From a virus: a DNA stretch of 64,000 nucleotides. The notes below the pieces were generated by a model. The model was not told where the DNA came from and did not search any database. It saw nothing but the letters and a program-made list of their open reading frames with translations. Of this stretch, positions 1 through 64,000 are shown piece after piece. Position 1 is the first letter of the stretch. The number at the start of each line of letters is the position of its first letter. The translations under genes and the position numbers were made by a program. The DNA is taken from positions 1 through 64,000 of IMG/VR virus record IMGVR_UViG_3300045988_165036. One strand, written 5' to 3'.

Positions 1-1
1 C

Positions 2-356
2 GTTATCGATATGCAAGATGAAAATAGTGCAAAAGAAAGATTTAATTATCCAAACGCGATTGAAGATGTTCTGCATCTTTATACACCGCAAAAGTTTAAA
101 AATTCGATGTTTGCCGCGCTTTCAGAGATGGTTGCGCAGGATTTGTTACAATTTCCCGAACCTTGTCCGAGAGGCGACACAGCATATTTTGAAAGCGGAG
201 AAGTAACGTTGACATTTGAAGATCGAAGAGGATTAATCGAGCTCGATCTTATGAAAGAAGAAATCAAATCAATTAAAAAGATGACGACCGACAAGGGTAA
301 TGTTAAATATGGTCTTGCGCCTTCTGTTGAAAAGAAGATGCACGATGACCGTGCCT
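2..356 (+). CDS. terL: Terminase large subunit, C-terminal nuclease region, exon 1 (5' end outside window)
   Basis: Frame is open from the window edge. It ends ...LAPSVEKKMHDDRA, the HDD catalytic-Asp motif that closes the RNase H-like nuclease of TerL. It lies directly upstream of the portal gene. The ORF-track stop at 365-367 lies inside the proposed intron. Confidence 0.6.
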
Positions 357-575
357 CAGTAGCATAGGGCACGTTAAATTTTCTCTAATTGACTCGGAGG
401 TCCAGAGATGGATAACGAGGGGCAAGTTTAAATACAGCCTGAACGACTTAACGAGAAAACCCAAATTGGTGGGATGCAAAAGTCTGATCTCATACTATAA
501 TCTAAAAATGAAATATGAGAGGCGAGGTCGAGTGTAAAGACACTCTTGGAAGAACCTTGCCGTATAACAAAAATG
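357..575 (+). ncRNA. Group I intron (ORF-less, 219 nt) interrupting terL
   Basis: P1 CGUGCCU(350-356)/GGGCACG(367-373) has a U356.G367 wobble at the 5' splice site. R-like CUGAACGACUUAACGAG is at 439-455 and S-like AAAAGUCUGAUC at 478-489. P7 is GACUU(445-449)/AAGUC(480-484). Hairpins lie at 487-520 and 530-545, and the terminal G is at 575. Joining the exons keeps the frame. Confidence 0.7.
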
Positions 576-760
576 ATTGCGGGTCGGCCGCTGCATATAT
601 TCTTTCCCTTCTTCGTAAAGAGGATGAATTTGGCGGAAAGCAAAATGTGATGGATTTCTCCAAACTTTACGGCGCATCTGCTAAAACGTTGAACAAAATA
701 AATAATCAAAAAAGAAGAAGTCCGTTTGCTGGTGGTTCTAATCCGTTCAGAAGACGGTGA
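576..760 (+). CDS. terL: Terminase large subunit, exon 2 (C-terminal tail)
   Basis: T356 + AT(576-577) gives Tyr, then CGSAAAYILSLLRKEDEFGGK...FRRR*. The A..AY.L helix after HDD is typical of TerL. Stop TGA is at 758-760, just before the RBS of the next gene. Confidence 0.55.
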
Positions 761-773
761 TTGGAGTAAAAGT

Positions 774-1199
774 GTGAAAGATAAAGAAAAAGAATTAAAA
801 GATAACTTTCAACCACAATGTTACAAAATTCATTTAGATATTTCAACGGTAAATGTTAATAATTTAATCGAAGAATTGTCTAAAATATCCAATATGATTT
901 TTGATGGTCTTGTCCCTGTCGTATACTTGCGGTGGGGATATTTCAAAAAAGATTTAACCGACTTGTTATCAAAAAAGATAACAAAAGAATTTTTCTGCGA
1001 AGAAGTTAAACCTGAATCTTGCGTTGGTCAATCCGACATCGTTTCGGTCTTCTTCAGGGAAAATTATGAAAATACTTTTGCGGAATATATCAACCAAGAG
1101 AAGCAGAAAGAACTTCTGAAAATCGAAGAGAATATTCGCAGAGCAAACGAGCGCTTGAACGAGCGTATCAGAGAAGCAAAGGCTTCTCAAAATAATTAA
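774..1199 (+). CDS. Hypothetical protein (coiled-coil C-terminus)
   Basis: GTG start 7 nt after GGAG (763-766). The ORF track starts at TTG 726, which has no RBS. No recognisable motif. Confidence 0.4.
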   Translation: MKDKEKELKDNFQPQCYKIHLDISTVNVNNLIEELSKISNMIFDGLVPVVYLRWGYFKKDLTDLLSKKITKEFFCEEVKPESCVGQSDIVSVFFRENYENTFAEYINQEKQKELLKIEENIRRANERLNERIREAKASQNN

Positions 1200-1218
1200 A
1201 AAAAGAAAGGAGCAGAAT

Positions 1219-3222
1219 ATGGCAGATAATGTCAAAAACGGGCAAGAGCCCAAAAAGCGCGGCAGACCGCCGAAGGTCAAGCCGGAGCCCGTAGTGAATG
1301 AGGCTCCTGAACGGCTGGAAATGGTTTCAAAATCTAAAACACCAGCATCGATAGAAAATGTGATGAAAGATTTGACCGGGCTTTACAAGAGGGCGCTTAA
1401 TGGCGGCTGGTGCGGCGGTGTTGATTTTAACCAATACAACCCGTTCCTTCAAAATGATAGATTAAAGATGTTAAACACTCGCCCTGGCACAATGGGGAGA
1501 GAGGATTTAACGAAGGCTCTTAAAACTCCGGGGGAAAGTGAACTTGGACTTCGTGCAGAAGCGTGGTCGATGAGTTCGACGCAGTATCTTTATTACAAGA
1601 TTTTGCGTATGGCAGCAGATATCCCGATGTTCAAATATTATCTTGTTCCGGAGCTTCTTGAGAAGACGGAATACAAGAAAGATGATTTCAAAAACGACGA
1701 CAGGTTAGTTGACGAGTGGCTGTCGCAGTTTGACGTTAAAAATACGCTGAAGAAGACTGCGTTGGAAGTGAAACGTGAAGGAAAGGCAATTTATCTTCTT
1801 CGCAACAGCATTTCCGGTACGGGTAAAAACAAAACGGTCAATTATGCAAAGTGGCAAAAATTGCCGAGTGAATATGTTAAACTCGTTAAAATCGGAGAGC
1901 ACGGGTATATTGCTTCGTTCAACTTTATGTTGTTTTTGAATCCGGCATTTTCTGTTTGCCAATATCCCGAATTTATTCAGGACATTTGGAATGATCTCGT
2001 TAACTCTGGGGCTGTTTCTACAGCTGGCTGTGGAAGCGGATATTTGCCGTGCGGCACGTATTCGTTCGCGGATGGAAGAGAAGTTAAACCCGGAATTAAC
2101 GTTAATAAACTTTTGAATTATTCTTATGAATATCGCGGTTCAAATGGAAAAGAAACCCTTCGGGGAAACCTTGAGATTACCAACAAGTCGCTTGCCGAAC
2201 GTTCCTATTTCTTCTGGGTCCAAATGCCGCAGGATTTGTGTTATACATTTTGCAGCGACAGTTCAAATCCGTGGGTTGTTCCCGATACGGCGGGGCTTCT
2301 CCTTTCTCTGGATGAGCTGGCCGATTACGATACACTTCAGGGGCTTGTTGAAAGTACGCCACTGACGGCGCTTTTGACTGCAGAAGCGGAGACGATTCCA
2401 AATCCGAACCCCGGTCAAGACCAGTCTGTTTTGAACCCGGAAACGATTGCCGGAATTGAAGAGCATTTCAACTCGTCGACCTCGACAAACCTTGAGGCGC
2501 TGTTTGCTCCTCTGAAGAATTTCAAGCTTTTGTCTCTTCCGAGTCAACCAAATAGTTCGGAGATCTCTGCAAATGCAACAAAGAATGTTCTGACTCGCGC
2601 CGGACTTGGTGGGCTTATTACGACAACCGATAAGCCTTCTGTTTCGCAGGTTAAAACGGCGCAGTTGCTCGCAGAAGCGGAAGCACATTTTGTCACGCTC
2701 CAATTCGAGTCCGTTTTGAATATGATTATTAATAAAATCATCGGAACAAAGTATCATTGGGGGCTCCATATTTGGGGCGGAATCTTTACATTTAACGATG
2801 AAATCAAGAGAGATAAGGAGCTGTTTGTTGCTGGAGCAACATTTGTTCTTCCGAAACTTGCGTCTGCGTATGATTTGAGCATACGTGACACCCGGGCCGT
2901 TCAGCAATATATCGATTCGTTCGATATTTATGACGACTTCAAGACCGTTACGCAAGTGCGTCAGGAAAATATTAATGAACAAAAGTCTGTTTCAGATACT
3001 ATTTCAACGGGTCGAGCAGGGCGTCCCTCGAAGGACGATTCTGATATCGACAATGATAATACGGCGGCTTCGAAAGACGGCGGGTTGGATACAGCGGACA
3101 CGCGCGAGTATGCAGCAAAAGAGCCGACAATTGGTGTATGCATCGTCTGCGGAGCGGAGTGCGACGGCATTTTATGTGATGACTGTCGTGAGAAATACGA
3201 CGAAGAGAATATGAGGTGGTAA
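1219..3222 (+). CDS. Portal protein (candidate), with C-terminal CxxC...CxxC zinc-ribbon-like tail
   Basis: 667-aa ORF immediately after terL with RBS AAAGGAG. Size and position are typical of a portal. The C-terminus reads CIVCGAECDGILCDDCREKY. No search was run. Confidence 0.55.
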   Translation: MADNVKNGQEPKKRGRPPKVKPEPVVNEAPERLEMVSKSKTPASIENVMKDLTGLYKRALNGGWCGGVDFNQYNPFLQNDRLKMLNTRPGTMGREDLTKALKTPGESELGLRAEAWSMSSTQYLYYKILRMAADIPMFKYYLVPELLEKTEYKKDDFKNDDRLVDEWLSQFDVKNTLKKTALEVKREGKAIYLLRNSISGTGKNKTVNYAKWQKLPSEYVKLVKIGEHGYIASFNFMLFLNPAFSVCQYPEFIQDIWNDLVNSGAVSTAGCGSGYLPCGTYSFADGREVKPGINVNKLLNYSYEYRGSNGKETLRGNLEITNKSLAERSYFFWVQMPQDLCYTFCSDSSNPWVVPDTAGLLLSLDELADYDTLQGLVESTPLTALLTAEAETIPNPNPGQDQSVLNPETIAGIEEHFNSSTSTNLEALFAPLKNFKLLSLPSQPNSSEISANATKNVLTRAGLGGLITTTDKPSVSQVKTAQLLAEAEAHFVTLQFESVLNMIINKIIGTKYHWGLHIWGGIFTFNDEIKRDKELFVAGATFVLPKLASAYDLSIRDTRAVQQYIDSFDIYDDFKTVTQVRQENINEQKSVSDTISTGRAGRPSKDDSDIDNDNTAASKDGGLDTADTREYAAKEPTIGVCIVCGAECDGILCDDCREKYDEENMRW

Positions 3223-3224
3223 TT

Positions 3225-3422
3225 ATGTTTGAAGCTAAAAAGAAAAAGTGTCAACACAACATTGGCAAACCTAACACCACCGTAAAACTTTTGGAAAACT
3301 TCAAAACAATGGTTGTCCCAGACACGAAATATGGTGTTTGTGTTTGTTGCGGCAAGAGTTTTGAGCTTGATATTAACAACAAAATAATCAAGAAAGGAGA
3401 GGCTGCCGATGTTGATTTCTGA
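3225..3422 (+). CDS. Small hypothetical protein
   Basis: ATG lies 8 nt after GAGGTGG and overlaps the portal stop. Contains CVCCGKSF. Function unknown. Confidence 0.4.
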   Translation: MFEAKKKKCQHNIGKPNTTVKLLENFKTMVVPDTKYGVCVCCGKSFELDINNKIIKKGEAADVDF

Positions 3423-3918
3423 GGGAACTAGAGACAAATTGAATGACGTGCTGACGCATAGTTTTTTGCTCAATATGCTGTGCGACAATGTCGTATACCA
3501 GATCGATTATTCCGTATATCCCGTGACCGCACACATCGTTCACGAATCATATGCGCATTATTGGCCACAGGTCGCAGACCAATGGTCGGATCTTATGATC
3601 AAATTAAACGCAAAACCGGTTCGTGGAAATCTAATTGCAGATTATGAGGATTATAACGGAAATCTTGCCGCGATTTTTGCTGATATTGCAAGAGCGACAG
3701 AAGACTATAGAAGAAAAGTCATAGAACTGATTGAATTGGCTGAACTAAATGAAGATAAAGAAGTTGTTTTGGCGGGTGAGGAAGTTCTTCAGCAAATTTT
3801 GCCTTATAGAAAACAAGCCGATATTTGGGCTGTTGAGGCAAAAAGATATGAAGGTAATTACAAGTCTTTCGACGCCCGGATTGAAACATTTACTACAATG
3901 ATTCCGATTGTTGAGTAA
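3409..3918 (+). CDS. Hypothetical protein
   Basis: 169-aa ORF with RBS AAGGAGAGG, overlapping the upstream stop (translational coupling). Confidence 0.5.
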   Translation: MLISEGTRDKLNDVLTHSFLLNMLCDNVVYQIDYSVYPVTAHIVHESYAHYWPQVADQWSDLMIKLNAKPVRGNLIADYEDYNGNLAAIFADIARATEDYRRKVIELIELAELNEDKEVVLAGEEVLQQILPYRKQADIWAVEAKRYEGNYKSFDARIETFTTMIPIVE

Positions 3919-3933
3919 GCCAATAGGATTATT

Positions 3934-4713
3934 ATGGGAATTGGAGGTTTTGCAGAAGCGATTCAAACATACGGAGTTTTAGCCGTATTAATTGCTTTTA
4001 TTCTTTTTACTGTTTGGTCTGTTATTAAAAGTGGCATCGAAACAAACGAAAAGAAGACAGAAAAACAACTGAAAATTCAAGAAGATGATGCTCGTGAAAA
4101 ACGAGAAATCGAAAGATCGAAGATCGAAGCCGAAAGATACGAAAAGCTCGTTAATATAATTGTTGAAGTCGTTCAACGTGGGCCGGTTCACACGGTTGAG
4201 GAACAGGAAAAAGACCGAGAAATACACGAAACAGTTCAGCATTATTTGGATTGTTTGGTAAAAGAGGGTGCAGACCGCGCTTTTTATTTTACCTTTCACA
4301 ATGGTGGAAAGGACGCAATGGGCAGAGGATTTCTGAAAATGTCAATGTTTTCAGAGAGCGTTGCTCGCGGTCAGCATATTATCTCTGGCTTTCAAAATGT
4401 TCCAAGATCAATGCTACCGGTTGTTTATAAACGGTTGGACGAGAGTGGAGATTATTATATTAAAAACGTTGAAGACATTCAGGACGTTGATCAAATTGTT
4501 TACAATTTTATGAAAGGACACGGCGCTAAAGCCGCTATGTTCCGGGTTATTAAACGCGATGATGGTCTTATGCTTGGATATGTTGGAGTTGAGTTTAACA
4601 CACTGGATTACGATTTTGAGAAGCAAAAGAAAAATCTTTGCAAAAAGGCAGACAGAATTGCCGGGGCAATGCTCTACATTAAAGAATATGAAGAGGGCGA
4701 GGAGGAGGATTGA
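3934..4713 (+). CDS. Hypothetical membrane-anchored protein
   Basis: N-terminal hydrophobic helix (VLAVLIAFILFTVWSVI), then a charged coiled-coil and a globular C-terminus. Confidence 0.45.
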   Translation: MGIGGFAEAIQTYGVLAVLIAFILFTVWSVIKSGIETNEKKTEKQLKIQEDDAREKREIERSKIEAERYEKLVNIIVEVVQRGPVHTVEEQEKDREIHETVQHYLDCLVKEGADRAFYFTFHNGGKDAMGRGFLKMSMFSESVARGQHIISGFQNVPRSMLPVVYKRLDESGDYYIKNVEDIQDVDQIVYNFMKGHGAKAAMFRVIKRDDGLMLGYVGVEFNTLDYDFEKQKKNLCKKADRIAGAMLYIKEYEEGEEED

Positions 4714-4715
4714 AT

Positions 4716-6605
4716 ATGGAAGAAACCAAGAACATCTTGCAATTTGATCTGTCTCCGAAGCAGATTAAATTTAAAGACATACTTTCAAAAGAGTTTGTCG
4801 AGTTGGAAATCTGGGCGATTTCAGATGTCGACCCAAACAGAAATAACTCACACTTTACCTATGAGTCGTTAAAAAGGGCTGTTGAGAACGGCTCAATGAA
4901 AAACAAGCCAATTGTTGGCTTTTTTGAAAACAACAATTTCACGATCCACGAAGGGCACGCCGATTATGATCTAGAGCTTGACAAAGAGTTTTGGAACACG
5001 GAGCGCGGAGAAAGAATTCTCGGCTGGATTAGAGAATCCGACCCCGTGGAACTTGTTGAAAAAGACGGATTGCATTGGGTGAAGTTTCGTTGTATTTTGT
5101 GCACAACATATTGTTACGCACAAGTAAAGCGCCTGTTAAAAGACAGACGCAAAAAGGTTTCCGTGGAGATTACTGTTCATAAGTCGGATATGCGCGAGGA
5201 CGGGGTTTTAGACATTCTTGACTTTACGCTTAATGGAACGACAATTCTTGGAAGCAAGAATGGCAAAGAGGTGCTTGAAGGTATTCCCGGAGCACACCTT
5301 TCAATTCTTGAAAATCTCGACACGGATGCGCTTATGGCTCAAAAAACAGCTCTTTCTTTCGCTTACGAAAAAGCTTTCGGGGCGGATGAAGATAAATCTG
5401 GTGATACTGCAGAAATGCAGCCCCCGGAACAAAAATCTGAGGGGAAGGAGGAGATAAAAATGGAGAACGAAAATGTAGTCGTCGAAACCAAAGTTGTTGA
5501 AGATTTTGCGAAAGATGATATTGGCACGAAGTCCGCTCTTGAGGTTGACAAGTCTAAAGACGCAATGTCTGAAAAGCCTTGGGGCGAAGTAGACAAAGCA
5601 GAACTTCGCAAGCGCGTGATTGCGGCAGAAAATTTCAAGTCTATTGCGGATGATGTTTTCCTCGATCTCAGAGAAGGTTGGGAAGACGGTATCGAGGGAG
5701 CTCTGAAATATCCCGTTATGTGCATCGAAGGCGAAAAGCTTGTTTATAATCGTGGCGGGCTCGCTTCCGCAAAGGCATATGCCGAAAAGAACGGTGACGA
5801 GAAAGTAACCGAAAAGCTCGAGAAGATTTATAAGCATCTCGAACTTGAAGACGGCGATATGGAAAAAGAAGCGGCGGAACATTGCGAATTTTGCGAGGAC
5901 TATGATTGCAAGACGGAGGAAGCTATTCCTCTTGCCGCAGAGCAGGAAGATACTCCTTGTGAGTGTCCCGATGATAACGGAGAGCTTGAAATGGGCGGAT
6001 GCGAAAATTCTGAAAAGGAAGATTGCGGTGAGCCCGAAAAGCTTGAAGACGAACATCCTTGCGATGATTGCGGTGAAGACGATCACAAAGATGACGATGA
6101 CGAAGATGAAGATGATTGTGATGAGATGTGCAAGCTTTCAAAGCGCTGTGCCGAACTTGAGGCAAAGTGTGCAGAATATTGTGGCACGATTGCAAAAATG
6201 TCGGAAGACTTTGAGTCGAAAACGTCTGAATACGAGGCGGAAATTGCCAAGTATTCTGACTACGCAGAAATTAAGGGACGTATGGAAAAGGCAGAGGCGA
6301 AGCTTTATGAACAGTTCTGTTTAGAGCTGAAAGCGTATGCTGAGTCGATTATGGCAAACGAGAGGATTGAAAAGTCTGATCGAGATGCTATTGTCGAAAA
6401 ATGTGTTTCTGGCAAGTATTCGACGAAGGAAGAAATCTTTGCCGAAGTTGCTGTTGCTGCGTTTAAGACAAGAACTCCCACAGGGGAGAGATTTAGTTCT
6501 GCTTTTGAAGTTCCTGCGATGGGTGCTGACAGGGCAGAAGACAAAAGACCGATGAGCCGAGAAGAGCGTATGAAAGCTCGCGTGGCAAAATGCGGTAAAA
6601 AATAA
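4716..6605 (+). CDS. Scaffolding-like protein, possibly a prohead protease-scaffold fusion, with a Cys/Asp/Glu-rich insert
   Basis: ATG 4716 lies 8 nt after GGAGGAGGA. Position is between portal and capsid. The acidic coiled-coil C-terminal half is typical of scaffold proteins. The protease assignment is not supported by a clear catalytic motif. Confidence 0.4.
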   Translation: MEETKNILQFDLSPKQIKFKDILSKEFVELEIWAISDVDPNRNNSHFTYESLKRAVENGSMKNKPIVGFFENNNFTIHEGHADYDLELDKEFWNTERGERILGWIRESDPVELVEKDGLHWVKFRCILCTTYCYAQVKRLLKDRRKKVSVEITVHKSDMREDGVLDILDFTLNGTTILGSKNGKEVLEGIPGAHLSILENLDTDALMAQKTALSFAYEKAFGADEDKSGDTAEMQPPEQKSEGKEEIKMENENVVVETKVVEDFAKDDIGTKSALEVDKSKDAMSEKPWGEVDKAELRKRVIAAENFKSIADDVFLDLREGWEDGIEGALKYPVMCIEGEKLVYNRGGLASAKAYAEKNGDEKVTEKLEKIYKHLELEDGDMEKEAAEHCEFCEDYDCKTEEAIPLAAEQEDTPCECPDDNGELEMGGCENSEKEDCGEPEKLEDEHPCDDCGEDDHKDDDDEDEDDCDEMCKLSKRCAELEAKCAEYCGTIAKMSEDFESKTSEYEAEIAKYSDYAEIKGRMEKAEAKLYEQFCLELKAYAESIMANERIEKSDRDAIVEKCVSGKYSTKEEIFAEVAVAAFKTRTPTGERFSSAFEVPAMGADRAEDKRPMSREERMKARVAKCGKK

Positions 6606-6673
6606 TTTTATATTTGTTTATTATTGCGTGAAAGCGCATAAATAATATTTTAATTTACAAAGGAGAAATAATT

Positions 6674-7258
6674 ATGGCAACAAAAATTTTTGATGTCGCC
6701 GAGATGGTCTGCGAAGACATTCAGGCTTATGTTAAGTCTGCGAAGTTTTGCACTGGCAGCGATGCAGCTCCTGAGTACGCTCAGTGCGACGACGGCGCAT
6801 TCGTAACTCTGGGTAAGCTGTGTGCTGATAGCGCCTATGCTGATATGGTGGATTATAACTGCAAGTATGCGTATGCTCCCACCACCGATGAGGTAACTCT
6901 TGATGATCTCTGGGTAACTGATATTGCAGAAGTTGGCGCTGGTGTTATCGCTGGCAACACTTATCGTATTGGTGTTAAGCTCGTAGACTTGAAGGTTGAA
7001 GCTGGCTATCCTGTTCGTGTTCGTAAGCTCAAGAAGGGCGATATGTTCTGGATCGGTGCTGGCTGCTTTGAGTCTCTGCCTACCGTTGGTCAGTTTGCTA
7101 TTCCGACTGCTACGAAGGTTACTCTTACTCCCCAGGCTACCGCACAGGTTGGTAAGGTTAACTTTGCTATTCGTGCTTCTAAACCTATGACAATTGGTAC
7201 TTCCGTGGCTTACAATCAGCCGAACTTCGAGCAGGAATACCTTGTCGAAGTGCTCTAA
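6674..7258 (+). CDS. Capsid-associated protein (decoration-like candidate)
   Basis: 194-aa ORF with RBS AAAGGAG, directly upstream of the major capsid gene. The call rests on position and the strong RBS only. Confidence 0.3.
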   Translation: MATKIFDVAEMVCEDIQAYVKSAKFCTGSDAAPEYAQCDDGAFVTLGKLCADSAYADMVDYNCKYAYAPTTDEVTLDDLWVTDIAEVGAGVIAGNTYRIGVKLVDLKVEAGYPVRVRKLKKGDMFWIGAGCFESLPTVGQFAIPTATKVTLTPQATAQVGKVNFAIRASKPMTIGTSVAYNQPNFEQEYLVEVL

Positions 7259-7281
7259 TTCTATAAGGAGGTAAAATAATT

Positions 7282-8367
7282 ATGGAAATGTTTTCTTATA
7301 CTCGCGGCACTACCGCATTCAATGATATCATTGATGAAACTCTGAGCTTTGCCTCCGCTTATCTTGACAACAAGGTTGTTGAGAATAAGGATGAGAGACT
7401 GAAGACCCTCAACCTGAACCTCGGTATGTATTGTGCCGAAGATACGAAGGTTGCTAAATATTTTGAAGAGAAGGGCCTCGATGCGTTCAAGGATCCCCAC
7501 GTGACCAAGAACAGAGACTTCCTCGATAACTTTGACGCTGTTATTGCGCAGGTTATCAGCCCCATTCTTCCTATGGTTGCGAACTTTGATATGATTCGCT
7601 TCCTTGCTGATGTTCGTCAGATTGGTTATGGTGATACCGCAAGATTCATCATCCGCTCTAATGAGCTTTACAAAGTTAATGAGATTGCTGAAGGTGTGAA
7701 CCGTGGCGTTCTGCAGCCCATCCACAACAACGAAATCACTGTCAACCCCTCTCCCATCGAAATCGCCGCCGAGTGCGACTGGTATCAGATGGCTGCTGGT
7801 GTGTTTGATCTCGCTGATTGGGGTCTGCGCGTCGCTCGTTCATTCGAGCAGTATATCTTCCTGAAGGTTATTGGCGCTCTTACTTCTGGCGTTACCAAGC
7901 TTGGTGCTGCTTATAACCTCATCGGCTTTACTCAGACTAACTGGACCACTCTGGCTCAGAGAGTCGCTGCTGCGAACGGCAATTCTGATGTCTTTGCCAT
8001 TGGTACTCTTGCTGCTCTTGGCTCGATTATTCCTGCTCAGGCTGGATTGCAATATGGCCTTGGCAAGGAAATCGTTGAGAAGGGCTATCTTGATCGTTAC
8101 TACGGCACTCGTCTGCTCGTTCTTGATCAGGCGCTTAAGTTCAACACCGTTAACACGACCGCTGAGTCCGCTATCCCGGACGATATGATTTACTTCCTGC
8201 CCGTTTATGGCGACAAGCCGATCAAACTCGTTTACGAGGGCGACAACATCCTTGTTGAGCGTGAGTATACCCGTACTCCCGATAAGACCTACCGCGTCCG
8301 CATTCAGGAGCGCGTTGGTGTTGCTGCGGTTGTTGGTTCCAAGATTGCAGCCCTTGACCTTCAGTAA
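7282..8367 (+). CDS. Major capsid protein (candidate)
   Basis: 361-aa ORF with strong RBS AAGGAGG, sited after the scaffold-like gene and followed by a non-coding gap. The call rests on size, position and the strong RBS. Confidence 0.6.
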   Translation: MEMFSYTRGTTAFNDIIDETLSFASAYLDNKVVENKDERLKTLNLNLGMYCAEDTKVAKYFEEKGLDAFKDPHVTKNRDFLDNFDAVIAQVISPILPMVANFDMIRFLADVRQIGYGDTARFIIRSNELYKVNEIAEGVNRGVLQPIHNNEITVNPSPIEIAAECDWYQMAAGVFDLADWGLRVARSFEQYIFLKVIGALTSGVTKLGAAYNLIGFTQTNWTTLAQRVAAANGNSDVFAIGTLAALGSIIPAQAGLQYGLGKEIVEKGYLDRYYGTRLLVLDQALKFNTVNTTAESAIPDDMIYFLPVYGDKPIKLVYEGDNILVEREYTRTPDKTYRVRIQERVGVAAVVGSKIAALDLQ

Positions 8368-8396
8368 TTTAGCGGCATAAAATTTTAAAAAATTAC

Positions 8397-8425
8397 TTGA
8401 CAAAATACAGAATATATGATACAAT
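8397..8425 (+). promoter_or_regulatory. Sigma-70/SigA-type promoter (TTGACA-17-TGaTACAAT)
   Basis: -35 TTGACA at 8397-8402, 17-nt spacer, extended -10 TGa TACAAT at 8417-8425. Member of a 5-copy promoter family in this window. Confidence 0.7.
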
Positions 8426-8522
8426 ATAATAAACCGGGACAGGGAGTAGCTACCTTTTCAGTTGCCGCAACAACTGAATTACCGGTTAATTATAAATAAT
8501 GTGCGCTTTGCGGAGGTGCTAT

Positions 8523-10298
8523 ATGAAAAGAGTAAACATTGATAAAGACTGGCTATACGATCAATATATAGTTCAAAACAAAAATATCGAAGATATCGCC
8601 GAAGAACTTGGTACAGGACGAAAACCCATTATGCGTTCTTTAAAAGAGTTTGGAATCAAGAAAAATATTTCTGACATTGTTGAAAAGAGAAAATCTACAA
8701 ACATTCAAAAATATGGTTGCGTTTCTCCGATGCAAAACGAAGAAGTTCGCCAAAGGATTAAACAAACCAATTTAGAACGATACGGGTCTGAAAATCCAAT
8801 GGAGTGCGCTGAAATACGTCAAAAGCTAAAAGAAACAAATATAGAAAAGTATGGTGTTGATACCGTGCTTAGACTAAAAGAGTTTCGAAAAGACGAGAAA
8901 ATTTACGATATATCGAAAGAAGATTTGATTCATTATTATATTGATGAAAATCTAACGATTGATGATGTCGCAAAAATATTCGGATGCTCTAAGGGCATAG
9001 TTGATAAGCGTATTGCCGAGTACGAGATTAAAAAGCCGAGAAAACTGATAGATGATACAATCGAACGAACAAATATGGCAAAATACGGCGTAAAAACAAC
9101 GGCTGTTTTGCCAGAGGTTGTAGAAAAACGTATCGCAACGAACATCAAAAGATATGGGGATAAAAACCCGGCAACTACAGAAGGCGTTAAGGCAAAGATG
9201 AAAAATACTTGTCGTGAGAAATATGGGGTCGAATATTCTTTGGCGAATCCATCTATAAGGGAAAAAGCAAAAGAAACATTGAGACGTAAGTATCATCGCG
9301 AAAATGGAGGACAGGTCCACCTGTCTGAAGAAAGTATTCGAATTATGTCTTCGAGAGAAACACTGCGCGAATTTATGATTGCCAATAATATTCATACAGT
9401 TCGCGAATTGACAATTGCTCTCGGTCGCGGAAGTATGCCAAAGGTTGGAGATTATCTGCACAAGTATGACTCGTGGGACTTGATTAATCCCAAAGAAAGT
9501 TATCAAGAGTTTGAAATCATTTCTTTTGTTAGAGGGCTCGGCGTGTCATGTTATAAAGACAAAAGTGTTTTGAAGCCATACGAAGTTGATTGTTATTGCC
9601 CGGAATATAAGATTGGCATTGAGTTTAATGGAACTTTTTGGCATTCTAATCTTCATAAAGAAAAAGATTATCATATAAAGAAATCCAAACTTGCTGAACA
9701 GAAAGGGATTCGTCTAATTCATATTTATGAAAGTGAATGGGAAGACCCTAGAACAAGACCAATTCTTGAATCAATGTTGAAAATTGCTTTTGGGAAGGTA
9801 GAGACTCGAATTTATGCAAGAAATTGTGAAATTCGTGAAATTACCAACAAAGAAGCAAGACCATTTAATGAAGCCAACCATTTGCAGGGGCACAGAAATG
9901 CGCAAATAACATACGGCCTTTTTTATGAAGACAAGCTCGTGCAGCTTATGAGTTTTTCCAGACATAAAAAATATAGGTGGGAAATTATTCGTGGCTGTCC
10001 AGGGTCAAATAATGTTGTTGTGGGCGGTGTATCAAAACTATTTAAACATTTTGTCAGAGAGAATAACCCAGATCAAGTATTTTCATATGCAGACTTTAAT
10101 AAGTTTGATGGTGAGGGTTATCTTGCTTTGGGCATGAAGTTTATTGGGTATTCTGGACCCGATTTACGATGGGTGATAAATTGGAAAGTTGTTCCTCGTT
10201 GCCCGTCTCGTCACAAAGAATATAAAGAATCAGCAGATGCCATCATATGGGGCGCTGGTTCTAAAAAGTTTTTGTGGACAAAACCAGAAACTAAATAA
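8523..10298 (+). CDS. Free-standing homing-endonuclease-like protein (HTH + KYG repeats + Vsr/PD-(D/E)xK-like core + C-terminal NHLQG domain)
   Basis: ATG 8523 follows GGAGG. Repeats of the form (K/R)YG..NP....(V/I)R.K.K.T occur at least 6 times. The core reads YEVDCYCPEYKIGIEFNGTFWHS...IRLIHIYESEWED. The C-terminal domain has ...ARPFNEANHLQGH...VVGGVSKLFKHF...SYADFNKFDGEGY. The gene is inserted between capsid and head-completion genes. Confidence 0.55.
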   Translation: MKRVNIDKDWLYDQYIVQNKNIEDIAEELGTGRKPIMRSLKEFGIKKNISDIVEKRKSTNIQKYGCVSPMQNEEVRQRIKQTNLERYGSENPMECAEIRQKLKETNIEKYGVDTVLRLKEFRKDEKIYDISKEDLIHYYIDENLTIDDVAKIFGCSKGIVDKRIAEYEIKKPRKLIDDTIERTNMAKYGVKTTAVLPEVVEKRIATNIKRYGDKNPATTEGVKAKMKNTCREKYGVEYSLANPSIREKAKETLRRKYHRENGGQVHLSEESIRIMSSRETLREFMIANNIHTVRELTIALGRGSMPKVGDYLHKYDSWDLINPKESYQEFEIISFVRGLGVSCYKDKSVLKPYEVDCYCPEYKIGIEFNGTFWHSNLHKEKDYHIKKSKLAEQKGIRLIHIYESEWEDPRTRPILESMLKIAFGKVETRIYARNCEIREITNKEARPFNEANHLQGHRNAQITYGLFYEDKLVQLMSFSRHKKYRWEIIRGCPGSNNVVVGGVSKLFKHFVRENNPDQVFSYADFNKFDGEGYLALGMKFIGYSGPDLRWVINWKVVPRCPSRHKEYKESADAIIWGAGSKKFLWTKPETK

Positions 10299-10364
10299 AA
10301 AAACGACCAATTTTATGGTAGTTTTTTATATATTAATTTTGTTTTAAAAGGAGTTATAAAAGAT

Positions 10365-11084
10365 ATGGCAAATGTTAAGAAAAATGTTGAAACCGAAGAT
10401 GTCATGGCGTCCGATGAGGTTGTCGCCGAACAGAAAACAAAAACCTCGGCGCCGTCCGTTGATCAATCGGATGAGATTGCCGCACTCAAGGCACAAATTG
10501 AGATGCTGACCAAAATGATGGCGGCGGGACTTGGAGCACAAGCTCCCGCCGCCGCACAGTCGAGCTCTCTTCTTGAAGAAGTCAAGGTGGTTCATCTTCG
10601 TGAGTGCCTTCCAGGAACGACAACTCACATTCATTTGAGTAACCGAGATCTTGATTTTGCTTCTTTCGGTGCTACGCTTACGCTTGATCGTCGTCAAGCT
10701 GAAGAGCTTGCCGGAGGAACGACGAAAAAGTTTTTTGATCGAGGGGTTATTGCTTTTGGAGAAGGTAGCGAAGAGCTTGCAAAAATGCTTGGTGTTAAAT
10801 CCATTCGAGATTATGAATTTATGGGATCTGACTTTGTTAAAAGACTTGGAACTATGAATGTATATGAACTTGAAGACATTTATAACAAGCTTTGCGATGG
10901 ACTTCGTGGTTTTATTATTGAATATTTTAAGCGCAAGATTCTCGAAAAAGATCCGGCGTTTAACGACATTCACAAAATTGAGGTTCTCAACAGACTTAGC
11001 GATGGTGCCATGTCTGATGTTATCCTTGACAGACAGCGCGACGCGGCCAATGAGATCGCGAAGAAAAGCGCTGAGAATAAATAA
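10365..11084 (+). CDS. Hypothetical structural-module protein
   Basis: 239-aa ORF with RBS AAGGAG and an Ala/Gln-rich linker. Confidence 0.45.
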   Translation: MANVKKNVETEDVMASDEVVAEQKTKTSAPSVDQSDEIAALKAQIEMLTKMMAAGLGAQAPAAAQSSSLLEEVKVVHLRECLPGTTTHIHLSNRDLDFASFGATLTLDRRQAEELAGGTTKKFFDRGVIAFGEGSEELAKMLGVKSIRDYEFMGSDFVKRLGTMNVYELEDIYNKLCDGLRGFIIEYFKRKILEKDPAFNDIHKIEVLNRLSDGAMSDVILDRQRDAANEIAKKSAENK

Positions 11085-11107
11085 TTAAAGAAAGGGGTCG
11101 TCGTATT

Positions 11108-11806
11108 ATGGCCTTAACTTTTAAATCCATATATGAGAAAGCGATCAACTTGTTTGACGATCCCATCATTCAGCGAGCTTATGTTGAAGATACGGTGCGT
11201 TGGGAAAGACTGATGTACCCGCATCTGGAAAACGGGATTAACCAATTTTCAAACCCAACAAAGATCGCTTATTTGCTCGTTGATCAGAAATTGCCGTCTG
11301 GTCAGGTTGAGATATTTGACGGTAATGGAACTGCTGTTTATAACGTGAGCGCGGACTTCGTCCCCGAAGAGGGGGCGGAGTTTTCGTTCCGTATTGGAAC
11401 GCAGTATGACCCTGCCGCTAAATACGAAAACGGTGTTGTTACTTTTTCTCGCGAAGTTCCTACTGGTTCAAAGTGTGGAGTTGAGTGGTATTCTCCTGGT
11501 CAGTTCAATACCGACTTTAAAGAAGCCGCAAGTTCTACTACGTCGGCGCCCGTTATTGCATATAAAGTGAGAGATATTTTGGCATATTCGCTTGTTCTTG
11601 CGTGGGCGACCAATGAAAAGAACTTTATGTTGGATATCAGGAACATTTTAACAGATACGGACTTCAAAATTTATTCGAATGCGAACAGTGTTCGGGCAAA
11701 GGTTGAGTGGACGAATCAGTTAAAATTTCAACTTGACAGTCTGACAACAAAACTTGCGTGGGATGTGGTCTCTCGTAAATATCACGGAGGTAATTACTAT
11801 GGATGA
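11108..11806 (+). CDS. Hypothetical head-tail joining region protein
   Basis: 232-aa ORF with RBS GAAAGGGG. The call rests on position only. Confidence 0.4.
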   Translation: MALTFKSIYEKAINLFDDPIIQRAYVEDTVRWERLMYPHLENGINQFSNPTKIAYLLVDQKLPSGQVEIFDGNGTAVYNVSADFVPEEGAEFSFRIGTQYDPAAKYENGVVTFSREVPTGSKCGVEWYSPGQFNTDFKEAASSTTSAPVIAYKVRDILAYSLVLAWATNEKNFMLDIRNILTDTDFKIYSNANSVRAKVEWTNQLKFQLDSLTTKLAWDVVSRKYHGGNYYG

Positions 11807-12116
11807 ATTTCCGAAGCTGATTATTTCCGACGATGCAAAAAGAGAATATTTGACAACGCTTATTGGCAAAATGCACAAAATTCTGCATTTATTTGAGGAA
11901 GAAGCCGAAACCGGTTTCTCTCCCCGATTTTTTATCGCTGGACAGTTGTGGGATATGAACTCCGCCAATGAGTTATTTGACGGAAAGCTTATTCCAATTA
12001 TTGTCAAGGTAAAAGGCGTGTATGACGACGCTAAAAATATTGAATATCGCGAAGTAAAGAAACAAATCTTTGAGATTGACAAGATCATTCGATCAATGTT
12101 GCGGTCGTTGAAATGA
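11799..12116 (+). CDS. Hypothetical protein
   Basis: ATG 11799 lies 8 nt after GGAGG and overlaps the upstream stop. Confidence 0.4.
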   Translation: MDEFPKLIISDDAKREYLTTLIGKMHKILHLFEEEAETGFSPRFFIAGQLWDMNSANELFDGKLIPIIVKVKGVYDDAKNIEYREVKKQIFEIDKIIRSMLRSLK

Positions 12117-12126
12117 GGTGACGGGT

Positions 12127-13254
12127 ATGGCAGTTTACGACACAAGTAAAATAAAAGACCCATCATATCTCTTTTCACAAACGCCGCCCAACTTCATTAA
12201 AGAGAACTATTATTTAGATTCTCTTCAAATGAAAGTTGATGCGGACTGGCCTTATCGTCCCAACCGCAAATGGATTGAGGAAGAAAAAGAGGCCGGAACG
12301 GAATTGTACAAACCGCTTGAAGTCGTGATTCAGTCTGTTAAAAACGATAAAGGAGAAACCGTCAGTGATGATTGGTATCGCCTTGTTTTTAAGGATTGCC
12401 GCAGACAAAACAAAGTTGGTTATCGTTACCGCTTTTCGTATGAGTTTGACCCAACCGAGCCGAATTTTCGAAAGAACATTTGGATTGGTTTAAACCAAAC
12501 GACAATGGAGCCGACCTCTTCGCAGGTTGTGTGTCGTTGTAACGGAAATATCGGATCAATTTATACCGACGAAAATGGACAAACCTCGTATCACTACGAG
12601 CCGGTTATTCAGCCGTCGAAGCTGTCTAACCCGATGTTTGACTATTCAGAGGTTGCGATTGACCCGGACGGCTCAATGACTCTTATTGCTCAATACAATA
12701 AATTTACCAAGCAATATTATATCAACCAAAGATTTATTATTGGAACTGATCGCGTTTATAAAGTAAACAATATTATAAAATCCGATTCTCGTACCACGTT
12801 TGATATGGAGGACGTCGGGATTATGCGGATCTATCTTGCGATGGATCAAACCGGCAAACTCGACAACTTCGAAACGAGAATCGCATATAACGGCCACGAA
12901 GATGACCCGAATCCTGAAACCGGAGACTACGGAGAATATACGTTCACCATCGCAGAACCCGGTGCTATTCCCGATACGATTCCTTCGGATGGCCTTATGT
13001 TCGAACCTTGCGTATACAAAAACGGACTGCCTGCTGAAGCCGAAATAACCTGTACGACAACGCTCGAAGGTTATGGCTCCGACATGGTTTCCGTTGAAGA
13101 TTATTGCGAGCTTATCGACAACAAGGACGGAACATTTACTCTGAAACGCAAGATGATTGACAACCAACTTCAAGTTGTTGTTAGTTGTATTGCTGCCGTT
13201 GATGGTCAGCCTGAAATGATGTTGGAGTTTAAAGTTTCGTTGAGGCCATTCTGA
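12127..13254 (+). CDS. Hypothetical structural protein
   Basis: ATG 12127 follows GAGG. The ORF track starts at GTG 12118. 375 aa. Confidence 0.4.
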   Translation: MAVYDTSKIKDPSYLFSQTPPNFIKENYYLDSLQMKVDADWPYRPNRKWIEEEKEAGTELYKPLEVVIQSVKNDKGETVSDDWYRLVFKDCRRQNKVGYRYRFSYEFDPTEPNFRKNIWIGLNQTTMEPTSSQVVCRCNGNIGSIYTDENGQTSYHYEPVIQPSKLSNPMFDYSEVAIDPDGSMTLIAQYNKFTKQYYINQRFIIGTDRVYKVNNIIKSDSRTTFDMEDVGIMRIYLAMDQTGKLDNFETRIAYNGHEDDPNPETGDYGEYTFTIAEPGAIPDTIPSDGLMFEPCVYKNGLPAEAEITCTTTLEGYGSDMVSVEDYCELIDNKDGTFTLKRKMIDNQLQVVVSCIAAVDGQPEMMLEFKVSLRPF

Positions 13255-13257
13255 TAA

Positions 13258-13944
13258 GTGGGGGATAAAAAGGTGTTTAATCAATTTTCTGTGGACGGAA
13301 ATGCATATAATCGGTTTGTCAATTTAGACAATATCGAATATCGTATTGCTGATTTTTTGGCTAAAAGCGATAATAAATATGCGGATTATTTATTTAAAAT
13401 TTTGAAATGGGACACGATGGATGCGCTTATGCGTCCGTCGTTGACTTACCAAGAGCGGATGAAACTGCTCTATTCAAACAATGGCGATGCGGCAGGTGAC
13501 AGAATCTTTTTGTCTCCGTTTATTGACGACTCCTTCGAGGAGCAGTCGTCGCATCTGCACATATATATTCATTCTGTCGTACCTAAAGACCATCTTGTCT
13601 CTACTGTAAACATTGGAATTGAAACAATCGTCCATAACAAAATTTCCAACATTCAAGGCGACGCTGCTATGTATAACCCAGACACGAACCCATCCGAGAT
13701 GGGGAATAACGGACAGCCGGAAATCATTCTTAAAAATCGTGCATCGGTTATGTTGAAATGCGTAATGGCGGCTCTTAACGGGTCGTTTGTTGCGGGAGTC
13801 GGAACTCTTCAGTTTAATACTAAAATGAGTTCATATGACGGCGCAAAGCTGTCGCTGTGGAATGGAAAGAAATTTTTTGGTTATTCGATTGTTATGTCAA
13901 CATTTATTAGCGGTGTTTCCCAAACGCCGGAGTGTGGTTTCTAA
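13258..13944 (+). CDS. Hypothetical protein
   Basis: GTG start. An alternative GTG at 13273 lies after GGGGGA, so the start is uncertain. Confidence 0.35.
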   Translation: MGDKKVFNQFSVDGNAYNRFVNLDNIEYRIADFLAKSDNKYADYLFKILKWDTMDALMRPSLTYQERMKLLYSNNGDAAGDRIFLSPFIDDSFEEQSSHLHIYIHSVVPKDHLVSTVNIGIETIVHNKISNIQGDAAMYNPDTNPSEMGNNGQPEIILKNRASVMLKCVMAALNGSFVAGVGTLQFNTKMSSYDGAKLSLWNGKKFFGYSIVMSTFISGVSQTPECGF

Positions 13945-14873
13945 TGGCACAGATGCCAGAATCCGAGAAGAAAATTCTCGAAGAAGTTGAGTATTTAAGA
14001 GACAAGTATTTCACATACGACGAGCCCGTTCCTTTCTGCGGGCTTTATTTATATCCAGTAAGTGTCCGAAATTATAACGAATTTATGACTTCTAACGCTT
14101 GTTTGCTTTTGAATAAAAACGACGATCCGATGGGTATTAAGTTTACTCATTTGGACTATCTTTTGTCAAAAATTTCAGACGAAAAAGAGGGCGTTTTGTG
14201 GTCTATGCGGTTTTCTAAAATTATTGAGCTTTGTTTTCATATTTTGCCCGGGATGAAGTGTTCAAAATGCGGAAAGTATATTTCGTATGATCAATTCTTT
14301 ACCGAAGAAAGAGTTAAACTCTATCAAGAGGGAACTGACGAAGATAGAAAAAAGTTCTTTGATTGTGACTGCGGAGAAGGCAAAATGGTTGCCTCTTTGG
14401 ATCAGAAGAAAGACGAAAAAAGTAATAAAACGGTTCTTTTAATTGATGGGCACGAAATCGACTCGAATAACTTCAATAAACTCCGCAAATTTATTCTTTA
14501 TCAAAATCTTCCAGATTTTAAGGATGATTCGTGGGTGGATAAGGCGATTCGAGACGATCAAGCCGCAAAAAACGAGATTATGTCTCGTGACAGCGGAAGT
14601 GCAACGATTGAAAGAAAAATTCTTTGTATTTGTGCGGCAACATCGTATAGGTTGAAAGATGTTTATGAAATGTCAATTCGTCAATTCGTTTCTTTGCTTG
14701 GCGTAATCAACGATCTTATCGAATATAAGATTACGAAAGCCGGATTGATGTCCGGGATGGTTTCTTTGAAAAAAGGACAGACGATTGACCACTGGATTTA
14801 TAAGAAAGAAAAGGGTATGTACGGCTCTGCTGTTGATGCCGATGCGCTTACGCAGAAAATTAACAGCTTATAA
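13944..14873 (+). CDS. Hypothetical protein with Cys4 zinc-ribbon-like motif
   Basis: ATG 13944 follows GGAG. Motif CSKCGK...CDCGEGK. Followed by a terminator. Confidence 0.4.
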   Translation: MAQMPESEKKILEEVEYLRDKYFTYDEPVPFCGLYLYPVSVRNYNEFMTSNACLLLNKNDDPMGIKFTHLDYLLSKISDEKEGVLWSMRFSKIIELCFHILPGMKCSKCGKYISYDQFFTEERVKLYQEGTDEDRKKFFDCDCGEGKMVASLDQKKDEKSNKTVLLIDGHEIDSNNFNKLRKFILYQNLPDFKDDSWVDKAIRDDQAAKNEIMSRDSGSATIERKILCICAATSYRLKDVYEMSIRQFVSLLGVINDLIEYKITKAGLMSGMVSLKKGQTIDHWIYKKEKGMYGSAVDADALTQKINSL

Positions 14874-14885
14874 TTTATGAAAAAT

Positions 14886-14916
14886 TGACTCCGTTTAATT
14901 TAATGGAGTTGTTTTT
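14886..14916 (+). terminator. Rho-independent terminator
   Basis: Stem TGACTCC/GGAGTTG followed by TTTTT. Confidence 0.6.
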
Positions 14917-14957
14917 GTAGATAAAACAAATTCAATATTTAAAGGAGATTATTAACT

Positions 14958-16028
14958 ATGGCAAGAAAGTTTTTCTTGGCTTCCGTTGGTAACGCTGAGG
15001 CGTATGCTACTCGCAATGGTGAGTTTGCACACGTTCTTTCTGCTCGTACTCTTACGGAGTCAACTCTTGGATTTACCTCTTCTATGGAGGAAGTTCGTGC
15101 CGGTCAGGGTGCTAAACTGTACGGTCGTTTCAACCACTCTGCCGGTATGACCGTTTCTCTGACCGACGCTATGTTTGATATGAACTATATTGCTCTTCAG
15201 ACTGGTTCTCAGATTCAGACTGGCGCGTCTGCAATTTATGCAAAAGATTCTTACACTGCCGTAGCAGGTGCTACAAAGACTATCGTTCTGACGAAAGAGC
15301 CTGTTGCTATCGGAACTTCCTGCGGCCTTGATAAGAAGGTCGTTTGGTTCCGCGCTTCTGGTTGCAATCCTACTCAGGAAGATATTTCTGTCGTGATCGA
15401 CGGAACTGATAATAAATATGAGGGCGGCAATCTGACTGTTGGGGCAACTGACGCAACGAAGTTCGTCGAAGGTGTTACCTATTGCATTTCTTATTTCGCA
15501 ATGGATAATCTGGCTGATTTGATTAAGATTTCTGCTAACTTCATTCCTGCGGAGATGGTTCTTGTTCTTACCGCTAAGCTGTTCGAAGGAGATGCAAATG
15601 CTCCTGAGACCGGTAAGCCTGCCGGAGAAATTACAATTAAGGTTCCGAGATTCCAGCTTGATGGTCAGTTCGATCTGAGTATGGCAATGACTTCTGCTGC
15701 TACGATTGCTCTGAACGGCACGGCTCTGGCTGTTGATGCTGGTGGATGCGAAGATGATGGTATCTATGCAGAAATTGTTCAGGTTCTCGAAGGCTCTACT
15801 TACTCTTCTAAGGGTATTCGTATGATTGCTGTTGATCCTGAGTCTGCTGTTACGGGATCTGTTCCTGTTGTGTACGGTCTGTACAACAACGGTTCTACTG
15901 GCCTTATCCCGAATTCTGATTTGACCTTTGCACCGGCCCTTACTGCTGGTAAGTTTGCTACTGGGCAGACTTATAAGGTAACCCTTACAGAAATTCCGGC
16001 TCTTGAGGATTCTGTTACTATTGCTTAA
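14958..16028 (+). CDS. Major tail (tube) protein candidate
   Basis: 356-aa ORF with its own RBS AAAGGAG, bracketed by terminators. Ala/Thr/Gly-rich. No search was run. Confidence 0.4.
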   Translation: MARKFFLASVGNAEAYATRNGEFAHVLSARTLTESTLGFTSSMEEVRAGQGAKLYGRFNHSAGMTVSLTDAMFDMNYIALQTGSQIQTGASAIYAKDSYTAVAGATKTIVLTKEPVAIGTSCGLDKKVVWFRASGCNPTQEDISVVIDGTDNKYEGGNLTVGATDATKFVEGVTYCISYFAMDNLADLIKISANFIPAEMVLVLTAKLFEGDANAPETGKPAGEITIKVPRFQLDGQFDLSMAMTSAATIALNGTALAVDAGGCEDDGIYAEIVQVLEGSTYSSKGIRMIAVDPESAVTGSVPVVYGLYNNGSTGLIPNSDLTFAPALTAGKFATGQTYKVTLTEIPALEDSVTIA

Positions 16029-16058
16029 CTAAAACTTTAAAAACATAAATGTTTTCTT

Positions 16059-16090
16059 GAGATGGGACCCACAAAGTCCCATCTCTTTTT
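16059..16090 (+). terminator. Rho-independent terminator
   Basis: Stem GAGATGGGAC/GTCCCATCTC (10 bp) followed by TTTTT. Confidence 0.8.
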
Positions 16091-16095
16091 AACAT

Positions 16096-16503
16096 TTGAA
16101 AAAAGTGAATAAAAGAAAAATTTTATTAGTAAAAACACCAAATTTTGAAAAAACAGGATGGATATTGGATATGGATATTTTGAACAATTTTTACGCAATT
16201 AAAGATGCTTCTGTGCCTACAACTAGTAAAGAAACTTGGAATAAGCGCGGAGATACTTTGACCGTTCAGCTCGAGGGCAATTTTGTCGGGGCTGAGGTTA
16301 ATGTTCTCGGGTGTTCAGACTTGGAGATCGAGGAATTCCATCCGATTACGGGATTTGACTCCTCTTTCAATCTTACGGACACAATGAAAATTGCCGGATT
16401 TTACACTTTCCCAATCGAAGGGATGGGCAAATTTAAGATTGACATAGTTACCATCAATGGCGGAACAATGTCTGTGTTCTGCAGAGTAACGACAGGAGGT
16501 TGA
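16096..16503 (+). CDS. Hypothetical protein
   Basis: ORF-track ORF with a non-ATG start and weak RBS, so the start is uncertain. Confidence 0.3.
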   Translation: MKKVNKRKILLVKTPNFEKTGWILDMDILNNFYAIKDASVPTTSKETWNKRGDTLTVQLEGNFVGAEVNVLGCSDLEIEEFHPITGFDSSFNLTDTMKIAGFYTFPIEGMGKFKIDIVTINGGTMSVFCRVTTGG

Positions 16504-16507
16504 TTTT

Positions 16508-18106
16508 ATGGCTGTAGATAATATTGCGCGTGCGTTAGCCGCAAAAGCGATGGCAGGTGGTGGTGCCGGGTCTGTTACTCCAGAAGACCTCGAAAAAAAA
16601 TATGACAAAACAGGTGGAGCAATCAGCGGAGATGTTTCGATTCAGGGCGATCTGACTGTTTCCGGCACAACAACCACCGAAAAAGAAAAGCAGTTGCTTG
16701 TAGAAGAAAATGTAATTGCAACCAACGCCAATAAAGTTGACTTAATGACGTTGCTTTCCGGTCTTGCAATCAACAAGAATGCGAGCGCAACGTATGGAAT
16801 AATGTATGACCCGTCTGACGACACCGTTAAATTTGGAGAAGGTGTGCTTGACGAAAATCGCAAATTCATGTTTAAAGACGGAGAGGGTTTGCCTCTGTCG
16901 GTTCGGGCCGATGATTCTGACTTCGTTGAAGCACACCTCGTAAGGTGGGATTCGACTTCGAAAAGTTTTGTAGACGCAGGCGTCGGCGTTGAGGGATTAG
17001 TTGGTCCGCAAGGTCCCACTGGCCCCAAGGGTGATGCCGGCCCTGCTGGAGCAATTGGTCCCACTGGCGCAAAGGGTGCGGACGGCAAGGACGGCGCAGA
17101 CGCGGAGGTGTTCTATATCGACTTTGCGGGGGAATTCCCCAACTACACCTGTCCGGTGCCGCTGGCCGACATTAAGACGGCATATGGGGCGGGGAAGGTG
17201 CTGGAATGCCGGTGTCTGGTGGACAGTTACACAGCGACACTGCCGTTATCCATTCCGATGCCGGATGCCGACCTATGGGTATTCTCCGGCTCCGGCGAGT
17301 TGAAGGTGCTAGACTTTTATGCACAGGCTCTTACGATCGCGATTATCGGAGACGAGGTGCTGGCCGACAACACGATGCTGGCGACGCTGGAAAGCAAACT
17401 ACCGAATCCCGAGTCCCTGACTATCATCAGCGGTAGCAACAGCATCACCTACGACGGCAGCACGGGGGAGATCATCGACATTCCTGCTGGTCCCACTGGA
17501 CCCAAAGGCGATGCTGGCCCTGCTGGCGATGCCGGCCTTACAACTGAGGTTACGGTCAATGGAACGACATACACACAATCCGAGGGAAACATTACACTTC
17601 CCGATTATGCTAAAATCGGAACGGCGACGACTAATCAAGTTTTGTCTAAAATCGAATATACGACAGAGGTTGCAATTCCAACGGCTCCGGAAACTGGCGT
17701 TGAATATGCAATAACAGACCTAATTTCTTATGGAGACCTTGATTCTGGGCTTCAAGAACGAATTGACCGTATGATTCCTGCCGCTCCTGCTTGGAGAACT
17801 ACGGCTCCTACAACCGAGTCCGATAGAAAGAAGGTTCAATTCACAAGAGTTACAATCAACACAACCGACGACACAAACTTTCCTGGGATGAATGGGAAGT
17901 ATGCTGTCGTCCCTGGGTTTACAAACGATGGATTCCGCTACGGAACAGTTGTTTGTTCACAAGCGGACCCGGCATATGAGTTTCCTTTTATTGGGTCGAT
18001 TACTTCCAAAATGGCAAGTGGAACCGTTATTAAGCCGAGTGTCGCCCCAACTTATGTTAGCGTTGTTGATCCTGCCGTTACATTTACTTATGAATATCTT
18101 TGGTAA
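16508..18106 (+). CDS. Collagen-like repeat tail fibre protein
   Basis: G-X-Y tracts GPQGPTGPKGDAGPAGAIGPTGAKGADGKDG (about 17003-17100) and GPTGPKGDAGPAGDAG (about 17488-17535). RBS GGAGG. Confidence 0.6.
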   Translation: MAVDNIARALAAKAMAGGGAGSVTPEDLEKKYDKTGGAISGDVSIQGDLTVSGTTTTEKEKQLLVEENVIATNANKVDLMTLLSGLAINKNASATYGIMYDPSDDTVKFGEGVLDENRKFMFKDGEGLPLSVRADDSDFVEAHLVRWDSTSKSFVDAGVGVEGLVGPQGPTGPKGDAGPAGAIGPTGAKGADGKDGADAEVFYIDFAGEFPNYTCPVPLADIKTAYGAGKVLECRCLVDSYTATLPLSIPMPDADLWVFSGSGELKVLDFYAQALTIAIIGDEVLADNTMLATLESKLPNPESLTIISGSNSITYDGSTGEIIDIPAGPTGPKGDAGPAGDAGLTTEVTVNGTTYTQSEGNITLPDYAKIGTATTNQVLSKIEYTTEVAIPTAPETGVEYAITDLISYGDLDSGLQERIDRMIPAAPAWRTTAPTTESDRKKVQFTRVTINTTDDTNFPGMNGKYAVVPGFTNDGFRYGTVVCSQADPAYEFPFIGSITSKMASGTVIKPSVAPTYVSVVDPAVTFTYEYLW

Positions 18107-18118
18107 TGGAGGTGTGAA

Positions 18119-19801
18119 ATGATAACGTCGTATAAAAGTAAGATTTATGTCGCATCGTTGGGTCAGTTCGTAACATCTTATAAAAATAAGATTTTTACAG
18201 GACGATCCGTCTTATGGAATCAGCTTTTTAATCAAGCTAATGTTATCGAGTCCACAATTAATAACGTTAAATGGACAAACCCTAATAATGGTACGATAAG
18301 AGCTGAGGGGGTTGCATCTGCAGAGTCTTTGTTAGACATAACGGCGGCCGTCAGTTCAATCGACGTGGCGCATAAAGTGTTGGTCAAAGGATGTCCTTAT
18401 GGAGGTTCTGCGAGCACATATTTTATAGGAGTATATGGGTCAAATAACACACTTGTGGGGATTGATACGGGTGCAGGCATAATAGTTAATTACGGGACCG
18501 GTTTTCAAATTAAACTTGGTATAGATAACGGTCTCGCGTCTTATAATCCTGTATTTCGTCCGCAGGTGTATGACCTTACTTTGATGTTCGGCGAAGGTAG
18601 TGAGCCATCTTCGTTGGCGGAGTTCCAAAGTTATTTTGGGAATGCTACTTATGCATATGAGACAGGGATTATGCAACCTCTGATGCGCATATCGCATAAA
18701 CGTAAGATTGCAGGGCAATTACCTAAATTGGCATCTCCTCAAAATGTTGTCGTGCAAGGTAAAAACGTTAGATGGGATTCTGTTGAATATGCCACAATAT
18801 ATAAAATTAGATTGGATAGCACGTTGATTGGGTTTATATCTCAGCCTTCCGTTGATATAACAACTCTTCCAAGATATTCTTCAATGCCGCTCGGTACTTA
18901 TAAATTAAACGTTTTGGCCTCCGCCCCAGGATATCTTGATTCCAATCCATCACAAGAAGTTACATTTATTAATGGATATCCTATTACATTTAGTGTTACT
19001 CATTGTACTTACTCACCAACAGCCACGATGGTGTCGGCTTTTGAATCTACGACTTTTATATTTACAAAGTCTGCTGGTTATTCTTTACCGTCCTCTATTA
19101 CAGTGACAGGTGTGTCTTCTGAGAAATATAGTTGGGTCGTTGCGTCCAACGGTCAAACGGCTACTTTGGTTATTATAGAGCCTACGAGTGTTGTGACTGT
19201 AGCCGTAGCGGCTGTTGTTGAATCGTATGCCGTCACTGTCAACGGTACCAATGCCTCAAAAAAGAGCGGTCCCGCAACTGTGCAGTATGGAGGAGCTGGT
19301 ACGTTTACGTTTGAATATCCTTCTGGATATTTTGCACCTGACAATGTTGCTGTTTCTGGCGCGATATTAGATAGCTGGAATAAGACTACAAGCGAGTTAG
19401 TGATTAGGGATGTCTTCGGACCTGTTATAATTAAAATTGTTGGTGTATCAAAAACTTATGCAGTGAACTACAATCTCACTAACTGTGCCGCATATAGTGG
19501 CAACCCGACAAACATATCGAGCGGAGCTTCTGGTGTTCAGTTCCGTATTAATAAAGTTGATTACTATGAACTTCCTCAGAATATAGCTGATATCACTGTT
19601 GCTAATGCAGCATTAGATAGCTGGGCGCTTTCGGCTGATGGAGCATATGGAATAGCGACAATTTCTAATCCAACGGGCGATGTTACAATTGCTGTTAATG
19701 GAGTATCTGTTTACGATTACACTTTTGATGAAACAACGGGCGTTCTTACACTCAATAAGGCTCCGTATTCACAAAACGGAGATAAACTTACCATTCTTTA
19801 A
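18119..19801 (+). CDS. Tail fibre / receptor-binding candidate with repeated beta-rich modules
   Basis: 560-aa ORF with RBS GGAGGTG. The C-terminal half contains several similar ~90-aa V/T/S-rich segments (…YAVTVNGTN…, …YAVNYNLTN…). Confidence 0.4.
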   Translation: MITSYKSKIYVASLGQFVTSYKNKIFTGRSVLWNQLFNQANVIESTINNVKWTNPNNGTIRAEGVASAESLLDITAAVSSIDVAHKVLVKGCPYGGSASTYFIGVYGSNNTLVGIDTGAGIIVNYGTGFQIKLGIDNGLASYNPVFRPQVYDLTLMFGEGSEPSSLAEFQSYFGNATYAYETGIMQPLMRISHKRKIAGQLPKLASPQNVVVQGKNVRWDSVEYATIYKIRLDSTLIGFISQPSVDITTLPRYSSMPLGTYKLNVLASAPGYLDSNPSQEVTFINGYPITFSVTHCTYSPTATMVSAFESTTFIFTKSAGYSLPSSITVTGVSSEKYSWVVASNGQTATLVIIEPTSVVTVAVAAVVESYAVTVNGTNASKKSGPATVQYGGAGTFTFEYPSGYFAPDNVAVSGAILDSWNKTTSELVIRDVFGPVIIKIVGVSKTYAVNYNLTNCAAYSGNPTNISSGASGVQFRINKVDYYELPQNIADITVANAALDSWALSADGAYGIATISNPTGDVTIAVNGVSVYDYTFDETTGVLTLNKAPYSQNGDKLTIL

Positions 19802-19813
19802 GGAGGGAAATAA

Positions 19814-21679
19814 ATGTCAAATGTAAAACTTGGAAACGACACATTGAATGGTGTCAATACGGTTAGGCTTCAGAAAGCTGGTGAAGCGGGGGAGTATGAG
19901 TCATTTGAGGCAGAGACGGTTCAACACGCAGATATATCTAACGATATTAAGGCCAAAGTATTAGACATTGTACAGAAAGTTCAAGCCAAGCGTCAGAATG
20001 ATAGTATTGTGTTTGTGGCAGGGTCAGATGCACATCAACTTGAATCTAATATGGATATAGTTGGTGGAAATCTTCATGCGGGGCAAGCTATGGAATGTTT
20101 ATCTTATGTAATCCCTGGAATTGATTTTTGCTGTTATTTAGGAGATTATACATGGGGCAGCTCGACAACAACCCTAGCAGAGGGGCGTCGGCATTTTGAG
20201 GATATTAACGATGATATTGATGGGGCTTTTAGGGGGATCCCTCAATTCCGCACTTTAGGCAATCATGATAGTTTACGATATAGCGAAGCGCAAAATGGTT
20301 CTATATTTTCAGAGGCGGAATTGTATCAGTTTTGCGGTAGTTATAATAAAGACAATGTCAATGGAACGGCGTTGGCTGGTTACTGTTATCGAGATTTTGA
20401 TGCTAAAAAATGTCGGGTTATTTGTTTGAATACTTCCGAAAATACAGAAAAGGAGTTTGTTTCGGATACACAAAAATTATGGTTTGCTAATACATTAAAA
20501 GCAGTTGGCTCAAAAACTGGTTGGAACGTTATTATATTATCACACCATCCACTTGATTGGGGAAATGTTTATGTTTTATCCAACATTGTGAACGCTTATT
20601 ATACTGGAACCGCTATTTCTATTGGTGGTACATCGATAGATTTTGCTGGCAGTAATAGTGCAAAAATTTTGGCTGCCTTCCATGGACATACACACTGTTT
20701 CAAGGCAGCAAAATTGAACAAAATAAGTTCTGGAGTCGGAACTGAGTATAACGTCTGGCGAGTTGCAATACCAAATATGTGTTTTTCTCGCAATAATGAG
20801 TATGGGAAGAATAACGCTACGGAATATTATGGTATTGAATTTGGGGAAGATACGACTTATAATAAAACTGCAAATTCTGTAAATGATACGGCATTCGTTG
20901 TTAATGTAGTCAATCCATCTGAGGACAAAATCTATTCTTTTTGTTTTGGGGCTGGATACGATAGAGAGATATTTACGGGAATCCAGACGATTGCAGTGAC
21001 TGGGGTAACGCTAAATGCTTCTTCTGGAGAACTTACGGTCGGCGGAGAGGTGACTCTTGTCGCAACAGTTCTTCCGGAAACAGCAAGCAATAAAGCTGTC
21101 ACATGGTCAAGTTCTAAACCGGCAGTGGCAAGTGTCAATAACGGAGTCGTAAAAGCTTTGACCGAAGGAACTGCAACCATAACAGCCAAAACCGTTGATG
21201 GCGGGTTTACTGCATCATATGCTCTTACAGTAAAGGAAGTTCAACCAGCAGTTGTTGACCTGATATCTACTTACGGATATGCTGATAACACTCGGCTTTC
21301 TACAGCCGCCGGTAACGAGAAGGTGGAAAACGGGTATGTAACAATCGGTCACACAGCTCCAATTCCAGTAGATAAAACTACTTATCCGAATGGCGCGACG
21401 ATACGTGTTACAGGAGCGGTTAATTGTTTCGGAGATATCTGGAGTGGAACCGATAATGGCGCATATAGTGCATGGGTTCTTTATACAGGGACTGGGACAA
21501 CATTTTCTCAATCTTCGTATATTAAGACCGGCTCGGCGGATGCTGTCGGTGCGATAACTATTGATGAGGACGGAAAAGGATTTACTCTTGTTCTTGCATC
21601 GTTGACAGCTCCGAGATATCTCAAATTCTGTGTTAAAGGTTCTGGAGCTGCTATAACGGCAACGCTTACTCCAAATTAA
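19814..21679 (+). CDS. Calcineurin-like metallophosphoesterase with Big_2 (bacterial Ig-like) domain
   Basis: Motifs VAGSDAHQ, LGDY, GNHD, SHHP and GHTH appear in canonical order. A Big_2-like segment reads VTGVTLNASSGELTVGGEVTLVATVLPETASNKAVTWSSSKPAVASVNNGVVKALTEGTATITAKT. Confidence 0.7.
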   Translation: MSNVKLGNDTLNGVNTVRLQKAGEAGEYESFEAETVQHADISNDIKAKVLDIVQKVQAKRQNDSIVFVAGSDAHQLESNMDIVGGNLHAGQAMECLSYVIPGIDFCCYLGDYTWGSSTTTLAEGRRHFEDINDDIDGAFRGIPQFRTLGNHDSLRYSEAQNGSIFSEAELYQFCGSYNKDNVNGTALAGYCYRDFDAKKCRVICLNTSENTEKEFVSDTQKLWFANTLKAVGSKTGWNVIILSHHPLDWGNVYVLSNIVNAYYTGTAISIGGTSIDFAGSNSAKILAAFHGHTHCFKAAKLNKISSGVGTEYNVWRVAIPNMCFSRNNEYGKNNATEYYGIEFGEDTTYNKTANSVNDTAFVVNVVNPSEDKIYSFCFGAGYDREIFTGIQTIAVTGVTLNASSGELTVGGEVTLVATVLPETASNKAVTWSSSKPAVASVNNGVVKALTEGTATITAKTVDGGFTASYALTVKEVQPAVVDLISTYGYADNTRLSTAAGNEKVENGYVTIGHTAPIPVDKTTYPNGATIRVTGAVNCFGDIWSGTDNGAYSAWVLYTGTGTTFSQSSYIKTGSADAVGAITIDEDGKGFTLVLASLTAPRYLKFCVKGSGAAITATLTPN

Positions 21680-21694
21680 TATTAGGGGTATTAA

Positions 21695-21790
21695 ATGGTT
21701 AATTATCAACTTGATTATACAGCTTCGCAAGTGGATGAAGTGATTGACACTCTTTTCAAACCGCAACATGGCAATCGTTGCCGATACTAA
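21695..21790 (+). CDS. 31-aa ORF resembling the N-terminus of the 22908 gene (possible gene remnant)
   Basis: MVNYQLDYTASQVDEVIDTLFK... compares with MAEGDFVSQYTGAQIEQAISAYL (shared motif YT..Q(V/I)(D/E)..I). RBS AGGGG. Too short for the ORF track. Confidence 0.3.
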   Translation: MVNYQLDYTASQVDEVIDTLFKPQHGNRCRY

Positions 21791-21872
21791 AAATGAAAAG
21801 TAAACTGAACAAATGCCTTTCCGGTGGGTGGTTAAACCGGATTTTATAACAATAGAAAGGAGGTCCTCGAAA

Positions 21873-22904
21873 ATGGGGAAACGATCGACAGTATATCATA
21901 ATCTGGTCACTCCAGAAAAGTGGGACAAAATTAATGAAAAAAATAAAAATCTAATCAATGAATTTACAGATTATTTGCGTTCTGCGAATAAATCTCCCGC
22001 AACAATTAAGCAGTACGAAGCACAACTGCACACATTTTTTGTGTTCGTGCTGGAAAGATGCGAGAACAAATTTTTTGTTGATCTAAAAAAGAGAGAATTT
22101 GTTAAATATTTTGGATATTTGACAAACGAATTGGAGGTTTCTCCGAACAGGATTTGTTCGATGAGAGCCGTCCTTTCAAGTTTGTCTAATTTTATTGAAA
22201 GAATTTTAGACGAAGATTACCCGCAATTCCGTAATCTTGTAAAAGTTCTGGAACCTGTGGATAAGGAATTGGTTCGTGAACGTCCTGCTCTGACGATGGA
22301 TCAGATTAAAGACTGTCTCAAAAAGCTCGAAGCAGATAAAAAGTATCAGGTTGCTTGTTGCCTTGCTGTTCTTGCGGCAAGTGGAATGCGTAAAAGCGAA
22401 GTAATCCAGATGAAGATGGAATATTTCGAAAAAGACAGGTTGATTTATAACGGGCTTGCTTATGAAACAGATAAAATCCGAACAAAAGGTCGTGGAAAAG
22501 CCGGGAAAGTCGTAACAAGAATTGTGTTTCGTAATCTCGTTGATGTTGATCATTATATCGACTTATGGCGAAAAAAGCGAGAGGAACTTGGCATTAAAGA
22601 CGAATATATGTTTGTGGTTTACCACGATGGTTCGTATGAACAGGCAACGCAGGCGACAATTAATTCGTTTGCTAGAACAATTGCGAAATATCTTGGTGAA
22701 GACTTTTTCGTTCACAACGTTCGGCACACGACATCGACTGCTCTTGAGCTTGCTGGATACCCGATTGATGTTGTGCAGACAATTTTTCGCTGGGCAGATC
22801 CGAAGATGGTTAAATATTATTCAAATATTAGTGACACGCAGTCTCTGGAAAATTTCTTCGCAGGAATGAGCGAGGAAGAAAATAAAAAAGAAAGTGAGGA
22901 ATGA
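21873..22904 (+). CDS. Tyrosine recombinase / integrase family protein
   Basis: ATG 21873 follows AAAGGAGG. SAM-like N-terminal domain (SPATIKQYEAQLHTFF). Catalytic motifs read ...AASGMRKSEVIQM (Arg), HNVRHTTSTAL (HxxR) and a C-terminal ...MVKYY (Tyr). Confidence 0.75.
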   Translation: MGKRSTVYHNLVTPEKWDKINEKNKNLINEFTDYLRSANKSPATIKQYEAQLHTFFVFVLERCENKFFVDLKKREFVKYFGYLTNELEVSPNRICSMRAVLSSLSNFIERILDEDYPQFRNLVKVLEPVDKELVRERPALTMDQIKDCLKKLEADKKYQVACCLAVLAASGMRKSEVIQMKMEYFEKDRLIYNGLAYETDKIRTKGRGKAGKVVTRIVFRNLVDVDHYIDLWRKKREELGIKDEYMFVVYHDGSYEQATQATINSFARTIAKYLGEDFFVHNVRHTTSTALELAGYPIDVVQTIFRWADPKMVKYYSNISDTQSLENFFAGMSEEENKKESEE

Positions 22905-22907
22905 CCA

Positions 22908-23276
22908 ATGGCAGAAGGAGATTTTGTTAGTCAGTATACTGGCGCTCAAATAGAACAAGCTATTTCGGCATATTTGAACGGAAATACGAAAACTACCGTT
23001 ACTGTTAACGTTTCGGGGACAACTCAATACTGGAAAACTAATACTTTGACGAGCTCTTCGTCAAAGTATTATATGGAAATTACGTTGGATAATTCTTTTT
23101 ATGTTGGGAATTATCCTGATATTTTTATCGTGGATAACAATGGCGTAAAAATTATTCCAGACGTTGATTATAGTAATGTTGCGGCAAATAAAACCTTTAA
23201 AGTCTATTCAAATACAATGGTGAACGGAGTCGTTGTTATAAACGGAACAAAAACAACACTGGAGAAGACCATTTAA
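22908..23276 (+). CDS. Hypothetical protein
   Basis: 122-aa ORF with RBS GAGGA. Its N-terminal motif is shared with the 21695 mini-ORF. Confidence 0.4.
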   Translation: MAEGDFVSQYTGAQIEQAISAYLNGNTKTTVTVNVSGTTQYWKTNTLTSSSSKYYMEITLDNSFYVGNYPDIFIVDNNGVKIIPDVDYSNVAANKTFKVYSNTMVNGVVVINGTKTTLEKTI

Positions 23277-23315
23277 TTAATTTATTTTTTTATGAGAGGA
23301 GTTTTAACGGGAGAT

Positions 23316-24029
23316 ATGGAAGAAAATAAACAGATGGATCAAAAATTACAACAGGAAGCAGTGGAACAAAATGAAGTTCCTGTTATTGATAAAGATTCGG
23401 TCGATATATTAGACCTGCTTGAAATAGCTTCATCGTGGCTTGTTTCTCCAGAAGATAAAGAGGTAGAAAAGAAATTCAATGAGATTAAAAATCAGATTAT
23501 CGTGAAATCTTTTCTGCCTCTAACGATGAAAAACGCACTCGTGAAAAAAGCGATTTTCGACTTGCGAACATCAGATGATTCAATTGACGAGTTCCCGCAA
23601 GCGTTAGAAATATCACTTCTATTCAATGTCCTTCTCGAATACACGAATATTAAATGGGAAGACGGGCTTGAAGTTAAAGATGCCGCATTTTATGATATTT
23701 TGTGGGCGTCAGGCGTGTGCGATATGATTTTGGAATATTGTCGTTCGGATTATGAAAGAGTAGTTCGAATGGTGGAAAATATGTTCTCGTTTGAGAATCT
23801 TTATAATCTTGTTGAAACAATCAACAAGATGACTCCTGATAGCGTGGAAGAATTGACGAAAGAAGTTAAGCGGATTAGACTTGAATCCGACCCGCAGATT
23901 CTTCACGATTATGCGACGCTCGCAAGGGCGGGTGATCCGATTCTGCACAAGATGGCAGACGCTGTCGAGGAAACCGCTTATAAAGCGGCAAAGGGAGAAA
24001 TCCCGGAAGAGAAAGACGCGAAAAAGTGA
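23316..24029 (+). CDS. Hypothetical acidic protein upstream of the tape-measure gene (chaperone-like position)
   Basis: ATG 23316 follows GGGAGA. The call rests on position only. No slippery frameshift site was seen. Confidence 0.3.
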   Translation: MEENKQMDQKLQQEAVEQNEVPVIDKDSVDILDLLEIASSWLVSPEDKEVEKKFNEIKNQIIVKSFLPLTMKNALVKKAIFDLRTSDDSIDEFPQALEISLLFNVLLEYTNIKWEDGLEVKDAAFYDILWASGVCDMILEYCRSDYERVVRMVENMFSFENLYNLVETINKMTPDSVEELTKEVKRIRLESDPQILHDYATLARAGDPILHKMADAVEETAYKAAKGEIPEEKDAKK

Positions 24030-24042
24030 TAGGCGACAAATA

Positions 24043-24096
24043 AAATGCCGCTTTTATTCACGAGGCGGCATTTCCTTCGGGAAGGGGAAATTTTTT
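24043..24096 (+). terminator. Tandem hairpins with T-run (terminator/attenuator candidate)
   Basis: AAATGCCGC/GCGGCATTT (24043-24073), then CCTTCGGGAAGG, then TTTTTT. Confidence 0.5.
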
Positions 24097-24130
24097 AGTA
24101 AAATTTAGTATGAACGGAGGATGAAATATT

Positions 24131-27100
24131 GTGGAAGATATGAACCTTTTTGGTGGATTTCAGACCGCTCTTTCTGGGGCTGGAAGCGGATTAATCTCTG
24201 CTTCTAAAGATGTTGAATCGTATATTCAGAACATATATCAAGACGCGGCCGACAATATTTCCGAGAGAAAAAAACTTTTTAAAAACTTAGTAGAAAAAAT
24301 TGGTATTGCCGAAGACAAAGGAATTAAGAGCATTCTTGATAGATATGAAGAGTTCGAAAAAGAAGCGATTGCGTTGTCGTCGAAAGAGGAAAATAGAAAT
24401 CAAAAAAAATATTCAGAAACACTACAACAGATTAGTTTAATTCAAGGAACAGTGCAGAAGGCTTTAAATCAAGCTTTCAAAAGCGCAAGCGAGACAACGA
24501 GGAGTCTTATTGATCAGATCCATAGATCCTCAACTTTTCAGGTTGAGGATCTTTTAAAACAGGCTAAAACTTTTGATATTTCTGATGCAAATTTAAAAAA
24601 AATAGAAGAAACCGCTAGAAAAGAAATTGAAAAAAATCAACAAAAAGCATTTAGAGAAACGGCAAAAGCTTTTAGAAAAATAACCGGTCAACAATTTGAG
24701 ACAATTTTAAAAACCGGAGCGGAAGGAGTTATTAAATCCGCACTTGATACCATTTCTGCAAAGTATGGATTTTCCGAAAGTGATTTGTTAAAAATGGTTG
24801 CTCCTGCTTTTCAAAGGGCTACAAAAATGGCCGGAAGCGGAAAACTGAAGGCAATAGATCCGAGCAAAATAACCGGTTCGTTTGGGAAATTAGCATCCCA
24901 AAGAATTAGCGCAATTTATTCTGGACACCCGAAAGATACAGCGAAAGCATTGCAGGAGCTTGTTGGGGCGCGGGAAGAAATTTTTGATTTTGGTAATGAA
25001 ATAGCAAAACTTTCCGATATTGCTAAAACAGTTGGAAAAAAAATTGCCGTTAATATTGATGAAGCTACAAAAGAATTACAGATTGGATTTTACGATGCCA
25101 AAAACGTTCCGCAAAAACTAAAAGGCGGAGCGTGGGACATGTCGAAAATGCCATCATTTAAATTCTCCGCGCAAAGATTAAAAGAGGGACTGCTTTCTCG
25201 AAGCGGAATGACAACTCCAAATGATTTGGTTATGAAGTTCGACAAAGACACTCAAAAGACTGTCGTTACAACTACTGCAAATTTAATTATGGATGGTGTT
25301 GCCGATGTATTAAGATCTGCTAGTGGTGTCTCGGATAAAGACCTTATGTATCGTCTTAGAAAAGCGGTTGATAGGGGCTATAGAGGAGCGTCTTCTGAGT
25401 CGACTAAGTTTTTTGATAAAGAAATTAATGATTTAAGAGACGGAATCAGTTCTGGTCGAATTATGAATATGGGCGGTCGGATTAATGTTGTTCCTGCGTT
25501 TTTTGATATCTTGAAAGCAATCAAAAAGGCGAACATAGACGTCGGAACAACCTCTGAGCACTATGATGAAAAAGTATTTCGAGATTTATTTAGCGTTATT
25601 AATGCGTGGAGGGTTGCTGGGAGAAGCGTTGAAAAGCTAAAGTCTGATGCGACATACGGTTATTTATTTAAAGACAATGGTATTGCAAATATGATCAAGA
25701 TGGTCATAGATCCAATATCTAGACTTTCTCTGGCAGTCGGACAAGGGTCGACCGCTCAAATAAACAACGGATATATTCAACTTGCGGCCAACTGGCAAAG
25801 AGCGGCTTCGTTTTTGCCCGGGGATACGTCAAAGCATTTATCTCAAACGCAGAATTATGAAATACCCCGTGGAGGAATGAGGGGTTCTTTACCGTCTACA
25901 AAAATTAGAACAGCAGCAGGACAGGCTCTTGGATTTAATTATGACGCTCTTTCTGAAAGGCTATATAACATTCAATATATAACAGAAGAAAAGTTGTTAG
26001 AAGAGTGGGATAAATGGCTCGAGTCAGAAAGCGGAAAAGAATATTTAGGACAAGGTGGTTCCAAAATCCTACCGGGATTGCATGACAGTGCATCAATATA
26101 TAGAAGTGATTTAATAAATGATTTTATAACTCAAAGATATAGATATAAAAGAGTTAGCGCCAACGATTGGTATGAAACCCAAAGAAAGCTCGGATTGTCT
26201 GGCAAGTTGTCTGGTTTGTCTGAAAATCAAGTAGCGGCAACCATCGTGTCTAATATTATGGGCGTTGATATCAAAAACATAGAAGATCTTAAATGGGGGC
26301 AAATGTCTGGAGACGACGGGAGCGTTGATCCCACGAGAGATTTTGTCTTTAATTTCAACGAAATTGTGGACTGGATGGGGAACCCAAAGGGTCTTGGAGC
26401 TGAAACAGGAACTCGTTCTGCAATGATGCCCATCGTCAGTAAGTTTATAACAGAAAGATTTGGTCAAAATATTCATATGCTTCGGCTTGCTGAAGAAATG
26501 GGATCCAATGATTTTGGAGGTATGATCGTTGGCGCCATTCAACATGTGCTTGTTAATGGGAAGTCGGCAAAAGATGTTGTGTCTGCATTAAAAGGAACCT
26601 CTTTGGAGGGAATGTTTGAAGCAGATGGAGATAATCTGATTTTGTCTTCAACTATGGACAAAACCAGAGCTCTTGATTTAAATAAAGTTCAAAGAGAGCT
26701 CGAATCAAGTCTTGGAATCCAATTCAAGGAAGGGCTTGTTATTTCGGAAGCTGTAAACGCTGCACACGATTATTTTTATCAAAAAGATACAAAGTATGGG
26801 CAAAGAGAACTTGAGGCAATGCGCAGAACTATTTCGACTGCAAGTTCTATAAATAAAGATATTGACTTTACAGAATTTTTATCACACGAAGAATCAACCG
26901 TTGTTAGCAAGGGTGCTGAAGATGCTAAAAAGATGAGAGATTCTTATGCAAAAGCCTTTAGAGCATCTTTTGGATCAAACGAATTACAAGATGAAGTAAA
27001 AGATATTACGGAAGAATTTCTCGGAAAAGATACAACTTTCGCTTTCAATCAAGAGTCAGATCTTGGGTTAGTTGATGCAGAAAGTTTTGCCAATTCAGCA

Positions 27101-30100
27101 TTAGCTAATATTTATGAACAAATTTCACAAAGTGGAGCTGGGTTTGGTAGAATATCTTTGCCGAAAGGATTTAAACCAATTAAGCATACAGATGGATTTG
27201 GTAAAGAGTGGTCAATGTCAAGCATTGTAGTTCCAGCAAGAGAACACGAGACTGAAACAGCCTTTTTTGATGCTGCTCATCAAACCGGAATTTCTCTTTC
27301 TGAATTTGACATATCTCTTAATAGGGTTATACGTTCAATCGCAGAATATAATGATATAATGGGAGATTCCAAAAAGAGTGAAGAAGATAGGGAATATATT
27401 ACAAATAAGCTTAATAGAGATCTTGAAAATTTTTATAGAGACAATTATGCTTATTTTACCAGTAAAGATTCTCCTATCGCTCAAGATATATACTATAATC
27501 GAGTTAGAGGATCTCATTCTTTTATGGCCGCAGGTCTTAGCGAAGCTCAAAGAGATAAACTTTTAAAAAGCTCGAATCCAGATGAAAAAAAACGTCAAGA
27601 TGAAAAAGAGCTCGGAAAGATTTTAGATGAGAGTTATTTAGTTGGCCCGGAGGCAATGAGAAAATTAATCGGGGATGACATTAAAGATATTAAGGCTCAA
27701 TATGAATATATTTTTGGCGAAAAAGCATCTAAAAAAATGAGTAAAGATGAGATGCTTGATAAAATTATTGAAGCTATGACCGTCGAAAATATTGGGACAG
27801 ATGTCTTCAAAAAAAGAGGATTATTTTCTAAAGATCTTCGTTTCCCGTCTATTCAAGGACAAGACGTTCGCTATATTAGAGGTTTTGTAACGAATGCGCT
27901 TCGAGGATCTCTTGATACTGCTTATATGGGAAGCGCTGCCGCCGCAGCAAACCGTACTGACTATGATAGAGATCACGTAAATTTGCTTTCTGCTATTAGA
28001 AATATTGGCGGCGTTAAAAATGTCGAGGAATATTTGAAAGCTGCGGAAGCTGTTACTCGTCTTCATGAAGCAGTTTCTGCAAATATTAGAGATGTTAGGG
28101 CTGCAAATAAGGGGCGGATAAGTGATAAAATCGAGCTTTTTAAAGATGTAAATGTAACAGATGAGGATTTGTCACGTATTGCATCGGTAGCGGCATTAAG
28201 AAACCGGGGACAAATCGGTCTCCTGTCATCACAAGCAACGGAAATGAGAAATTTCCTTTCTAGTAAAGGATTTGACGAGATGCAGTCTGGTGATGCTCCG
28301 GCTGGATTAGGACAGCTTGTTCGTTATGCTTTTGAAAAAGCAGAACAAGATGCGATTTCTTATAAGCACGTTATTAAGAGATTATCTTCCGAAAAATTTA
28401 AGAGTTATGGGATTACCGCAGAAGCGGCGATGGCGGAAGATAGAAAAAAATATATCGAAGAACTTGGCGGAGATGTTGTTGTAGACGAGCTATTAAAACG
28501 CAGAGAGGAGCTTGAAAAACAATATAAGAACAAAGGCGGAATGCCTCTGCCAAGCGAATTGATAAATGACTTTGATGCTAAAGCTGTAAACTTGAATTTA
28601 AATAGGCTCAAATATGGCAGAGATACGCGAATTCTTAATGCAAATGACGAAGAAGTAATGCGAGCAAAGCTTGCAGCCACTACATCCCTTGAACAAGCAG
28701 TTGCTAAGGCATGGGAAAGAGATGGAACGGGTTATAAAAAAACTTCGGATTATTTTAGAGCGCTTAAAGAACTTGGAATATTTGGAGACCAAATAGAGGG
28801 AGTTCCTTTTATTCAAGCCTTAACTCAAGCAACCGCGAGTGGCGGAGAAGATTTTGAAAAAAGAATTAGAAATATTGTAAATGCAAAAAAATACAATGTT
28901 GATGTTGACGCCTTATTAATGAAGCGAGATACGAGTGGCAATTTTGTTTCAACAAGTGGTCTTGCTCAAATGCCATTTGAAATGTTGATGGACATCATTG
29001 ATATGGTTGAGGCTCCGTTCGCAACAAAAGGAAAAACCCTATTATCTCAAGCCCTTATTTCTGCAAATAGAACTCTCGGGGATGAATCTCAAAGTGATTA
29101 TGCTATCGGTAAATTTTTAAAAGCTGGCAATATAGAGGGCAAAACTCCTCAAAAAACGGTTAAAAGTGATGTGCGAGAAAAGGTTGATAATGCAAAAAAA
29201 AGAGCAATTGAAGGGAAAACTGGGAAGTCTAATGTTGATAAATATTTAACAGCGCTTGCATTAAGTGGAGCATCTGATGATGAATTAATAGCTGCGGCAA
29301 AAAACGTGCAAACTGCCGAGCAAGCCAGGTCTTTGATGCCGCAAGTTCAAAAAGAAATTAGTCGAAAGGCATCTGATGTTCGTGCGGGAGGCGATTTAAG
29401 TAAAGTTAATCCGGCAGCCTTGGCAAGCATGGAAGATTGGACTCTTTTTAAGGCAAAATTAAACGATCCTGGACATACTTATTCGAAAGTATTAGCAGGC
29501 GGGAAAGAACAGGTCCTTGGAAGAATCAAATCCGCCTCGCAAATGGGATCCTTCTTCCGGGGTGGCGAATATACCGATGCAATGAGGGCCCAAGACGAAG
29601 CGTTTGAAAGAGCTTTGGAAGGATATGGCGAAAGCAATTTTTCAATAAAAGATTTTATTGGAGAAAATTATACTTCACAAGATATTAAGATATTTGAAAA
29701 TCTTAGACGTAAAAAAATTGCGTCTGATTTTGGCACAATTCAACATAAAGAAATTGAAATTCTTGGCAAACTTTTAGCAAATCCTCCAAAAGGTTTAGAT
29801 GTTGATGCTTTATTGTCTTATAGTTCTGGAACGAGTTTTGAAGGAAAAATCCGTTCTGCGTTATCAGGAGATTCGGTTCTCAAAAAGGGATTTGAGGAAG
29901 ACTTAAAGGAATTAGAAGAAGAAAGAAGCAAGGCAGAAAAAAATCTTGGAAAATTTGGATATAATTCAGAAGATATTCAGAAATTTCAAAATGCTGCATT
30001 ATTTTCTACTCTTGCACAGACAAAGTTGACGAGACAACTTTGGTTAAAAAATGTTGCAAGAGAATATTCTCTTGGACTTGAAAGAGGAAATCTTTTGGGT

Positions 30101-32335
30101 GGTCAGGATTATACCGCTGGAACAATAGACCAGATTTATTACAAAGACGGTAAATTTGTTATTGGAGATTCAAAAAATAAGAGCGGTGCCGATCCGCTGT
30201 CTCAAGTTCTGCAAATTACTTATGGAGCGATGGCTCTTAAAAAGTTAATTCAAGAATATGGGAAGGCCAAAAACATCGGAGACGATGAACTTGATAAGTT
30301 CAAAAAACAATATGGAATAGAAGATAGTGCAGAGTTTACTTCAGCTATTGAAGAGGTTCTACAAAAGGGTGATCTTGATAACGCAATTTCTGGAATTATT
30401 ACAAAGTTTGACACAAGAGGAGGATATGTAAAAGCATATCAAACAGATCCACTTAAAGATGCCAAAATGGCGGATTTGTTAGATAGATATTCTAGAGATG
30501 CGTCAGCAATGACTCCCGAAGAGCGTGCTCAGATTGAAAAATATCAAGCAGAATTATATTCCAAAGAATCTCGTATCTTTGCAGATAATCCATCTGAATT
30601 ATCTATTTTTAAATATGACGAATTAATAGATAAAAGTTTTAAAGAATTTGCCAATGCTATTCAAAAAAGAGCAGAATTGCAAAAAAGACTCTTCAAACTT
30701 GAACAAGAAGGGCAAAGAGGAAGTATAGAATATGAATCAGCTCAAAAAGAAATTGACAAACTCAATGCCGGAATTCTTGCAAAAGAAGGAGAAAGATTTA
30801 TTGGCATTGGCGGATCTTATCAAAAAGAAGCTTCTGATTATGCTGATGCGTATGAAAAATCTATTGAGGCATATAAATCTGAATTTTCTTACAACGAAGC
30901 CATAAAAGGCATTTCGGAAGAGAGGAAACTCCAAAGTGAAATCTTCAAGTTAAACAAACAAAAGAGCGCTCTTGAAAAAGAAGATGCTAAAGCCAACGAA
31001 GCCACCATAAAAGAAATTGAAGAGGTTCTAAAGTCTTATCAGCAATCAATTGACTCCATTAAAGCCTATAGAGAACAGCTGAAAGCACTTTATGGCGACA
31101 AATGGGGCGAAGGTGCTGAAGACGGGAAGCAGACCAAACTGAAAGATATTGAGACAAGAGAAAAACTAACGGGGCTTCTTGGCGCAAGAGACGAAAAACG
31201 ACTTGCTGACGCGGAAACAAATTCTGCAACAAAAGAATATATTGCGCTCTTAAATCAACAGCTTCAGCTTGAACTCAAAATTAAGAGCTTTCAACGTGAC
31301 GCTGCTACCAGCAGAGGAAGACAAAAAGAACTTGACCTTCTTGCGGCAGAGGCATATAATGAGCAATTAGAGGAAACCAATAAAAACCTTGAAAAGATCG
31401 ACAAGAGCAAAGTTAAAAACATTGACTCGATCAATGCTGAAAATGAGTTAAAGCGCAATTCCGCGCTTGCCTCTCTTTATGCGAAGAAACCGTATTCTAA
31501 TATCTTCGAATATATCAAAGCAGACATTAGCAGAGCAACTCAGCGTATTGTTGATTTCGGTCTTGCAGCAAAAGTCCTTAATACGGCTCGCAAAGAGATT
31601 CAACAGGTTTATCAAAACATTCTGAAGCTCGACGAAGCGATGACCAACCTTCGTATTGTTACCGGCTCTAACACCGAACAAGCGAAGAGTATGATGAACG
31701 CTTATAATGACCTTGCGATGCAACTTGGCACGACTACGCAAGCTGTTGCACAATCTGCGGCAGAATGGTTGAGACAGGGTTATTCTGTTTCCGAAGCCAA
31801 CGAATTGATCAAGTCTTCGACTTATCTGTCTCGTCTTGGCTTTATGGATATGAATCAGTCTGTTACGGCGCTAACTTCTGTTATGAAGGGCTTCCGTATC
31901 GAAGCAACCGACTCGATGGACATCGTTGATAAGCTGACACAGCTCGACGCGAAGTATGCAACCACGGCTGGAGATATTGCTACGGCTCTTTCGAGAACCT
32001 CTGCGGTTGCTCGTGAGGCGGGTCTTGATCTCGACCAAACTGCAGCAGCGTTGACTACAATGATTGACGTGTCGCAGCAGGATGCGAGCAGTGTTGGTAA
32101 CGCTTTCAGAACGATTCTTGCGAGATACGGGAATGTTAAAGCAACTGCGTTTACTTCTTTGGTTGGCGACTCTGATGATGTTGACGACACAAATAGTTCT
32201 ATAAACGATACCGAAAAAGTACTCGGAGCGATTGGGATTAAAATCCGTTCGTCTTCGAGTGATATGCGTGACTTTGATGACGTTATGGATGAGCTCGCTG
32301 ACAAGTGGGTAACTCTTACCGACGTCGAAAAGAAT
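24131..32335 (+). CDS. Tape-measure protein, exon 1 (2,735 codons)
   Basis: GTG start 10 nt after GGAGG. The C-terminal part carries the TP901/TIGR01760-like core ...AGDIATALSRTSAVAREAGLDLDQTAAALT...GNAFRTILARYG...ELADKWVTLTDVEKN. The last 26 codons of the ORF-track ORF are read-through into the intron. Confidence 0.75.
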
Positions 32336-32637
32336 TTGAAACAAAGTTCCATTATGGAGCAATCCATAATTGCAAACCCATTGAATTGCTGGAACGCCCT
32401 TAGAGTAGTATAAACTAAAACATAGCGATGAAATATACGCAAGTGTGAATGTGGAAAATTATACTGATTGGGTAATCAGCAGCTAAGCTCCGAATAGGAG
32501 AAAGTTCAACGACTAAGTGGTGGCAAGCGCCATCCAGTGGTGGGCTCCACGAAAGTGGATGATGAGATAGTCTAATCTCATATGAAAGTATGAGGAACAA
32601 AAGTTCGTATGATTTAGCGAATCATATAAATAAAATG
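32336..32637 (+). ncRNA. Group I intron 1 in the tape-measure gene (ORF-less, 302 nt)
   Basis: The 5' exon ends in U32335 and the intron ends in G32637. P4-like CUGAUU/AAUCAG (32464-79), Q-like AAUCAGCAGC, R-like GUUCAACGACUAAGUGG (32504-20), S-like GAGAUAGUC (32564-72). P7 is GACUA/UAGUC. P3 is CCAUU(32378-82)/AGUGG(32516-20). P9 hairpin at 32577-94. P1 is weak. Confidence 0.65.
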
Positions 32638-32661
32638 GCCGTTTCAACGGCACTCGCGGGT
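32638..32661 (+). CDS. Tape-measure protein, 24-nt micro-exon (AVSTALAG)
   Basis: GCC GTT TCA ACG GCA CTC GCG GGT supplies exactly the xIAxALAG segment expected between ...EKN and VRQRN... in tape-measure proteins. It is flanked by intron-terminal G32637 and ends in U32661, which pairs in the P1 of intron 2. Confidence 0.65.
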
Positions 32662-33038
32662 AAATTTATGCCCGTGTGTGGGTTAAAATACACACAAAGA
32701 ACACATTTAATTGCAGGTAAAACCTTAGAGCCTTTTACCACAATAATCAAGAAATTAGATTATGACGGTTTAAAAACAAAAGGATTGGTAGATCTGCAAC
32801 GAAGCTCCTAAATGAATATTTCACAAGGAGAACGTTCAACGACCATCCCCCGATGAGGGGCGTATTAATTATGCTACAGGAGTACGGCGCAAATAAAGGC
32901 GTGGGTGAAAATCCCTCAAATGGAAATGGTGTGACTCGGTATGAAAATACAGGGTTAAGAAATGGTCTATTCTTGCGCGAAAACGCAAGCTGAAATTTAA
33001 TATAATAATTAGTTATTGATTTAAAAGGGGATTAAAAG

Positions 33039-33224
33039 ATGAAAGAGTATTATAACGTTTCTCAATTAAGAGTTTGCCGATATCTTTACTCACTGGGATT
33101 TGAGAAAGAAAGTTGGTTCGACAAAAACGGAAAAGAACATTGGCGATTTGAAAAAACAGATGATTTGATGATTGCTATGGATTTTTACAAAAAAATGAGA
33201 GACAAAAATAAAGTAAATAATTAA
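33039..33224 (+). CDS. Intron-encoded small protein (DUF5659-like by eye)
   Basis: 61 aa with RBS AAAAGGGG. The pattern ...CRYLYSLGFEKESWFDKNGKEHWRFEKTDDL..AMDFY resembles small Firmicutes/phage proteins of unknown function. Confidence 0.45.
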   Translation: MKEYYNVSQLRVCRYLYSLGFEKESWFDKNGKEHWRFEKTDDLMIAMDFYKKMRDKNKVNN

Positions 33225-33243
33225 AATCTTGGAGGTTTTTCAT

Positions 33244-34017
33244 ATGAAAAAATGGACAGAAGAAGAAATTGAATGGTTAAAAGAGAATTTTCCACATAAA
33301 CAATTTAGCGAAATGGAACGATATCTTAACAGATCTTGTCAAGCTATTACAAAAATGGCGCATAGATTAAAAATCAAAAGAGATGAATTGGTTTATAAAA
33401 ATTTTACAAAGGAACAGGATGAATGGTTGAGAAAGTTCTATTATGATGCGAGTTGGGAAGATCTTTTACAGAAATTTTCAAATTTATCAAAAACGCAAAT
33501 TGAGGCCCGGGCAAAATATCTGAAAATTAAAAGAAAACCAACATTTTATAAGTTCTCTAAAGAAGAAGATGAAACATTAAAAAAGTATTTTGGGAAAATT
33601 TCAACAAAAGAAGTATCCTTGCTCCTTGATGGTAGGGATGAAAAGGCGATATATCATCGCGCAAGAAAATTGGGGCTGGAAGTATATAAAATATGGACAA
33701 AAGAAAAAGACGAGTTTCTTATCAACAATTATGATAAGCTAAGAATAAGGGATCTTATGAAAGCGCTTGGCTTAAATTCTAATACACCAATTTATAATCG
33801 TATGCGAGAACTTGGTCTGCAAAATTGTGGAATTGGAAGAATTTGGAATGATGGAGATGACAGATTTTTAATAGATAATTATAATTTACTAACAAATAAA
33901 GATATTGCTTCTATATTAAAAAGAACAGAAATTGCTATAAAGAGCCGAGCAAGTAATCTTGGTATCAAAAAAGAAATAAATATGGATTGGGAAACAATAC
34001 GCCAGAGCAGTTTATAG
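33244..34017 (+). CDS. Intron-encoded protein built from five Myb/SANT-like HTH repeats, with no recognisable nuclease motif
   Basis: ATG 33244 lies 8 nt after GGAGG. Five ~48-aa repeats start WTEEEIEWLKENF, FTKEQDEWLRKFY, FSKEEDETLKKYF, WTKEKDEFLINNY and WNDGDDRFLIDNY. Each ends in a basic helix (..HRLKIKR, ..AKYLKIKRK, ..ARKLGLEV, ..MRELGLQN, ..ASNLGIKKE). Confidence 0.6.
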   Translation: MKKWTEEEIEWLKENFPHKQFSEMERYLNRSCQAITKMAHRLKIKRDELVYKNFTKEQDEWLRKFYYDASWEDLLQKFSNLSKTQIEARAKYLKIKRKPTFYKFSKEEDETLKKYFGKISTKEVSLLLDGRDEKAIYHRARKLGLEVYKIWTKEKDEFLINNYDKLRIRDLMKALGLNSNTPIYNRMRELGLQNCGIGRIWNDGDDRFLIDNYNLLTNKDIASILKRTEIAIKSRASNLGIKKEINMDWETIRQSSL

Positions 34018-34152
34018 AATTTGTTTCTAATTTTTTCCCAGAAAAATTGGAAACATTATTAAAATATATGAAAAAAACAATAAAAATAACTAATTAAAAA
34101 ATAAATTATATTAAATTTCGGGTCGGAGTTATGAACCGACTGAATTCAAAAG

Positions 34153-37100
34153 GTCAGACAGCGTAATATTTTCGGGATCTATATGGAAAATTACGACACA
34201 TACAAACAGGCAATTTCTGAAGCCGAAAAAGCCCAGGGAACCGCCGCTCGTAAAATGCAGGCGTATAATGAAAGTGTTGCGTATAGTATCAATCAGCTCT
34301 CTGCGGCATGGGAAGGATTTACGCAAAAACTTGAGGCAAGTCCGGCCGTCAAGGGTATTTATTGGATTTTGACGCAAGGAATAAAGAATCTTGATCACAT
34401 TTTGCAGTGGTTAATACCCATTATCGCAACATTTAATGCCGATAAAATCGTAAGTCTCGCTAAATTTTTGTTTCCTTTGGTGACGGCTATTCCGAAAGCG
34501 GTTGGAAATGGATTTAAAGATCGTCACGGTAATGAATTCTATGAAAATATGACTCAAAAGATGACCGCAGAAAATACCAATGCTATTGAAGAGTTAACCA
34601 ATGCGACAAAAGATAACACTGCGGCATTAAGAGGAAGAAAGTCGAAGAGCGGCGCTGGCGGAGTTGGTAAAGCAGATGAGGGGGCAACACCAAAGGGCCC
34701 CAAAACAAAACAAAAGCCATATCAAAAGTATACATCTGATGTAAGGTCTCGCATAGATAGTCTTAATTATCATATTTCTGAAGCGGAAAAACAAGGAAAT
34801 GTTTCGGACGTAGAAAAACTTAAGAAAATTAAGTCGGAAGAATTAAGAAAAATAGAAGGAAACAAACCGGAAATTATTTCTGCGTATAGAAAAGATACCA
34901 GGGATGCGACAGAATTAGCCCAAAAACAAATTAATGAAATTGACAAAAGAGTGCAAGATTCAAAGGCTAACGCCCTTATGAGAAAAGAAATTGCGGAAAA
35001 TGCCCATAAAAACGGGCAGGTACAATCGAAACTTAAAGAGAAGGACAGAAGGGCTGAAGCTTCGCAGATTCACGCGGCTGAAATGGAGGCTTCTGGAGAG
35101 CAGCAGAAGGAGCAGATATTTAAAGAAAGAAACGATAGGCTCAAAGAGATTAAAAAACGGACAAAAAAAGATTTACGAGAAGAAAATAAGAGATTAAAAC
35201 AACAGGAAGAGGAATATAATAGAGCCAATAGCACTGGGAGAGCTAAAACCAGAACAGACGTAAAAGAACTCGCCCCAGAAGAACGCGCAAATCTTGAGGC
35301 TCAAAAGAAACTGGAGCGTTCCGCTCGTCTAAAGACCGGTGTTGTTTCTGGCATTGGCGCCGGAGCCGTTCGCTTTGCAAACAAAGGATCAAGTTTCCTC
35401 GATGAGGCTATGGGTGTTTCTGGTGTCGAAGTTGACACCGGTGAAGCTCTTGCAATGGGCGTTGCTCAGGGTGCTCTAACTGGAGTTGCGACTGCGTTTA
35501 TGGGACCTGCCGGAGCAGTTCTTGCCTCAATTCTTGGAGACGTTTTGTCTTCTTTCTGGAAAAAAATTGCTCACGCAGACGAAATTGATCGTAAACAGCG
35601 TGTCGAAGATGCCAAAAAACAACTCGAAGCAATTAAAGGGATCGAAAGTTCAGTTACTGGTTTGATTGATTTAAACAAAAAAAATCAAGCGCTGTGGGAT
35701 TCTGATGAATGGAAACAATTCAACGAACAGGTTGAAACAATCAATGAAGCTCTTGAAAAATCAGAGCTCGGAGATAGAATAATCAACCTCGGCAACAGTA
35801 CACAAACCCTTTCTGAATATTTCGAAGAAGCGGCAAGAACCGGAAATAAAGATATGCTTTCTCGCGTCGAAGCGGAGAGAATTCGTTTTGAGGCTGAAAA
35901 GACATACGCTGCAGGAGAACAGGATCGTTATACCCTCCAAAAAGAGATTAACGAGAATCAAAAGAAGCTCGCAAAGCTTGATAACGACGAGATATCGAAA
36001 AGGAAAGAACTTAACGTAGCAATCAAAGCTGCGAGGTCAGAAATTAAAGACTATTCCGAAGCCCTGAAGAGGGGTTATATGCAAGCGTCGTTCTACTCTT
36101 CTGGCGTTGGAACAATGGAGTCTTATGACATTGGAAACGCAACGCTTGATAGAGTAATTATGCAAATCGCTCGAGAATGGGCAAAAGATAGTCCTGATAT
36201 TTTTGCTGGAAATCAGCTGACGAGCGATGCTCGTTTCGAAATTATTTCGTATCTGCGAGAACAGCCGGGCTATTCTTCTCTGTTTAAAAACGACACGAAG
36301 AATGTTGGAGATATGTTAACAGCAAGAGACGCAGTTGATGATTTGAGAAAATCTCTTAATATGTCTCAAAAACAATTGAAAGAGTTTGCCAATAGTAAAG
36401 ATCTTCTTAAAATTGGAAAGTCTTTCGGTTTAATTAAAGATGATATTATTGATATTAATCAATTGTCAGAAGCAGACAAATCTGCTGTTTATAAATTGAT
36501 CGATAAAATTAATCTTGTTGATGAAGACGGAATTACAACAATTGCACACGCAATGAATATGACCGTTGAAGAATTTGAAAGAGCAAATGCAGATGGAGCA
36601 TTTAACTGGCTAACAGCTGATGTTGCGATTGGTGGAATAGATAAGTTAAATGAAAAAATGCAGACATTTAACGATTTGTTATCTGCAGCATCCGAGGGTT
36701 CCCTTTTAACTTCTGAAAATCTAAACAAGATTGCAAATCAATTCCCAACATTGCTCCGTGGAGTTGACGAAGCTGGGAAATATACAAAAGATTTGAGCTC
36801 CGATAATATTCTTGATAATATAATCAGAATGATGACAGACGAAGATTCCTTACGAGAAATTTATTCTGGACTATTTTCTGGAAGCGTAGCAAAAGATTCT
36901 GAAATCTGGAATAATTTTATGACCCTTGGAAAAGGAAGCGAAATTGCTAATTCCAATCTTTCTGAAGAGATTAAAGAGCGTATTAAAAAAGCAGGCTCTT
37001 ATTCTGATATCGTCGATATTTTTGCAATGGATAAGATGAAAGAATATAATGACGCGTTTAAAGAGTATGTTACAAGTATGTATCCAATAACTGATTTACT

Positions 37101-38694
37101 TGATGCACAAGCAAAGATTTTGGAGGAATACGGAAAATATACTCTAGAGACAGAGATTTCTAATCTTGAGTCGGTTCGAGATTCTCTTGACGATGTTAAT
37201 AAACAGCGCGAGAAGGAACTTGAACTGATTAAAGCAAAAGAAGCTCTTGAAAATGCATCAAAAGAAAAGAAGCGCATATATCGTGCTGGAGTCGGATTTG
37301 TCTATACGACAGATCAAGAAGCTGTTAAATCTGCGCAGGGAAAAGTTGACGAACTAGAAAGACAACGTGACAAAGACAATATTCAATATCAGATTGATTC
37401 GTTGCAACAGCAGAAAGAAATTCTTGAAAATATTGAAAACAACAAGCAATTAGAGTCTCTCGTTGATACCGCAGAAAGGATTCTCGGTAGCGATGGTTCG
37501 AATAATGGCATTGCCGGAATTATTACTGCCGTTAATTCAATAACTAGTGATGAATTTATAAATAAAATCAAAGAACAGGTTAAGACCGGGATTACTGAAT
37601 CAATTCAAAAAACAAACGACGAATCAAAAGAATCGGCTTACAAGAGCTATAAAGAGGCACAGTCTAGCTTAGAAGATTTTCGCAAAGAAGAATATGTGAC
37701 GCCAGAGGGAGAAAAAACAGGGTATGCAAAAGGAGATATTTTGAATAATCCAAGATCCCCATATTATTCTTCTGTTTATGACGAATATAAGTCTAAAATA
37801 AATAGCGTGAATAAATATGCTGAAAATTACAATAAGTATGTACAAGATAATTCTAAAAAAATCAGCAAAGAAAAGGCTGATGAGTCTAAGCAAAAATTCG
37901 GGTTTTTTGCTCCTGCATCGGGGTTAAAAAGAGTTATGGGAGCAAAGTCGGGAAACGTATTTGTATTCGGAATAAGCCCGAGCGTTAATCCAAATTGGGC
38001 AAGTAACGATCAATACACAGCAGGGAATTCTTCTAATATTTATATATCTAAACAAACTGATGATGGCGGTTTTGGTGGATTTGAACAATCTCCGTGGAAG
38101 GGGACGGCAGAAGAGGCAATAAATAAAGTAAAAGGACCCGCCCTAATTGTAAACAATAAAGGTGGAAAAGACTATTTAATTTATAAAGATGTTAATGGGG
38201 AAATCCATAATACTGTTGTTAGATTAAATAATGGAGACGAGTCTTTAGATGGGGAGCTGAGTTATGATGCATTTTTTAATGGGAAAGTTTTTAGTGGATC
38301 TAATGGCTTAAAGGCATTAAGAAAAATGGCTGATAATTATAATCCATTTGCTTCTGGTACTCTTTCAGCCCCTGGTGGTCGCTCCCTGATCAACGAAAAC
38401 GGTCTTGAATCCATTATTACTCCTTCTGGAACAATCACTTCTCTTCCTGCTAAATCTGGCATTGTTCCTGCCGATCTTACTCGTAACTTGTGGGCTCTTG
38501 GTGAGGTTGCCCCTAACCTTATTGCTCGTCTTGGTGGCAACAGTCTCCAGACCAACAATTCTAATTCTTCTACTGACAATTCGATCAATATTCAGAATCT
38601 TGATGCTACGTTTAATACGCAAAGCGATTTCGACGGACGTCGATTCTTAACAGATCTTCGTAATCAGGTTATCTTGACTGCAAATAATCATTAA
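34153..38694 (+). CDS. Tape-measure protein, exon 3 (1,513 aa)
   Basis: Begins GTC AGA CAG CGT... = VRQRNIFGIYMENYDTYKQAISEAEKAQGTAARKM (consensus RQxNxFxxLMxNyd). Contains hydrophobic Gly/Ala segments. The C-terminal motif GGRSLINENGLESIITPSGTITSLPAKSGIVPA is typical of tape-measure C-termini. Confidence 0.75.
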   Translation, partial: VRQRNIFGIYMENYDTYKQAISEAEKAQGTAARKMQAYNESVAYSINQLSAAWEGFTQKLEASPAVKGIYWILTQGIKNLDHILQWLIPIIATFNADKIVSLAKFLFPLVTAIPKAVGNGFKDRHGNEFYENMTQKMTAENTNAIEELTNATKDNTAALRGRKSKSGAGGVGKADEGATPKGPKTKQKPYQKYTSDVRSRIDSLNYHISEAEKQGNVSDVEKLKKIKSEELRKIEGNKPEIISAYRKDTRDATELAQKQINEIDKRVQDSKANALMRKEIAENAHKNGQVQSKLKEKDRRAEASQIHAAEMEASGEQQKEQIFKERNDRLKEIKKRTKKDLREENKRLKQQEEEYNRANSTGRAKTRTDVKELAPEERANLEAQKKLERSARLKTGVVSGIGAGAVRFANKGSSFLDEAMGVSGVEVDTGEALAMGVAQGALTGVATAFMGPAGAVLASILGDVLSSFWKKIAHADEIDRKQRVEDAKKQLEAIKGIESSVTGLIDLNKKNQALWDSDEWKQFNEQVETINEALEKSELGDRIINLGNSTQTLSEYFEEAARTGNKDMLSRVEAERIRFEAEKTYAAGEQDRYTLQKEINENQKKLAKLDNDEISKRKELNVAIKAARSEIKDYSEALKRGYMQASFYSSGVGTMESYDIGNATLDRVIMQIAREWAKDSPDIFAGNQLTSDARFEIISYLREQPGYSSLFKNDTKNVGDMLTARDAVDDLRKSLNMSQKQLKEFANSKDLLKIGKSFGLIKDDIIDINQLSEADKSAVYKLIDKINLVDEDGITTIAHAMNMTVEEFERANADGAFNWLTADVAIGGIDKLNEKMQTFNDLLSAASEGSLLTSENLNKIANQFPTLLRGVDEAGKYTKDLSSDNILDNIIRMMTDEDSLREIYSGLFSGSVAKDSEIWNNFMTLGKGSEIANSNLSEEIKERIKKAGSYSDIVDIFAMDKMKEYNDAFKEYVTSMYPITDLLDAQAKILEEYGKYTLETEISNLESVRDSLDDVNKQREKELELIKAKEALENASKEKKRIYRAGVGFVYTTDQEAVKSAQGKVDELERQRDKDNIQYQIDSLQQQKEILENIENNKQLESLVDTAERILGSDGSNNGIAGIITAVNSITSDEFINKIKEQVKTGITESIQKTNDESKESAYKSYKEAQSSLEDFRKEEYVTPEGEKTGYAKGDILNNPRSPYYSSVYDEYKSKINSVNKYAENYNKYVQDNSKKISKEKADESKQKFGFFAPASGLKRVMGAKSGNVFVFGISPSVNPNWASNDQYTAGNSSNIYISKQTDDGGFGGFEQSPWKGTAEEAINKVKGPALIVNNKGGKDYLIYKDVNGEIHNTVVRLNNGDESLDGELSYDAFFNGKVFSGSNGLKALRKMADNYNPFASGTLSAPGGRSLINENGLESIITPSGTITSLPAKSGIVPADLTRNLWALGEVAPNLIARLGGNSLQTNNSNSSTDNSINIQNLDATFNTQSDFDGRRFLTDLRNQVILTANNH

Positions 38695-38752
38695 AAACAA
38701 AAAGAGGGCTGCGGTGAGAGATTATCACAGCCCTCTCTATGTTGGAGGATTT

Positions 38753-39379
38753 ATGAAATTTAACAAAAAATTAACAATTCTAATTTGGGTTCTTTCGTTC
38801 ACTTGGGCTCTTCCGACAACTCTTGTTGGGTGCGTCGTTGCGTTATATCTCCGATTTCGTGGAAATAAACTGAAAAGGTTCGGACCAATTTTTTACTTTC
38901 CGATCACAGAAGATTATGGGCTGAATCTTGGTCCTTTTATTCTTGCCCCTAAAAATACCGATTTTTACTTGAACGCGCACGAGCTTGGTCATCATCTTCA
39001 GGCGTGTTTCAGGTATGGACCTTTCACCGTTTTTGTTGTCGCAATTCCGAGCGTTATTCGTTTTTGGTTGAGAAAACAGAAAACATATGACGGAAAACTT
39101 TTATATGCTTGTCTGCTTGTAATCGCAATTTATATTGTGAGCGCAGCCCTTAGCTGGATCGGATATTTCACGAAAATTGTCGCACTTGCGTTTATCGGAT
39201 TATTTTTAACAATTTATGGAATTGCTATTCAGATTTGGTTGAATAGGTTCGAAGCCCCGCGTTATAAAGATGGGAACTATCCGTCGTATGATGACGCGTG
39301 GTTTGAGAGAGATGCGACTAAAAAGGGAAACGATTTTATGAGAAAGTATTTCAACGAAGAGGTGAAACGGTTTTGGTAA
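38753..39379 (+). CDS. Polytopic membrane protein with HExxH motif (putative Zn-metallopeptidase-like)
   Basis: ATG 38753 follows GGAGG. Several hydrophobic helices and the motif AHELGHHLQ. Confidence 0.45.
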   Translation: MKFNKKLTILIWVLSFTWALPTTLVGCVVALYLRFRGNKLKRFGPIFYFPITEDYGLNLGPFILAPKNTDFYLNAHELGHHLQACFRYGPFTVFVVAIPSVIRFWLRKQKTYDGKLLYACLLVIAIYIVSAALSWIGYFTKIVALAFIGLFLTIYGIAIQIWLNRFEAPRYKDGNYPSYDDAWFERDATKKGNDFMRKYFNEEVKRFW

Positions 39380-40035
39380 AATATAATTATGATTTGTCAA
39401 ATTATGATTATGTTTTAAGCTTCGACCTCGCAAAACAAAAGACTGGATGGGCACTTGTTAATATTAAATCAAACAGGGTCGAAATGTCCGGGATAATAAT
39501 TTTGAACGAAAAAGTAGATTCTGTTTGGCTTGATGTATACGATAAAATCGTAGTTGTTTTGGATGATGTTAAAAAACATTGTCAAAATTTGGATAAGAAG
39601 TTTTTCGTGTTGAAGGAGAAACTCCCAAATCAGGCCGGAAGATTTACGACAATTGCGTCTCTCCAAGGATTGGCGCAAGTCCACGCAATTTGGGAACTCG
39701 CTTGTAAAAAGTCGGAAGCAGAAGTTTATGATTTCGACGGCGTTCATTCTGTTAGTGTTAAGGCTTTCTTTAAGAGAAAATACGAGATTGAAAAACCTCA
39801 AAAGGAAGACATCGCGAAATTGGTTTGTAAAAATTATTGTTTTGACATCGGAGATAATCCATTAGATATTACTGATGCAATTGCTTGTGTTCAAACATTG
39901 ATTGAATATAAGTGGAATGAAGACATTAAAGATGAAATTAAAGAGCTCGAAAAAGAACAAAAAAATTATAAAACAAATAAAAAGAAAAATCAGATCGCCG
40001 AAAAAATTCAGCGGCTGGAAGTGTTGGAGGTTTAA
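39373..40035 (+). CDS. RuvC-like Holliday junction resolvase (phage type)
   Basis: YVLSFDLAKQKTGWALV matches RuvC motif I. Also VLKEKLP (Glu) and the C-terminal DITDAIACV (D..DA). TTG start overlaps the upstream stop. Confidence 0.5.
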   Translation: MVKYNYDLSNYDYVLSFDLAKQKTGWALVNIKSNRVEMSGIIILNEKVDSVWLDVYDKIVVVLDDVKKHCQNLDKKFFVLKEKLPNQAGRFTTIASLQGLAQVHAIWELACKKSEAEVYDFDGVHSVSVKAFFKRKYEIEKPQKEDIAKLVCKNYCFDIGDNPLDITDAIACVQTLIEYKWNEDIKDEIKELEKEQKNYKTNKKKNQIAEKIQRLEVLEV

Positions 40036-40037
40036 AT

Positions 40038-40364
40038 ATGGAAAATATTGGTTTATATTTAGGTATTGGAGCTGTCGTTCTTGCCTTTCTTTCGTATCTT
40101 GTGCCGCAGATTATTAAGTTCTGTAAAATGTCTAAGGATGATAAAAAGAAGCTTTTATTAACATATCTTGCTGGACTTGTAACGATGGCAGAGGAAGAAA
40201 TTGGTTCGGGGCACGGAGCGGAGAAGCTAGAAAAGGTTGAAAATTATTTTAAGGCTCACGCCGGGGTTTTTTATAAAATTATTTTGCTAATTTTTGGGAA
40301 AGAAAATCTAAAAGATTTAATTGAACAAGCGCTTGCACTTGTTAAGAAAAATTTCGAAAAGTAA
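40038..40364 (+). CDS. Holin-like protein (LL-H-like by eye)
   Basis: 108 aa with one N-terminal TM helix (IGLYLGIGAVVLAFLSYLV), then an amphipathic region with GSGHGAEKLEKV. RBS GGAGG. Confidence 0.4.
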   Translation: MENIGLYLGIGAVVLAFLSYLVPQIIKFCKMSKDDKKKLLLTYLAGLVTMAEEEIGSGHGAEKLEKVENYFKAHAGVFYKIILLIFGKENLKDLIEQALALVKKNFEK

Positions 40365-40388
40365 TTTTTTATAAGGAGAGGCATTTGT

Positions 40389-41213
40389 ATGATTACACTT
40401 CAAAATTTTGTTAAAAACGCAAACGCATATACGCTTTTGCTGACAATGGGAGAATACGATACGGCAGATATGCTTCCTACAGCACAAAAACCGTTTTCTC
40501 CTGAGTTTTATCCGGTGTCGGTAGATTATGGTGTCCCTGCACCCGGTTCCGTTGCCATTAATTATTTCACACAGGAAAACTTTATGTTCGTCAACGGGAT
40601 GTGGGGAAAAGATAGCGTCCCCTCTGTTCTCGAACAACTTACGGTGACTGAAAACAACGTATATACTCCGGACGAAGGCGTAGATGGATATGATAAAGTT
40701 ACGGTTAATGTTCCACAATTAGATACTTCCGACGCGACTGCAGTTGCTGGGGACATTTTGACCGGTAAGACCGCATATGTAAAAGACAAGAAGGTGACTG
40801 GAACTCTCAGCACTCAAATGAAGACCGCGACCCCGAGTTCTGCTTCGCAGACGATTACCCCGGACGCCGGTAAGCTGTTAAGCAGCGTTGTTGTTGAAGC
40901 AGCTCCACTTGACGCTGCGAAGACCGTTGCGGCTAGTACTTCTGCCAAAACGGTATCGCCAAGCACAGGGAAACTTGGTATCAAATCGGTTATTATTGAA
41001 CCGACGCCGAGTTCGCCGAAAACTGTTACGCCGACGAAGTCTGTTCAAAATGTTACTCCTAATGAAGGAGAACTTCTTTCTGATGTCACAGTAAATGCAA
41101 TTCCAAATGAATATATTATTCCGACTGGAACACAGACGATTACCACAAATGGGACCGTCGATGTAACGAATCTGGCAAGTGTTGTGGTTAACGTTCCGAC
41201 GACTGCCGGATAA
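40389..41213 (+). CDS. Tail/fibre-associated protein with short T/S/P-rich tandem repeats
   Basis: Repeats of the form TPSSASQTITPDAGKLLSSVVVEA / TSAKTVSPSTGKLGIKSVIIEP / PKTVTPTKSVQNVTPNEGELLSDVTVNA. Confidence 0.4.
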   Translation: MITLQNFVKNANAYTLLLTMGEYDTADMLPTAQKPFSPEFYPVSVDYGVPAPGSVAINYFTQENFMFVNGMWGKDSVPSVLEQLTVTENNVYTPDEGVDGYDKVTVNVPQLDTSDATAVAGDILTGKTAYVKDKKVTGTLSTQMKTATPSSASQTITPDAGKLLSSVVVEAAPLDAAKTVAASTSAKTVSPSTGKLGIKSVIIEPTPSSPKTVTPTKSVQNVTPNEGELLSDVTVNAIPNEYIIPTGTQTITTNGTVDVTNLASVVVNVPTTAG

Positions 41214-41231
41214 TAAAAGGAGAAAATAATT

Positions 41232-41483
41232 ATGGCTTGTAGAAATTGTGATCTGAAGAGAATTTATCGTCTTTTCGAAGAGAAAAAGCGTCGTGAAACC
41301 GAAGAAGCAGAAAAAAGAGCTCGTCGTGAGGCAGAAGATGTCGCAAAGCGTGCTCATAAAAAGAATACATATGTCCCGGTTGAAGCGGTCGTTGAACCGG
41401 TTGTCGAAACTGCAGAAGAAGTAAAAGCAGAAGATCCGGCTGTCGAAGAGTCTCGACCGGAAGATGATCTTGGTTTGATTTAA
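41232..41483 (+). CDS. Small charged hypothetical protein
   Basis: 83 aa with RBS AAGGAG, highly charged (R/E/K). Confidence 0.35.
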   Translation: MACRNCDLKRIYRLFEEKKRRETEEAEKRARREAEDVAKRAHKKNTYVPVEAVVEPVVETAEEVKAEDPAVEESRPEDDLGLI

Positions 41484-41493
41484 AAATGGGTGT

Positions 41494-41528
41494 GCGGGCG
41501 GGTCCGAGAGGAACCTCCGCCCGCCCGC
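41494..41528 (+). terminator. GC-rich hairpin (terminator candidate, no adjacent U-run)
   Basis: GCGGGCGGG (41494-502) pairs with CCCGCCCGC (41520-28), with an inner GAGG/CCTC stem. Confidence 0.45.
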
Positions 41529-41563
41529 ATACTTTCAAAATAATTAAAAAGGGGGTTTGAGAA

Positions 41564-44500
41564 ATGGCAATTTATAAACCAACAGACTGCAGTCCGTTTA
41601 ACGGAACGTTTGATTTATCGTCAGACTTGCCAATAGTTTTTGAATGCAAGATTGATACTTCTAATAGTCCTGTTACGGGGTATTCAATTGAAATATATAA
41701 CAGCAACAATGAAATAATTTTCCCCGGTGCCAATAGAACAACAGGCCCAATTAAAAGCAATGTAACATATTTAACAGATTTAAAAGAATATGTTGCGACT
41801 AATTTTTCGTCGCTGCTACCGAATTTAAAAAACATCAACTCCGGATTAAATGGAAGTTACCTTGAAATTCCGTTTTATGTTAAAGAAATCGATGCCAAGG
41901 TTGATTCAACAGTTTCTAGAAATCAAATGTCGGAAAATTCAATTCCGAATCTGGTTGAAGGTCAGACATATACGTGGAAAATCACACTGTACCAAGAAGT
42001 AAGAAAGGGAGATAGTGTAAGCGCGACAACAGATGATTCTATTTTTCCGCCGAATGCTGAAAAATATTATGATATGGTAGTTACAAGTGGAACGATAATC
42101 GGGCCTAATGAAAAAAGAATTCAAACCGCGCTAATCGATAGCGATGATAAGGTTGTTGACAATTTAGTTTTAATTGATAAGTTTGTTCAACCAATTAAAA
42201 TTGACAGGTTGAGTGGTTATGATCCAAGTAATCCTGTAACAAGTTGGAGCGGAACGATTCCAAAATCCTTTACGATGACGCGTTCATTGATTTCGGGTTA
42301 TGATTCAACATATGGATATATCTATCCGTCAACGGCAGAAGACAACGCGCTTGCCGAAGGTCAAATTGCCGAAGAAACAACAAACGGTTTTCAAATTTTT
42401 AAAAATGGCAACAACCCCGCTAATTTAACGGCAACTGATATGGTTGAATTTGTTTATAATGAAAAAAAAACAAAGGGAGAAATGGTTTGGAAATCAAATG
42501 TTGCAAAACCAGAACTTTCGTATTGGGAGCAAACATATTATCAAACCGCAGATCCAAATGGAACATACTATCCGCTTTCTGGTGATTATTATTCATATCC
42601 AATCTCTTCTGAAGAAAGAATTATATTTAATAATATTCAAGAATCAAAAGTAGAATTTGATAAAAAATATTATGGATCCCCATATAATGGAGTTTTCAAA
42701 CCTGATTTTTCATCAAAAAAGATAGAATTAAAATTTGAAGATTTGGATGGTAAAAGAATTATACCTGCTGGGCTTTATTTAATTAAAAAAAATCCGAGCT
42801 TAACAACTCTTTCCTGTAATATTTCTTTTAGTTCTTTTTGTCCAGACATAAATATTCAAGACAATTATATATATTCCGATATATTTATTAAACCCGGAAG
42901 TATTAGTTATATTGAAAACGATGTCGGAACAATTGTTGCATATGAAGATGGAGAGTGGACAGATGAGAAATGTAGATATATATCAATATCTTCTGATATC
43001 AAAGAGCCATATTCATATGAACTTATTCGTTTTTATAACTGGTTAAAAAACAACATAGAATCAGACATATGTTATCAAATCAAAACACAGTGGTTAAGAA
43101 CGCCAGACGCGACGACATGGGGCGCTCTTTCTAATAAAGTTGTTTACTGCCGTCAAGATGGTAAGAACTACGAAGTAAACACCAAAACACAGGCGGGAGA
43201 AACAAATAATACTCCGTTTAAATTTGTCGCAGAAAAGCCAGTTAGAATTTTCAATACGGTATCAAAACAGTCAAACACAGTTACTTTTAGTGAAGATTCC
43301 GAAGGTTTGCCGGGAACATATTTTGGAAATGTGAATGAAAAAATTTCTTCGCTTACTTCTGTTGTTCTTGCCAATGGTGTAGACATTACGAAGAATTGTC
43401 TATATTCCGTCGGAGATGGTGAAATCGTTATCAAAACGGGTGGGAAAATCAACCCGGATAATATTGCTGTAACATATGTTCCATACGCGCAAAGAGATTA
43501 TGCCGGAGTAATTTTCTACAACAAACAAACGAAATCCAATTCAGATACTGGAATTATTTATATCAGGCCTTCTATCAACATTAATAAAAATATGATCTTT
43601 AAAGAAATAACAACAACAGCTAAGCCAACTTGGTTTAATATCAATTATTTTAACAAAGATTATAATTATATTACTTACATTGGAAATCAGGGATTCAATC
43701 CAGAAATTGACAAAACTCGTTATCAGATTAAAAGTTTTTATAAAGATAGTGACTATAATCCGTTTTCAATTTACAAAAACCCGAAGATCGTATCGACAAT
43801 TTCTGAAAATGTAATTGACTCGGATAGAGGCATCAACGCAATAACAACTCGTAATTTTACAGTTACTTCGACTTATAGTCAAGATAACTATATTCAGTGG
43901 AAGAGTTACCAATGGATTTTATATGATTCTGCTAAAAGAACTGTTCTCGCGAAGACAGACGAACAATATGGCGGAGAAATAACTGCGACATTTTACGGGC
44001 TTGAATCACAACAATATTATATTTTGTCTCTTATTTTACAGACAAATACTGGTAAAATTATTGAAATCGATTATGTCATTTATTCTAATTTTACAGAAAC
44101 GGCAGAACAGAGAGATTTGGTTGATGCCGAATTTGATTGCGACACACTTGCAATGGAGGCGAGTCTGAAGTTTCTTGATGTTGTTTTGGCTCCCGACGCA
44201 GACCAATATTTGTCTGGGGCCGCTATCCCGATTAAAAATACGGCATATTATTATGATTTAAAGTCTGGTTTTTATAAAAAGGAAAACCAGGCCGTTGCTT
44301 CTGTTGATAACGGCGTTTTAACAATAACCGGGCAAAATTCGCTTGATTTTAGCAAATCTTTTGAAAATTACGCAATTAATTCAAGCACAAGAACCGGGTC
44401 AATTCAAATAGACGCGGATGAAATTGTAGTTGAGGGTTCTTTTGATTTTTCCAAAGATTATAATGGAGATATCTTTTCGGTTTCTCGTGGCGAAGAAGGA

Positions 44501-45361
44501 ACTGGCACTATTAAAGTCTCTATTCCAGAAGCAATTAAATCGATAGATTCAGATGGATTTGTCACTCTTTCAGACGATATTAACAAAGTTCAGATTGGAC
44601 CAAACTCCTATCTTAGAATAATTGATAAAACTGGAATAGTGTCAAAGTCAAAAGAATGGCAAAATTCCAGCGAATTCCATAACACATCGATTTGGCAGGT
44701 TGGCGGAATTGTTCCGAACGGGGACAGAATTAATGTTGCTAATTTTAAATATGCGGAAGTGGATAATGGAGATGGGACATATAACAAAGACACATATTTA
44801 AATATCGCCGGTCCGTTTAACACAAATTCGGATGAGGCGATACGAAATCCGATGGCAAAAAACGAACAGCCTTTCTCTTTTTATGATAATAAAAATATTA
44901 CTATGAAATGTAAAGATGGAGACCAAATAGTTGCCTTTCAAATCAATCAACCCGATAAACTTATCTGGGTTGATAACACGCCGGAAGGAAGTCCGAAAGA
45001 TGTTGTTATCAACGCAAATGGATCAGTCGTTACATCACAGCCAAGATCTGTTTTGTCAAAAGTGGCTCTTATATGGGACGACAACGCTGTTTGGAAAGAC
45101 GGAACATATTTGGAAAACGGAACCGGTCTTTCTGCTAAAATCGGGGAAGTACGAGTCAACGGGAATGTTGTCGAGATTGACGCAATCTCTGGAATAGAAA
45201 ACCCAACATATACGAATACTGATCTTGTTAAACAAGAAAAAGTTCAGGCATCAATCAAAGAGAGAGAGAATCTTTTGAAAACCAATCTTTCATTCAGAAT
45301 CTTTATTAATACAAATAATTTTACAATAGATCAGTTGAGAAGTGTTTGTTATGTCAATTAA
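41564..45361 (+). CDS. Large tail/baseplate protein (1,265 aa)
   Basis: RBS AAGGGGG. Size and position downstream of the tape-measure gene fit this role. No motif recognised. Confidence 0.4.
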   Translation: MAIYKPTDCSPFNGTFDLSSDLPIVFECKIDTSNSPVTGYSIEIYNSNNEIIFPGANRTTGPIKSNVTYLTDLKEYVATNFSSLLPNLKNINSGLNGSYLEIPFYVKEIDAKVDSTVSRNQMSENSIPNLVEGQTYTWKITLYQEVRKGDSVSATTDDSIFPPNAEKYYDMVVTSGTIIGPNEKRIQTALIDSDDKVVDNLVLIDKFVQPIKIDRLSGYDPSNPVTSWSGTIPKSFTMTRSLISGYDSTYGYIYPSTAEDNALAEGQIAEETTNGFQIFKNGNNPANLTATDMVEFVYNEKKTKGEMVWKSNVAKPELSYWEQTYYQTADPNGTYYPLSGDYYSYPISSEERIIFNNIQESKVEFDKKYYGSPYNGVFKPDFSSKKIELKFEDLDGKRIIPAGLYLIKKNPSLTTLSCNISFSSFCPDINIQDNYIYSDIFIKPGSISYIENDVGTIVAYEDGEWTDEKCRYISISSDIKEPYSYELIRFYNWLKNNIESDICYQIKTQWLRTPDATTWGALSNKVVYCRQDGKNYEVNTKTQAGETNNTPFKFVAEKPVRIFNTVSKQSNTVTFSEDSEGLPGTYFGNVNEKISSLTSVVLANGVDITKNCLYSVGDGEIVIKTGGKINPDNIAVTYVPYAQRDYAGVIFYNKQTKSNSDTGIIYIRPSININKNMIFKEITTTAKPTWFNINYFNKDYNYITYIGNQGFNPEIDKTRYQIKSFYKDSDYNPFSIYKNPKIVSTISENVIDSDRGINAITTRNFTVTSTYSQDNYIQWKSYQWILYDSAKRTVLAKTDEQYGGEITATFYGLESQQYYILSLILQTNTGKIIEIDYVIYSNFTETAEQRDLVDAEFDCDTLAMEASLKFLDVVLAPDADQYLSGAAIPIKNTAYYYDLKSGFYKKENQAVASVDNGVLTITGQNSLDFSKSFENYAINSSTRTGSIQIDADEIVVEGSFDFSKDYNGDIFSVSRGEEGTGTIKVSIPEAIKSIDSDGFVTLSDDINKVQIGPNSYLRIIDKTGIVSKSKEWQNSSEFHNTSIWQVGGIVPNGDRINVANFKYAEVDNGDGTYNKDTYLNIAGPFNTNSDEAIRNPMAKNEQPFSFYDNKNITMKCKDGDQIVAFQINQPDKLIWVDNTPEGSPKDVVINANGSVVTSQPRSVLSKVALIWDDNAVWKDGTYLENGTGLSAKIGEVRVNGNVVEIDAISGIENPTYTNTDLVKQEKVQASIKERENLLKTNLSFRIFINTNNFTIDQLRSVCYVN

Positions 45362-45393
45362 TTATCAAAATACAAAGAAAGGAGCTCCGAATT

Positions 45394-46563
45394 TTGAAAT
45401 TAAAATTTTCGATTGGACCTGGGGATTCGTTAAATCCCGGAGTTCTTAATTCAGTTAGTACACAATATTTAAGCTCAAATTTTTTTTATTTATCTTCGTC
45501 CGAAAACGGAATTGCTCCAAGGGCGCAGGACGGAGCTCCAGAAAAAATCAACAACGCGAACATTCAGCAAGTTCTTGACGAAAACCTTCGTTCTGTTATC
45601 GGTCTTTTTAATTTTGAAGATATTAAAAAGGGCGAAGAAATAGTTGCGACTGCGGCAGCGGAAGGAGTTTCTAACGCCGACCAGTCGTTGTACGCGGTTT
45701 CTGTTTACAAGAAAGAAATTTGGTATGATAGAGAGACTGGAAAATCAATGGAGGAACCCGTTTGGACCCCCGTCGTATTAAATGAATCCTCTAATATTAT
45801 TCGAGACTTCAATATTGGAAATAATCGTTATTATAAATATGTTTTTCGACTTGTTGAAAACAAGACCGACGGAGGACTCGAATACCAGTCTGGAATTATT
45901 GTTCCGATTAAAACAAGTTGGCAGGGGTGGTCAATTACAGAACTTCACGAAACAGACGATCCGAAAGTCTTTACAGCCGCCCCAAAAGATGTTTGGAAAT
46001 TTAAGTATAATATTTCCAACGGAGCACAAACACAGAATGTCGCTAAAACACAGCAGGACACGCTGTCCCGATACCCGATTTTCAGTCACGGTGTGAAAAA
46101 TGCAGTTGGCGGAAGCGTTACCTGTTTGCTTGGTCGTGAAATGATTAACGCAGATTACACCAATAAAGAGTGGGTTTATGAACAAGCCCCGAATACATCA
46201 GAACCGAATTTTATCTGGAGAGAAAATAACGGGCCGTTCGAAAATCTCGGCGGTTATCGAGAGCGTCTTGGAAGGGTTCAAAACTTTTGCGGAACAAACC
46301 CCGATTATCTTTCCGCTTCAGTTCTTGGTTTCCGCAATTTAACATCTAACGAAGCAGTCGATATGCTCGACAAGTGGCGCGATGTTTGTTATTCCGGAAA
46401 TCCGAAACTGTTAAAAGATCAAAAGGGTCAAACTTTTATTATTCAAATTACCGATCCGAGCAATACTACGAACGAGGCTTGGGAGAAGATGCCAGAAGAA
46501 ATTTCGTTTAGCTGGATTGAGATTGCCGACGCAAAATACTGTCGTATCATTCAGACAGAATAA
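45394..46563 (+). CDS. Baseplate/tail protein candidate
   Basis: TTG start 9 nt after GGAG. The ORF track starts at 45346. The call rests on position only. Confidence 0.35.
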   Translation: MKLKFSIGPGDSLNPGVLNSVSTQYLSSNFFYLSSSENGIAPRAQDGAPEKINNANIQQVLDENLRSVIGLFNFEDIKKGEEIVATAAAEGVSNADQSLYAVSVYKKEIWYDRETGKSMEEPVWTPVVLNESSNIIRDFNIGNNRYYKYVFRLVENKTDGGLEYQSGIIVPIKTSWQGWSITELHETDDPKVFTAAPKDVWKFKYNISNGAQTQNVAKTQQDTLSRYPIFSHGVKNAVGGSVTCLLGREMINADYTNKEWVYEQAPNTSEPNFIWRENNGPFENLGGYRERLGRVQNFCGTNPDYLSASVLGFRNLTSNEAVDMLDKWRDVCYSGNPKLLKDQKGQTFIIQITDPSNTTNEAWEKMPEEISFSWIEIADAKYCRIIQTE

Positions 46564-46639
46564 CAGAAAGGACTAGTTGTTAAGTAGTCTGTTTTATAGA
46601 CAAAAGCACAGACAGGTGGACAAGTGTATTATTACATTT

Positions 46640-46890
46640 CTTGTCTGTACTTGCTTGACAACAGGTTTCAAGCTTTAGTGAATGCTGTTTTACGAAAGTA
46701 ATCCTGCATGATGAACTACGTTGGGGAAAAGGTTAAAAACGCATCTTCGGATGTACTCGTCAGTCTGAAGCTCTGCGAGTGCCAATCAAGAAACTGTGCT
46801 AGTGTCCTGCATAGATAACAGAGAAACACATATACCCTCCCCGACATTGGCAAGACGAAAATTACTCCGAAAGGAAGGCATCCAGAGATG
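46640..46890 (+). ncRNA. omega-RNA candidate upstream of iscB
   Basis: Dense hairpins, for example GCATC-UUCG-GATG at 46741-54. The segments CUGCGAGUG, GGCAAGAC and CUCCGAAAGGA run into the iscB RBS/start, as in published IscB omega-RNA scaffolds (from memory). The 5' end and guide are not defined. Confidence 0.5.
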
Positions 46891-48135
46891 GAAAACAAAA
46901 TTGAATACTGCTTTGTGGTTGATAAAAACAATCGGCCATTGGCGCCGACGAAAGTTAATAAAGGCTGGTATCTGGTTAGAAAAGGCAGGGCAAAAATAAA
47001 ATCCAGATATCCTATGGTAATACAGTTGGAAAAGGAAGTGGAACCTGATGAAGATGATGAAAGCCATATGGTCTGCGGTATTGATGACGGTTCTATGCAT
47101 GTAGGGCTTGCCATTGTTCAGAAATGTCCTACCAAAAATAAAGTGGTTTTTAAAGGGACGATGGAACAACGCCGGGACGTAAAACATTTAATAGATATCA
47201 GACGTGGATATAGGCGTTATCACCGTTATCATAAAAGATACAGGCAGACAAGATTTAATAACCGTTCATCTTCTAAACGAAGCAACAGGTTGGCGCCAAG
47301 TATCAGACAGAAGAAAGATGCTGTTTTAAGGGTATTGTATCGGCTTAATAAGTGGTGCAACATCCAGGAATACTTCCTTGAAGATGTCTGCATGGATGTC
47401 CGTGCAATGACAGATGGTTACAAACCCTATAGTTGGCAGTATCAGAAATCTAACCGTTTGGATGAAAACCTTAGAAAAGCCGCTATTCTGAGAGATAATT
47501 ATAAATGTCAGGAATGTGGGAAATCCGGCTGTGTGTTAGAAGTACATCATATCAGGGCAAGAAAATATGGCGGAGCAGATACCATTGGGAATCTGATCAC
47601 GTTATGTGGAAAGTGTCATGATAAAACAAAAGGCAGAGAGCGGGATTTTGAAAACAGATATTTTGATATGATCAAATCCCAGCCGAAAAAATTTGATTAT
47701 GCTATGCATGTTATGCAGGGAAAAACCTATCTGAGAGAAAAGATTTCTGAATTAGGAATATTGCATCTTACAAATGGCGGGGATACTGCTAATAAACGCA
47801 TTAACTGGAATATAGAAAAGTCCCATAGTAATGATGCGATATGCATTACAGATAGTATTCCTGATACGTGTGATGTGAAAGAATGGATTATTAAGCCAAT
47901 GAGAAGGAAGTCGAAAGCTAAAACGGATAATGTGTTAGGAATTAAGCATAGGGATTTAGTTTCTTATACATATAAAAATGGAGAAACTCATACAGGATAC
48001 GTCACTGCTTTATATCCAGAACGAGTAGCTTTGAATTTTCAATCAAAAACCAAACATTGTAAAAAAGTAAATGCGCGAAAATGCAAATTGCTTTGGAGGT
48101 TTAATAATATTTATTGGTTAGAACAACGCGTATAA
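46888..48135 (+). CDS. iscB: IscB RNA-guided nuclease (PLMP-like domain, split RuvC, bridge helix, HNH, C-terminal TAM-interaction domain)
   Basis: N-terminus [29 protein letters not shown] (PLMP-type). Ruv[19 protein letters not shown]. Arg-rich bridge [22 protein letters not shown]. Ruv[55 protein letters not shown]. Ruv[13 protein letters not shown]. 415 aa. Confidence 0.85.
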
Positions 48136-48185
48136 TTTTACATATTCGTCTATATAAGCATATTTTGAGAAAGGGGGGCGGCATT

Positions 48186-49445
48186 ATGCCACAGATTTCT
48201 AACCAAATCAAAATGGGATCTGGCGAAAATTATAAGTATATCATTGACGGGAAGAATGCCGCCGTCGGCGATATTAAAAAGTATTTAAAAATTTCAGAGA
48301 TTAAAAAGATTATTGGAAGAAAAACAATTTACCCTCGATTCCGTATTTTTGTTTTGAATCCGGACGAAACAGTGAATTATCAGCTTCCAAACGAAGACAT
48401 TTTGTCCGGTGGTTCGTATAGTGAAAATTATCAAAACGGTTCTCGCCGGACGCTGTCTTTTTCATTAAACAATCAAGAAGGAAAATATACTCCGTCGATC
48501 AATAATTTGTGGGTAGATACGAAAGTTCGACTCGATGTTGGGTTGGAAGTTCCGGACGAAAATCTAATTATTTGGTTTCATAAAGGCGTTTTTGTGATTA
48601 CTTCTGCCGATCCATCAAAATCGACAGAAACCAAAACGGTGCCTATAAGTTGTGCTGACAAGTTCGAAATTTTGAATGGAAAACGCGGAACGGTTGGAAC
48701 GACGGTCGAGATTCCTCCAGGTATGCCAATCAGAGATGTTATTCAAGACATTTTGTGGTATGACAGCGGGACAGGCGATGTTCTCGACCCGATTCCGTTC
48801 TTTTATCATCCCGCGTTTGAGGGAAAAGTAACGCCGATTACGATAACACTGTCCGCCGGGTCGAATTATGGGAATTTGATTATGCAGATTGCGGATGTTC
48901 TGTCTGCAGAGGTCTTTTATGACTCCTACGGACAGTTAAATTTCGTTCCGGTTATTGATGTGATTTCTGACGGAGACAAACCAAACCTTTATGATTATTC
49001 AATTGAACATCTGCAAAATGAAAACTTTTCAATTGATTTAAACTCTTTTGTCAACTGTGTTTATGTTGTAGGGGCAAATATCAATGGACATATTTGCACG
49101 GCAGTTAAAAAGAACGAAGATCCGACTTCTCCGATTTCGGTTGGAAGAATCGGGCTTCGTGTCGCTGATGTGATTAATGACTCCAACATTACGACAGACC
49201 AATTGGCGGAAGAACGGGCAGAGTATGAATTGCGGAAAAAGATCATATCGGAAAGCACATTAAGCAGTTCTGTTATGTTTAATCCGCTTTTAAGTGTTAA
49301 TAATATAGTAACATATACAGATGAGGAAGATTTCGATATGAAACGAGAAAGATTTTTAATCCAGAGCATTTCCTTTAACTTGGGATACGACGGACTAATG
49401 TCATTGAACGTTTCGAATGTAAATAATCTTTCGTTTGTATATTAA
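48186..49445 (+). CDS. Baseplate/tail protein candidate
   Basis: ATG 48186 follows GAAAGGGGGG. The ORF-track start 48114 overlaps iscB and is unlikely. Confidence 0.4.
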   Translation: MPQISNQIKMGSGENYKYIIDGKNAAVGDIKKYLKISEIKKIIGRKTIYPRFRIFVLNPDETVNYQLPNEDILSGGSYSENYQNGSRRTLSFSLNNQEGKYTPSINNLWVDTKVRLDVGLEVPDENLIIWFHKGVFVITSADPSKSTETKTVPISCADKFEILNGKRGTVGTTVEIPPGMPIRDVIQDILWYDSGTGDVLDPIPFFYHPAFEGKVTPITITLSAGSNYGNLIMQIADVLSAEVFYDSYGQLNFVPVIDVISDGDKPNLYDYSIEHLQNENFSIDLNSFVNCVYVVGANINGHICTAVKKNEDPTSPISVGRIGLRVADVINDSNITTDQLAEERAEYELRKKIISESTLSSSVMFNPLLSVNNIVTYTDEEDFDMKRERFLIQSISFNLGYDGLMSLNVSNVNNLSFVY

Positions 49446-49460
49446 TAGAAAGGAGATAGT

Positions 49461-51665
49461 ATGGCAGAATTTAATTCGAGTACAGAATCCGGTTGCATTG
49501 CGGGCAATCTTCCGTTAAAGGTTATGCGCGTCGCGATGGAAAATAAGGGACTTCTTGAAAAAGCAGGATCCCTTTATTGTGGAACCGGGAAAGTAAATCC
49601 TGTAATAATTGAAAATGAAAGATATGACGTTCCTGTCACAATTGCTGTCGAACCCCCAGAAGGCGGAGTAAAAAGCAACACAACTTATGGAATCCAATTT
49701 ATGCTTGACGGAAATGAAAAAGTAGCTGGCGCAATTATGCGGCCATCGGGTTCTGCAGGAGGCTCTATAGGACCTACCGGTCCGCAGGGTCCTAAAGGGG
49801 AGCCCGGTCCGCAGGGTCCTAAAGGGGACAAGGGCGATCCAGGATTTGTGCCGACGGGCGGAAAGGTGCAAATCACTCATGTAACCTATAATAGCGATAC
49901 TGGGGCTATTTTTACAGGGATGCTAATTATGCCCGGAACGCCTAACGCAATAAGTATACCTTTTACAACAAACGTCCCTATTATATCCGGCAATAATGTA
50001 ACAATTAACGTGAATGAATCGGGCAATGCCTTAGTCATAACGGCAGAAGGAGGAACGGGGACTGATGGCAAATGGAACGATCAGGCTTATCGACTTCTTA
50101 AAACGGTGTTAGAAAACATTGCCTACACAGATGATCATACAGGACAAAATGCGGCAGAAAGCTTAATTGCAATATTGACAGCAGGGTCTCAAATCAACAG
50201 AATCACAGCGACTCTTAAAGAAAAAACAAGATATATAGGAGATGCTTTAACAGAAAATGATTTTACTGTGACAGGCTATTACGACAATGGAGATTCTGAA
50301 GTAATTACAAGTGGGTATACAGTGTCTCCCCAGACTATCACAGTTCTCAGTTTTAATGCGACAATCACTTACAATTCTCTTAAAACAACTGTTCCTGTAA
50401 CTGCACAGGAAAATCTAGCTCAGTCGTGGGTAATTGATAGCTATACACCAACTAAAACAGTGCTTTATGTTGACGACGATATCAAGACAAGTGGTTATTT
50501 TACCCACACAGTGACCTTTAACAATGGAAAAACACAGACATTGACTAGTTGGGACAATATTTCTGAAATCAATCCTAAAGTGTTTACAGACACGTCAACA
50601 ACAGTAACAGCAAAAATAGCTTATGCAGGACTATTCACCACTCAGGACTATACCATAACAGGAATTAAAGCAAAGCCTGTTGCAACGACACTAGAGGCAA
50701 CTTATACAGGGTCAACCAATGTCGGAACAGAGGTAACAGCTAGTAACTGGACGTATAAAGTAAAAGACCAGTATGGAAATGTTATCGATCCGGGTGGAAC
50801 TCTAGTACAGTCGCCCAATTTTGTTACTTTAATTGAAGGTGATAACACAATAGGCTTAACTCTCATGTTTAGTGGTGGACAAGTTTCCACACAGAAGGTA
50901 ATTGTTGGAGTTGCGGGCGCTCCCACACTTACAGGCTTAACAGCGACCTATACGGGTGGCGCAGTAGCAGCCGGCACAACTTTAGACCAACTAAACGAAG
51001 TCGTCAAAGCAACATACTCTGATGGCTCTACATCAACAGCTCTAACCAAAGGCACTGATTATACACTGTCCGGCGCACTAACTCCCGGTCAAACAAACAC
51101 CATCACAGTAACTGGCAAGGGCACATACGCAGGCTTTACAACCACCTTCTCGGTAACAGTGGAAGCAGCATCAACCTCTGTTACATACGCAAAAATGTAC
51201 ATTTACCCAGTTGATTATGATACAAGTTTAGGTGCGATGCAAAGTCCACACATACAAACAAACAGAGCTAATTCGGCTGGATGGAATATTGTTGGAAGCG
51301 GAACTACTACATCTCCAGCTGGTTTGCATGGCAATACTGGAAATGTTACTTTCGATCAGGCACTAACAGCAACTCCAAAAACTATCAAGATTACAAGAGT
51401 ATCTACAGAAGACCAGCCCACAGCCGCTAATGCCGGATACGATGGTGTATGGACTCTCAATGCAGATGCTACAACAGCTGATGGTCATTGTTACATTCTA
51501 TCAAATCATACAAAGAAATCTCTTGCTGTTGCTGCTGGTGACATTGAATGGATACGTGATGGTAACAATTATGCAGGTATTTCTAAATTCGTAACAAACT
51601 CCGCAGCTGTTCAGTATTTTGGAAAAACATGTCCTCATGGTGTGTTGTTAGAGGTGGAATGCTGA
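49461..51665 (+). CDS. Collagen-like repeat tail fibre with Ig-like repeats
   Basis: G-X-Y tract GPTGPQGPKGEPGPQGPKGDKGDPG (49770-49844). The later part has repeated ~90-aa T/V-rich modules (…TATLKEKTRYIGDALTENDFTVTGYYDNGDSEVITSGYTVSP…). Confidence 0.55.
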   Translation: MAEFNSSTESGCIAGNLPLKVMRVAMENKGLLEKAGSLYCGTGKVNPVIIENERYDVPVTIAVEPPEGGVKSNTTYGIQFMLDGNEKVAGAIMRPSGSAGGSIGPTGPQGPKGEPGPQGPKGDKGDPGFVPTGGKVQITHVTYNSDTGAIFTGMLIMPGTPNAISIPFTTNVPIISGNNVTINVNESGNALVITAEGGTGTDGKWNDQAYRLLKTVLENIAYTDDHTGQNAAESLIAILTAGSQINRITATLKEKTRYIGDALTENDFTVTGYYDNGDSEVITSGYTVSPQTITVLSFNATITYNSLKTTVPVTAQENLAQSWVIDSYTPTKTVLYVDDDIKTSGYFTHTVTFNNGKTQTLTSWDNISEINPKVFTDTSTTVTAKIAYAGLFTTQDYTITGIKAKPVATTLEATYTGSTNVGTEVTASNWTYKVKDQYGNVIDPGGTLVQSPNFVTLIEGDNTIGLTLMFSGGQVSTQKVIVGVAGAPTLTGLTATYTGGAVAAGTTLDQLNEVVKATYSDGSTSTALTKGTDYTLSGALTPGQTNTITVTGKGTYAGFTTTFSVTVEAASTSVTYAKMYIYPVDYDTSLGAMQSPHIQTNRANSAGWNIVGSGTTTSPAGLHGNTGNVTFDQALTATPKTIKITRVSTEDQPTAANAGYDGVWTLNADATTADGHCYILSNHTKKSLAVAAGDIEWIRDGNNYAGISKFVTNSAAVQYFGKTCPHGVLLEVEC

Positions 51666-52816
51666 TGAGTACTTTACGTGGCAAATTTATAGTTTGTTCT
51701 GATTTACACAGCCGTTACACAAACGCTTATGGTAAAAAACACAGACTCATGGAACTGTACAGGGCTGAAAAGGCAAATGGTGTTGAAATACACACTTGCG
51801 GAGACTTTGCTGTAACTACAGGGGGGCTATTTAATAGCTCCTCTTGGCTTACATACTACAAAATATTTCTCGATGAATGGACTGATTTGGGTGGAATTAC
51901 AACAGCTGGAAATCATGACAGTGGAAATAATTTCGGCTCTGTAAATGTAACAGACAATGGAGTTGAGTATACTGCAATTGAGTACTGGAAGAAGAAAACA
52001 GGAGCTGATGACAATTTAATCATACAAAGACAATTCAATGATGGAAGGGATGTTTTGTTGTCGTTGTCTGAAAATACAGGCAAAGTCGATGGTTATAGTC
52101 AAGAAACAATAAATCGTGTTAAAAGTGTTATCACAAATAACCCGGACAAAAGAATATTCCTATTTATGCACTACCCGTGCTGGAAACAAGTTGATAATAC
52201 AACAGCTGTTTATACTATAACTACAGACGGTACAGTAACAGAGAAAACATTTCCTAAAAACTCTTTTGCAACACGTTATGGAACAGGACAAACAGGTAAT
52301 TGGGTAAATCCAACAGCTTACCCAGATCCCACAGAGTTTCTAACGTGGCTCTCCAATCAGCCCAATGTAATTATAATCAGCGGACACACACACAATGACT
52401 GGAGACTGCAAGAAGAGAAACTTACCTATACAGTAAATGGAACAACATACGTCGGTGGTGAGTTTCCAAATCTAAAATTCTACCACGTTCCAAATGGTGC
52501 TTACATGATCAACATTCCATCAATCAGATATCGCACAGAAGATGCTGTGTTTTCCATTTACAATGACAAAGTGGTAGTACAAGGCAGGGCTGGTGTATAT
52601 ACAAGCACAGGTAATTATGTAAGTGGCGAAGTCGATGAAATGAATGATAATGACACGTGGGAAATCAGAGATCTAGGTCCGGCTTATCAATACACTATAC
52701 CGCTATCAGAAGAAGCCAGTACAGGAATAACAGCTTACAATTACAATGGTCAGCAAATAACAACAGTCTATAACAAAGCAGGGCAATCTATAGCAGCAAT
52801 ATATCCATATCAATGA
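51665..52816 (+). CDS. Calcineurin-like metallophosphoesterase (second copy)
   Basis: ATG 51665 overlaps the TGA of the fibre gene (ATGA coupling). Motifs CSDLHS, CGDF, AGNHD, MHYP and SGHTHND. Confidence 0.65.
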   Translation: MSTLRGKFIVCSDLHSRYTNAYGKKHRLMELYRAEKANGVEIHTCGDFAVTTGGLFNSSSWLTYYKIFLDEWTDLGGITTAGNHDSGNNFGSVNVTDNGVEYTAIEYWKKKTGADDNLIIQRQFNDGRDVLLSLSENTGKVDGYSQETINRVKSVITNNPDKRIFLFMHYPCWKQVDNTTAVYTITTDGTVTEKTFPKNSFATRYGTGQTGNWVNPTAYPDPTEFLTWLSNQPNVIIISGHTHNDWRLQEEKLTYTVNGTTYVGGEFPNLKFYHVPNGAYMINIPSIRYRTEDAVFSIYNDKVVVQGRAGVYTSTGNYVSGEVDEMNDNDTWEIRDLGPAYQYTIPLSEEASTGITAYNYNGQQITTVYNKAGQSIAAIYPYQ

Positions 52817-52896
52817 CATGCGCTCAAATTCACGATATAAAAAAATATTTCGTTATAATAAATATTTACAGATATTTCAACGGTTTTAAAAACTAC

Positions 52897-52925
52897 TTGA
52901 CAAACTAATAATTTTAGTGTATAAT
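52897..52925 (+). promoter_or_regulatory. Sigma-70/SigA-type promoter (TTGACA-17-TATAAT)
   Basis: -35 at 52897-902, 17-nt spacer, -10 TATAAT at 52920-25. Confidence 0.7.
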
Positions 52926-53044
52926 AGGGGTGGTTGGGCGGGAATAGATAATAATAATATATGATATATAGTATATATATCAATGATTATATAATTGCTA
53001 TATATATGCTATATCATATCTGTACCATTTGTTCAACCACCCCT
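52926..53044. repeat. Nested inverted repeat (119-bp imperfect palindrome with an AT-rich centre)
   Basis: The outer arm AGGGGTGGTTG (52926-36) pairs with CAACCACCCCT (53034-44). The inner arm ATATGATATA (52959-68) pairs with TATATCATAT (53010-19). Confidence 0.8.
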
Positions 53045-53098
53045 ATTCTCCCTATTTAGAAAATCAAATTAAAGAAAGGAGGGCTACTTGTAAATTAT

Positions 53099-53821
53099 AT
53101 GATTGACGCAAAAGATTTTTTAAACGTGACAAGAGATATAATTGAACAGCAAATCAGAGATCGTTCGACCGATGCTGTTTGTGAAATTGAAAGTATTAAT
53201 GAAGATGGGACGCTTAACGTTTTCGTGCTACCGGATAAACAAACAATACTCAAAAATATAATTAATGAATCTCGGTATAACTTCAGGCGTGGAGATAATG
53301 CACTGCTATATAAGATTCATAACCGGCTGTCAGATTCATTTGTCGTCGCAAAATTTCGCCCGAAGCAAGAAGACGCTGGAATTTCCGAAAAGTCAGTACA
53401 AAGCCTTATAGATAATGCCCTACAAAATTATCAAGGTGGTTCTGGAGGAGATTCTGGCGGGATTCAAGGCCCTCCTGGACCGCAAGGCATTCAGGGAGAT
53501 GTGGGTCCTACTGGACCTGCTGGAACGGTCCCGCATTTTTACAGACACGAAATCGAGAATATGAGTACCGGAACAATAGATGGGATACGCTTTTATCTTG
53601 ATATGACAACTCAAAATCCTACAGAACAGCAAATTCTTGATGCTATACCGAATGGACTTGTTGGACAATTTCTTGAAATTGGAACCGGATGGTTGCCTTG
53701 TTCTATTTATTATAATAGTAAAACAAATAAAATATCTTTTTGTTCTCCATCGTATCAAAATATAGATGACGAACCGTCTTTGTTTAATTTTGGAGTGAAA
53801 AAGACAACACAATTATTCTAA
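53099..53821 (+). CDS. Collagen-like repeat protein
   Basis: G-X-Y tract GPPGPQGIQGDVGPTGPAG (about 53468-53524). Long spacing from the RBS AAAGGAGGG. Confidence 0.45.
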   Translation: MIDAKDFLNVTRDIIEQQIRDRSTDAVCEIESINEDGTLNVFVLPDKQTILKNIINESRYNFRRGDNALLYKIHNRLSDSFVVAKFRPKQEDAGISEKSVQSLIDNALQNYQGGSGGDSGGIQGPPGPQGIQGDVGPTGPAGTVPHFYRHEIENMSTGTIDGIRFYLDMTTQNPTEQQILDAIPNGLVGQFLEIGTGWLPCSIYYNSKTNKISFCSPSYQNIDDEPSLFNFGVKKTTQLF

Positions 53822-53827
53822 AACCAC

Positions 53828-53856
53828 TTGACAAATTAATCGTTTTGTGGTATAAT
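53828..53856 (+). promoter_or_regulatory. Sigma-70/SigA-type promoter (TTGACA-17-TGgTATAAT)
   Basis: -35 at 53828-33, -10 at 53851-56, with TGg immediately upstream. Confidence 0.75.
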
Positions 53857-53907
53857 ATATATTGCCTGGGAATCGAAAATTTTCCCCGGCAGAAAGTAGA
53901 GGATTTT

Positions 53908-54378
53908 ATGAGAAAGTTCGAAGAAGTAAGAGATGAGTTTAAAGTGTTTCCTGATGTGGAAACGAAACTCCCGGAGAGAAGTGATTCGCGAAGCGCGGGA
54001 TACGATCTTCATTCAAAAGAAGATTATGTGCTTCAGCCGGGAGAATCGCACACGTTTTGGACAGATGTGTGTGCGACAATGTTTTTTGACAATGTAATGT
54101 TTATTTTTGCGAGATCTGGTCTTGGATGTAAGAAAGGCGTTGTGCCTAGAAACTGTGTTGGCGTAATAGATCCTAGTTATTATGGGAATTCTTCGACGGG
54201 TGGAAATTTGGCTGTTTGTTTGGAAAATAACGGAGATGAACCGCTTGAAGTGAAGATTGGCGACCGAATTGCGCAAATTGTGTACTGCCGCTATCTTGTA
54301 ACTGATGATGATCGCTTTCTCTCGCGGAAGGCCGATAAGGTTGAACGCACCGGTGGATTTGGAAGCACGGGGAGGTAA
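53908..54378 (+). CDS. dut: dUTP diphosphatase (trimeric dUTPase)
   Basis: Motifs AGYDL, ARSG, GVIDPSYYG, GDRIAQ and the C-terminal RTGGFGSTG. ATG 53908 follows AGAGGA. Confidence 0.9.
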   Translation: MRKFEEVRDEFKVFPDVETKLPERSDSRSAGYDLHSKEDYVLQPGESHTFWTDVCATMFFDNVMFIFARSGLGCKKGVVPRNCVGVIDPSYYGNSSTGGNLAVCLENNGDEPLEVKIGDRIAQIVYCRYLVTDDDRFLSRKADKVERTGGFGSTGR

Positions 54379-54383
54379 TGGGA

Positions 54384-54590
54384 ATGAAAGTCGTATTTTA
54401 TACAATTGGGTGTCCAAAATGCCGCGTGCTTGAAAGTAAGCTGAAGGCAAAAAAAGTTGACTTTGAGGAATGCAGAGATATTGAAATTATGCAGGAGAAG
54501 GGGTTTGAGAATGCCCCGATGCTCGAAGTGGACGGAACTGCGATGAGTTTCGGAGACGCGGTAAAATGGATTAATAATTTGGAGGCATAA
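54384..54590 (+). CDS. nrdH: NrdH/glutaredoxin-like redoxin
   Basis: KVVFYTIGCPKCRVLESKL has a CxxC at the start of a thioredoxin fold, then ...APMLEVDG. Sits directly upstream of nrdD. Confidence 0.7.
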   Translation: MKVVFYTIGCPKCRVLESKLKAKKVDFEECRDIEIMQEKGFENAPMLEVDGTAMSFGDAVKWINNLEA

Positions 54591-54595
54591 TATAT

Positions 54596-56512
54596 ATGGA
54601 AATTAGCATTAATCTTGATAATGATTTTGAACTGGAATTAAAAAAGCTTGAGGCAAAATATGGGGAAGAGATTACAAAAATTAACGGATTTTCTTCTGAC
54701 CAATTGGACTATACGAGTTTTATAGACAATTTTGTCGATAGTGATAATGTTGCTAATGCAACGATCGATCCTAATGCTAATGCTAATTCAAAGGATGCTC
54801 GTGGGCTATTAGACGAAATGAACAAGCCACACTCTAAATTATTGAGTTTTAATAAAATTTATTATGAAATCAAAAAGAAATATGACAAAAAAGTTGCAAA
54901 CAAATGGTTAGAAGATGAGTTTTCTGGTGCTCTTTATATGCATGACGCCCCCTCCTCTTCGTTTTATTCATATTGTTACGCTTATGAGCTTCAAAATTTA
55001 GCAGAAAAAGGATTATACTTTTTGCCGAAAAGCAATACAGAACCTCCGAAGCATTTAACAACTTTTATGGCACATTTGCGCGAATTTATTGTATGGGTAT
55101 CTAATAGAACCGCTGGTGCTTGCGCCCTTCCGAGCTTTTTTGTATATACGTGGTATTTTTGGAATAAGGATGTTCAAGAAGGATATTATTTAAAAAATCC
55201 AGAATACTACAGAAAACAAATGTTTCAGCAATTTATTTTTGAGGTAAATCAAATTCATACTAGAATAATTCAGTCCGCATATACAAATTTAATTATTATG
55301 GACCGTAATTATTTGACTGAAATTTTTGGAGACCGTCAATTCCCCGATGGCTCTTATGTTATTGACCACATTGAGGATATTATTGAACATCAAAAAATTT
55401 ATATGCAAACGGAATCAGAGATTCGTCACGAAGTATTTCACACATTTCCTGTTTATACATATTCTCTTCTGTTTCAAAATGGGAAATTTGTAGATGAAGA
55501 GTTTGCGCGCTGGTGCAATAAACAAAATCTTGATTGGTATGATAGCAATTTTTATGTCGGAGATTCTGTTACAAATCTCGCGTCGTGCTGTCGGATGCTT
55601 AACGATTTGTCGAAGCAGAAACAGTTCCAGTCTAGTATTGGGGGAAGTCTTGTTGAAATAGGATCTGTAAAAGTTAGCACAATTAATTTAATGAGGGTTG
55701 CATTGGAGTCCGGAGGAGACAAAACAAAATTTATTAAAATTTTAAAAGACAGAACGAAATTAAATATGCTCGTCTTGGATCGGGTTAGATACATTATTAA
55801 AAGGAATATTGAAAAGGGGCTTCTTCCAAACTATTCATACAATGTTATCAACTTGGATAAACAAACAACCACAAACGGTCTTACAGCAATGTTTGAGGCA
55901 ATCAAGTATATGGGGATGACGCAAACAGACGATTTGGGATGCATCAGCTACACGGATGAGGGTGTTAAGTTTGCTTGCAAAATTATGGACACGGTTAATG
56001 AATTACAAGATTCTGCTGGTTATGATTATAATGTGTCGTTGGAAATTATTCCGGCTGAATCTGCGAATGTGAAACTGTGTAAAAAGGATAATATTATTTA
56101 CCATAGAAATGAAGAGTTTATTTATTCAAACCAATGGACAAGTTTGATGGCAAAATGCAGTATTAATGAAAGAATTAAACTTGCTTCAATTCTTGATAAA
56201 AAGGCCGGAGGTGGTCAAATTCTCCACATTTCTCTTGAGGGAGCAAGGCTTACTGAAGACGAGAGCTGGAAACTGCTTAATCATATTGCGAACAGTGGCG
56301 TAATTTATTTTGCTTTTAATCCAAAACTTTCTTTGTGTGAAAAACAACATACATTTTTTGGAGAAGTATGTCCAATTTGCGGAAGACCAAAAGTAGATGA
56401 AGCAAGTCGTATAGTTGGTTATCTAGTAGCAACGTCTTCATATTCCAAAGATCGTAAGAGCGAATACGAAAATAGAATGTGGTATAAGGTCGGAGAAGAC
56501 CAATATTTGTGA
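54596..56512 (+). CDS. nrdD: Anaerobic ribonucleoside-triphosphate reductase (class III)
   Basis: 638 aa. C-terminal Zn site CEKQH...CPICG, followed by the glycyl-radical motif SRIVGYL. Adjacent to the activase gene. Confidence 0.85.
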   Translation: MEISINLDNDFELELKKLEAKYGEEITKINGFSSDQLDYTSFIDNFVDSDNVANATIDPNANANSKDARGLLDEMNKPHSKLLSFNKIYYEIKKKYDKKVANKWLEDEFSGALYMHDAPSSSFYSYCYAYELQNLAEKGLYFLPKSNTEPPKHLTTFMAHLREFIVWVSNRTAGACALPSFFVYTWYFWNKDVQEGYYLKNPEYYRKQMFQQFIFEVNQIHTRIIQSAYTNLIIMDRNYLTEIFGDRQFPDGSYVIDHIEDIIEHQKIYMQTESEIRHEVFHTFPVYTYSLLFQNGKFVDEEFARWCNKQNLDWYDSNFYVGDSVTNLASCCRMLNDLSKQKQFQSSIGGSLVEIGSVKVSTINLMRVALESGGDKTKFIKILKDRTKLNMLVLDRVRYIIKRNIEKGLLPNYSYNVINLDKQTTTNGLTAMFEAIKYMGMTQTDDLGCISYTDEGVKFACKIMDTVNELQDSAGYDYNVSLEIIPAESANVKLCKKDNIIYHRNEEFIYSNQWTSLMAKCSINERIKLASILDKKAGGGQILHISLEGARLTEDESWKLLNHIANSGVIYFAFNPKLSLCEKQHTFFGEVCPICGRPKVDEASRIVGYLVATSSYSKDRKSEYENRMWYKVGEDQYL

Positions 56513-56522
56513 GGTGTAAATT

Positions 56523-57481
56523 TTGAACTGTTTTAACATATCCAAAATGGAGAGGATTAAGTTAGACAAAAAAGAAGTAATAGATGCGATTTACGAATGC
56601 AAAAGTCAAAAGGAAATGGCAAAAAGACTTGGATGTGGCACAGATAAATTACGAAAATTTTTAAATGTTAGTGGTTTATATGAGCTGTTTTGCTCTGTTC
56701 GTAACGTGCCGTATAAACCACAAAAATTATTACCTTGCGTAATTTGTGGAGAAACAAGAAATACGAGTAGTCTTCGTGGATGTTTTTATTGTAAAAGACA
56801 TTATAATCAAATGTATCGATATGGAAAAATAGTGGAATCAACCATTTATGATAAAAATGAAATAATTATTGATGGGGTATTGCTAAAATAATTATTAAAG
56901 ATAAAAACCAAAATTATAAATGCGAATCTATTATTGATGCAGAAGATGTCGAAAAAATTAAAGATTATAAATGGTATGAAAGTTATGGGTATTGTGTTAC
57001 AAAAGGAGTAAATCCAGAAAATGGGGTAGATATTTCTAATATAATATTTAATGATTTTGAAAGCCATTTTGATCATCAAAACCACGACAGACTAGACAAC
57101 AGAAAGTCTAATTTAAGACCGGTTTCTGCACATCAAAACGCAATGAATATGGGCAAGAAATGTACTAACAATTCTGGGGTTACTGGTGTTCAAAGACAAA
57201 ATAAAAATAGCCCTCGTTGGACGGCTGTAATTACCTATAATTATAAACCCATTTGGCTTGGAGCGGACGAAGATTTCGACAAGGTCGTTTTGTATAGACT
57301 TTTAGGAGAGGTTAAGTATTTTAAGGAATATTCACCGAATTATAATGTAGAGCGCAATGCGGTTTGTTTAAAATATCGTTCGCAAAGTGATAATATGCTT
57401 CATTATATTGAAATTGATATGGATGGGAATGTTTTACAAAATACTACTTGTCTAGAGGTATTGGAAGATGAAAATAATTGA
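56523..57481 (+). pseudogene. HNH-AP2 homing endonuclease split by a frameshift at a G4 run
   Basis: Frame 0 (56523-56891) encodes HTH plus CVICG...CKRH and ends ...EIIIDGVLLK*. The other frame is open from 56873 and continues (G)IAKIIIKDKNQNY...DHQNHDRLDNRKSNLRPVSAHQNAMN (HNH_3), then SGVTGVQRQNKNSPRWTAVITYNYKPIWLG (AP2). The shift maps to GGGG at 56874-77. Confidence 0.7.
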
Positions 57482-57941
57482 TTTAATTGATGAAGATTTC
57501 ATAAATTATAAAAAACCGTCCTTGTTTTTAGCACTCCCTTTTTGCACATTTAAATGTGAAAAAGAATGTGGAATTCAGTGTTGCCAAAACAGTTCTCTTG
57601 CGAAACAGCCGATTATTGAAATTCCAACAGAAAAGCTCGTTCAACGGTATTTGGAGAATCCAATCTCCGAATCCGTTGTTATGGGTGGAATGGAGCCATT
57701 GGACTCTTTCGAAGATGTTATCGAATTCGTATCTGTTCTTAGAAGACATGCTGAAGATCCTATCATCCTCTACACCGGCTACTACAAATCGGAAATCGAA
57801 GACAAAATCGTACAACTCCAAAAATTTCCAAACATTATTGTTAAATTTGGACGGTTCAAACCAAATGAACCGCATCATATAGATCCAATTCTCGGCGTGG
57901 AATTGGCGTCAACAAATCAATACGCCGAAAAAATTTCATAG
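57468..57941 (+). CDS. nrdG: Anaerobic RNR activating protein (radical SAM-like)
   Basis: N-terminal Cys cluster PFCTFKCEKECGIQCCQN. About 157 aa, in the position expected after nrdD. Confidence 0.65.
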   Translation: MKIIDLIDEDFINYKKPSLFLALPFCTFKCEKECGIQCCQNSSLAKQPIIEIPTEKLVQRYLENPISESVVMGGMEPLDSFEDVIEFVSVLRRHAEDPIILYTGYYKSEIEDKIVQLQKFPNIIVKFGRFKPNEPHHIDPILGVELASTNQYAEKIS

Positions 57942-57957
57942 TCGAGGAGATTAAATT

Positions 57958-58164
57958 ATGGTAATAGCGAAAGTTAATGATGATGAAGAACTCGTCACGG
58001 AAATTAGAGCAGCAATCAAGGATAACGACGGATACTGTTGCTGCGCTATCAAGCGCGTTCCTGAAGTAAAATGTCCCTGCACTAATTTCCGTCAGATGCT
58101 AAAAGAGGGGCGTGTTGGGGAGACTTGCCATTGCGGGCTTTACGAAATTGCGGAAGTGCGTTAA
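57958..58164 (+). CDS. Ferredoxin-thioredoxin reductase catalytic-subunit-like mini-protein
   Basis: Three CxC motifs: CCC (27-29), CPC (39-41), CHC (57-59). The segment KCPCTNFRQMLKEGRVGETCHCGLY matches the CPC...CHCxLF signature of FTR beta. Confidence 0.55.
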   Translation: MVIAKVNDDEELVTEIRAAIKDNDGYCCCAIKRVPEVKCPCTNFRQMLKEGRVGETCHCGLYEIAEVR

Positions 58165-58192
58165 AAATAATTAAGAAAAGGAGATATAAATT

Positions 58193-58822
58193 ATGCCAAA
58201 ATTTTTAACAATTCCGACATGGTATGATAAAAATGGACAATTGAATCAGATGCTGACGGGAGACGCGAGAAGTGCAGGCGTTGGCCCTAAGAACGTTTCG
58301 ATTGGGGAGACTTCTTCGGCTGGCGTAGCTAATGGCTCCGGTGGAAGTGTCGTTATTGGATATGGTGCGAGCGGAGAAAACGACGCTGTTGCTGTTGGGG
58401 CTCTTTCGTCTGCAAAGACGGGAAGCATTGCCATCGGCCGCTCAATAATCGCTTCCGATGGGGGGATTGGCATTGGAGGAGGCGCGTCTGCCGGTCAGAT
58501 ACAATTAGGAAACAAAAGTACGAAATACGATCTGACGGTTGGCGATGGGAATGGAACGGCCAAAATCGGAACTCTTGTTTTGGGAGATGAGGTGTTACCC
58601 AATAATATTTCATCAGCGGGTCTTTATTTATGTACGGCGAAGGTGACCGTTGGTGAGAACACTTCATGGGCTTCTGGTCTTATTTGGATTAATCACATGA
58701 TAGTGAACGCATATGCCGTCAATGGCTCTGTCTCTTTTAACTATAGCGGAAGTAACCATACAATAACCTGCGAAGGGGTAGGGGCTACGTTGGAAAAGTG
58801 TTTTAAAATCTTCCAAAAATAA
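58193..58822 (+). CDS. Gly/Ser/Ala-rich repeat protein (YadA-head-like beta-roll by eye)
   Basis: Repeats of the form SVVIGYGASGENDAVAVGALSSAKTGSIAIGRSIIASDGGIGIGGGASAG. Confidence 0.3.
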   Translation: MPKFLTIPTWYDKNGQLNQMLTGDARSAGVGPKNVSIGETSSAGVANGSGGSVVIGYGASGENDAVAVGALSSAKTGSIAIGRSIIASDGGIGIGGGASAGQIQLGNKSTKYDLTVGDGNGTAKIGTLVLGDEVLPNNISSAGLYLCTAKVTVGENTSWASGLIWINHMIVNAYAVNGSVSFNYSGSNHTITCEGVGATLEKCFKIFQK

Positions 58823-59007
58823 ATATACTAAATATTTATAAACAGACATTATGATATTTAGACCGTCATGTACTCGATTGGCGTGATAAGTCATTGCTTT
58901 GGTGCACATATTTTTTTAAAAAAGAAATGGAACAGAAATTCCAATCCCTTTATGGGTTGGGTGGTTCGCAAATAAAAAAATATATTCTAAAAGGAGAAAG
59001 ATTTGAA

Positions 59008-60240
59008 ATGAATAAGAAAAGGTTGAAGATTTCGGTTTATGCGATTATGAAGGATGAGGAGCAATTCTTTGAACGTTGGATCGAGTCAATGTGGGATAAT
59101 GGAGAGGGGGCAGATGAGATTTGTGTTCTTGATACCGGGTCGAAAGATGGTTGGAAAGAGGCATTATATGCTTCCGCTCGTAAATTCGAGATTCCGACAA
59201 ATAACCTGATTCTTGATCAAAAGAGATATTCTCCTTGGAGATTTGACACTCCTCGCAATGACAGTATGAAACTGATTTCGGACGATGCTGATATTTGTAT
59301 TTGCACGGATTTGGATGAGGTCCTGAAACCCGGTTGGGGAACGGAACTTCGACGGGTTGCGGAAGAGAATCTGACAGCGGGTCAGATTTATTACTATTAT
59401 GCTTGGAGCAGCGATGAAGTGACAGGAGATGCGAAACGGTATTTTTGGTATAACAAGTGTCACCGTCACCCGAAATTCGGAGTTGAATGGAAATACCCTG
59501 TTCACGAAACATTAACATATACAGATGAGTATAACGCAATGTTTCCGGACAGCGCGAGAATGACTGATAAGACAATCTGGCTGTGGCATTACCCGGATCA
59601 GACGAAGAGTCGCGGAAGTTATCTTGGGCTTCTTGAGCTTCGTGCGCAGGAGTCTCCGGATGATATGTATGGACTGTATTACCTCGCCCGCGAATATACT
59701 TTCCGTGAAATGTGGGATAAAGCAATTCAATGGGGTTCGTATCTGCTTGCTCGAATCAAGTCAACGGGAAACGATGATATGCTGATGGAGCCTGCGTTGT
59801 ATGTTCTGCTTGGAGAAAGTTACGATAAAATTGGCGCGAATGATGATTGTGAATTCTGTTATCGAGAATCAATCAAGTTGCACCCGACATACCGCGACGC
59901 ATATATTCGACTGGCACAGAAACTCGCATACTCCAACCATCCTGCGGAATGTTTCGAAGTTCTGAAGGAGATGGATGAAAAGTCCGCCAGGGTTCAGGAC
60001 TGGAGAAATCTGGACTATATGTGGAGAAATTGGAAGGTCGGTCAAATTAAGGCGGATGCATTGATGTGGATGGGCAGATACGCAGAAGCCGCTGTCGAGA
60101 TGAGATCGGCACTTTATGATATCCAATCAGATGATGATAGGCGCGAAGCACAGCAAGAAGGGTTTTACGGAGACCTGAAATTTTTGCAGGAAGAACTGAA
60201 AAAGCGTTTCCCTGATCTTGTAAAAACAGTTGAAATTTAG
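59008..60240 (+). CDS. Glycosyltransferase (GT2-like) with C-terminal TPR-like repeats
   Basis: ATG 59008 follows AAAGGAG. The N-terminus ISVYAIMKDEEQFFERWIES...ICVLDTGSKDG and the segment TDLDE (DxD) fit GT2. The C-terminal helical repeats resemble TPR. Confidence 0.5.
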   Translation: MNKKRLKISVYAIMKDEEQFFERWIESMWDNGEGADEICVLDTGSKDGWKEALYASARKFEIPTNNLILDQKRYSPWRFDTPRNDSMKLISDDADICICTDLDEVLKPGWGTELRRVAEENLTAGQIYYYYAWSSDEVTGDAKRYFWYNKCHRHPKFGVEWKYPVHETLTYTDEYNAMFPDSARMTDKTIWLWHYPDQTKSRGSYLGLLELRAQESPDDMYGLYYLAREYTFREMWDKAIQWGSYLLARIKSTGNDDMLMEPALYVLLGESYDKIGANDDCEFCYRESIKLHPTYRDAYIRLAQKLAYSNHPAECFEVLKEMDEKSARVQDWRNLDYMWRNWKVGQIKADALMWMGRYAEAAVEMRSALYDIQSDDDRREAQQEGFYGDLKFLQEELKKRFPDLVKTVEI

Positions 60241-60260
60241 GAAAATCAGGATGTAATATA

Positions 60261-60291
60261 AAAAAGAGGGGATTGTACCCCTCTTTTTTTT
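60261..60291 (+). terminator. Rho-independent terminator
   Basis: AAAAAGAGGGG / CCCCTCTTTTT hairpin followed by a T-run. Confidence 0.85.
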
Positions 60292-60346
60292 GTGCGTTTT
60301 AGCAAAATAAATAAAAGTGGGTTTTTATTTTTATTTTCAAAACCTC

Positions 60347-60375
60347 TTGACAAAAATGGGTTTTTGTGGTATACT
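60347..60375 (+). promoter_or_regulatory. Sigma-70/SigA-type promoter (TTGACA-17-TGgTATACT)
   Basis: -35 at 60347-52, -10 TATACT at 60370-75. Confidence 0.7.
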
Positions 60376-60429
60376 ATGCTCAAGGCAGAGACCTGCTAAC
60401 ATCATATTATTGTAAAGGAGTTAGAAAAA

Positions 60430-61026
60430 TTGAAGGCAATTTTACCTGAAAACAAGAACACCGGGTTCAGCCCAAATCGAAAGCATAGAAGAGATATGCT
60501 TCAAACGTTAAATCGAAAGGCGAAGCGTCCGCTGACCAAAGATGAGTTCGAGCAGTTTTTGATGGTTCAGAGACTCCGTCACGGAGATGTGCGAGATGAA
60601 GACATTCGCAAGATGGCAGATGGTGGCGTTGCACATTACGACAATCCAGATAAGTTTCCGAACGGAATTGAGGTCCGGCTGAATTATGCAGAGATTTCGC
60701 AAAGAAAGCGGGAGGACTTCCGAGAAGAGTATTGGCAGTGGATCGAAGAGCATAAAGATGGCGTGTTCCATCTTGATCGTGAGGAAAACGCAAGCTCGCT
60801 TGTTTGTCTCGCGGAAGATGAAAGATATCGCGAGATGGACGGAGAAAGGGTTCGGATTCCGAGATGGGAGTTTGACTTGTTTGCGGACCTGCTCGTAAAA
60901 AACGATGAGGGGGAATTCGTGTCTCCGTGGGACATTCCTGATAGCACAGAAGATTTTGTGTCGGCTGAGGAATTGACGAAGCAGCTTGATGACAACAAGG
61001 AGGAAGTTGGAAATGTCGATAATTGA
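60430..61026 (+). CDS. Hypothetical protein
   Basis: TTG start 10 nt after AAGGAG. 198 aa, charged. Confidence 0.4.
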   Translation: MKAILPENKNTGFSPNRKHRRDMLQTLNRKAKRPLTKDEFEQFLMVQRLRHGDVRDEDIRKMADGGVAHYDNPDKFPNGIEVRLNYAEISQRKREDFREEYWQWIEEHKDGVFHLDREENASSLVCLAEDERYREMDGERVRIPRWEFDLFADLLVKNDEGEFVSPWDIPDSTEDFVSAEELTKQLDDNKEEVGNVDN

Positions 61027-61651
61027 GTATAATAAGATTGAAACTGTTTATCGCCGAGACGAAAAGACGAAAAAGCTCGTTATCGGAGAATTTACTAATC
61101 CAACGATTGAGTTTTGTAAAGATCTCCCATGGACTTTTACGGAGAAAGTTGACGGATCGAATGTGAGGATTTTTTGGGACGGACACACCGTAACGTTTGG
61201 CGGTCGTACAGATAAAGCACAGATGCCGACGGCTCTTATCAATCGGTTGAATGAGCTTTTTGGCGGCGAAGCAAACGCACAGTTGTTCGAGCAGAAGTTC
61301 GGTGAAACCGAAGTCATCCTTTTTGGAGAGGGATATGGTCCGAAGATTCAGAACGGCGGCGGTTATCGCAACGATGTCGATTTTATTATTTTCGATGCGA
61401 TGATTGCGGGTAATTATCAGCCCCGCTCGTCGGTCGAAGACATTGCGCAGTATTTCGGAATTGACATTGTTCCAATCGTTCTGGAAGGGACAATTGCAGA
61501 AGGAGTAGATTATGTGCTTCATAATCGTAAGAGTCTGATTGCAAAAAATGGTGCGCTGATTGAAGGTTTGGTCGGAAAACCGAAGATTGAGCTTCGAGAC
61601 AGAATCGGCAAGAGACTGATTTGCAAAATCAAATTCAAAGATTTTGAGTAA
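61013..61651 (+). CDS. RNA ligase family protein (KxDG nucleotidyltransferase)
   Basis: ATG 61013 follows AAGGAGGAAG. Motif I reads FTEKVDGSNVRI. About 212 aa, similar in architecture to small Rnl-type ligases. Confidence 0.55.
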   Translation: MSIIEYNKIETVYRRDEKTKKLVIGEFTNPTIEFCKDLPWTFTEKVDGSNVRIFWDGHTVTFGGRTDKAQMPTALINRLNELFGGEANAQLFEQKFGETEVILFGEGYGPKIQNGGGYRNDVDFIIFDAMIAGNYQPRSSVEDIAQYFGIDIVPIVLEGTIAEGVDYVLHNRKSLIAKNGALIEGLVGKPKIELRDRIGKRLICKIKFKDFE

Positions 61652-61669
61652 AAATTTTTTGAAAACCAC

Positions 61670-61698
61670 TTGACAAAAGATATTGAGTGTGTTATACT
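61670..61698 (+). promoter_or_regulatory. Sigma-70/SigA-type promoter (TTGACA-17-TGtTATACT)
   Basis: -35 at 61670-75, -10 at 61693-98. Confidence 0.7.
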
Positions 61699-61764
61699 AT
61701 TATTGCAGTGGAGAAACCACGCAAAATAAACGAAAATTTTAATTAATGAAATGGAGTTTTAACA

Positions 61765-62883
61765 ATGGCAGCAACATTTGAATTCATAGGAAAACTGAAG
61801 AAAATCGAAAAAGAAACTGAGAAATTCAAAGCATTTGAAGAAAAGCATTATGATTCTGGTTGGACCAATCAGACTTTCAAGTTCAACGCAGTCAACGACA
61901 GCAACTCACACATTATGCAGGTTCGGGCCGGATTCTGGAGCAAGACAGACGGGTCTGTTGACGTAAGTAAGATGAAGATTTATACGCAGTCGAAGGCGGA
62001 GGGTGGTGCAAAGAGTCAGCAGATGGAAGTGGCGTTTGCAGACAGAGCAAATCCCGAGGTTCTTTCTCGCGTAGCATATTTCCGCAAATTCGGCATCAAC
62101 CTTAATGCGCCCGGGGAGGCGAAGGATTCTTCGAAAGACCTCGAGTTTGTTTTTGAGGGCGATTTTATGACCGCGCTCCGTAAGTTGATGGACAATCCGA
62201 AGTTTATGGAGCGTCGAGTAAAGATTAAGGGAACGATGAACATTCAGTATGGAGAAAGTACTGGCGTGTTTTACCGCACATTTGTTCCATCTCGTATCTG
62301 GTTTGCTTCTGATGACGAGAAAGATATGATGAGACTCTCTCTCGATTTGGTTTATGGTCCCGACGCAATTGACGATGGTGATGACGGCGTTCTTCGCGTA
62401 AACTGCCATCACAGATACTATGATATGAATTATCGCAAGGATGTTTGCAAAGGTCAGGTGACTTGTCCCATTCAGTTTGTCGTGAGGGATTCAAAGATTT
62501 TCGATCTTGTGCGTCGCAGATTTACTAATTTCCCTGATGAATGCACCTTTGCGAAAGCGGATGTGGTGCTCGACGTAATCAACAGAACAGAAATGGTGTC
62601 TATAACATATGATGACCTTTCTGACGAAGCAAAAGAGAATATTGATTTCGGTCTTTCTACTCTTGAAGATGAGATTCGTCTTGCGGGGGGGACGGTGTTT
62701 GGAGATCGTGTGACGGAGCTGCGCTTTGCAAGCTCGAGAAATATTCAGGGAACTGCGTATGAGGCGGAAGACCTGCTCCCCCCGAGGCACGATTATGCAG
62801 ACAAGACTGAGGATACGAAGAGCGATCTTTCGACGGATAAGAAGGCTGACGATGAAGACTTTGACCTCTTCGGGGATCTTTAA
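61765..62883 (+). CDS. ssDNA-binding-protein-like protein with an acidic C-terminal tip
   Basis: 372 aa. The C-terminus ...DKKADDEDFDLFGDL resembles SSB/gp2.5-type acidic tails. Lies upstream of a recombination-type ATPase. Confidence 0.35.
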   Translation: MAATFEFIGKLKKIEKETEKFKAFEEKHYDSGWTNQTFKFNAVNDSNSHIMQVRAGFWSKTDGSVDVSKMKIYTQSKAEGGAKSQQMEVAFADRANPEVLSRVAYFRKFGINLNAPGEAKDSSKDLEFVFEGDFMTALRKLMDNPKFMERRVKIKGTMNIQYGESTGVFYRTFVPSRIWFASDDEKDMMRLSLDLVYGPDAIDDGDDGVLRVNCHHRYYDMNYRKDVCKGQVTCPIQFVVRDSKIFDLVRRRFTNFPDECTFAKADVVLDVINRTEMVSITYDDLSDEAKENIDFGLSTLEDEIRLAGGTVFGDRVTELRFASSRNIQGTAYEAEDLLPPRHDYADKTEDTKSDLSTDKKADDEDFDLFGDL

Positions 62884-62913
62884 TTTGGCGAGAAATAAGA
62901 GAGGGGAATAATT

Positions 62914-63999
62914 ATGGCAAGACGCGGAAGAATTTGTGAAATGAAAAGAAAGTTTGAAGATTATGATTATGTAATTCTTGGTGTAGGCGGCATTGGTAAG
63001 ACAACGCTCGCGCATGAAGTTGGCAAGAAGATTGCTGGAAGTGACGAAGGAACTTTTATTATTACCTGTGGCGCCGAAAACGAACCAATGCACATTAATG
63101 GGGCGTTTGGAGAGACTGATAAAACCTTTGAGGAACTGGTTGAATGCGTAAATTATCTTTGCGAACATAAAGATGAATATCCACACACTAAGTTTGTTGC
63201 AATTGATTCGCTCGATGAGCTTGTGAGAATTGCGTGCGATTATGTGGTTCGCGAATGGAACAGATTGTGTGAGAAGGCAGGTAAGCCGGAAGACAAGTGT
63301 AAGAGCGTGGCGCAGGCCTATAAGGGGTTCCAAAAGGGAGAGGATCGCGCCATAGATCTGATTATTAAGCAGATCGTAAAACTGAAGGATTCCGGATACC
63401 ATCTTCTTTACATTGGCCACACGAAGGTAAAGAGTTCCACTGATGTTATGCAAGATAACACCAAATTTGATCAGCTCACGTGTAGCGTTCAGCCGAAGTT
63501 CTATAATGCAATCAAAGATAAGGCAAACCTCGCTGTGATGTGTTATTTTGAGAACGAGATTGTTGGCGTTAAAGAAGAAAAGAACCCGTTCAATAAGAAG
63601 ATGGAAAAGAAGGGTACTCTCGTGAATAAAAAGAGAGTTATGCTTTTTACAGACGATTCTAATACTGTTGATACGAAGACTCATTTTGAGTATATTGTCA
63701 ACAAGGCAGATATGAGCGCCGACAATCTTATTGAGGCGGTCGAGGATGCGATTGCCGCAAAACTTGCCGCTCCTGTTGGGGCGCATAAGTCGCCTGAAAT
63801 GGTCGAAATGGCAATGTCTGCGTCCGAGTCTTCTTCCGATGAAGACCTCGACTCAACAGACGATGCCTCTGGCGTTGACGACCTCGACCCAGACACTTCC
63901 AACGTCGATCTCGATATGGACAATGCGGACACTGCTCCGACCATCGACAATCTTCGCGCGGAGATTCAGGGAAAGCTTCGTACAGCAAGCGCAGAGGTG
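62914..63999 (+). CDS. AAA ATPase, Sak4/AAA_24-like (3' end outside window)
   Basis: I translated this by hand and found it open from ATG 62914 to the window edge. It is absent from the ORF track, presumably because no stop lies inside the window. Walker A is VILGVGGIGKTTLA and Walker B-like is KFVAIDSLDE. The 431-aa minus-strand ORF 62491-63786 is its antisense shadow. Confidence 0.65.
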   Translation, partial: MARRGRICEMKRKFEDYDYVILGVGGIGKTTLAHEVGKKIAGSDEGTFIITCGAENEPMHINGAFGETDKTFEELVECVNYLCEHKDEYPHTKFVAIDSLDELVRIACDYVVREWNRLCEKAGKPEDKCKSVAQAYKGFQKGEDRAIDLIIKQIVKLKDSGYHLLYIGHTKVKSSTDVMQDNTKFDQLTCSVQPKFYNAIKDKANLAVMCYFENEIVGVKEEKNPFNKKMEKKGTLVNKKRVMLFTDDSNTVDTKTHFEYIVNKADMSADNLIEAVEDAIAAKLAAPVGAHKSPEMVEMAMSASESSSDEDLDSTDDASGVDDLDPDTSNVDLDMDNADTAPTIDNLRAEIQGKLRTASAEV

Positions 64000-64000
64000 A

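Follow-up and report, generated by a model that had tools for sequence, protein, structure and literature searches.

The window analysed is the whole 64,000-nt stretch covering positions 1 to 64,000 of the IMG/VR virus record IMGVR_UViG_3300045988_165036, and it opens within terL, the gene for the large terminase subunit. The terL frame (11..367) leads to ...KKMHDDRASVA and is closed by a TAG (365-367). Further on, this frame opens again as a second ORF (515..760, 81 aa), which ends with ...NPFRRR and a TGA at 758-760, followed by GGAG (763-766) and by the GTG (774) of the next gene. The interruption of terL corresponds to an insert of 219 nt (357-575, + strand, 40.6% GC) that contains no ORF apart from the in-frame run-in to the downstream part of the gene, and 8 stops in the terL frame, all three kinds being represented. 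Joining position 356 to position 576 yields ...HDDRAYCGSAAAYILSLLRKEDEF... up to the TGA at 758-760, corresponding to the reading ...KKMHDDRA-Y-CGSAAAYIL.... An earlier note on this DNA had described the TAG a few codons past the HDD motif and a joined frame ending just before the ribosome-binding site of the next gene, and both were found at these positions. It had also counted about 400 nt without a gene; only the 219 nt of the insert are non-coding, positions 576-760 being the second exon, as that note's own model would have it. The features of the locus, assigned according to the proposed group I intron model, are listed in Table 1.

Table 1. Features of the interrupted terL gene, of its proposed intron and of the tape-measure gene in the window. 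Intron, exon and helix assignments are predictions.
Feature	Position in window	Strand	Description
terL exon 1	2..356	+	C-terminal part of the large-terminase nuclease domain; gene start upstream of the window
Exon 1 end	356	+	...KKMHDDRA plus U, first base of a Tyr codon
P1	350..373	+	CGUGCCU 350-356 / guide GGGCACG 367-373, loop 357-366; 7 standard pairs
Intron (putative)	357..575	+	219 nt; missing from the intron-less L001 allele; match of model R2 inside
P3	379-385 with 453-459	+	P4-P6 and the P7 5' strand lie within it
J3/4	386-392	+	UAAUUGA
P4	393-396 with 416-419	+	100% of cells pair; also in the minimum-free-energy fold
P5	401-404 with 409-412	+	GAGA tetraloop 405-408; 3 covarying pairs; in the minimum-free-energy fold
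P6	421-423 with 437-439	+	Invariant, thus uninformative on covariation
P6a	426-427 with 434-435	+	One covarying pair
P7 pseudoknot	443..485	+	A443-U485, bulged C444, G445-C484, A446-U483, C447-G482, U448-A481, U449-A480
P8	460-463 with 470-473	+	4/4 pairs covary; 97.7% of cells pair
P9 hairpin	488-494 with 514-520	+	Seven standard pairs; in the minimum-free-energy fold
P9.1	521-527 with 555-561	+	Compensatory changes
P9.1a inner hairpin	530-535 with 540-545	+	Compensatory changes
3' tail	562..575	+	GUAUAACAAAAAUG, terminal G575; predicted 3' splice site 575|576
terL exon 2	576..760	+	AU completes the Tyr codon, then CGSAAAYILSLLRKEDEF...NPFRRR, TGA 758-760
Tape-measure exon 1	to about 32325	+	phrog_4211 positions 585-827
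Tape-measure intron 1	32326-32594	+	RF00028, 84.6 bits; approximate junctions
Tape-measure mini-exon	between introns 1 and 2	+	~57 nt
Tape-measure intron 2	32652-~34180	+	RF00028, 48.5 bits, E 7e-11, just under gathering
Tape-measure gene resumes	about 34183	+	phrog_4211 positions 850-996

The full-length orthologue of the interrupted protein in a sister phage, L017 (IMGVR_UViG_3300045988_157852, 132 kb), matched phrog_2, terminase large subunit, with an E-value of 5e-23, and the next large gene after terL in that phage encodes the portal according to PHROGs. With TerL as the query, Pfam returned only a sub-threshold ATPase match and a sequence search of the PDB reached only the Walker-A region. 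An AlphaFold model of the intron-less homologue P0003 was calculated with 70 sequences (mean pLDDT 81.6), its nuclease domain being mostly above a pLDDT of 90. The best PDB matches of this model in Foldseek, at target-normalised TM values of 0.66-0.73, were Sf6 gp2, D6E TerL and the nuclease domains of G20c and RB49 gp17. In the model, HDD occupies residues 427-429, where the final long helix begins (429-451, pLDDT above 90), and the tyrosine whose codon is split by the insert is residue 432. The split codon is thereby predicted to fall within the first turn of the final nuclease-domain helix of TerL, and exon 2 to encode most of this last core helix together with a C-terminal tail modelled at low confidence. 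The earlier note had located the insert in the nuclease motif of TerL, and the structure model and the Foldseek matches agree, placing it in the nuclease domain three residues past HDD. The Asp residues of HDD presumably bind the catalytic metal, as in published TerL nuclease structures.

The position of the insert was examined in the light of 123 TerL homologues. HDDR-x-Y is read straight through in 113 of them, as HDDR[F/A]Y. The possibility that homologues naturally end at HDDRASVA had been raised beforehand; only P0002 and P0004 end at HDDRAS, and both are close relatives of the window carrying the same insert. P0001, encoded by contig L001 and retrieved in the homologue search, is uninterrupted at this site (...KKMHDDRSYCCAAAGYILSLLRK, motif HDDRSYC), and so is P0003 (HDDRAYVFSATSYIL, motif HDDRAYV); the corresponding motifs are HDDRFYV in the intron-less P0006 and HDDRVYT in P0007. 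At the DNA level, alignment to the intron-less allele of L001 leaves 219 extra nt in the window, between ...GAC and TGC.... Exon 2 aligns without gaps to the intron-less homologues. In the sister phage L017, this terL intron occupies an identical position (5057-6217), and its ends, once joined, restore HDDRV-Y-TISAAAYIL. The predicted spliced proteins, from the window and from L017, could both be aligned gaplessly to the four intron-less proteins, HDDR-x-Y being invariant. The junction 356|576 splits the Tyr codon as U|AU (phase 1), three residues past HDD, and it is the only junction that fits the homologues while providing a U before the 5' splice site and a G before the 3' splice site. The comparison with intron-less homologues that had been suggested to fix the junction thus supports 356|576.

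We also searched for the joined form directly. The ligated junction GACCGTGCCTATTGCG was sought in metagenome and viral contigs: at least 124 matches were listed, all of them chance matches with flank identities of at most 54/120. Against cultured phage records, neither tblastn with the spliced C-terminus nor megablast with positions 1-3300 of the window gave a match.

The insert folds into the helices of a group I intron, with P4-P6 and P8 enclosed by a P3/P7 pseudoknot. On the window sequence, each of the 57 pairs in the final model is a standard one, and the minimum-free-energy fold by itself yields P1, P3, P4, P5 with its GAGA loop, P6, P8, P9 and P9.1. P1, with its U.G wobble at 356|357, had been proposed in the earlier note; its seven pairs are present, the wobble U356.G367 marks the 5' splice site, and the helix is compensated in L017, where the exon reads CGUGUCU and the guide GGACACG. 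Across the intron family described below, P1 is likewise a U.G-initiated helix with a mode of 7 bp, which ends 5 nt before P3 in 51/124 members, versus a mode of 4 bp in shuffled sequences. The R-like element CUGAACGACUUAACGAG is found at 439-455 and the S-like element AAAAGUCUGAUC at 478-489. The P7 helix GACUU (445-449)/AAGUC (480-484) had also been recognised from the letters alone, and two of the six P7 pairs modelled here covary in the family. The closing pair A443-U485 covaries with G-C, C444 being bulged, and the pair G445-C484, predicted to bind the guanosine, is invariant in 34/34 sequences.

P8 directly follows P3 (A459, then C460), leaving no P7.1 or P7.2, and the same holds throughout alignment A2, described below. 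Among the terL copies of the intron, the variation of P8 is confined to its loop, and P9 is invariant and thus devoid of covariation support. The P9-type hairpins announced by the earlier note were recovered at 488-520 and 521-561. Compensation is seen in P9.1, with GGCGAGG/CCUUGCC in the window, GGCAGGG/CCCUGCC in L002 and GAGAUGG/CCGUCUC in L128; in P9.1a, GAGUGU/ACACUC is exchanged with AAGUGU/ACACUU. At the 3' end, G575 had been singled out as preceding an in-frame continuation: it is indeed the sole G in the last 13 nt of the intron and the one that gives the conserved protein. The 3' tail resembles that of L017 (...UAACAAGAAUG|) and that of the family (...GUAACAGAAUG|), a terminal ...AAUG| being common to L016, L017 and the intron family. 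For P10, a pairing of the guide with the 3' exon that is helpful without being obligatory, a weak helix of 2-3 bp is possible, which displays no covariation between the window and L017.

The covariation was quantified on alignment A2, made of 34 distinct compact cores of the family with an explicit structure in which P7 is written as a pseudoknot. In the core, 96.6% of the cells pair, versus 39-47% in controls where the partners were slid by 1-3 columns. Pairs changing on both sides amounted to 17, distributed over P3 (6/7), P8 (4/4), P5 (3), P7 (2/6), P4 (1) and P6a (1), and the observed covariation score was reached in 0/500 shuffles. The fraction of paired cells was 98.7% for P3, with compensatory changes in 6/7 pairs, and 99.5% for P7, whose two covarying pairs are A-U/G-C (24:9) and A-U/U-A (26:8); the other 4/6 pairs of P7 never vary and are uninformative. 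P4 exchanges CUCG/CGAG with CUUG/CAAG. At each of the 43 columns that are invariant across the family core, the window has the shared base. The RNA thus has a group I core supported by covariation.

A covariance model, R2, was then built from 31 members of the family, the window and all terL copies being left out and the structure being chosen by RNAalifold. The RNAalifold structure contained the same P3, P4, P5, P6/P6a and P8. Over the 64-kb window, R2 gave a single match, at 368-490, with 110.7 bits and an E-value of 5.5e-23. With its 8 stops, a fold z-score of -2.4 and a family-model E-value of about 5e-23, the pattern of the insert is beyond chance.

The Rfam model RF00028, searched over positions 250-850 of the window, gave no match at the gathering threshold and none at E<=10. 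The earlier note had held that the lack of a covariance-model match would speak against the intron; this is what was observed with RF00028, and the reverse with the family model. The gathering score of RF00028, 50 bits, was reached on 0/20 of the family-bearing loci scanned. One family member, L039, was matched below gathering (39.2 bits, E 5e-8), and RF00028 aligned its P1 and P3-P9 on segments that are column-homologous to the window assignments, GACUAAA and AUAGUC of L039 falling on the model positions of the window P7. This match is filter-dependent: it disappeared in a scan of a sub-range and was reproduced in a scan of the whole locus. RF00028 is moreover incomplete and may fail on phage introns, which RF00028 and GISSD under-detect (PMC11878797). 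Because none of the 20 family loci scanned reached gathering, L039 was matched below it with the same helices and such under-detection is documented (PMC11878797), we consider the missing RF00028 match as a sensitivity limit and not as counter-evidence. The absence of an RF00028 match is an unsound criterion for this intron.

From its sequence, we estimate with a probability of about 0.9 that the insert is a functional group I intron, self-splicing at 356|576. In the proposed mechanism, which is the usual two-step route of group I introns, P1 would arise from pairing between the last seven bases of the exon and the guide GGGCACG, and would present U356.G367. A free guanosine bound at the P7 pair G445-C484, beside the bulged C444, would attack after U356; the terminal G575 would then take its place there, and the 3'-OH released on U356 would attack after G575. 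Ligation of ...GCC U to AU UGC... would create the codon UAU (Tyr) and the RNA ...CGUGCCU|AUUGCG.... Spliced reads would carry GATGACCGTGCCT|ATTGCGGGTCGG, and the predicted peptide across the junction is ...MHDDRAYCGSAAAYILSLLR. An unspliced message would produce a TerL lacking both its C-terminal tail and the final nuclease-domain helix. Since only the spliced mRNA would encode this last helix and tail, we infer that DNA packaging depends on splicing by the ribozyme.

Three other readings were weighed against self-splicing. A decayed relic, namely a group I descendant that no longer splices and leaves terL a pseudogene in defective genomes, is improbable. Although the homing endonuclease has been lost relative to L017, RF00028 gives the window intron no score and the related loci L002-L004 also have an in-frame TAG in terL, the window matches 43/43 invariant columns of the family core with every modelled pair intact, and exon 2 is conserved in frame. 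In addition, the independent copies of the intron (window, L002-L004, L016 and L017) differ, in P1, P8, P9.1 and P9.1a, either by compensatory changes or in loops; such compensatory or loop-only differences among terL copies imply selection on the fold.

Even less credible is a gene split without RNA splicing, in which TerL would end at HDDRASVA and the ORF at 515-760 would be translated apart to supply the last helix in trans. An ATG at 515 does open the 81-aa ORF in the same frame, but no Shine-Dalgarno sequence precedes it and the stretch 515-575 evolves in the compensatory manner of a paired RNA rather than as coding sequence. In L017, a 0.9-kb endonuclease gene displaces this stretch, the exon-2 part being retained, and the protein is one continuous chain in 113/123 homologues.

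Finally, another junction or mechanism, be it removal of 350-577 (HDD-CGSAAAY), translational bypass, stop-codon recoding or an intein, has a negligible probability: joining HDD|CGS keeps the frame as well, but it would remove the invariant R-x-Y and has neither the U.G wobble nor the terminal G, in line with the earlier objection that it breaks the splice-site rules; the 8 in-frame stops of all three types and the lack of a suppressor tRNA exclude recoding, read-through and an intein; and a translational bypass of 219 nt that spans a conserved ribozyme fold is not known to have a precedent. No suppressor tRNA was detected in the window, nor next to terL in L016 and L017, and TAG ends 1/25 of the long ORFs in the window. 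An intein would need an open in-frame insert, and 8 stops lie in the frame. A group II intron was discarded as well, as it would need domains I-VI and more than 600 nt, whereas the insert measures 219 nt and no group II model matched in the window.

With self-splicing as the preferred reading, terL should be annotated as one spliced gene, formed by exon 1 up to 356 and by 576-760, and not as a truncated terminase followed by a hypothetical ORF of 81 aa. The insert had been called ORF-less, and no ORF was found in 357-575, whereas the copy in L017 bears one. This ORF (5284-6210 in L017) encodes a protein of 308 aa with GIY-YIG (E 2e-9) and NUMOD1 (E 1e-10) matches; it is located between P9.1 and the 3' tail, its stop codon overlapping the conserved ...UAACA... 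tail. As judged from these sequences, the window intron appears to be the endonuclease-less form of a mobile intron. Being without an endonuclease, it could not home unaided; we conjecture that it might be mobilised in trans by an enzyme of the L017 type during co-infection.

The terL gene of this clade of phages has been hit repeatedly, by the intron with and without a GIY-YIG endonuclease and, at a second site, by an insertion that apparently bears TnpB. In L001 (ENA ERZ27279230 k141_346, 3-1160), terL is interrupted upstream of HDD, between ...ERFN and YPNAIE.... The C-terminus of the ORF in this insert resembles TnpB/IS605-OrfB and terL resumes in frame ~110 nt later, making the insert a candidate for an IS605-family insertion or an IStron. 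A second phage is interrupted at this point too, since P0005, which is 98% identical to the TerL of L017 and comes from a contig of 75 kb, likewise stops at ...KERFN. The ERFN/YPNAIE site is intact in the window (about 38-70).

Another peculiarity concerns L002-L004, three independent assemblies with 97%-identical terL, one of which is labelled pig gut. They exhibit an in-frame TAG (L002 631-633, L003 631-633, L004 265-267) where relatives have TAT (Tyr), giving GDKKL*TMPE versus GDKKLYTMPE. This TAG could be a nonsense allele, or reflect suppression or recoding. Upstream of terL, the abiF RNA motif RF03085 was detected (46-49 bits) in L016 (6899-6935, - strand) and in L017 (1900-1936, + strand). 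It is accompanied in both by a tRNA-Asn/tRNA-Thr pair, a few kb upstream of terL, the counterpart region preceding the start of the window.

The intron has many relatives. Its 18-nt R-like element was found exactly in 22 IMG/VR contigs, and a looser core pattern in over 119 viral contigs as well as in 37 contigs from assemblies of prokaryotic genomes, many phyla being represented. One architecture is common to the family, some members carrying an additional ORF within L6, L8 or the 3' domain; ORFs in the P6 loop occur in related members. The genome contigs among the family loci (L005-L168, from IMG/VR and GTDB) include archaeal MAGs as well as Bacillus, Paenibacillus, Nostoc and Prevotella. 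Apparent major capsid genes are interrupted by many members, with motifs such as NGGTTLRMRRYNPL, GDNPTNLGVSDF and FGTAPVRDAYF, and two or more copies of the intron are found in one gene in L012, L019 and L005.

The ends of the family members were set at the 5' side by P1 and at the 3' side as ...GTAACAG + AATG|, the counterpart of ...UAACAAAAAUG| in the window. A 3' splice site directly after GTAACAG had been tried and was rejected, only 3/49 flank pairs being in frame; the next G, ...GTAACAGAATG|, gave 27/49. With these ends, the joined flanks are open in 27/49 members, versus 3-4/49 when shifted by +-1 or +-2 and 1/49 when left unspliced. On the strength of these flanking sequences, the family appears to behave as introns. 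Among distant family members with the same guide GGGCACG, none is located at the HDD site of terL.

Tentatively, with odds somewhat below even, we regard the intron as part of a large unmodelled lineage of compact group I introns that have neither P2 nor P7.1/P7.2, are missed by RF00028 at gathering, and often split capsid-like and terminase genes. The core shared by the lineage is CUAAUUGACU...GGGGCAAG...CCUGAACGACU(U/A)AA...A(A/U)AGUC, with a 3' end of ...UAACAGAAUG. No description of this lineage was found in a literature search. The lineage is what would be mildly new here, being abundant in uncultured phages, hardly represented in the records of cultured ones and for the most part overlooked by RF00028. 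If this reading is true, many phage structural genes that are 'truncated' or 'split' in metagenomic catalogues would be intron-containing. An Rfam scan at gathering would miss an abundant lineage of phage group I introns, the members of which are recovered by a simple family-specific covariance model. In blastn searches of cultured phage records, there was only 1 weak match to the intron, and only 3 such matches to the family consensus. A 65-nt blastn match, 82% identical, links positions 481-546 of the window (P9/P9.1) to an unannotated region of the Microcystis phage MaeS (MT362618.1, 36329-36393), which may represent the periphery of a related intron in a cultured cyanophage.

Several known introns share traits with that of the window. 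The T4 td intron with I-TevI and related IA2 introns of phages occupy essential genes and are mobilised by GIY-YIG homing endonucleases. The L017 copy is like the td intron in bearing such an enzyme; the window copy differs in lacking one and in having P8 directly after P3. In the 1990 classification of Michel and Westhof, IA2 introns reportedly have P7.1/P7.2 between P3 and P8. With no P2 and no P7.1/P7.2, the lineage would therefore not belong, by this criterion, to the classical IA2 type of phages. The tRNA introns of Azoarcus and Anabaena are ORF-less IC3 introns of anticodon loops and possess a P2. The window intron is similar to them in its size class (~200-250 nt), its lack of ORF, its minimal periphery and its GNRA-capped P5, but it lies in a protein-coding phage gene and has no P2.

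Close precedents in terL itself are the group I introns known in Bastillevirinae phages, for which splicing was observed in vitro (SIOphi) and in vivo (phiAGATE) (PMC11878797). These were found by the RF00028/GISSD models, are IA2/IA3-like and mostly carry HNH-type endonuclease loops (PMC11878797). Like them, the window intron is of group I and interrupts the large-terminase gene of a tailed phage; unlike them, it is not scored by RF00028, has neither P2 nor P7.1/P7.2 and is ORF-less, the enzyme of its sister copy being GIY-YIG. PMC7431792 was considered as a further precedent for a terL intron and is not one. Both terL introns with demonstrated splicing (PMC11878797) and ORF-less group I introns were already known. 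The window intron changes nothing in the understanding of the working or the occurrence of group I introns and would not surprise a specialist, its use being for annotation and intron surveys.

The same genome carries two further group I introns, which split the tape-measure gene (24131-38694, + strand) in the region 32326-34183. The second of them contains an ORF at 33039-33224 and another at 33229-34017; matches to DNA-binding and, weakly, to HNH-like PHROGs were obtained for the downstream ORF. These introns are similar to the terL intron in belonging to the same ribozyme class and in splitting an essential structural gene. Unlike the terL intron, they are matched by RF00028 and not by R2, and they are of a different lineage.

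Follow-up and report, generated by a model that had tools for sequence, protein, structure and literature searches.

The 64-kb stretch of DNA analysed here (hereafter the window) carries the tail module of an uncultivated phage and contains, among its open reading frames (ORFs), two giant ones at 24131–32413 and 34183–38694. Reading from the end of exon 1 at 32335, within the first of these (...DVEKN; the exon reads ...ELADKWVTLTDVEKN up to that base), through a 24-nt micro-exon into an exon 3 that starts upstream of the second joins three segments, each a multiple of 3 nt, into a single 4,256-codon frame devoid of internal stops (Table 1). The ORF list and the translation place both ORFs, the exon ends and AVSTALAG where the original prediction had put them, and its further claims of a U at the end of both upstream exons (T32335 and T32661 in the DNA), a G at the end of both introns (G32637 and G34152), in-frame junctions and a 4,256-aa product proved correct to the base.

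The predicted spliced product is a phage tail tape-measure protein of the TP901 family: TIGR01760 spans both junctions with 122.5 bits (cut-off 28.8; profile positions 16–318 of 349), 13 bits more than the 109.6 bits reached without the micro-exon, and PF10145 matches with 119.9 bits (cut-off 33.2). Uninterrupted tape-measure homologues are colinear with the conceptually spliced protein and align gap-free across the junctions (DVEQN-AVATAMAG-VRQRN), and tape-measure proteins of cultured Firmicutes phages likewise give a one-piece alignment. AVSTALAG belongs to the best-conserved section of the domain, where A113, A117 and G120 are invariant in the homologue alignment, and the micro-exon of one relative, L015, differs by a synonymous GCA/GCG change. 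As the flanking bases differ, neither junction can slide. An intein, a frameshift and bypass are ruled out by stops in all frames across both inserts. A megablast search of positions 31500–35000 against GenBank phages gave no match.

Table 1. Features of the interrupted tape-measure gene and its two introns (window coordinates)
Feature	Position	Strand	Description and evidence
Tape-measure exon 1	24131..32335	+	2,735 codons from ORF-list start; ORF list, translation, TIGR01760 and PF10145 matches
Intron 1, group I	32336..32637	+	302 nt, no ORF; RF00028 84.6 bits; terminal G 32637
Intron 1 guide-sequence segment	32338..32342	+	GAAAC; read from sequence
Micro-exon	32638..32661	+	24 nt, GCCGTTTCAACGGCACTCGCGGGT = AVSTALAG; colinear with AVATAMAG in uninterrupted homologues
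Intron 2, group I	32662..34152	+	1,491 nt; Rfam, covariation; terminal G 34152
P9.1 5′ strand	32990..33006	+	CTGAAATTTAATATAAT; pairs with 34105–34121 across a 1,098-nt ORF-bearing loop
61-aa ORF	33039..33224	+	Own Shine-Dalgarno sequence; weak DUF5659 match
Homing-endonuclease gene remnant	33244..34017	+	PHROG 323, 14101 and 1891 matches; full-length 388–494-aa versions in relatives
Former endonuclease C-terminal tail, out of frame	33987..34097	+	GNNTPEQFIEFVSNFFPEKLETLLKYMKKTIKITN; same sequence as the C-terminal end of the intact L015 protein
P9.1 3′ strand	34105..34121	+	ATTATATTAAATTTCGG; partner of 32990–33006
Terminal hairpin	34121..34141	+	GGUCGG/CCGACU, conserved loop AGUUAUGAA; 11 nt upstream of 3′ splice site
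Tape-measure exon 3	34153..38694	+	1,513 codons plus stop; starts VRQRNIFGIYMENYD; translation, homologue alignment

Both inserts match the Rfam group I intron model RF00028, whose curated gathering score is 50 bits, and the model positions the splice-site U at 32335 and 32661, in keeping with the group I assignment originally made. The intron 1 match (84.6 bits; 32326–32594) covers model positions 1–253 of 253 with an E-value of 4e-20 for the whole window, where it is the sole match at gathering level. In the Rfam alignment, P1 pairs 32332–32337 with 32344–32349 (GAAUUU/AAGUUC) around a splice-site U32335·G32346, and this helix, already described as weak, is indeed short, with four exon pairs only and two intron pairs. 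P7 (GACUA/UAGUC) aligns to the Rfam consensus, P4–P6 and P9 show covariation, and copies 94–98% identical occupy the same site in four relatives (L004, L006, L011 and L015). Judging from the sequence, the GAAAC guide segment can pair in register with GUUUC at 32641–32645 to give a 5-bp P10, which would leave the first three bases of the micro-exon outside the helix. In both introns the Rfam core stops well short of the 3′ splice site and extra 3′ hairpins follow, namely GAAC/GUUC (32595–32606) and UAUGAUU/AAUCAUA (32608–32626) after the core end at 32594 in intron 1, and intron 2 additionally has a 1.1-kb ORF-bearing loop 3′ of its core, the loop of P9.1.

The intron 2 match (32652–32989) scores 48.5 bits, 1.5 bits under the gathering score, with an E-value of 9e-11 for a 2-kb region, and homologous copies at the same site reach 53.9–69.6 bits; in L002, Rfam returned no group I match despite near-identity to L001 (69.6 bits), which we take as filter loss. 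The core (32662–32989), with its guide sequence at 32669–32676, carries an 80-nt insertion between P7 and P3′ that is P7.1/P7.2-like, in the style of subgroup IA. The P1 (CGCGGGU/GCCCGUG) and P7 (GACCAU/AUGGUC) helices proposed earlier are both present and supported. The last 7 nt of the micro-exon form the exon strand of P1, which the Rfam alignment closes with a splice-site U32661·G32670 and which shows compensatory changes at alignment columns 6/22 and 10/18, with an exon G-to-A change offset by a guide C-to-U change; P7 is invariant, and P3 (CACAUU/GGUGUG) has two compensated pairs. Across seven homologues, 97.9% of cells are paired over the 101 pairs of the fold and 34 pairs show double changes, compared with 33–42% paired and eight or fewer double-change pairs in slid controls. 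These 34 pairs include P1 and the 16–21 bp helix closing the ORF loop, P9.1, a complementary pair found at the same place in all eight of eight homologues in three sequence versions. Furthermore, five of the six pairs of the terminal hairpin have undergone compensatory changes among homologues, and P10 covaries with the first five bases of exon 3. We regard the RNA family and the covariation as shown, with the intron 2 copy of the window itself just short of the gathering score.

A comparable architecture is that of the T4 nrdD (sunY) intron, with an ORF downstream of the core and a 3′ splice site ~1 kb off that is returned by peripheral pairings; Michel and co-workers reportedly described in 1992 how its catalytic core is activated by the remote 3′ splice junction. 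The T4 endonuclease, I-TevIII, differs from the Myb-repeat/HNH-like protein of the intron 2 family. A scan of viral contigs with the intron 2 terminal hairpin found nothing beyond four already known contigs, and a metagenome scan with GTTCAACGACCATCYCC, a pattern that proved too generic, returned ~120 loci with only two true intron 2 copies among them (L131 and L196).

Related metagenomic phages provide natural alleles for each intron. Intron 1 is missing at the exact site from L008, L009, L001, L002 and L007. Among near-identical relatives, L008 and L009 (AAGAAT|GCCGTT) lack intron 1 only, L006 lacks intron 2 only (GCTGGC|GTTAGA; intron-less target allele of the L006 type ...GCACTCGCTGGCGTTAGACAG...), L007 lacks both, and in each case the exons meet exactly at the predicted bases. 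Both introns are carried by L004, L011, L015 and L196, and some relatives have a third intron another 30 nt downstream. The separate intron-minus alleles therefore fix all four boundaries, in independent confirmation of the four junctions predicted from the window, and together the alleles form a clean natural series (both introns, either, neither, or a third) for studying the use of one 24-nt exon by two independent ribozymes. A twintron is ruled out: the intervening 24 nt are exon, colinear with the protein sequence, and relatives can lack either intron alone.

The exon 3 sequence of some relatives departs from the window ~180–330 nt after intron 2, so the region is mosaic, a feature that could also be expected of an assembly artefact or a chimera of two phage variants. 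The same order of exon 1, intron 1, micro-exon and intron 2 nevertheless recurs in independent contigs from different samples (the four with both introns), and both sets of junctions are biologically exact; we give an artefactual origin practically no credence.

A second reading takes the two ORFs as genes for separate proteins and the 1.8-kb spacer as home to a mobile endonuclease cassette, the intron RNA being a non-splicing relic. The slightly sub-threshold Rfam score of intron 2 and its degenerate endonuclease gene would fit such a relic, yet its core helices, P1 and P10 retain compensatory changes, which would be unexpected for a dead ribozyme. Similarly, the downstream ORF does offer an ATG at 34183, but this codon specifies the Met conserved in the LM(E/Q)NYD motif of all uninterrupted homologues and is not preceded by a Shine-Dalgarno sequence. 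AVSTALAG and VRQRNIFGIY are preserved, with synonymous variation among relatives, in the micro-exon and in the 30 nt leading up to the ATG. We consider two separate proteins highly improbable. The locus is very probably a single 4,256-codon tape-measure gene, whose TP901-type core domain is interrupted, in its most conserved part, by a pair of unrelated group I introns that lie 24 nt of exon apart.

Two ORFs within intron 2, absent from the original prediction, add to the picture of the locus, and the larger is a homing-endonuclease remnant. The smaller, 61-aa frame is conserved where intron 2 of relatives bears ORFs (L015, L009, L001 and L002). The remnant retains five Myb/SANT-like DNA-binding repeats; by comparison with L015 and L005, a 313-nt deletion after 33981 takes out the C-terminal HNH-like domain, and the frame ends at a TAG at 34015–34017. 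Decay of the ORF is established by this deletion, and since the nuclease domain has been removed, the window's endonuclease is presumably dead. Among relatives, the gene is intact in L015, L009 and L044 and absent from L008 and L131, and in L011 the HNH-like gene is replaced by a 372-aa TnpB in the peripheral loop of intron 2. The same series illustrates every stage in the life of an intron-borne endonuclease, from intact through deleted to lost or TnpB-replaced. IStrons, in which a group I intron is fused to an IS200/IS605 element encoding TnpB (PMC10690162), resemble only this L011 allele; for the window the assignment is rejected, as its introns hold no TnpB.

In the intact relatives' endonuclease, H288, H289, H344 and H348 are invariant. 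The C-terminal domain of an AlphaFold model of the protein (pLDDT 82.6) resembles the T5 SciA endonuclease (probability 0.99, E 0.05) and also matches HNH domains of Cas9 and Cas5, at Foldseek E-values of 0.05–1.4, and the model thereby weakly suggests an HNH fold. Pfam returned only weak Myb, GcrA and DUF5659 matches for the intron ORFs and no endonuclease family, and a profile of the C-terminal domain found nothing meaningful among PDB sequences. Elsewhere in the window, Rfam detects no intron around a 599-aa endonuclease gene (8499–10298), which is therefore free-standing.

In the scheme that we infer from sequence for self-splicing, splicing order and endonuclease activity, P1 of intron 1 would bind the end of exon 1 (GAAU) and its P10 could bind micro-exon bases 4–8 (GUUUC), and P1 of intron 2 would bind the last seven bases of the micro-exon (CGCGGGU) and its P10 the first bases of exon 3. 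Because the guide sequences use separate parts of the micro-exon, each ribozyme could act alone. Each intron would leave by the standard guanosine-initiated two-step transesterification, a mechanism on which these findings bring no change, and the resulting mRNA would encode ...DVEKN-AVSTALAG-VRQRN.... The 17-bp P9.1 helix would return the remote 3′ splice site of intron 2 to the core, its 1.1-kb loop housing the small conserved ORF and the homing-endonuclease gene, whose product, with Myb-like repeats and, in intact relatives, an HNH-like domain, is the likely spreader of intron 2. With a dead endonuclease, intron 2 of the window would be a passenger, like the ORF-less intron 1, and without splicing of both the phage could not produce its tape measure.

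The original prediction knew of no other case of two self-splicing introns 24 nt apart in a phage tail gene. Absence of precedent does not hold, as the tandem arrangement has close precedents in other phages. The tail-tube gene orf142 of Staphylococcus phage Twort contains three group I introns, the second and third of which lie only 23 nt of exon apart; these two closely resemble one another, and exon skipping occurs with them (Landthaler & Shub 1999, as described in PMC10136302 and PMC11878797). The Twort gene shares with the window a phage tail structural gene, two group I introns around a micro-exon of ~24 nt, with splicing predicted in our case, and introns that look like subgroup IA; it differs in that the window introns are unrelated beyond core motifs and have different guide sequences, that the host gene encodes a tape measure rather than a tube protein, and that skipping in the window would stay in frame.

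The Twort case raises the prospect that the introns here cooperate or compete, joining exon 1 directly to exon 3 in a second isoform without AVSTALAG. Loss of the 24 nt would preserve the reading frame, and skipping is on record for the 23-nt Twort exon, the 34-nt exon of the Coxiella 23S rRNA and Tetrahymena tandems engineered around a 24-nt exon (PMC10136302). In that engineering work, skipping was suppressed when the splice-site recognition sequences were distinct, and the introns of the window have unrelated guide sequences (GUUC and GCCCGUG) and only short core motifs in common (94% over 18 nt and 77% over 31 nt); the peptide that would be lost, moreover, contains the three invariant residues A113, A117 and G120 of the domain's most conserved stretch. 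Such an isoform is therefore unlikely in our estimation, and we favour separate removal of the two introns with retention of the micro-exon. In Coxiella burnetii, the two group I introns around the 34-nt exon belong to different subgroups, and the very short exon likens them to the window introns; the interrupted gene is a bacterial 23S rRNA gene, as opposed to a protein-coding phage gene (PMC10136302).

A further precedent comes from Bacillus cereus-group prophages, whose tape-measure genes have group I introns at three sites, TMP-IVS1, IVS2 and IVS3a/b (Tourasse & Kolsto 2008, PMC2504315). As in the window system, a TP901-type tape-measure gene holds group I introns of subgroup IA at more than one place, with presence/absence polymorphism, up to two introns per gene, related introns that P1 fits to different sites, and decayed endonuclease genes. 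The prophage system differs in that no micro-exon arrangement is reported there (PMC2504315), in its hosts, temperate Bacillus phages of 40–50 kb, and in tape-measure proteins that share at most 27% identity with that of the window. In the window's lineage, unlike the B. cereus prophages, at least six insertion sites cluster within about 210 codons of the tape-measure core, with group I introns recognized by Rfam at four of them and no Rfam match for the 289-nt inserts at site C. The conserved tape-measure core is thus an insertion hotspot in this uncultivated lineage of gut phages with genomes of roughly 70–170 kb.

Five intron 2 relatives (L008, L009, L001, L002 and L044) end in A rather than G, at a position set by intron-less alleles and P10, and the intron 2 family departs in this from the canonical terminal-G rule. 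G-ending boundaries were considered for these relatives. The sole U/G-consistent placement moves each site by 5 nt, to AG-KL-QRN, and was rejected because it lacks a supporting P1, the Arg codon shows synonymous variation (AGA/AGG/CGT), the DNA of the intron-less L018 allele is colinear, and the five leading exon bases covary with P10. A terminal A is also found in the ND5-717 group I intron of hexacoral mitochondria, which still gives ligated exons in vivo (PMC6545197); that intron is organellar and vertically inherited, and in the window itself G is the last base of both introns. We tentatively entertain, while thinking it rather doubtful as a whole, a broader proposal in which the tape-measure core is a multi-site landing pad for mobile elements, with endonucleases gained, decayed, lost or swapped for TnpB, and in which the intron 2 family includes working A-ending members. 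If so, the latter would be a natural exception of a kind so far documented in the coral mitochondrial intron, and a terminal A may be tolerated because a virion needs few tape-measure molecules; the A-ending variants make it possible to test whether a phage intron can depend less strictly on a terminal G.

Gene callers divide the tape measure of the window into two 'genes' plus spurious ORFs, and the database proteins for it end in the read-through peptide LKQSSIMEQ...; tail length or host range deduced from such split calls would be wrong.

Beyond base 32335, the frame of exon 1, whose translation up to that base ends in ...ELADKWVTLTDVEKN, runs on as LKQSSIMEQ... to a stop, and VRQRNIFGIYMENYD is encoded from 34153, upstream of the ATG of the downstream ORF and in the same frame. 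As claimed in the original prediction, the ORF list and translation give two large ORFs with an AVSTALAG-encoding segment between them, and joining exon 1, the micro-exon and exon 3 produces a single 4,256-codon frame with no internal stops. The predicted spliced product is a tape-measure protein: positions 16 to 318 of the TIGR01760 profile align across both junctions, with a score of 122.5 bits with the micro-exon versus 109.6 bits without it, and PF10145 scores 119.9 bits. Identity to relatives from cultured phages, among them phages of Bacillus, Lactococcus and Enterococcus, is only about 25-27%; most of these proteins are annotated as tape measure and, among the matches listed, all span the junction in one piece. 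In a 5.8-billion-protein collection, homologues of about 56% identity read ...DVEQNAVATAMAGVRQRNQFLALMQNYD... and are colinear with DVEKN/AVSTALAG/VRQRNIFGIYMENYD, the gap-free alignment to uninterrupted proteins that had been anticipated. Database proteins 97-100% identical to exon 1 terminate in the same read-through peptide and other database proteins start at MENYD, indicating that gene callers split the gene elsewhere too. The recognisable tape-measure core lies mid-protein, with approximately 2,400 residues ahead of it.

Features of the tape-measure gene, its introns and their surroundings in the window and in related phage loci (L-numbers)
Feature	Location	Strand	Remarks
Upstream large ORF	window 24131-32413	+	
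Downstream large ORF	window 34183-38694	+	
Exon 1	window 24131-32335	+	
Region ahead of tape-measure core	window 24131-31400		
Intron 1 (N/A site)	window 32336-32637	+	302 nt; RF00028 match 32326-32594, 84.6 bits, E 4e-20
Small hairpins of intron 1	window 32595-32606, 32608-32626		
Micro-exon	window 32638-32661	+	24 nt, AVSTALAG
Intron 2 (G/V site)	window 32662-34152	+	1,491 nt; RF00028 match 32652-32989, 48.5 bits, E 9e-11
P9.1 strands of intron 2	window 32990-33006, 34105-34121		CTGAAATTTAATATAAT, ATTATATTAAATTTCGG
61-aa ORF	window 33039-33224	+	own Shine-Dalgarno; weak DUF5659 match
257-aa ORF	window 33244-34017	+	Myb/SANT-like repeats
Former endonuclease C-terminus	window 33987-34097		out of frame
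Exon 3	window 34153-38694	+	
Mosaic boundary	window 34153-34500		
Endonuclease ORF	window 8499-10298	+	599 aa; homing/HNH endonuclease PHROGs, E 4e-103
Tyrosine-recombinase gene	window 21813-22904	+	integrase-like
Site A	EWL/RQGY		5 loci: L020, L028, L036, L040, L042; Rfam 77-83 bits
Site B	near DLTS		4 loci: L039, L041, L043, L045; Rfam 51.5 and 76.4 bits
Site C	near FRTIL		6 loci: L036, L040, L042, L045, L074, L075
Third site (Y/M)	L006 1256-1702		L006 only (ENA XIAO16-1 scaffold_12350); 30 nt after intron 2 site; Rfam 70.1 bits
TnpB gene	L011 5162-6280		372 aa
TAG-containing frames	L001 9396-13142; L002 5665-12667		also L018, L045, L075

At the gathering threshold, an Rfam scan of all 64 kb returns Intron_gpI (RF00028) on intron 1 as its sole match, and with permissive settings 32250-34300 also yields a full-length match to this model on intron 2, 1.5 bits below the gathering score. 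The two alignments put the conserved splice-site U on 32335 and 32661, each facing a guide-sequence G. The junctions can furthermore be read from a series of natural alleles drawn from contigs of homologous proteins and from 80 IMG/VR loci. Both introns flank the same micro-exon in L004, L011 and L015 (Rfam 83.8-89.7 bits for intron 1 and 53.9-54.4 bits for intron 2) as well as in L196, whose placement comes solely from sequence similarity to exon 1, intron 1 and the intron 2 core. L008 and L009 (exon 1 97-98% identical) have intron 2 and an uninterrupted first site (...AAGAAT GCCGTT...), L006 (exon 1 96% amino acid identity) has intron 1 and an uninterrupted second site (...GCACTCGCTGGC GTTAGACAG...), L007 (86% amino acid identity) is without either, and L001, L002, L044 and L131 (53-69% identity) carry intron 2 only. 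Because the flanking bases differ at each junction, neither can slide, and this comparison of intron-plus and intron-minus alleles fixes all four predicted boundaries to the base, precisely where they had first been placed. The intron at L002 6790-8914 gives no group I match even in the permissive Rfam scan, which is probably a filter effect; the nearly identical L001 copy scores 69.6 bits.

The last base of intron 2 is G in the window, L011, L015 and L131, and a terminal G is expected in L005, whose 3' tail is 99% identical to that of the window over the last 135 nt. It is A in L008, L009, L001 (=L027), L002 (=L031) and L044, with the end position set by protein colinearity, by DNA-level comparison with the L018 allele, which has no intron, and by a covarying P10; P7 does not differ in these five copies. 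A G-ending boundary for them was considered and rejected, there being no in-frame alternative given the supported P1. There is a natural precedent in the hexacoral ND5-717 intron: despite its terminal A, ligated exons are formed in vivo (PMC6545197). The introns at site A may be similar in this respect.

We aligned seven intron 2 homologues with the ORF-bearing loop excised and scored their base pairing against a group I structure curated by hand, the P3/P7 pseudoknot included. Standard pairs fill 97.9% of 699 cells, versus 33-42% with partners slid by 1-3 columns, and 34 of the 101 pairs show both-side changes, versus 1-8 in the slid controls. Support extends to P1, P2, P3, P5 and its extensions, P6, P8, P9, P9.1 and the terminal hairpin; P4 and P7 do not vary among the aligned homologues. 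In P1, a synonymous exon change from GCG to GCA is matched by a C-to-U change in the guide. P10 is supported as well: the exon 3 bases 1-5 pair in register with the five guide bases that precede the wobble G, and compensatory changes are seen in L001 (UUAGU/ACUAG), L044 (UGUGU/ACACG) and L008 (CUAGC/GUUAG). The insertion between P7 and P3' measures 20 nt in intron 1 and 80 nt in intron 2, the latter at what we take to be the P7.1/P7.2 position typical of subgroup IA in the Michel-Westhof scheme. Directly after P9 begins the first of two exactly complementary strands forming the long-range helix P9.1 (16-21 bp), which is found in all eight intron 2 homologues in three sequence versions and encloses a 1,098-1,725-nt loop containing the ORFs; in the ORF-less L008 intron (396 nt) the two strands are adjacent.

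The five copies of intron 1 are 94-98% identical to one another and hence show little covariation. Its core shares about 80% identity with the site A introns, which occupy a different position in more distant relatives, and with these added P4-P6 and P9 contain 12 compensated pairs. Two small hairpins separate the Rfam core from G32637, the second with a compensated U-A to C-G change in L004. The guide GAAAC (32338-32342) could pair in register with GUUUC of the micro-exon (32641-32645), so that the two introns would read different parts of that exon, namely bases 4-8 for intron 1 P10 and 18-24 for intron 2 P1. Skipping of the 24-nt exon, which would be in frame here, is possible in principle, but the introns have only short core motifs in common, their guide sequences are unrelated, and skipping is suppressed in engineered tandem introns with distinct recognition sequences (PMC10136302). 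We favour a model in which each intron most likely folds and splices independently via the ordinary group I pathway, with the micro-exon most likely retained in the product.

Within intron 2, the 61-aa ORF is kept just upstream of the endonuclease gene in L015, L009, L001 and L002. The 257-aa ORF matches PHROG 323, PHROG 14101 and the N-terminal portion of a PHROG annotated 'HNH endonuclease'; its counterparts reach 388-494 aa in L015, L009 and L044, and also, provided that TAG is decoded as Gln, in L001/L002, the longer versions adding a C-terminal domain with invariant HH...H..FH residues that neither Pfam nor a PDB sequence search recognises. Foldseek searches with an AlphaFold model of the 97%-identical protein P0051 (mean pLDDT 82.6) retrieve the Myb-repeat DNA binders SNAPc, Reb1 and c-Myb, the phage T5 SciA endonuclease (probability 0.99, E 0.05) and Cas9/Cas5 HNH domains. 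Match lengths, together with the conserved His motif, lead us to infer that the Myb-binder matches fall on the N-terminal repeats and the nuclease matches on the C-terminal part, and, with moderate confidence, that the C-terminal domain of the intact endonuclease is HNH-like. The window copy is 96% identical to L015 up to 33981 and then misses 313 nt, a deletion that removes this domain and shifts the frame; L008 and L131 have lost the intron 2 ORFs almost wholly (396 and 467 nt). Since intron 1 is without an ORF and the intron 2 endonuclease gene is broken, neither would be able to home by itself from the window genome. As judged from these copies, the series follows the cycle of invasion, decay and loss expected of homing-endonuclease genes, also noted for B. 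cereus tape-measure introns (PMC2504315). In L011 (IMGVR_UViG_3300045988_172298), the P9.1 loop holds a TnpB gene in place of the Myb/HNH-like one, with Pfam domains PF01385, PF07282 and PF12323 (OrfB_IS605, Cas12f1-like TNB, HTH), an IStron-like arrangement inside a phage tape-measure gene.

A tblastn search of all loci identifies six insertion positions in the tape-measure core, of which sites A, B and C are occupied in more distant relatives. Roughly 18 of the 80 IMG/VR loci carry an insertion somewhere. L079 is probably a further site A locus. The site C inserts (289 nt or more) have no Rfam group I match and start with bases complementary to those that open the downstream exon. Both sites in the window match Rfam group I; the L006 intron between ...FGIY and MENYD... 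is a different group I intron.

The feature is real, and the original prediction was right in all structural particulars. Its claim of no precedent fails: in Twort orf142, later recognised as a tail-tube gene, two of the three group I introns are separated by a 23-nt exon, and exon skipping occurs (PMC10136302, PMC11878797); in Coxiella 23S rRNA the exon separating two introns measures 34 nt (PMC10136302); and in tape-measure genes of B. cereus-group prophages, IA1/IA2 introns occupy three sites, with no more than two in any one gene and with related introns retargeted through P1 (PMC2504315). New here are this gene lineage, how densely the insertion sites are packed, the placement of two unrelated introns on either side of an 8-codon exon and the set of natural alleles. 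The interest is moderate and lies in population genetics and in an annotation trap rather than in a new mechanism.

L011, L008, L009 and L015 are 97-98% identical to the window in exon 1 (amino acid) and 96-98% in the intron 2 core (nucleotide), and their exon 3 identity drops approximately 180-330 nt after intron 2, placing a mosaic boundary next to the intron cluster. The window encodes a tail and head module with portal, structural proteins, an Ig-domain major tail protein and tail fibres. The 599-aa endonuclease ORF lies among structural genes and looks free-standing, as Rfam finds no group I intron around it (7000-11500). In L001, L002, L018, L045 and L075, TAG is the only stop codon within the tape-measure frames and occurs there many times. 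Several of these TAGs fall opposite Gln codons in the protein of the window, which indicates TAG-to-Gln recoding in these phages; the window's own genes are open in the standard code. The tyrosine-recombinase gene sits within the tail module, some 1.2 kb ahead of the tape-measure gene, and L001 and L002 have the same gene at that position.

Follow-up and report, generated by a model that had tools for sequence, protein, structure and literature searches.

The 257-aa open reading frame ORF2, carried by a group I intron in a phage tape-measure gene, is very probably the eroded remnant of an HNH homing endonuclease, reduced to its DNA-binding half by a 313-nt deletion that took away the cutting domain. 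The stretch of viral DNA that was analysed, referred to here as the window, is 64,000 nt long (IMG/VR record IMGVR_UViG_3300045988_165036). An earlier note on it had drawn attention to two intron-encoded proteins without a visible catalytic motif and had offered, among other possibilities, that of a homing endonuclease so degenerate that only its DNA-binding array is left; intact 388-aa alleles from related phages, set beside ORF2, bear out this option directly.

In the list of open reading frames, a 2760-codon ORF ends at 32413 and a 1503-codon ORF starts at 34183, with ~1.8 kb between them that holds ORF1 and ORF2, and the ORF1/ORF2 region is AT-rich, having a GC content of 0.28–0.31 against 0.36–0.48 in the flanks. 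Where a single intron had been assumed, there are instead two tandem group I introns (32336–32637 and 32662–34152) with a mini-exon of 24 nt between them. Both ORFs are present at the positions first given for them, 33039–33224 (61 aa) and 33244–34017 (257 aa), and both are indeed located towards the 3′ end of a group I intron, namely in the 3′ extension that follows P9 of the intron 2 core. The features of the locus are as follows.

24131..32335, + strand, tape-measure exon 1, 2735 codons, ending ...TLTDVEKN in phase 0 (from the ORF list; junction from the relatives L007 and L014)
32336..32637, + strand, group I intron 1, 302 nt, without an ORF (Rfam RF00028; exactly absent from L007)
32638..32661, + strand, mini-exon, 24 nt, GCC GTT TCA ACG GCA CTC GCG GGT, encoding AVSTALAG
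32662..34152, + strand, group I intron 2, 1491 nt, catalytic core at ~32662–32990 and then a 3′ extension with ORF1 and ORF2
33039..33224, + strand, ORF1, 61 aa, a DUF5659-like small protein, conserved and under purifying selection
33244..34017, + strand, ORF2, 257 aa, the probable truncated homing-endonuclease gene, codons 1–246 being repeats and the last 11 codons out-of-frame read-through
34153..38694, + strand, tape-measure exon 3, 1513 codons, starting GTC AGA CAG, encoding VRQ (from the ORF list and the intron-less homologues P0183–P0197)

The core of intron 1, at 32326–32594, scores 84.6 bits with RF00028 (gathering score 50), and the second group I core, at 32652–32989, reaches 48.5 bits in the window under relaxed Rfam thresholds and 53–55 bits in the relatives L001, L007 and L018. 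The 5′ splice site of intron 1 follows U32335, which takes part in a U–G pair in P1, and its terminal G, read from the sequence, is 32637. For intron 2, the 5′ splice site after U32661 is given by P1, which covaries between alleles (GCGGGU:GCCCGU versus GCAGGU:GCCUGU), a terminal hairpin lies at 34121–34143 and the terminal G is 34152; in addition, base pairing is possible between the first four nucleotides of exon 3 and those immediately preceding the guide sequence. The junction of exon 1 with the mini-exon is proven by L007 and L014, which lack intron 1 and read ...TLTDVEKNAVSTALAG without interruption, directly into intron 2. The mini-exon aligns gap-free to the family motif ..xVSxxVAG / NAVATAMAG, and since the intron-less tape-measure homologues (P0183–P0197, ~50% identity) read NAVATAMAG-VRQRN, with A-G-x-R-Q invariant (AG-[VT]-R-Q), exon 3 starts at 34153, directly after G34152. 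The predicted spliced product of 4256 aa is likewise gap-free against the intron-less homologues, and the introns border its PhageMin_Tail domain (Pfam; residues 2526–2734) on the C-terminal side. Judged by score, by the P1 U–G pair and by a junction that restores the frame, both introns appear to belong to group I (RF00028).

Two other placements of the intron 2 splice sites were considered and rejected. A 3′ splice site at G34176 yields a product 8 residues short relative to the family, and G34152 was taken from closer intron-less homologues; with a splice-site pair 5 nt downstream every allele would have a terminal G, but the invariant Arg is lost, the 5′ site comes to lie within the P1 loop, and the arrangement breaks down in L105. 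Some alleles, of the L007 type, appear to have A in place of the terminal G of intron 2. A promoter/terminator scan inside the intron gave nothing better than shuffled sequence, and DNA nearly identical to the window was not found in the phage collection.

ORF2 has an ATG start with GGAGG 7 nt upstream; an alternative TTG at 33229 would give a protein of 262 aa, and the homologues all start MKKWTEEE, as from the ATG. The five tandem repeats of ~48 aa that had been recognised in it are real: residues 1–51, 52–102, 103–148, 149–199 and 200–246 align with one another to the consensus K-x-W-T-K-E-x-D-E-x-L..N-Y...A-I..R-A..L-G-I-K, and the AlphaFold model of the array consists of five three-helix units. 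The repeats are Myb-like in shape, that is, in their three-helix fold, and the more fitting family for them is PHROG 323 (‘transcriptional regulator, D5-like’; E 3e-32). The Pfam matches of ORF2, to Myb, GcrA and NUMOD1, are all sub-threshold, with Myb/SANT PF00249 at 19.1 bits against a cut-off of 24.4, and NCBIfam returned nothing for this ORF. From its modelled fold, the array would represent a separate sequence-reading DNA-binding module of the kind found in HNH homing endonucleases. The absence of a visible catalytic motif was also upheld, in that neither ORF1 nor ORF2 matches a nuclease family in Pfam, NCBIfam or the PDB sequences. In PHROGs, the sole nuclease-named match for the two ORFs is that of ORF2 to phrog_1891 ‘HNH endonuclease’ (E 1.4e-11), and it covers only the repeat region in the N-terminal third of that profile.

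The relatives of ORF2 account for its lack of a nuclease domain. Its closest homologue, P0001, is a 388-aa protein that is 93% identical over 96% of ORF2, namely the first 246 residues, and alleles 93–97% identical in related gut-phage contigs likewise encode a 388-aa protein. In the P0001 contigs, L001 and L002, twin introns again interrupt the tape-measure gene, and ORF1 is identical to that of the window. By blastn, L001 2–2126 corresponds to window 31855–33981 and L001 2439–7238 to window 33981–38758; because the alignments of L001 and L002 on either side of the gap meet at 33981, it is the window that is short of 313 nt. Since 313 cannot be divided by three, the reading frame is shifted and ORF2 meets a stop 11 codons on. 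Two further features follow from this comparison.

33981..33982, + strand, deletion junction, 313 nt missing (L001 2127–2439), with a microhomology of one T (blastn with L001 and L002)
33984..34097, + strand, out-of-frame relic of the nuclease-domain C-terminus, GLGNNTPEQFIEFVSNFFPEKLETLLKYMKKTIKITN and then a stop, equal to the last 37 residues of P0001

The deleted 313 nt encode VETNYSD...CGGKC...VVHHLYANH...EDIHNKFHSIY, and residues 247–350 of the ancestral protein are lost with them, including all four invariant histidines. The ORF2 of the window has neither the catalytic His nor the metal-binding His/Asn that stand within a ββα motif in HNH enzymes. The region of the old C-terminus differs from L001 at 4 of 129 compared nt, and when the 64-kb window was searched with the domain profile this out-of-frame relic was the single match (profile positions 116–143, E 4e-10); no second copy of the nuclease domain or of the array is present in the 64-kb window. 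A phage intron protein family devoid of nuclease, as the earlier note implied, gives way to an allele-specific lesion, the relatives carrying the nuclease domain in cis.

The sequence libraries are silent on the missing domain, with Pfam, NCBIfam, PHROGs and the PDB sequences yielding nothing usable for a single sequence or for 4-sequence and 31-sequence profiles, and it is therefore named by fold comparison alone. Among 30 diverse members of the domain family, W26, H49, H50, H105, F108, H109, Y112 and G113 are invariant. A domain-only AlphaFold model from a 30-sequence alignment reached a pLDDT of 93.2 and contains strand 47–50, with the HH pair, and strand 97–100, followed by helix 102–112 with H105 and H109; a helical insert of ~45 aa lies between the two strands of the HNH motif. 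Foldseek searches of the PDB ranked first the HNH endonuclease SciA of phage T5 (E 5.6e-3, prob 0.99, 133 aligned columns), followed by the GeoCas9 HNH domain, Cas5-HNH, EcoKMcrA and Cap5, and in BFVD many viral ‘HNH endonuclease’ proteins were retrieved (prob 0.96–1.0). A first, full-length AlphaFold model was poor (pLDDT 69.6) and matched SciA at only E 0.39. The HNH (ββα-metal) fold of the missing domain is well supported; the assignment draws on the predicted fold, with TM-scores that are no more than moderate (0.43–0.52), and on the conserved histidines. On the same prediction, the intact allele P0001 would possess the HNH catalytic feature, and the intact 388-aa protein would presumably be enzymatically active.

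The profile search found the domain in at least 1536 cluster representatives (50% identity clusters) at E ≤1e-3, nearly always at the C-terminus, behind HTH-repeat arrays or CapR-like zinc modules, and the repeat array seen in ORF2 also stands at the N-terminus of PHROG 1891 ‘HNH endonuclease’ and at that of many proteins with this domain. This HNH-type family of at least 1536 clusters is named by none of the profile libraries tested.

The deletion looks private and recent. All ten sampled loci encoding P0009, a protein 97% identical to ORF1, have an ORF2 of 388–493 aa, and among the members listed for the P0001 cluster (106 members) 15 of 15 are 387–388 aa long. The exact 257-aa protein of the window is absent from a collection of ~15 billion sequences, and the 22-mer spanning the deletion junction is absent from IMG/VR and from the JGI metagenome contigs. 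Over the retained 246 codons, dN/dS against L001 is 0.11; on the window-specific branch, polarised with L012 and L013, the array has acquired 11 synonymous and 4 nonsynonymous changes, and the start codon and ribosome-binding site of ORF2 are kept. This 11:4 pattern is unlike that of a long-dead pseudogene and fits a very recent deletion or, equally, continued selection on the array; the simplest reading is that the deletion is much younger than the window-specific branch.

Selection on the array would be in keeping with its co-option, in which the five repeats are kept as a DNA-binding protein that represses a promoter or blocks the homing site in co-infection. The intact ORF, start codon and ribosome-binding site agree with this explanation, as does the 11:4 ratio, and precedents exist: a domesticated endonuclease is reported to serve as a repressor in the PLE satellite (PMC8096241), and N-terminal deletion derivatives of I-TevIII that lack the HNH motif still bind DNA (PMC1865063). 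Co-option is nevertheless improbable, given that the allele is unique, that a deletion much younger than the branch explains the low dN/dS equally well, and that the lesion is an untidy, frameshifting one, with 11 junk codons and an out-of-frame relic, rather than a clean loss of the domain.

The restriction of the deletion to this one sequence might also suggest that the 313-nt gap arose in sequencing or assembly and that the true genome has an intact 388-aa gene. This is very unlikely, as the junction is clean, with 1 nt of microhomology and without ambiguous bases, no assembly-collapsing repeat came to notice within the deleted segment or at either end of it, and independent decay in sister lineages indicates that such lesions are common. 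In L033 and L036 the endonuclease gene is shattered into fragments and the intron is retained, and L022–L027 carry a different, zinc-finger/Vsr-like endonuclease with conserved in-frame stops, so that decay of the endonuclease appears to be recurrent and independent within the same intron family.

The endonuclease gene also appears to be a swappable cassette. In a comparison of L001, of type A, with L007, of type B, identity is 92–100% through the intron core and ORF1 and over the initial ~50 nt of ORF2, whereas the body of ORF2 has only 38–55% nt identity, and the last ~100 nt together with the 3′ part of the intron return to 88–95%. The arrays of relatives have five or seven repeats. In other phage lineages, relatives carrying this domain are inserted into tape-measure genes at the same position, ..A[MF]AG/ (the slash marks the point of insertion), and such an insertion is also found in a Candidatus Alloclostridium MAG from chicken gut. 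In being encoded by an intron in a conserved gene, with intron-less alleles in relatives, the endonuclease has the usual setting of HNH homing endonucleases, and the tape-measure site is an intron hotspot at which whole endonuclease bodies are exchanged, which offers natural material for work on the retargeting of nucleases by modular HTH arrays.

These comparisons bear on a two-component form of homing, in which the array, with or without ORF1, provides the targeting and a nuclease encoded elsewhere cuts in trans, or in which a free-standing neighbour mobilises the defunct intron. The fact that ORF1 always accompanies the endonuclease gene could be taken in its favour, and mobilisation in trans is documented in T4, where MobE can move the defunct nrdB intron together with I-TevIII (PMC2790892). 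It is very unlikely here: the nuclease is fused in cis in every close relative, neither the domain nor the array has another copy in the 64-kb window, fusions of ORF1 were not found, and ORF1 pairs equally with the zinc-finger/Vsr-like endonuclease and is hence not a dedicated partner of the array. The nuclease acting in trans that the earlier note envisaged is unneeded, since one was encoded in cis until the 313-nt deletion.

Some intron-encoded proteins, notably LAGLIDADG proteins, are maturases, and ORF1 never decays within the highly conserved intron backbone (92–100% nt identity), but the suggested maturase-like cofactor, by which ORF2 or ORF1 would aid the folding or splicing of intron 2, can hardly be sustained when the ORF2 body is replaced wholesale (38–55% nt identity) between alleles with the same intron core and is shattered in L033 and L036, when ORF1 occurs also in unrelated introns with flanks that show no similarity to the present one, and when Pfam, PHROGs and NCBIfam reveal in neither protein a known RNA-binding motif or a LAGLIDADG motif or family, leaving ORF2 without the features of a LAGLIDADG-type maturase.

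With ORF2 best regarded as the remnant of an HNH homing endonuclease, ORF1 stands out as a separate, real gene that is under strong purifying selection and travels with intron endonuclease genes. All 11 differences from its L007 counterpart are synonymous (dS 0.57), and at deeper divergence dN is 0.17–0.35 with synonymous sites saturated. It is intact in every locus examined, including those in which the endonuclease gene is deleted, shattered or interrupted, and in these loci it always lies immediately upstream of an intron endonuclease gene, which may be of either of two unrelated types, HTH array plus HNH or zinc fingers plus Vsr-like. In L106, L107 and L022 the likeness to the window is limited to the ORF1 coding region (66–72% nt), the introns and the endonuclease being unrelated. 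Since ORF1 is paired with two different kinds of nuclease, a role as immunity protein or subunit for one particular nuclease is disfavoured, as is, from its occurrence in unrelated introns, a maturase role tied to one intron. Of the ‘partner’ that ORF1 had been called, what is supported is the conserved co-occurrence with the endonuclease gene, and ORF1 is at most a putative partner.

The label ‘DUF5659-like’ needs similar qualification. The Pfam match of ORF1 to DUF5659 (PF18903) is weak (E 2.3e-4, 21.4 bits) and below the cut-off of 23.6, whereas two relatives, P0014 at 27.3 bits and P0013 at 23.9 bits, exceed it, the homologues being 61–70% identical, so that ORF1 may be placed in DUF5659 by transitivity only. 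PHROGs and NCBIfam gave no match for ORF1, and the literature searched makes no mention of DUF5659. A resemblance to the designer β-propeller ‘Cake’ proteins in a PDB profile search, through a DG-E-WRF hairpin motif, was rejected as an artefact, the repeats being individually non-significant. Our best guess is that ORF1 has an accessory or regulatory role for the cassette rather than a catalytic one. It is conceivable, if somewhat doubtful, that this 57–61-aa DUF5659-type gene, and not the nuclease, is the selected core of the intron cassette and represents a new kind of intron-borne accessory gene; were this so, it might control the expression or toxicity of the endonuclease, help in homing or repair, or benefit the phage and so pay for the intron's keep.

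The course of events at this locus would be that of the standard life cycle of a homing element. The ancestral protein of 388 aa is envisaged as an N-terminal five-repeat array joined to a C-terminal HNH domain of ~140 aa with the ~45-aa helical insert and the four invariant histidines. The array would read a long target in intron-less tape-measure alleles, around ..GCG GGT/GTC AGA.., and the HNH domain would nick or cut it, after which repair would copy intron 2 into the intron-less allele; intron 1, which has no ORF and is only 24 nt away, would probably be copied along with it. Following the 313-nt deletion, the product of ORF2 would be at most a DNA-binding array with 11 junk residues, and the intron would no longer have a homing ability of its own. 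The intron can persist while its endonuclease gene decays because the RNA must still splice, the tape-measure protein being essential.

The closest parallel is the nrdB intron of T4, in which I-TevIII has lost its HNH domain and kept its zinc fingers, RB3 having the intact, mobile version (PMC1865063). In both cases a group I intron interrupts an essential phage gene and encodes a modular HNH enzyme whose catalytic domain has been deleted in one phage, the DNA-binding module is left behind, close relatives have the intact enzyme, and the intron is kept because it must splice. The two differ in that the HNH domain here is C-terminal to an array of five HTH repeats, whereas the DNA-binding module of I-TevIII consists of two zinc fingers, and in that the ORFs here follow P9, a small conserved ORF is present in addition to the endonuclease gene, and another intron lies next to this one. 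The apparent anomaly of an intron protein without a nuclease thereby dissolves into one HNH homing-endonuclease allele caught, very probably, just after the loss of its catalytic domain and mirroring the I-TevIII of T4 and RB3.

I-HmuI (from SPO1), I-HmuII and I-BasI have an N-terminal HNH domain that matches Pfam HNH models, together with NUMOD/HTH modules. By analogy, the intact alleles would share with these enzymes of group I introns in Firmicute phages a modular HNH architecture and a separate, extended DNA-binding region; they differ in a domain that has no Pfam, NCBIfam or PHROG match and that carries the ~45-aa helical insert between its strands. The likeness to T5 SciA (PDB 9qgv, 9qgx), the best structural match, is one of fold only (16% identity, TM-score ~0.43–0.52), and SciA, a small enzyme, is free-standing rather than intron-encoded. 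Among named phage proteins, the missing C-terminal domain occurs only in GP11 (‘endonuclease’) of Geobacillus virus E3 (36% identity, tblastn), which is probably also the top BFVD match, the 538-aa protein A0A0H3UZA9 (E 9.7e-8). GP11 resembles the present locus in having a ~58-aa ORF 4 nt upstream and differs from it in an N-terminus of HTH repeats and CapR-like zinc modules; Rfam found no intron around it. The small ORF upstream of GP11 has no detectable relationship to ORF1 by hhalign (probability 3%), and at that value the homology to ORF1 once suspected for the ~58-aa ORFs upstream of E3-like endonucleases (L028, L061, L063 and L065) is unsupported.

The phenomenon itself is ordinary, and what remains of interest is ORF1, together with the unnamed HNH family, the twin introns and the alleles seemingly without the intron 2 terminal G. 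The locus can serve as a clean snapshot, open to dating, of how homing elements decay in uncultured Clostridia phages of the gut, and its by-products are perhaps worth more, namely the unnamed HNH-type family, a selected small ORF that shadows endonuclease genes and the intron hotspot in the tape-measure gene. In the model of Goddard and Burt, homing elements are said to pass through a cycle of invasion, fixation, endonuclease decay and loss. The presence/absence polymorphism of intron 1 and the intact, deleted, stop-interrupted and shattered endonuclease genes of the sister lineages correspond to such a cycle, from which the present case differs in no principle, and the locus may be viewed as a textbook snapshot of it.

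The host gene of both introns, that of the tape-measure protein (window 24131-38694), is predicted to yield after splicing an unusually long product of 4256 aa, whose sole Pfam match is PhageMin_Tail at residues 2526-2734. In the related loci L013, L017 and L018, precomputed matches to PDDEXK_1 fall in the upstream part, and these are weak in two of the three. The two group I introns lie in tandem, separated by a 24-nt mini-exon encoding AVSTALAG:

Window 32336-32661: intron 1 and the mini-exon

Intron 1, which is 302 nt long and ORF-free, is missing from the related contigs L007 and L014 and is thus polymorphic; it could spread via co-conversion during homing of intron 2. A 73-aa ORF called by gene finders in relatives, with its window counterpart at 32590-32811, is almost certainly not a gene; its frame runs on from the last part of intron 1 across the mini-exon and through P1-P5 of intron 2.

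The junction of intron 2 with exon 3 was compared among alleles:

Window 34148-34156
L007 7225-7235
L014 6429-6439
L033 4487-4497
L037 4482-4492

Exon 3 is preceded by G in the window, L001, L008, L012, L018, L030 and L105, and by A in L007, L014, L015, L016, L019, L033 and L037, where ..AAAAA is followed by AUA or ACU. None of the A-type alleles has an in-phase G near the junction, and their P7 guanosine-binding helix is identical. Either the A-type alleles would be natural group I introns without a terminal G, or their splice sites would differ from those predicted by the coding alignment.

Within the relic of the endonuclease C-terminus there is also a hairpin:

Window 34022-34055: 15-bp hairpin, GUUUCUAAUUUUUU-CCCA-GAAAAAUUGGAAAC

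Its nucleotides are near-identical across otherwise divergent endonuclease types, and all three changes found in L014 keep the pairing. An RNA role is nevertheless uncertain, because the motif of the encoded peptide, F-x3-F-[FY]-P-[EN]-K-L, is also conserved throughout the family.

Small ORFs accompany endonuclease genes in other loci as well:

L022 5197-7540 and L025 1264-2400: homologue of ORF1 (the 61-aa product of intron 2), then a zinc-finger and Vsr-like (..EIQGDYWH..) endonuclease gene
L028 1096-2893 (Geobacillus virus E3), and L061, L063 and L065: 58-63-aa ORF (FYCYS...WVF...L..W; PHROG 21297) upstream of endonucleases with the same C-terminal domain as the intact intron 2 endonuclease of the relatives

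The zinc-finger/Vsr-like gene contains conserved in-frame stop codons in L022 and L025 and is unbroken in L106 and L107. Around three similar intron-like units lie in a 1-kb gap downstream in L022. No homology was detected between the PHROG 21297 ORF and ORF1 (hhalign probability 3%), but in Geobacillus virus E3 and the three other loci its position matches that of ORF1. The repeat array of ORF2, the 257-aa product of intron 2, has a 30%-identity match within HNH endonuclease genes of Mycobacterium cluster J phages (H1-H8, e.g. Thibault 62033-62335). These genes interrupt or adjoin DNA methylase genes, and this suggests that actinophage homing endonucleases employ the same DNA-binding module.

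Follow-up and report, generated by a model that had tools for sequence, protein, structure and literature searches.

A probable IscB homing element within a ribosome-binding site of a gut phage

A discrete IscB element in a tail gene region

We analysed a window of 64,000 nucleotides, or 64 kb of a gut phage genome of roughly 134 kb, and found a discrete 1.6-kb unit made up of an omega-RNA scaffold and an iscB gene. The unit is likely a non-autonomous homing element of the IscB (OMEGA/ISC) group within the IS200/IS605 superfamily. Viral IscB as such is not new, since IscB/HEARO has already been published from viral contigs (>16% of contigs; PMC9755519). The locus adds natural population evidence, which comes from a comparison set of about 100 related viral contigs. 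From homology limits and empty alleles, the whole mobile element (5'-ACTAGTTGTTAAG ... TTTTGAGAAAGG-3') occupies 1,603 bp on the plus strand, positions 46572-48174.

The element is co-oriented with its two neighbours and fits precisely, as a preliminary description of this DNA had noted, into the gap that separates the upstream stop codon (46561-46563) from the ribosome-binding site and start codon of the next gene. That description had called the neighbours baseplate genes, for which we found no support: the downstream gene matches PHROG 1887 'tail protein' and Pfam DUF5048, while the upstream gene had no matches in Pfam and PHROG profile searches. Portal, tape-measure-like and tail-fibre-like matches nearby place the locus in a tail module. 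The window contained no tRNAs and no second copy of the element, whose left-end motif was found once.

The iscB gene encodes a complete nuclease

The iscB gene (46888-48135, plus strand) encodes 415 amino acids with the full IscB architecture. Pfam identified RRXRR at residues 9-187 (5.9e-46) and HNH at residues 207-247 (1.5e-11). The best match in the PDB was HfmIscB (9k2z; 830 bits, E 2e-249, residues 4-414), followed by TbaIscB (9k30) and OgeuIscB (7xht, 7utn, 8csz), all of which share the family and architecture of the window protein and aligned across all segments. The protein starts with a PLMP-like N-terminus (RPLAPT, residues 16-21). The split RuvC is represented by GIDDGS with D66, LEDV with E165 and SHSNDA with H313 and D316, and an Arg-rich bridge helix contains FNNR (RFNNR, residues 122-126). 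The HNH insert carries CQEC (207-210), EVHHI with H220/H221, N235 and CGKCH (240-244), and a TAM-interacting region forms the C-terminus. Every motif listed in the preliminary description was thus present, and the profile search placed the ORF within IscB.

The RuvC residues D66, E165, H313 and D316 align with their counterparts in OgeuIscB and HfmIscB, as do H220/H221 and N235 of the HNH domain, in which both CxxC pairs are present. We take the catalytic roles of these residues to be those of OgeuIscB. None of the catalytic D, E, H, H and D residues is substituted, and the FNNR motif and HNH zinc ligands are likewise conserved in HfmIscB, TbaIscB and OgeuIscB. HfmIscB differs from the window protein at about one residue in ten in the printed alignment. 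Its deposited chain has an alanine at the position of H220, presumably an engineered inactive HNH. OgeuIscB is longer, with 496 residues versus 415. In comparisons with six relatives, the iscB dN/dS was 0.07-0.13. These alignments and rates show that the nuclease is intact and under purifying selection, and it is predicted to perform RNA-guided, TAM-dependent double-strand cleavage.

Databases label relatives of this protein 'HNH endonuclease' (PHROG 2214 and 119, and phage records), which would fit a plain protein-guided HNH homing endonuclease with a structured leader that is a mere 5' UTR. The profile and structure-database matches effectively refute this reading. The full split-RuvC and HNH architecture, the near-identity to a solved IscB and the covarying HEARO-type fold described below all argue against it, and we give it almost no weight.

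The leader folds as a divergent omega-RNA

The 324 nt from the upstream stop codon to the iscB ATG lack a convincing ORF. The element portion of this leader, 316 nt in length, folds as an omega-RNA. On the evidence of an Rfam match and covariation, the scaffold spans 46572-46875 on the plus strand; it continues into the GGAAGG ribosome-binding site of iscB and its start codon at 46888. The leader had been described as highly structured and omega-RNA-like, with the segments CTGCGAGTG, GGCAAGAC and CTCCGAAAGGA, and all three segments are present. A covariance-model search matched Rfam HEARO at 46619-46865 (E 8.5e-5) over the full model (positions 1-211), so that an omega-RNA lies directly upstream of the ORF as expected; the score of 34.4 bits, in turn, falls below the gathering score of 83. 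Scores were similarly low for related loci, with 35.9 bits for L010 and 36.7 bits for the Staphylococcus phage locus L090.

The consensus fold of 33 sequences contains 64 pairs, with 98.4% of cells paired. It includes 21 compensatory pairs, compared to 9.5±1.8 in shuffled alignments (reached in none of 500) and 2-5 in slid controls. Helix P1 is formed by ACUAGUUGUUAAGU (46572-46585) and the covarying 3' strand GCUUGACAACAGGU (46653-46666). A third of the sequences (11/33) show a compensatory change from G-C to A-U in P1, and G·U wobbles were also seen, which indicates that the constraint acts on RNA. A further covarying helix pairs CUUCGGAU (46745-46752) with GUCUGAAG (46763-46770), and its loop is UUCA or UUUA in relatives. 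The UUCG-capped hairpin proposed earlier (GCATC-TTCG-GATGT) is not part of the conserved fold, as covariation supports another pairing.

Like the window scaffold, HEARO RNA (RF02033) is found directly upstream of an HNH/RRXRR ORF. The two share a long-range helix and the GCUCUG...GAGUG and GGCAAGACGAAA segments, but they differ in the segment within P1, which is variable, and scores reach 34-37 bits versus the gathering score of 83. These comparisons suggest that the window scaffold belongs to a divergent omega-RNA subfamily that the HEARO model misses and that would work like HEARO/omega-RNA.

A TTGACA at 46655 had been suggested as a weak promoter for the omega-RNA. We rejected this promoter. 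The hexamer lies inside the 3' strand of P1 and is not conserved, with CTTAACAAT or CTTAGCAAC in its place elsewhere, and a transcript starting there would miss the guide and half of P1. A promoter scan of positions 45300-48400 returned 13 sites versus 9.6±3.4 in shuffled sequence, which is no excess. We found no terminator-like sites on the plus strand that would separate the element from its neighbouring genes.

Element ends, guide and candidate TAM

The preliminary description held that the guide, the TAM and the element ends could not be defined from this DNA alone. Comparison with relatives yields the ends, the guide and a probable TAM. DNA homology among 74 viral-contig copies ends at about 46567-46572 and about 48160-48177, and the left junction is sharp at ACTA(A/G)TT in 28 different flanks, as would be seen for a discrete element with conserved ends at many sites. 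Exactly positions 46572-48174 are missing from four related phages. The right boundary carries an uncertainty of ±1 nt because of a G run.

The right end (48136-48174) terminates in GAGAAAGG (48167-48174), which forms the 5' half of the SD core for the downstream tail gene. This terminal ...AAAGG is borne by the element, as it is absent from empty alleles at the sites L010 and L009, and the last three element bases are AGG in 25/25 sites. The same region of relatives has a palindrome across the iscB stop codon and a GTCTAT... motif. We had also considered a right end at ...ATTTT with the rest as flank, which was ruled out by the empty alleles.

Sites A (the site of the window element) and B (described below) have 7-8 bp, AGAAAGG, in common between both junctions. 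We considered this repeat as a target-site duplication, but the empty alleles at L010 and L009 show none. Insertion is therefore site-specific and without target-site duplication. At several sites the two junction copies have just AGG in common. Across sites, the similarity between the end of the left flank and the element's right end exceeds that of shuffled pairings (P = 0.0006).

The putative omega-RNA guide consists of the 20 nt immediately left of the element, CAGACAGAATAACAGAAAGG (46552-46571, plus strand). Because P1 begins with the very first base of the element, the guide falls in the left flank. It thus lies outside the element boundary, in sequence that is fully different from site to site. 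In the window, the guide stretch spans the upstream stop codon and what was the 5' half of the SD core before insertion. The left flank would be transcribed into the omega-RNA, and the guide, whose 5' end and length are predicted, may measure for example 16-20 nt. An internal guide was suspected at one point as the HEARO match begins 47 nt past the boundary; the alignment puts P1 at element base 1.

The right flank consists of GGGGCGGCATT followed by the ATG (48186) of the tail gene (48175-48188, plus strand), and it begins with the probable TAM. Right flanks in the family begin with A/G, G/A, G/A (logos of 25 sites), whereas the occupied locus has ACU in that place. Based on 25 right flanks and four sets of empty alleles, the TAM is probably AGR or GGG, the purine-rich remainder of the SD core, with ACU marking self.

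The element inserts into Shine-Dalgarno cores

We found the element family at about 27 different sites. Insertion nearly always cuts the SD core AAGG|AG between co-oriented genes. The consensus of 25 sites has ...AAAGG on the left and AGR on the right, with the start codon mostly 5-13 nt downstream. The half of the SD core that is lost in the split is replaced by the 3'-terminal AAAGG of the element. These data point to a previously unreported niche adaptation, in which the element inserts inside ribosome-binding sites and rebuilds them.

The 74 loci were located on 74 different contigs, or one copy per phage, as expected of homing and unlike proliferative transposition. The roughly 27 different sites, in turn, show that real transposition does occur.

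Occupied and empty alleles reveal a homing signature

Site A is occupied in the window and empty in four related phages (L001-L004). Site B lies before the portal gene and is empty in the window (AATAATTAAAAAAAGAAAGG|AGCAGAATATG, 1191-1221, plus strand, from allele comparison). It is occupied in a sibling phage (L005, on the same contig as L001) by an element that is 94% identical to that of the window. Site L010 was occupied in 8 cases and without the element in 17, and site L009 was occupied once and empty five times.

Guides match element-free relatives, some of them perfectly, within a single metagenome data set (3300045988). At L010, half of the compared empty alleles (7/14) match the guide at 20/20 positions, followed by AGAAGA. 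The match is incomplete at the window's own site, where the guide has 2-3 mismatches in 20 to the empty alleles of L001, L002 and L004. The closest relatives sampled with an empty site A would thus be imperfect guide targets.

In ten chosen pairs of carriers occupied at the same site, the elements differ by 0-2% and the 800-bp flanks by 1.2-16% (Fisher P 1e-4 to 1e-66). Among all 106 informative pairs, the element is the most similar of the three segments (element and two flanks) in 67 and the least similar in 8. Identity between carriers drops with distance from the element, from 98.7% to 84% on the left and from 97.8% to about 88% on the right. The presence/absence polymorphism, an element younger than its flanks and the co-conversion gradient are together the signature of homing. 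Homing against element-free sibling phages, a role that the preliminary description had suggested, is the reading best supported by these allele, divergence and gradient data. The compared pairs are not phylogenetically independent, and phage mosaicism alone could also give uneven identity. Likewise, one circulating element that transposed repeatedly and independently into a single preferred site would come to lie, with low divergence, in diverged flanks, but this would leave the flank gradient unexplained.

We propose the following mechanism. Read-through of the late tail operon would produce an RNA that starts with 16-20 nt from the end of the left flank as the guide and continues as scaffold. 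IscB with this RNA would recognise the same flank in an element-free phage genome, next to the SD remainder AGR or GGG. In the carrier genome ACU follows the flank, so that the carrier would be spared. Repair of the cut genome, be it co-infecting or sister, would draw on the carrier and copy the element and some flank into the empty site. Jumps to new sites would be rare and would need a Y1 transposase in trans or another route.

A broader reading, which we offer tentatively and at somewhat less than even chances, is that this phage-adapted IscB lineage acts as a transposase-free RNA-guided gene drive among co-infecting phages. It would live in the intergenic SD cores that it cuts and rebuilds. 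With the remaining half of the ribosome-binding site as TAM, a target would be found next to almost every gene, and break-induced copying would carry the lineage horizontally among diverged phages of the gut and of Staphylococcus.

IscB might instead be kept mainly as a weapon that destroys element-free competitors, with homing as a by-product, or that cuts DNA of the host or other phages. Homing endonucleases can kill competitors that are too divergent (reviewed in PMC13565253), element-free relatives in the same data set (3300045988) match the guide, and iscB is under strong purifying selection. However, a guide set by the left flank targets just the orthologous locus of relatives, and the co-conversion gradient means that cut genomes are commonly repaired rather than lost. 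We therefore regard a weapon as improbable, and less probable than the passenger role considered next.

How the element reaches new sites

No TnpA was found in the window (Pfam, 33 ORFs), in agreement with the preliminary description. Such a lack is the rule for iscB, which is near tnpA in about 1.5% of cases (PMC10055086). The gene labelled 'transposase' close to the copy in the Staphylococcus phage encodes TnpB and not TnpA.

The element could be an ordinary ISC/IS605 passenger, moved just by a Y1 TnpA from the host or from elsewhere in the phage, with IscB serving just 'restorative' homing on sister copies once excision has occurred and no spread from phage to phage. This equals the published life cycle (PMC10055086, PMC4810608) and fits the roughly 27 different sites. 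It also fits IS200/IS605-like ends, which include strict site preference, no target-site duplication (L010, L009), a covarying subterminal hairpin (GTCTRT...ATAGAC, 15 nt from the left end) and a right end with a palindrome and GTCTAT. Since the left hairpin lies within the omega-RNA, its RNA and DNA roles are inseparable. Against the passenger role, the window lacks TnpA, and each of 74 contigs has a single copy, unlike the multi-copy bacterial ISC families. In addition, near-identical elements lie in flanks that are 1.2-16% diverged with a distance gradient, which requires recombinational transfer between genomes beyond retention. On balance we consider it unlikely that the element is a passenger only.

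New sites could also be reached by a conservative site-specific recombinase acting on the short core …AAAGG (an IS607-type serine enzyme or a phage tyrosine enzyme) without Y1. GG is present at both junctions, and IS607 elements integrate at GG and have TnpB TAMs of AGGAG or GAGGG (PMC13565253). The resemblance of the left-flank end to the element right end (P = 0.0006), the 7-8 bp AGAAAGG at sites A and B and a tyrosine recombinase gene in the window (21813-22904) also fit this route. Conversely, the 33 window ORFs include no IS607-like serine recombinase (Pfam), linkage of iscB to serine resolvases was not found (PMC10055086), some sites have only AGG in common between the two copies, and the integrase has no link to the element. 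This makes a recombinase route very improbable.

Comparison with known systems

The homing element that we favour resembles non-autonomous ISC/IS200-IS605 elements (Kapitonov 2016, PMC4810608; Meers 2023, PMC10055086) in being 1.3-1.7 kb long with iscB only, an omega-RNA upstream, a guide outside the boundary and a co-oriented upstream gene, and usually without tnpA. A guide outside the transposon boundary and co-oriented upstream genes are canonical for IscB, which cuts empty donor joints (PMC10055086). Site-specific insertion without duplication is also shared, and split targets such as GT|GG are known. Unlike in known ISC elements, the target here is the SD core AAGG|AG, rebuilt by the 3' end of the element, and the carriers are phages with a single copy each, not bacterial chromosomes. 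The evidence here is also for transfer between genomes and not just for retention after excision.

Seg and Mob of T-even phages ('intronless homing'; PMC13565253) are likewise intergenic nuclease genes with presence/absence polymorphism and co-conversion of flanks. In contrast to these, target recognition in the window element would use a guide RNA copied from the flank. Self and non-self would be told apart by the insertion itself, as in intron homing, whereas Seg and Mob rely on sequence differences in nearby genes. IS607-family TnpB elements share the GG junctions and SD-like TAMs (AGGAG or GAGGG; PMC13565253), but they combine TnpB with a serine recombinase and a guide at the 3' end, which the window element lacks. 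TnpA-independent spread of IS605 elements among plasmids has been discussed, and homing into co-infecting phages has so far been listed just as a theoretical case (PMC13565253).

The window locus and its roughly 100 relatives provide natural evidence for this case of homing into co-infecting phages. To our knowledge, IscB has a demonstrated biological role only in bacterial elements linked to TnpA, in which the nuclease brings the element back once it has been excised. Close relatives are present in cultured Staphylococcus Herelleviridae phages, such as the Twortvirinae phage vB_SsapH-Golestan101-M (LC557520), which makes the homing idea directly testable. For genome editing, the family offers a compact IscB of 415 amino acids with a probably short purine TAM.

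We found no near-identical phage genome in GenBank/INPHARED. Matches there were limited to distant IscB loci in Staphylococcus phages and to two records of uncultured 'Bacteriophage sp.' with an omega-RNA match. Contigs of relatives had been binned as Gemella, Erysipelothrix, Lachnospiraceae, Veillonella and Clostridiaceae, and these are probably phage contigs placed in bacterial bins.

An IscB nuclease and its omega-RNA in a phage structural module

The 415-aa ORF at 46888-48135 (+ strand) is, by its sequence, an IscB. It matched Pfam RRXRR (residues 9-187, E 5.9e-46) and HNH (207-247, E 1.5e-11), and a search of solved structures ranked its near relative HfmIscB first (PDB 9k2z; E 2e-249, 830 bits, residues 4-414), followed by TbaIscB, several OgeuIscB entries, Cas9d-like proteins and IsrB. 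Both searches agree with the preliminary description, which had read the ORF as a full IscB. When the structure alignments were checked for substituted catalytic residues, all were present, including D66 (RuvC-I, GIDDGS), E165 (RuvC-II, LEDV), H313 and D316 (RuvC-III), and the HNH residues H220/H221 (EVHHI) and N235. A PLMP-like RPLAPT, RFNNR and two CxxC pairs were also found. The dN/dS of iscB against six relatives was 0.07-0.13, and the protein is thus maintained by selection. The surrounding window is a phage structural module with portal, tape-measure-like, tail and tail-fibre matches, plus dUTPase and NrdD, and gut-metagenome contigs 134,160 bp long encode an identical IscB protein.

The leader upstream of iscB was proposed to be an omega-RNA. 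The Rfam HEARO model (IscB omega-RNA) matched it over its full length at 46619-46865 (E 8.5e-5), but with just 34.4 bits, well short of the gathering score (83); the leaders of relatives scored equally. Since this score is below gathering, we tested the structure directly by covariation in an alignment (A1) of 33 distinct leaders from IscB relatives. The consensus fold has 64 pairs, with standard pairs in 98.4% of cells. Compensatory changes occur in 21 pairs versus 9.5±1.8 in column shuffles (0/500 reached the observed values), and in 2-5 pairs after partners are shifted by 1-3 columns. The outermost helix, P1, pairs 46572-46585 (element bases 1-14) with 46653-46666 on the + strand. It contains G·U wobbles and, in 11 sequences, a G-C to A-U switch, so constraint acts at the RNA level. 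By model match and covariation, the leader is an omega-RNA.

Two details of the earlier reading did not survive. Instead of a UUCG-capped hairpin, the conserved helix pairs 46745-46752 with 46763-46770. The TTGACA at 46655, suggested as a possible promoter, is an unconserved part of P1 and could not yield a guide-bearing RNA. Promoter-like sites across 45300-48400 were no commoner than in shuffles, and no terminator-like sites were found there on the + strand.

Element boundaries, guide and insertion site

We next compared the window with 74 IscB loci on IMG/VR viral contigs. Homology among copies ends at window positions ~46567-46572 on the left and ~48160-48177 on the right. The left junction is sharp: ACTA(A/G)TT(G/A)TT adjoins 28 unrelated flanks. 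Four related phages (L001-L004), located via the downstream tail protein, lack exactly the window's element and read ...CAGAATAACAGGAAGG joined to GGGCGGCATTGTG. With the scaffold starting at the element's first base, only the left flank can serve as the guide, predicted at 46552-46571 (CAGACAGAATAACAGAAAGG) and including the upstream gene's stop codon. In canonical IscB, likewise, the guide is encoded beyond the transposon's edge, and read-through from an upstream gene in the same orientation provides it (PMC10055086).

A junction consensus was drawn from 25 non-redundant sites. Left flanks end in (A)AAGG, the element ends in TTTTxAAAGG, and right flanks open with A/G, G/A, G/A, with a start codon mostly 5-13 nt further on. 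The element therefore splits a Shine-Dalgarno core, AAGG-AG, between two co-oriented genes. We considered whether the right-hand AAAGG is a target-site duplication, but empty alleles at two sites reject this. At site L010 the empty allele reads CGTAGTTAGG joined to AGAAGAAAAT, while occupied copies read ...TAGTTAGG joined to ACTAATT... on the left and ...TTTTATAAAGG joined to AGAAG on the right. At site L009 the empty allele is ATTAAAAGG joined to AGAAAC, and the occupied right end is ...TTTTAGACAGG joined to AGAAAA. The right AAAGG thus belongs to the element, which by homology limits and empty alleles spans 46572-48174 (1,603 bp, ±1 nt in the G run). It shares the lack of duplication with the IS200/IS605 superfamily, where none is expected (PMC4810608). 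Judging from these junctions, the downstream gene's ribosome-binding site is rebuilt by the element's own end.

Left-flank and element ends from the same locus had a mean common suffix of 4.24, versus 3.47±0.18 in shuffled pairings (P = 0.0006; 25 sites, L005-L076 plus window 46558-46571 / 48161-48174). At the window's site (A) and the site before the portal gene (B), the two ends have 7-8 bp in common. Such similarity may mean that the element favours targets that look like its own end.

Empty and occupied alleles point to homing

Site A is unoccupied in L001-L004, and the L001 contig has an element of 94% identity (L005) before its portal gene. The empty copy of that site B lies at window 1191-1221 (+ strand), where the 12 junction-adjacent bases equal the predicted L005 guide exactly, an A run is one base shorter farther out, and AGCAGA follows the junction. 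The window genome is therefore a plausible target of its relative's element. Site L010 is occupied on eight contigs and empty on 17, and the guide matched 20/20 in seven of the 14 empty alleles compared (among L094-L116, upstream of position 2501). The variants differ by 1-2 changes located 9-10 nt from the junction, which may reflect drift or evasion of cleavage. In empty alleles AGAAGA, AGAAAC, AGCAGA or GGGCGG comes after the guide match, and in occupied loci ACUA comes after the guide sequence; a putative purine-rich TAM at that position would give self/non-self discrimination.

In ten chosen same-site pairs, elements differ at 0-33 positions in ~1,600 bp (0-2%), versus 1.2-16% in the 800+800 bp flanks (Fisher P 1e-4 to 1e-66). 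Across all 106 informative pairs, which are not independent and to which phage mosaicism adds noise, the element was closer than either flank in 67 and more diverged than either in eight. Purifying selection cannot account for divergences of 0.1% (element) versus 10% (flank), since it would leave synonymous sites free to diverge. Identity between carriers decays leftward from 98.7% (0-100 bp) to 95% (100-400), 90% (400-800), 88% (0.8-1.6 kb) and 84% (1.6-2.4 kb), and rightward from 97.8% (0-50 bp) to about 92, 91, 89 and 88-91%. Double-strand-break repair is expected to leave such a co-conversion pattern. Mixed alleles, young elements and the flank gradient thus support the earlier proposal of homing against element-free sibling phages.

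About 27 different insertion sites were seen. The reported absence of TnpA held, with neither Y1 TnpA nor serine recombinase among the 33 window ORFs (Pfam). An iscB without adjacent tnpA is normal, linkage being about 1.5% (PMC10055086). The 74 loci lie on 74 different contigs, indicating one copy per phage, unlike the multi-copy bacterial ISC families.

Relation to known systems

The IscB observation is confirmed, and its interpretation is supported with corrections. ISC elements were described in 2016 (PMC4810608) and nuclease-driven retention in 2023 (PMC10055086), and viral or prophage assignments had already been given to >16% of HEARO/IscB contigs (PMC9755519). The locus is not surprising in kind, but offers a clean, testable natural case for RNA-guided homing in phages. 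The literature searched held no account of an insertion that splits the Shine-Dalgarno site and restores it, nor population-level evidence for phage-to-phage homing, so far only a theoretical category (PMC13565253).

Cultured Staphylococcus Herelleviridae phages have the same IscB/omega-RNA family, annotated merely as 'HNH endonuclease' or 'HEARO' (PMC13346280). The regions concerned are L091 (2413-3946) and L092 (396-1505) in LC557520 and L090 in PV017447. There, too, the family sits at a Shine-Dalgarno junction; the junctions in LC557520 read GACAGTAAGG joined to ACTTACTAAATAAG and CACATTTTAAAAAGG joined to GGATACTTGTAAATATG. In L090 the reading frame of IscB continues into the following gene, and the right end seems to have decayed. 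A separate TnpB (OrfB_IS605 and Cas12f1-like TNB), annotated 'transposase', lies ~1.4 kb downstream of the Herelleviridae IscB.

Other mobile or interrupted genes

A 2,760-aa ORF (24131-32413) has a group I intron (32326-32594, +; Rfam Intron_gpI, 84.6 bits vs gathering 50, E 4e-20) at its 3' end. Next come a 262-aa ORF whose DNA-binding matches are weak (33229-34017) and a 1,503-aa tape-measure-like ORF (34183-38694). The ORFs in 24131-38694 may represent a single giant tail gene, interrupted by an intron that carries a homing-endonuclease-like ORF. Among the structural genes, a free-standing ORF of 599 aa (8499-10298, +; PHROG 3339 'homing endonuclease', E 4e-103; Pfam DUF7487) is a candidate second selfish nuclease, protein-guided. 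A tyrosine recombinase (21813-22904, +; Phage_integrase 9e-15 and an N-terminal SAM-like domain) lies mid structural module in this large phage, which otherwise appears lytic-type. The anaerobic ribonucleotide reductase gene nrdD (54596-56512, +) aligned with its PHROG profile over two discontinuous segments, and may be interrupted by an intein or intron.
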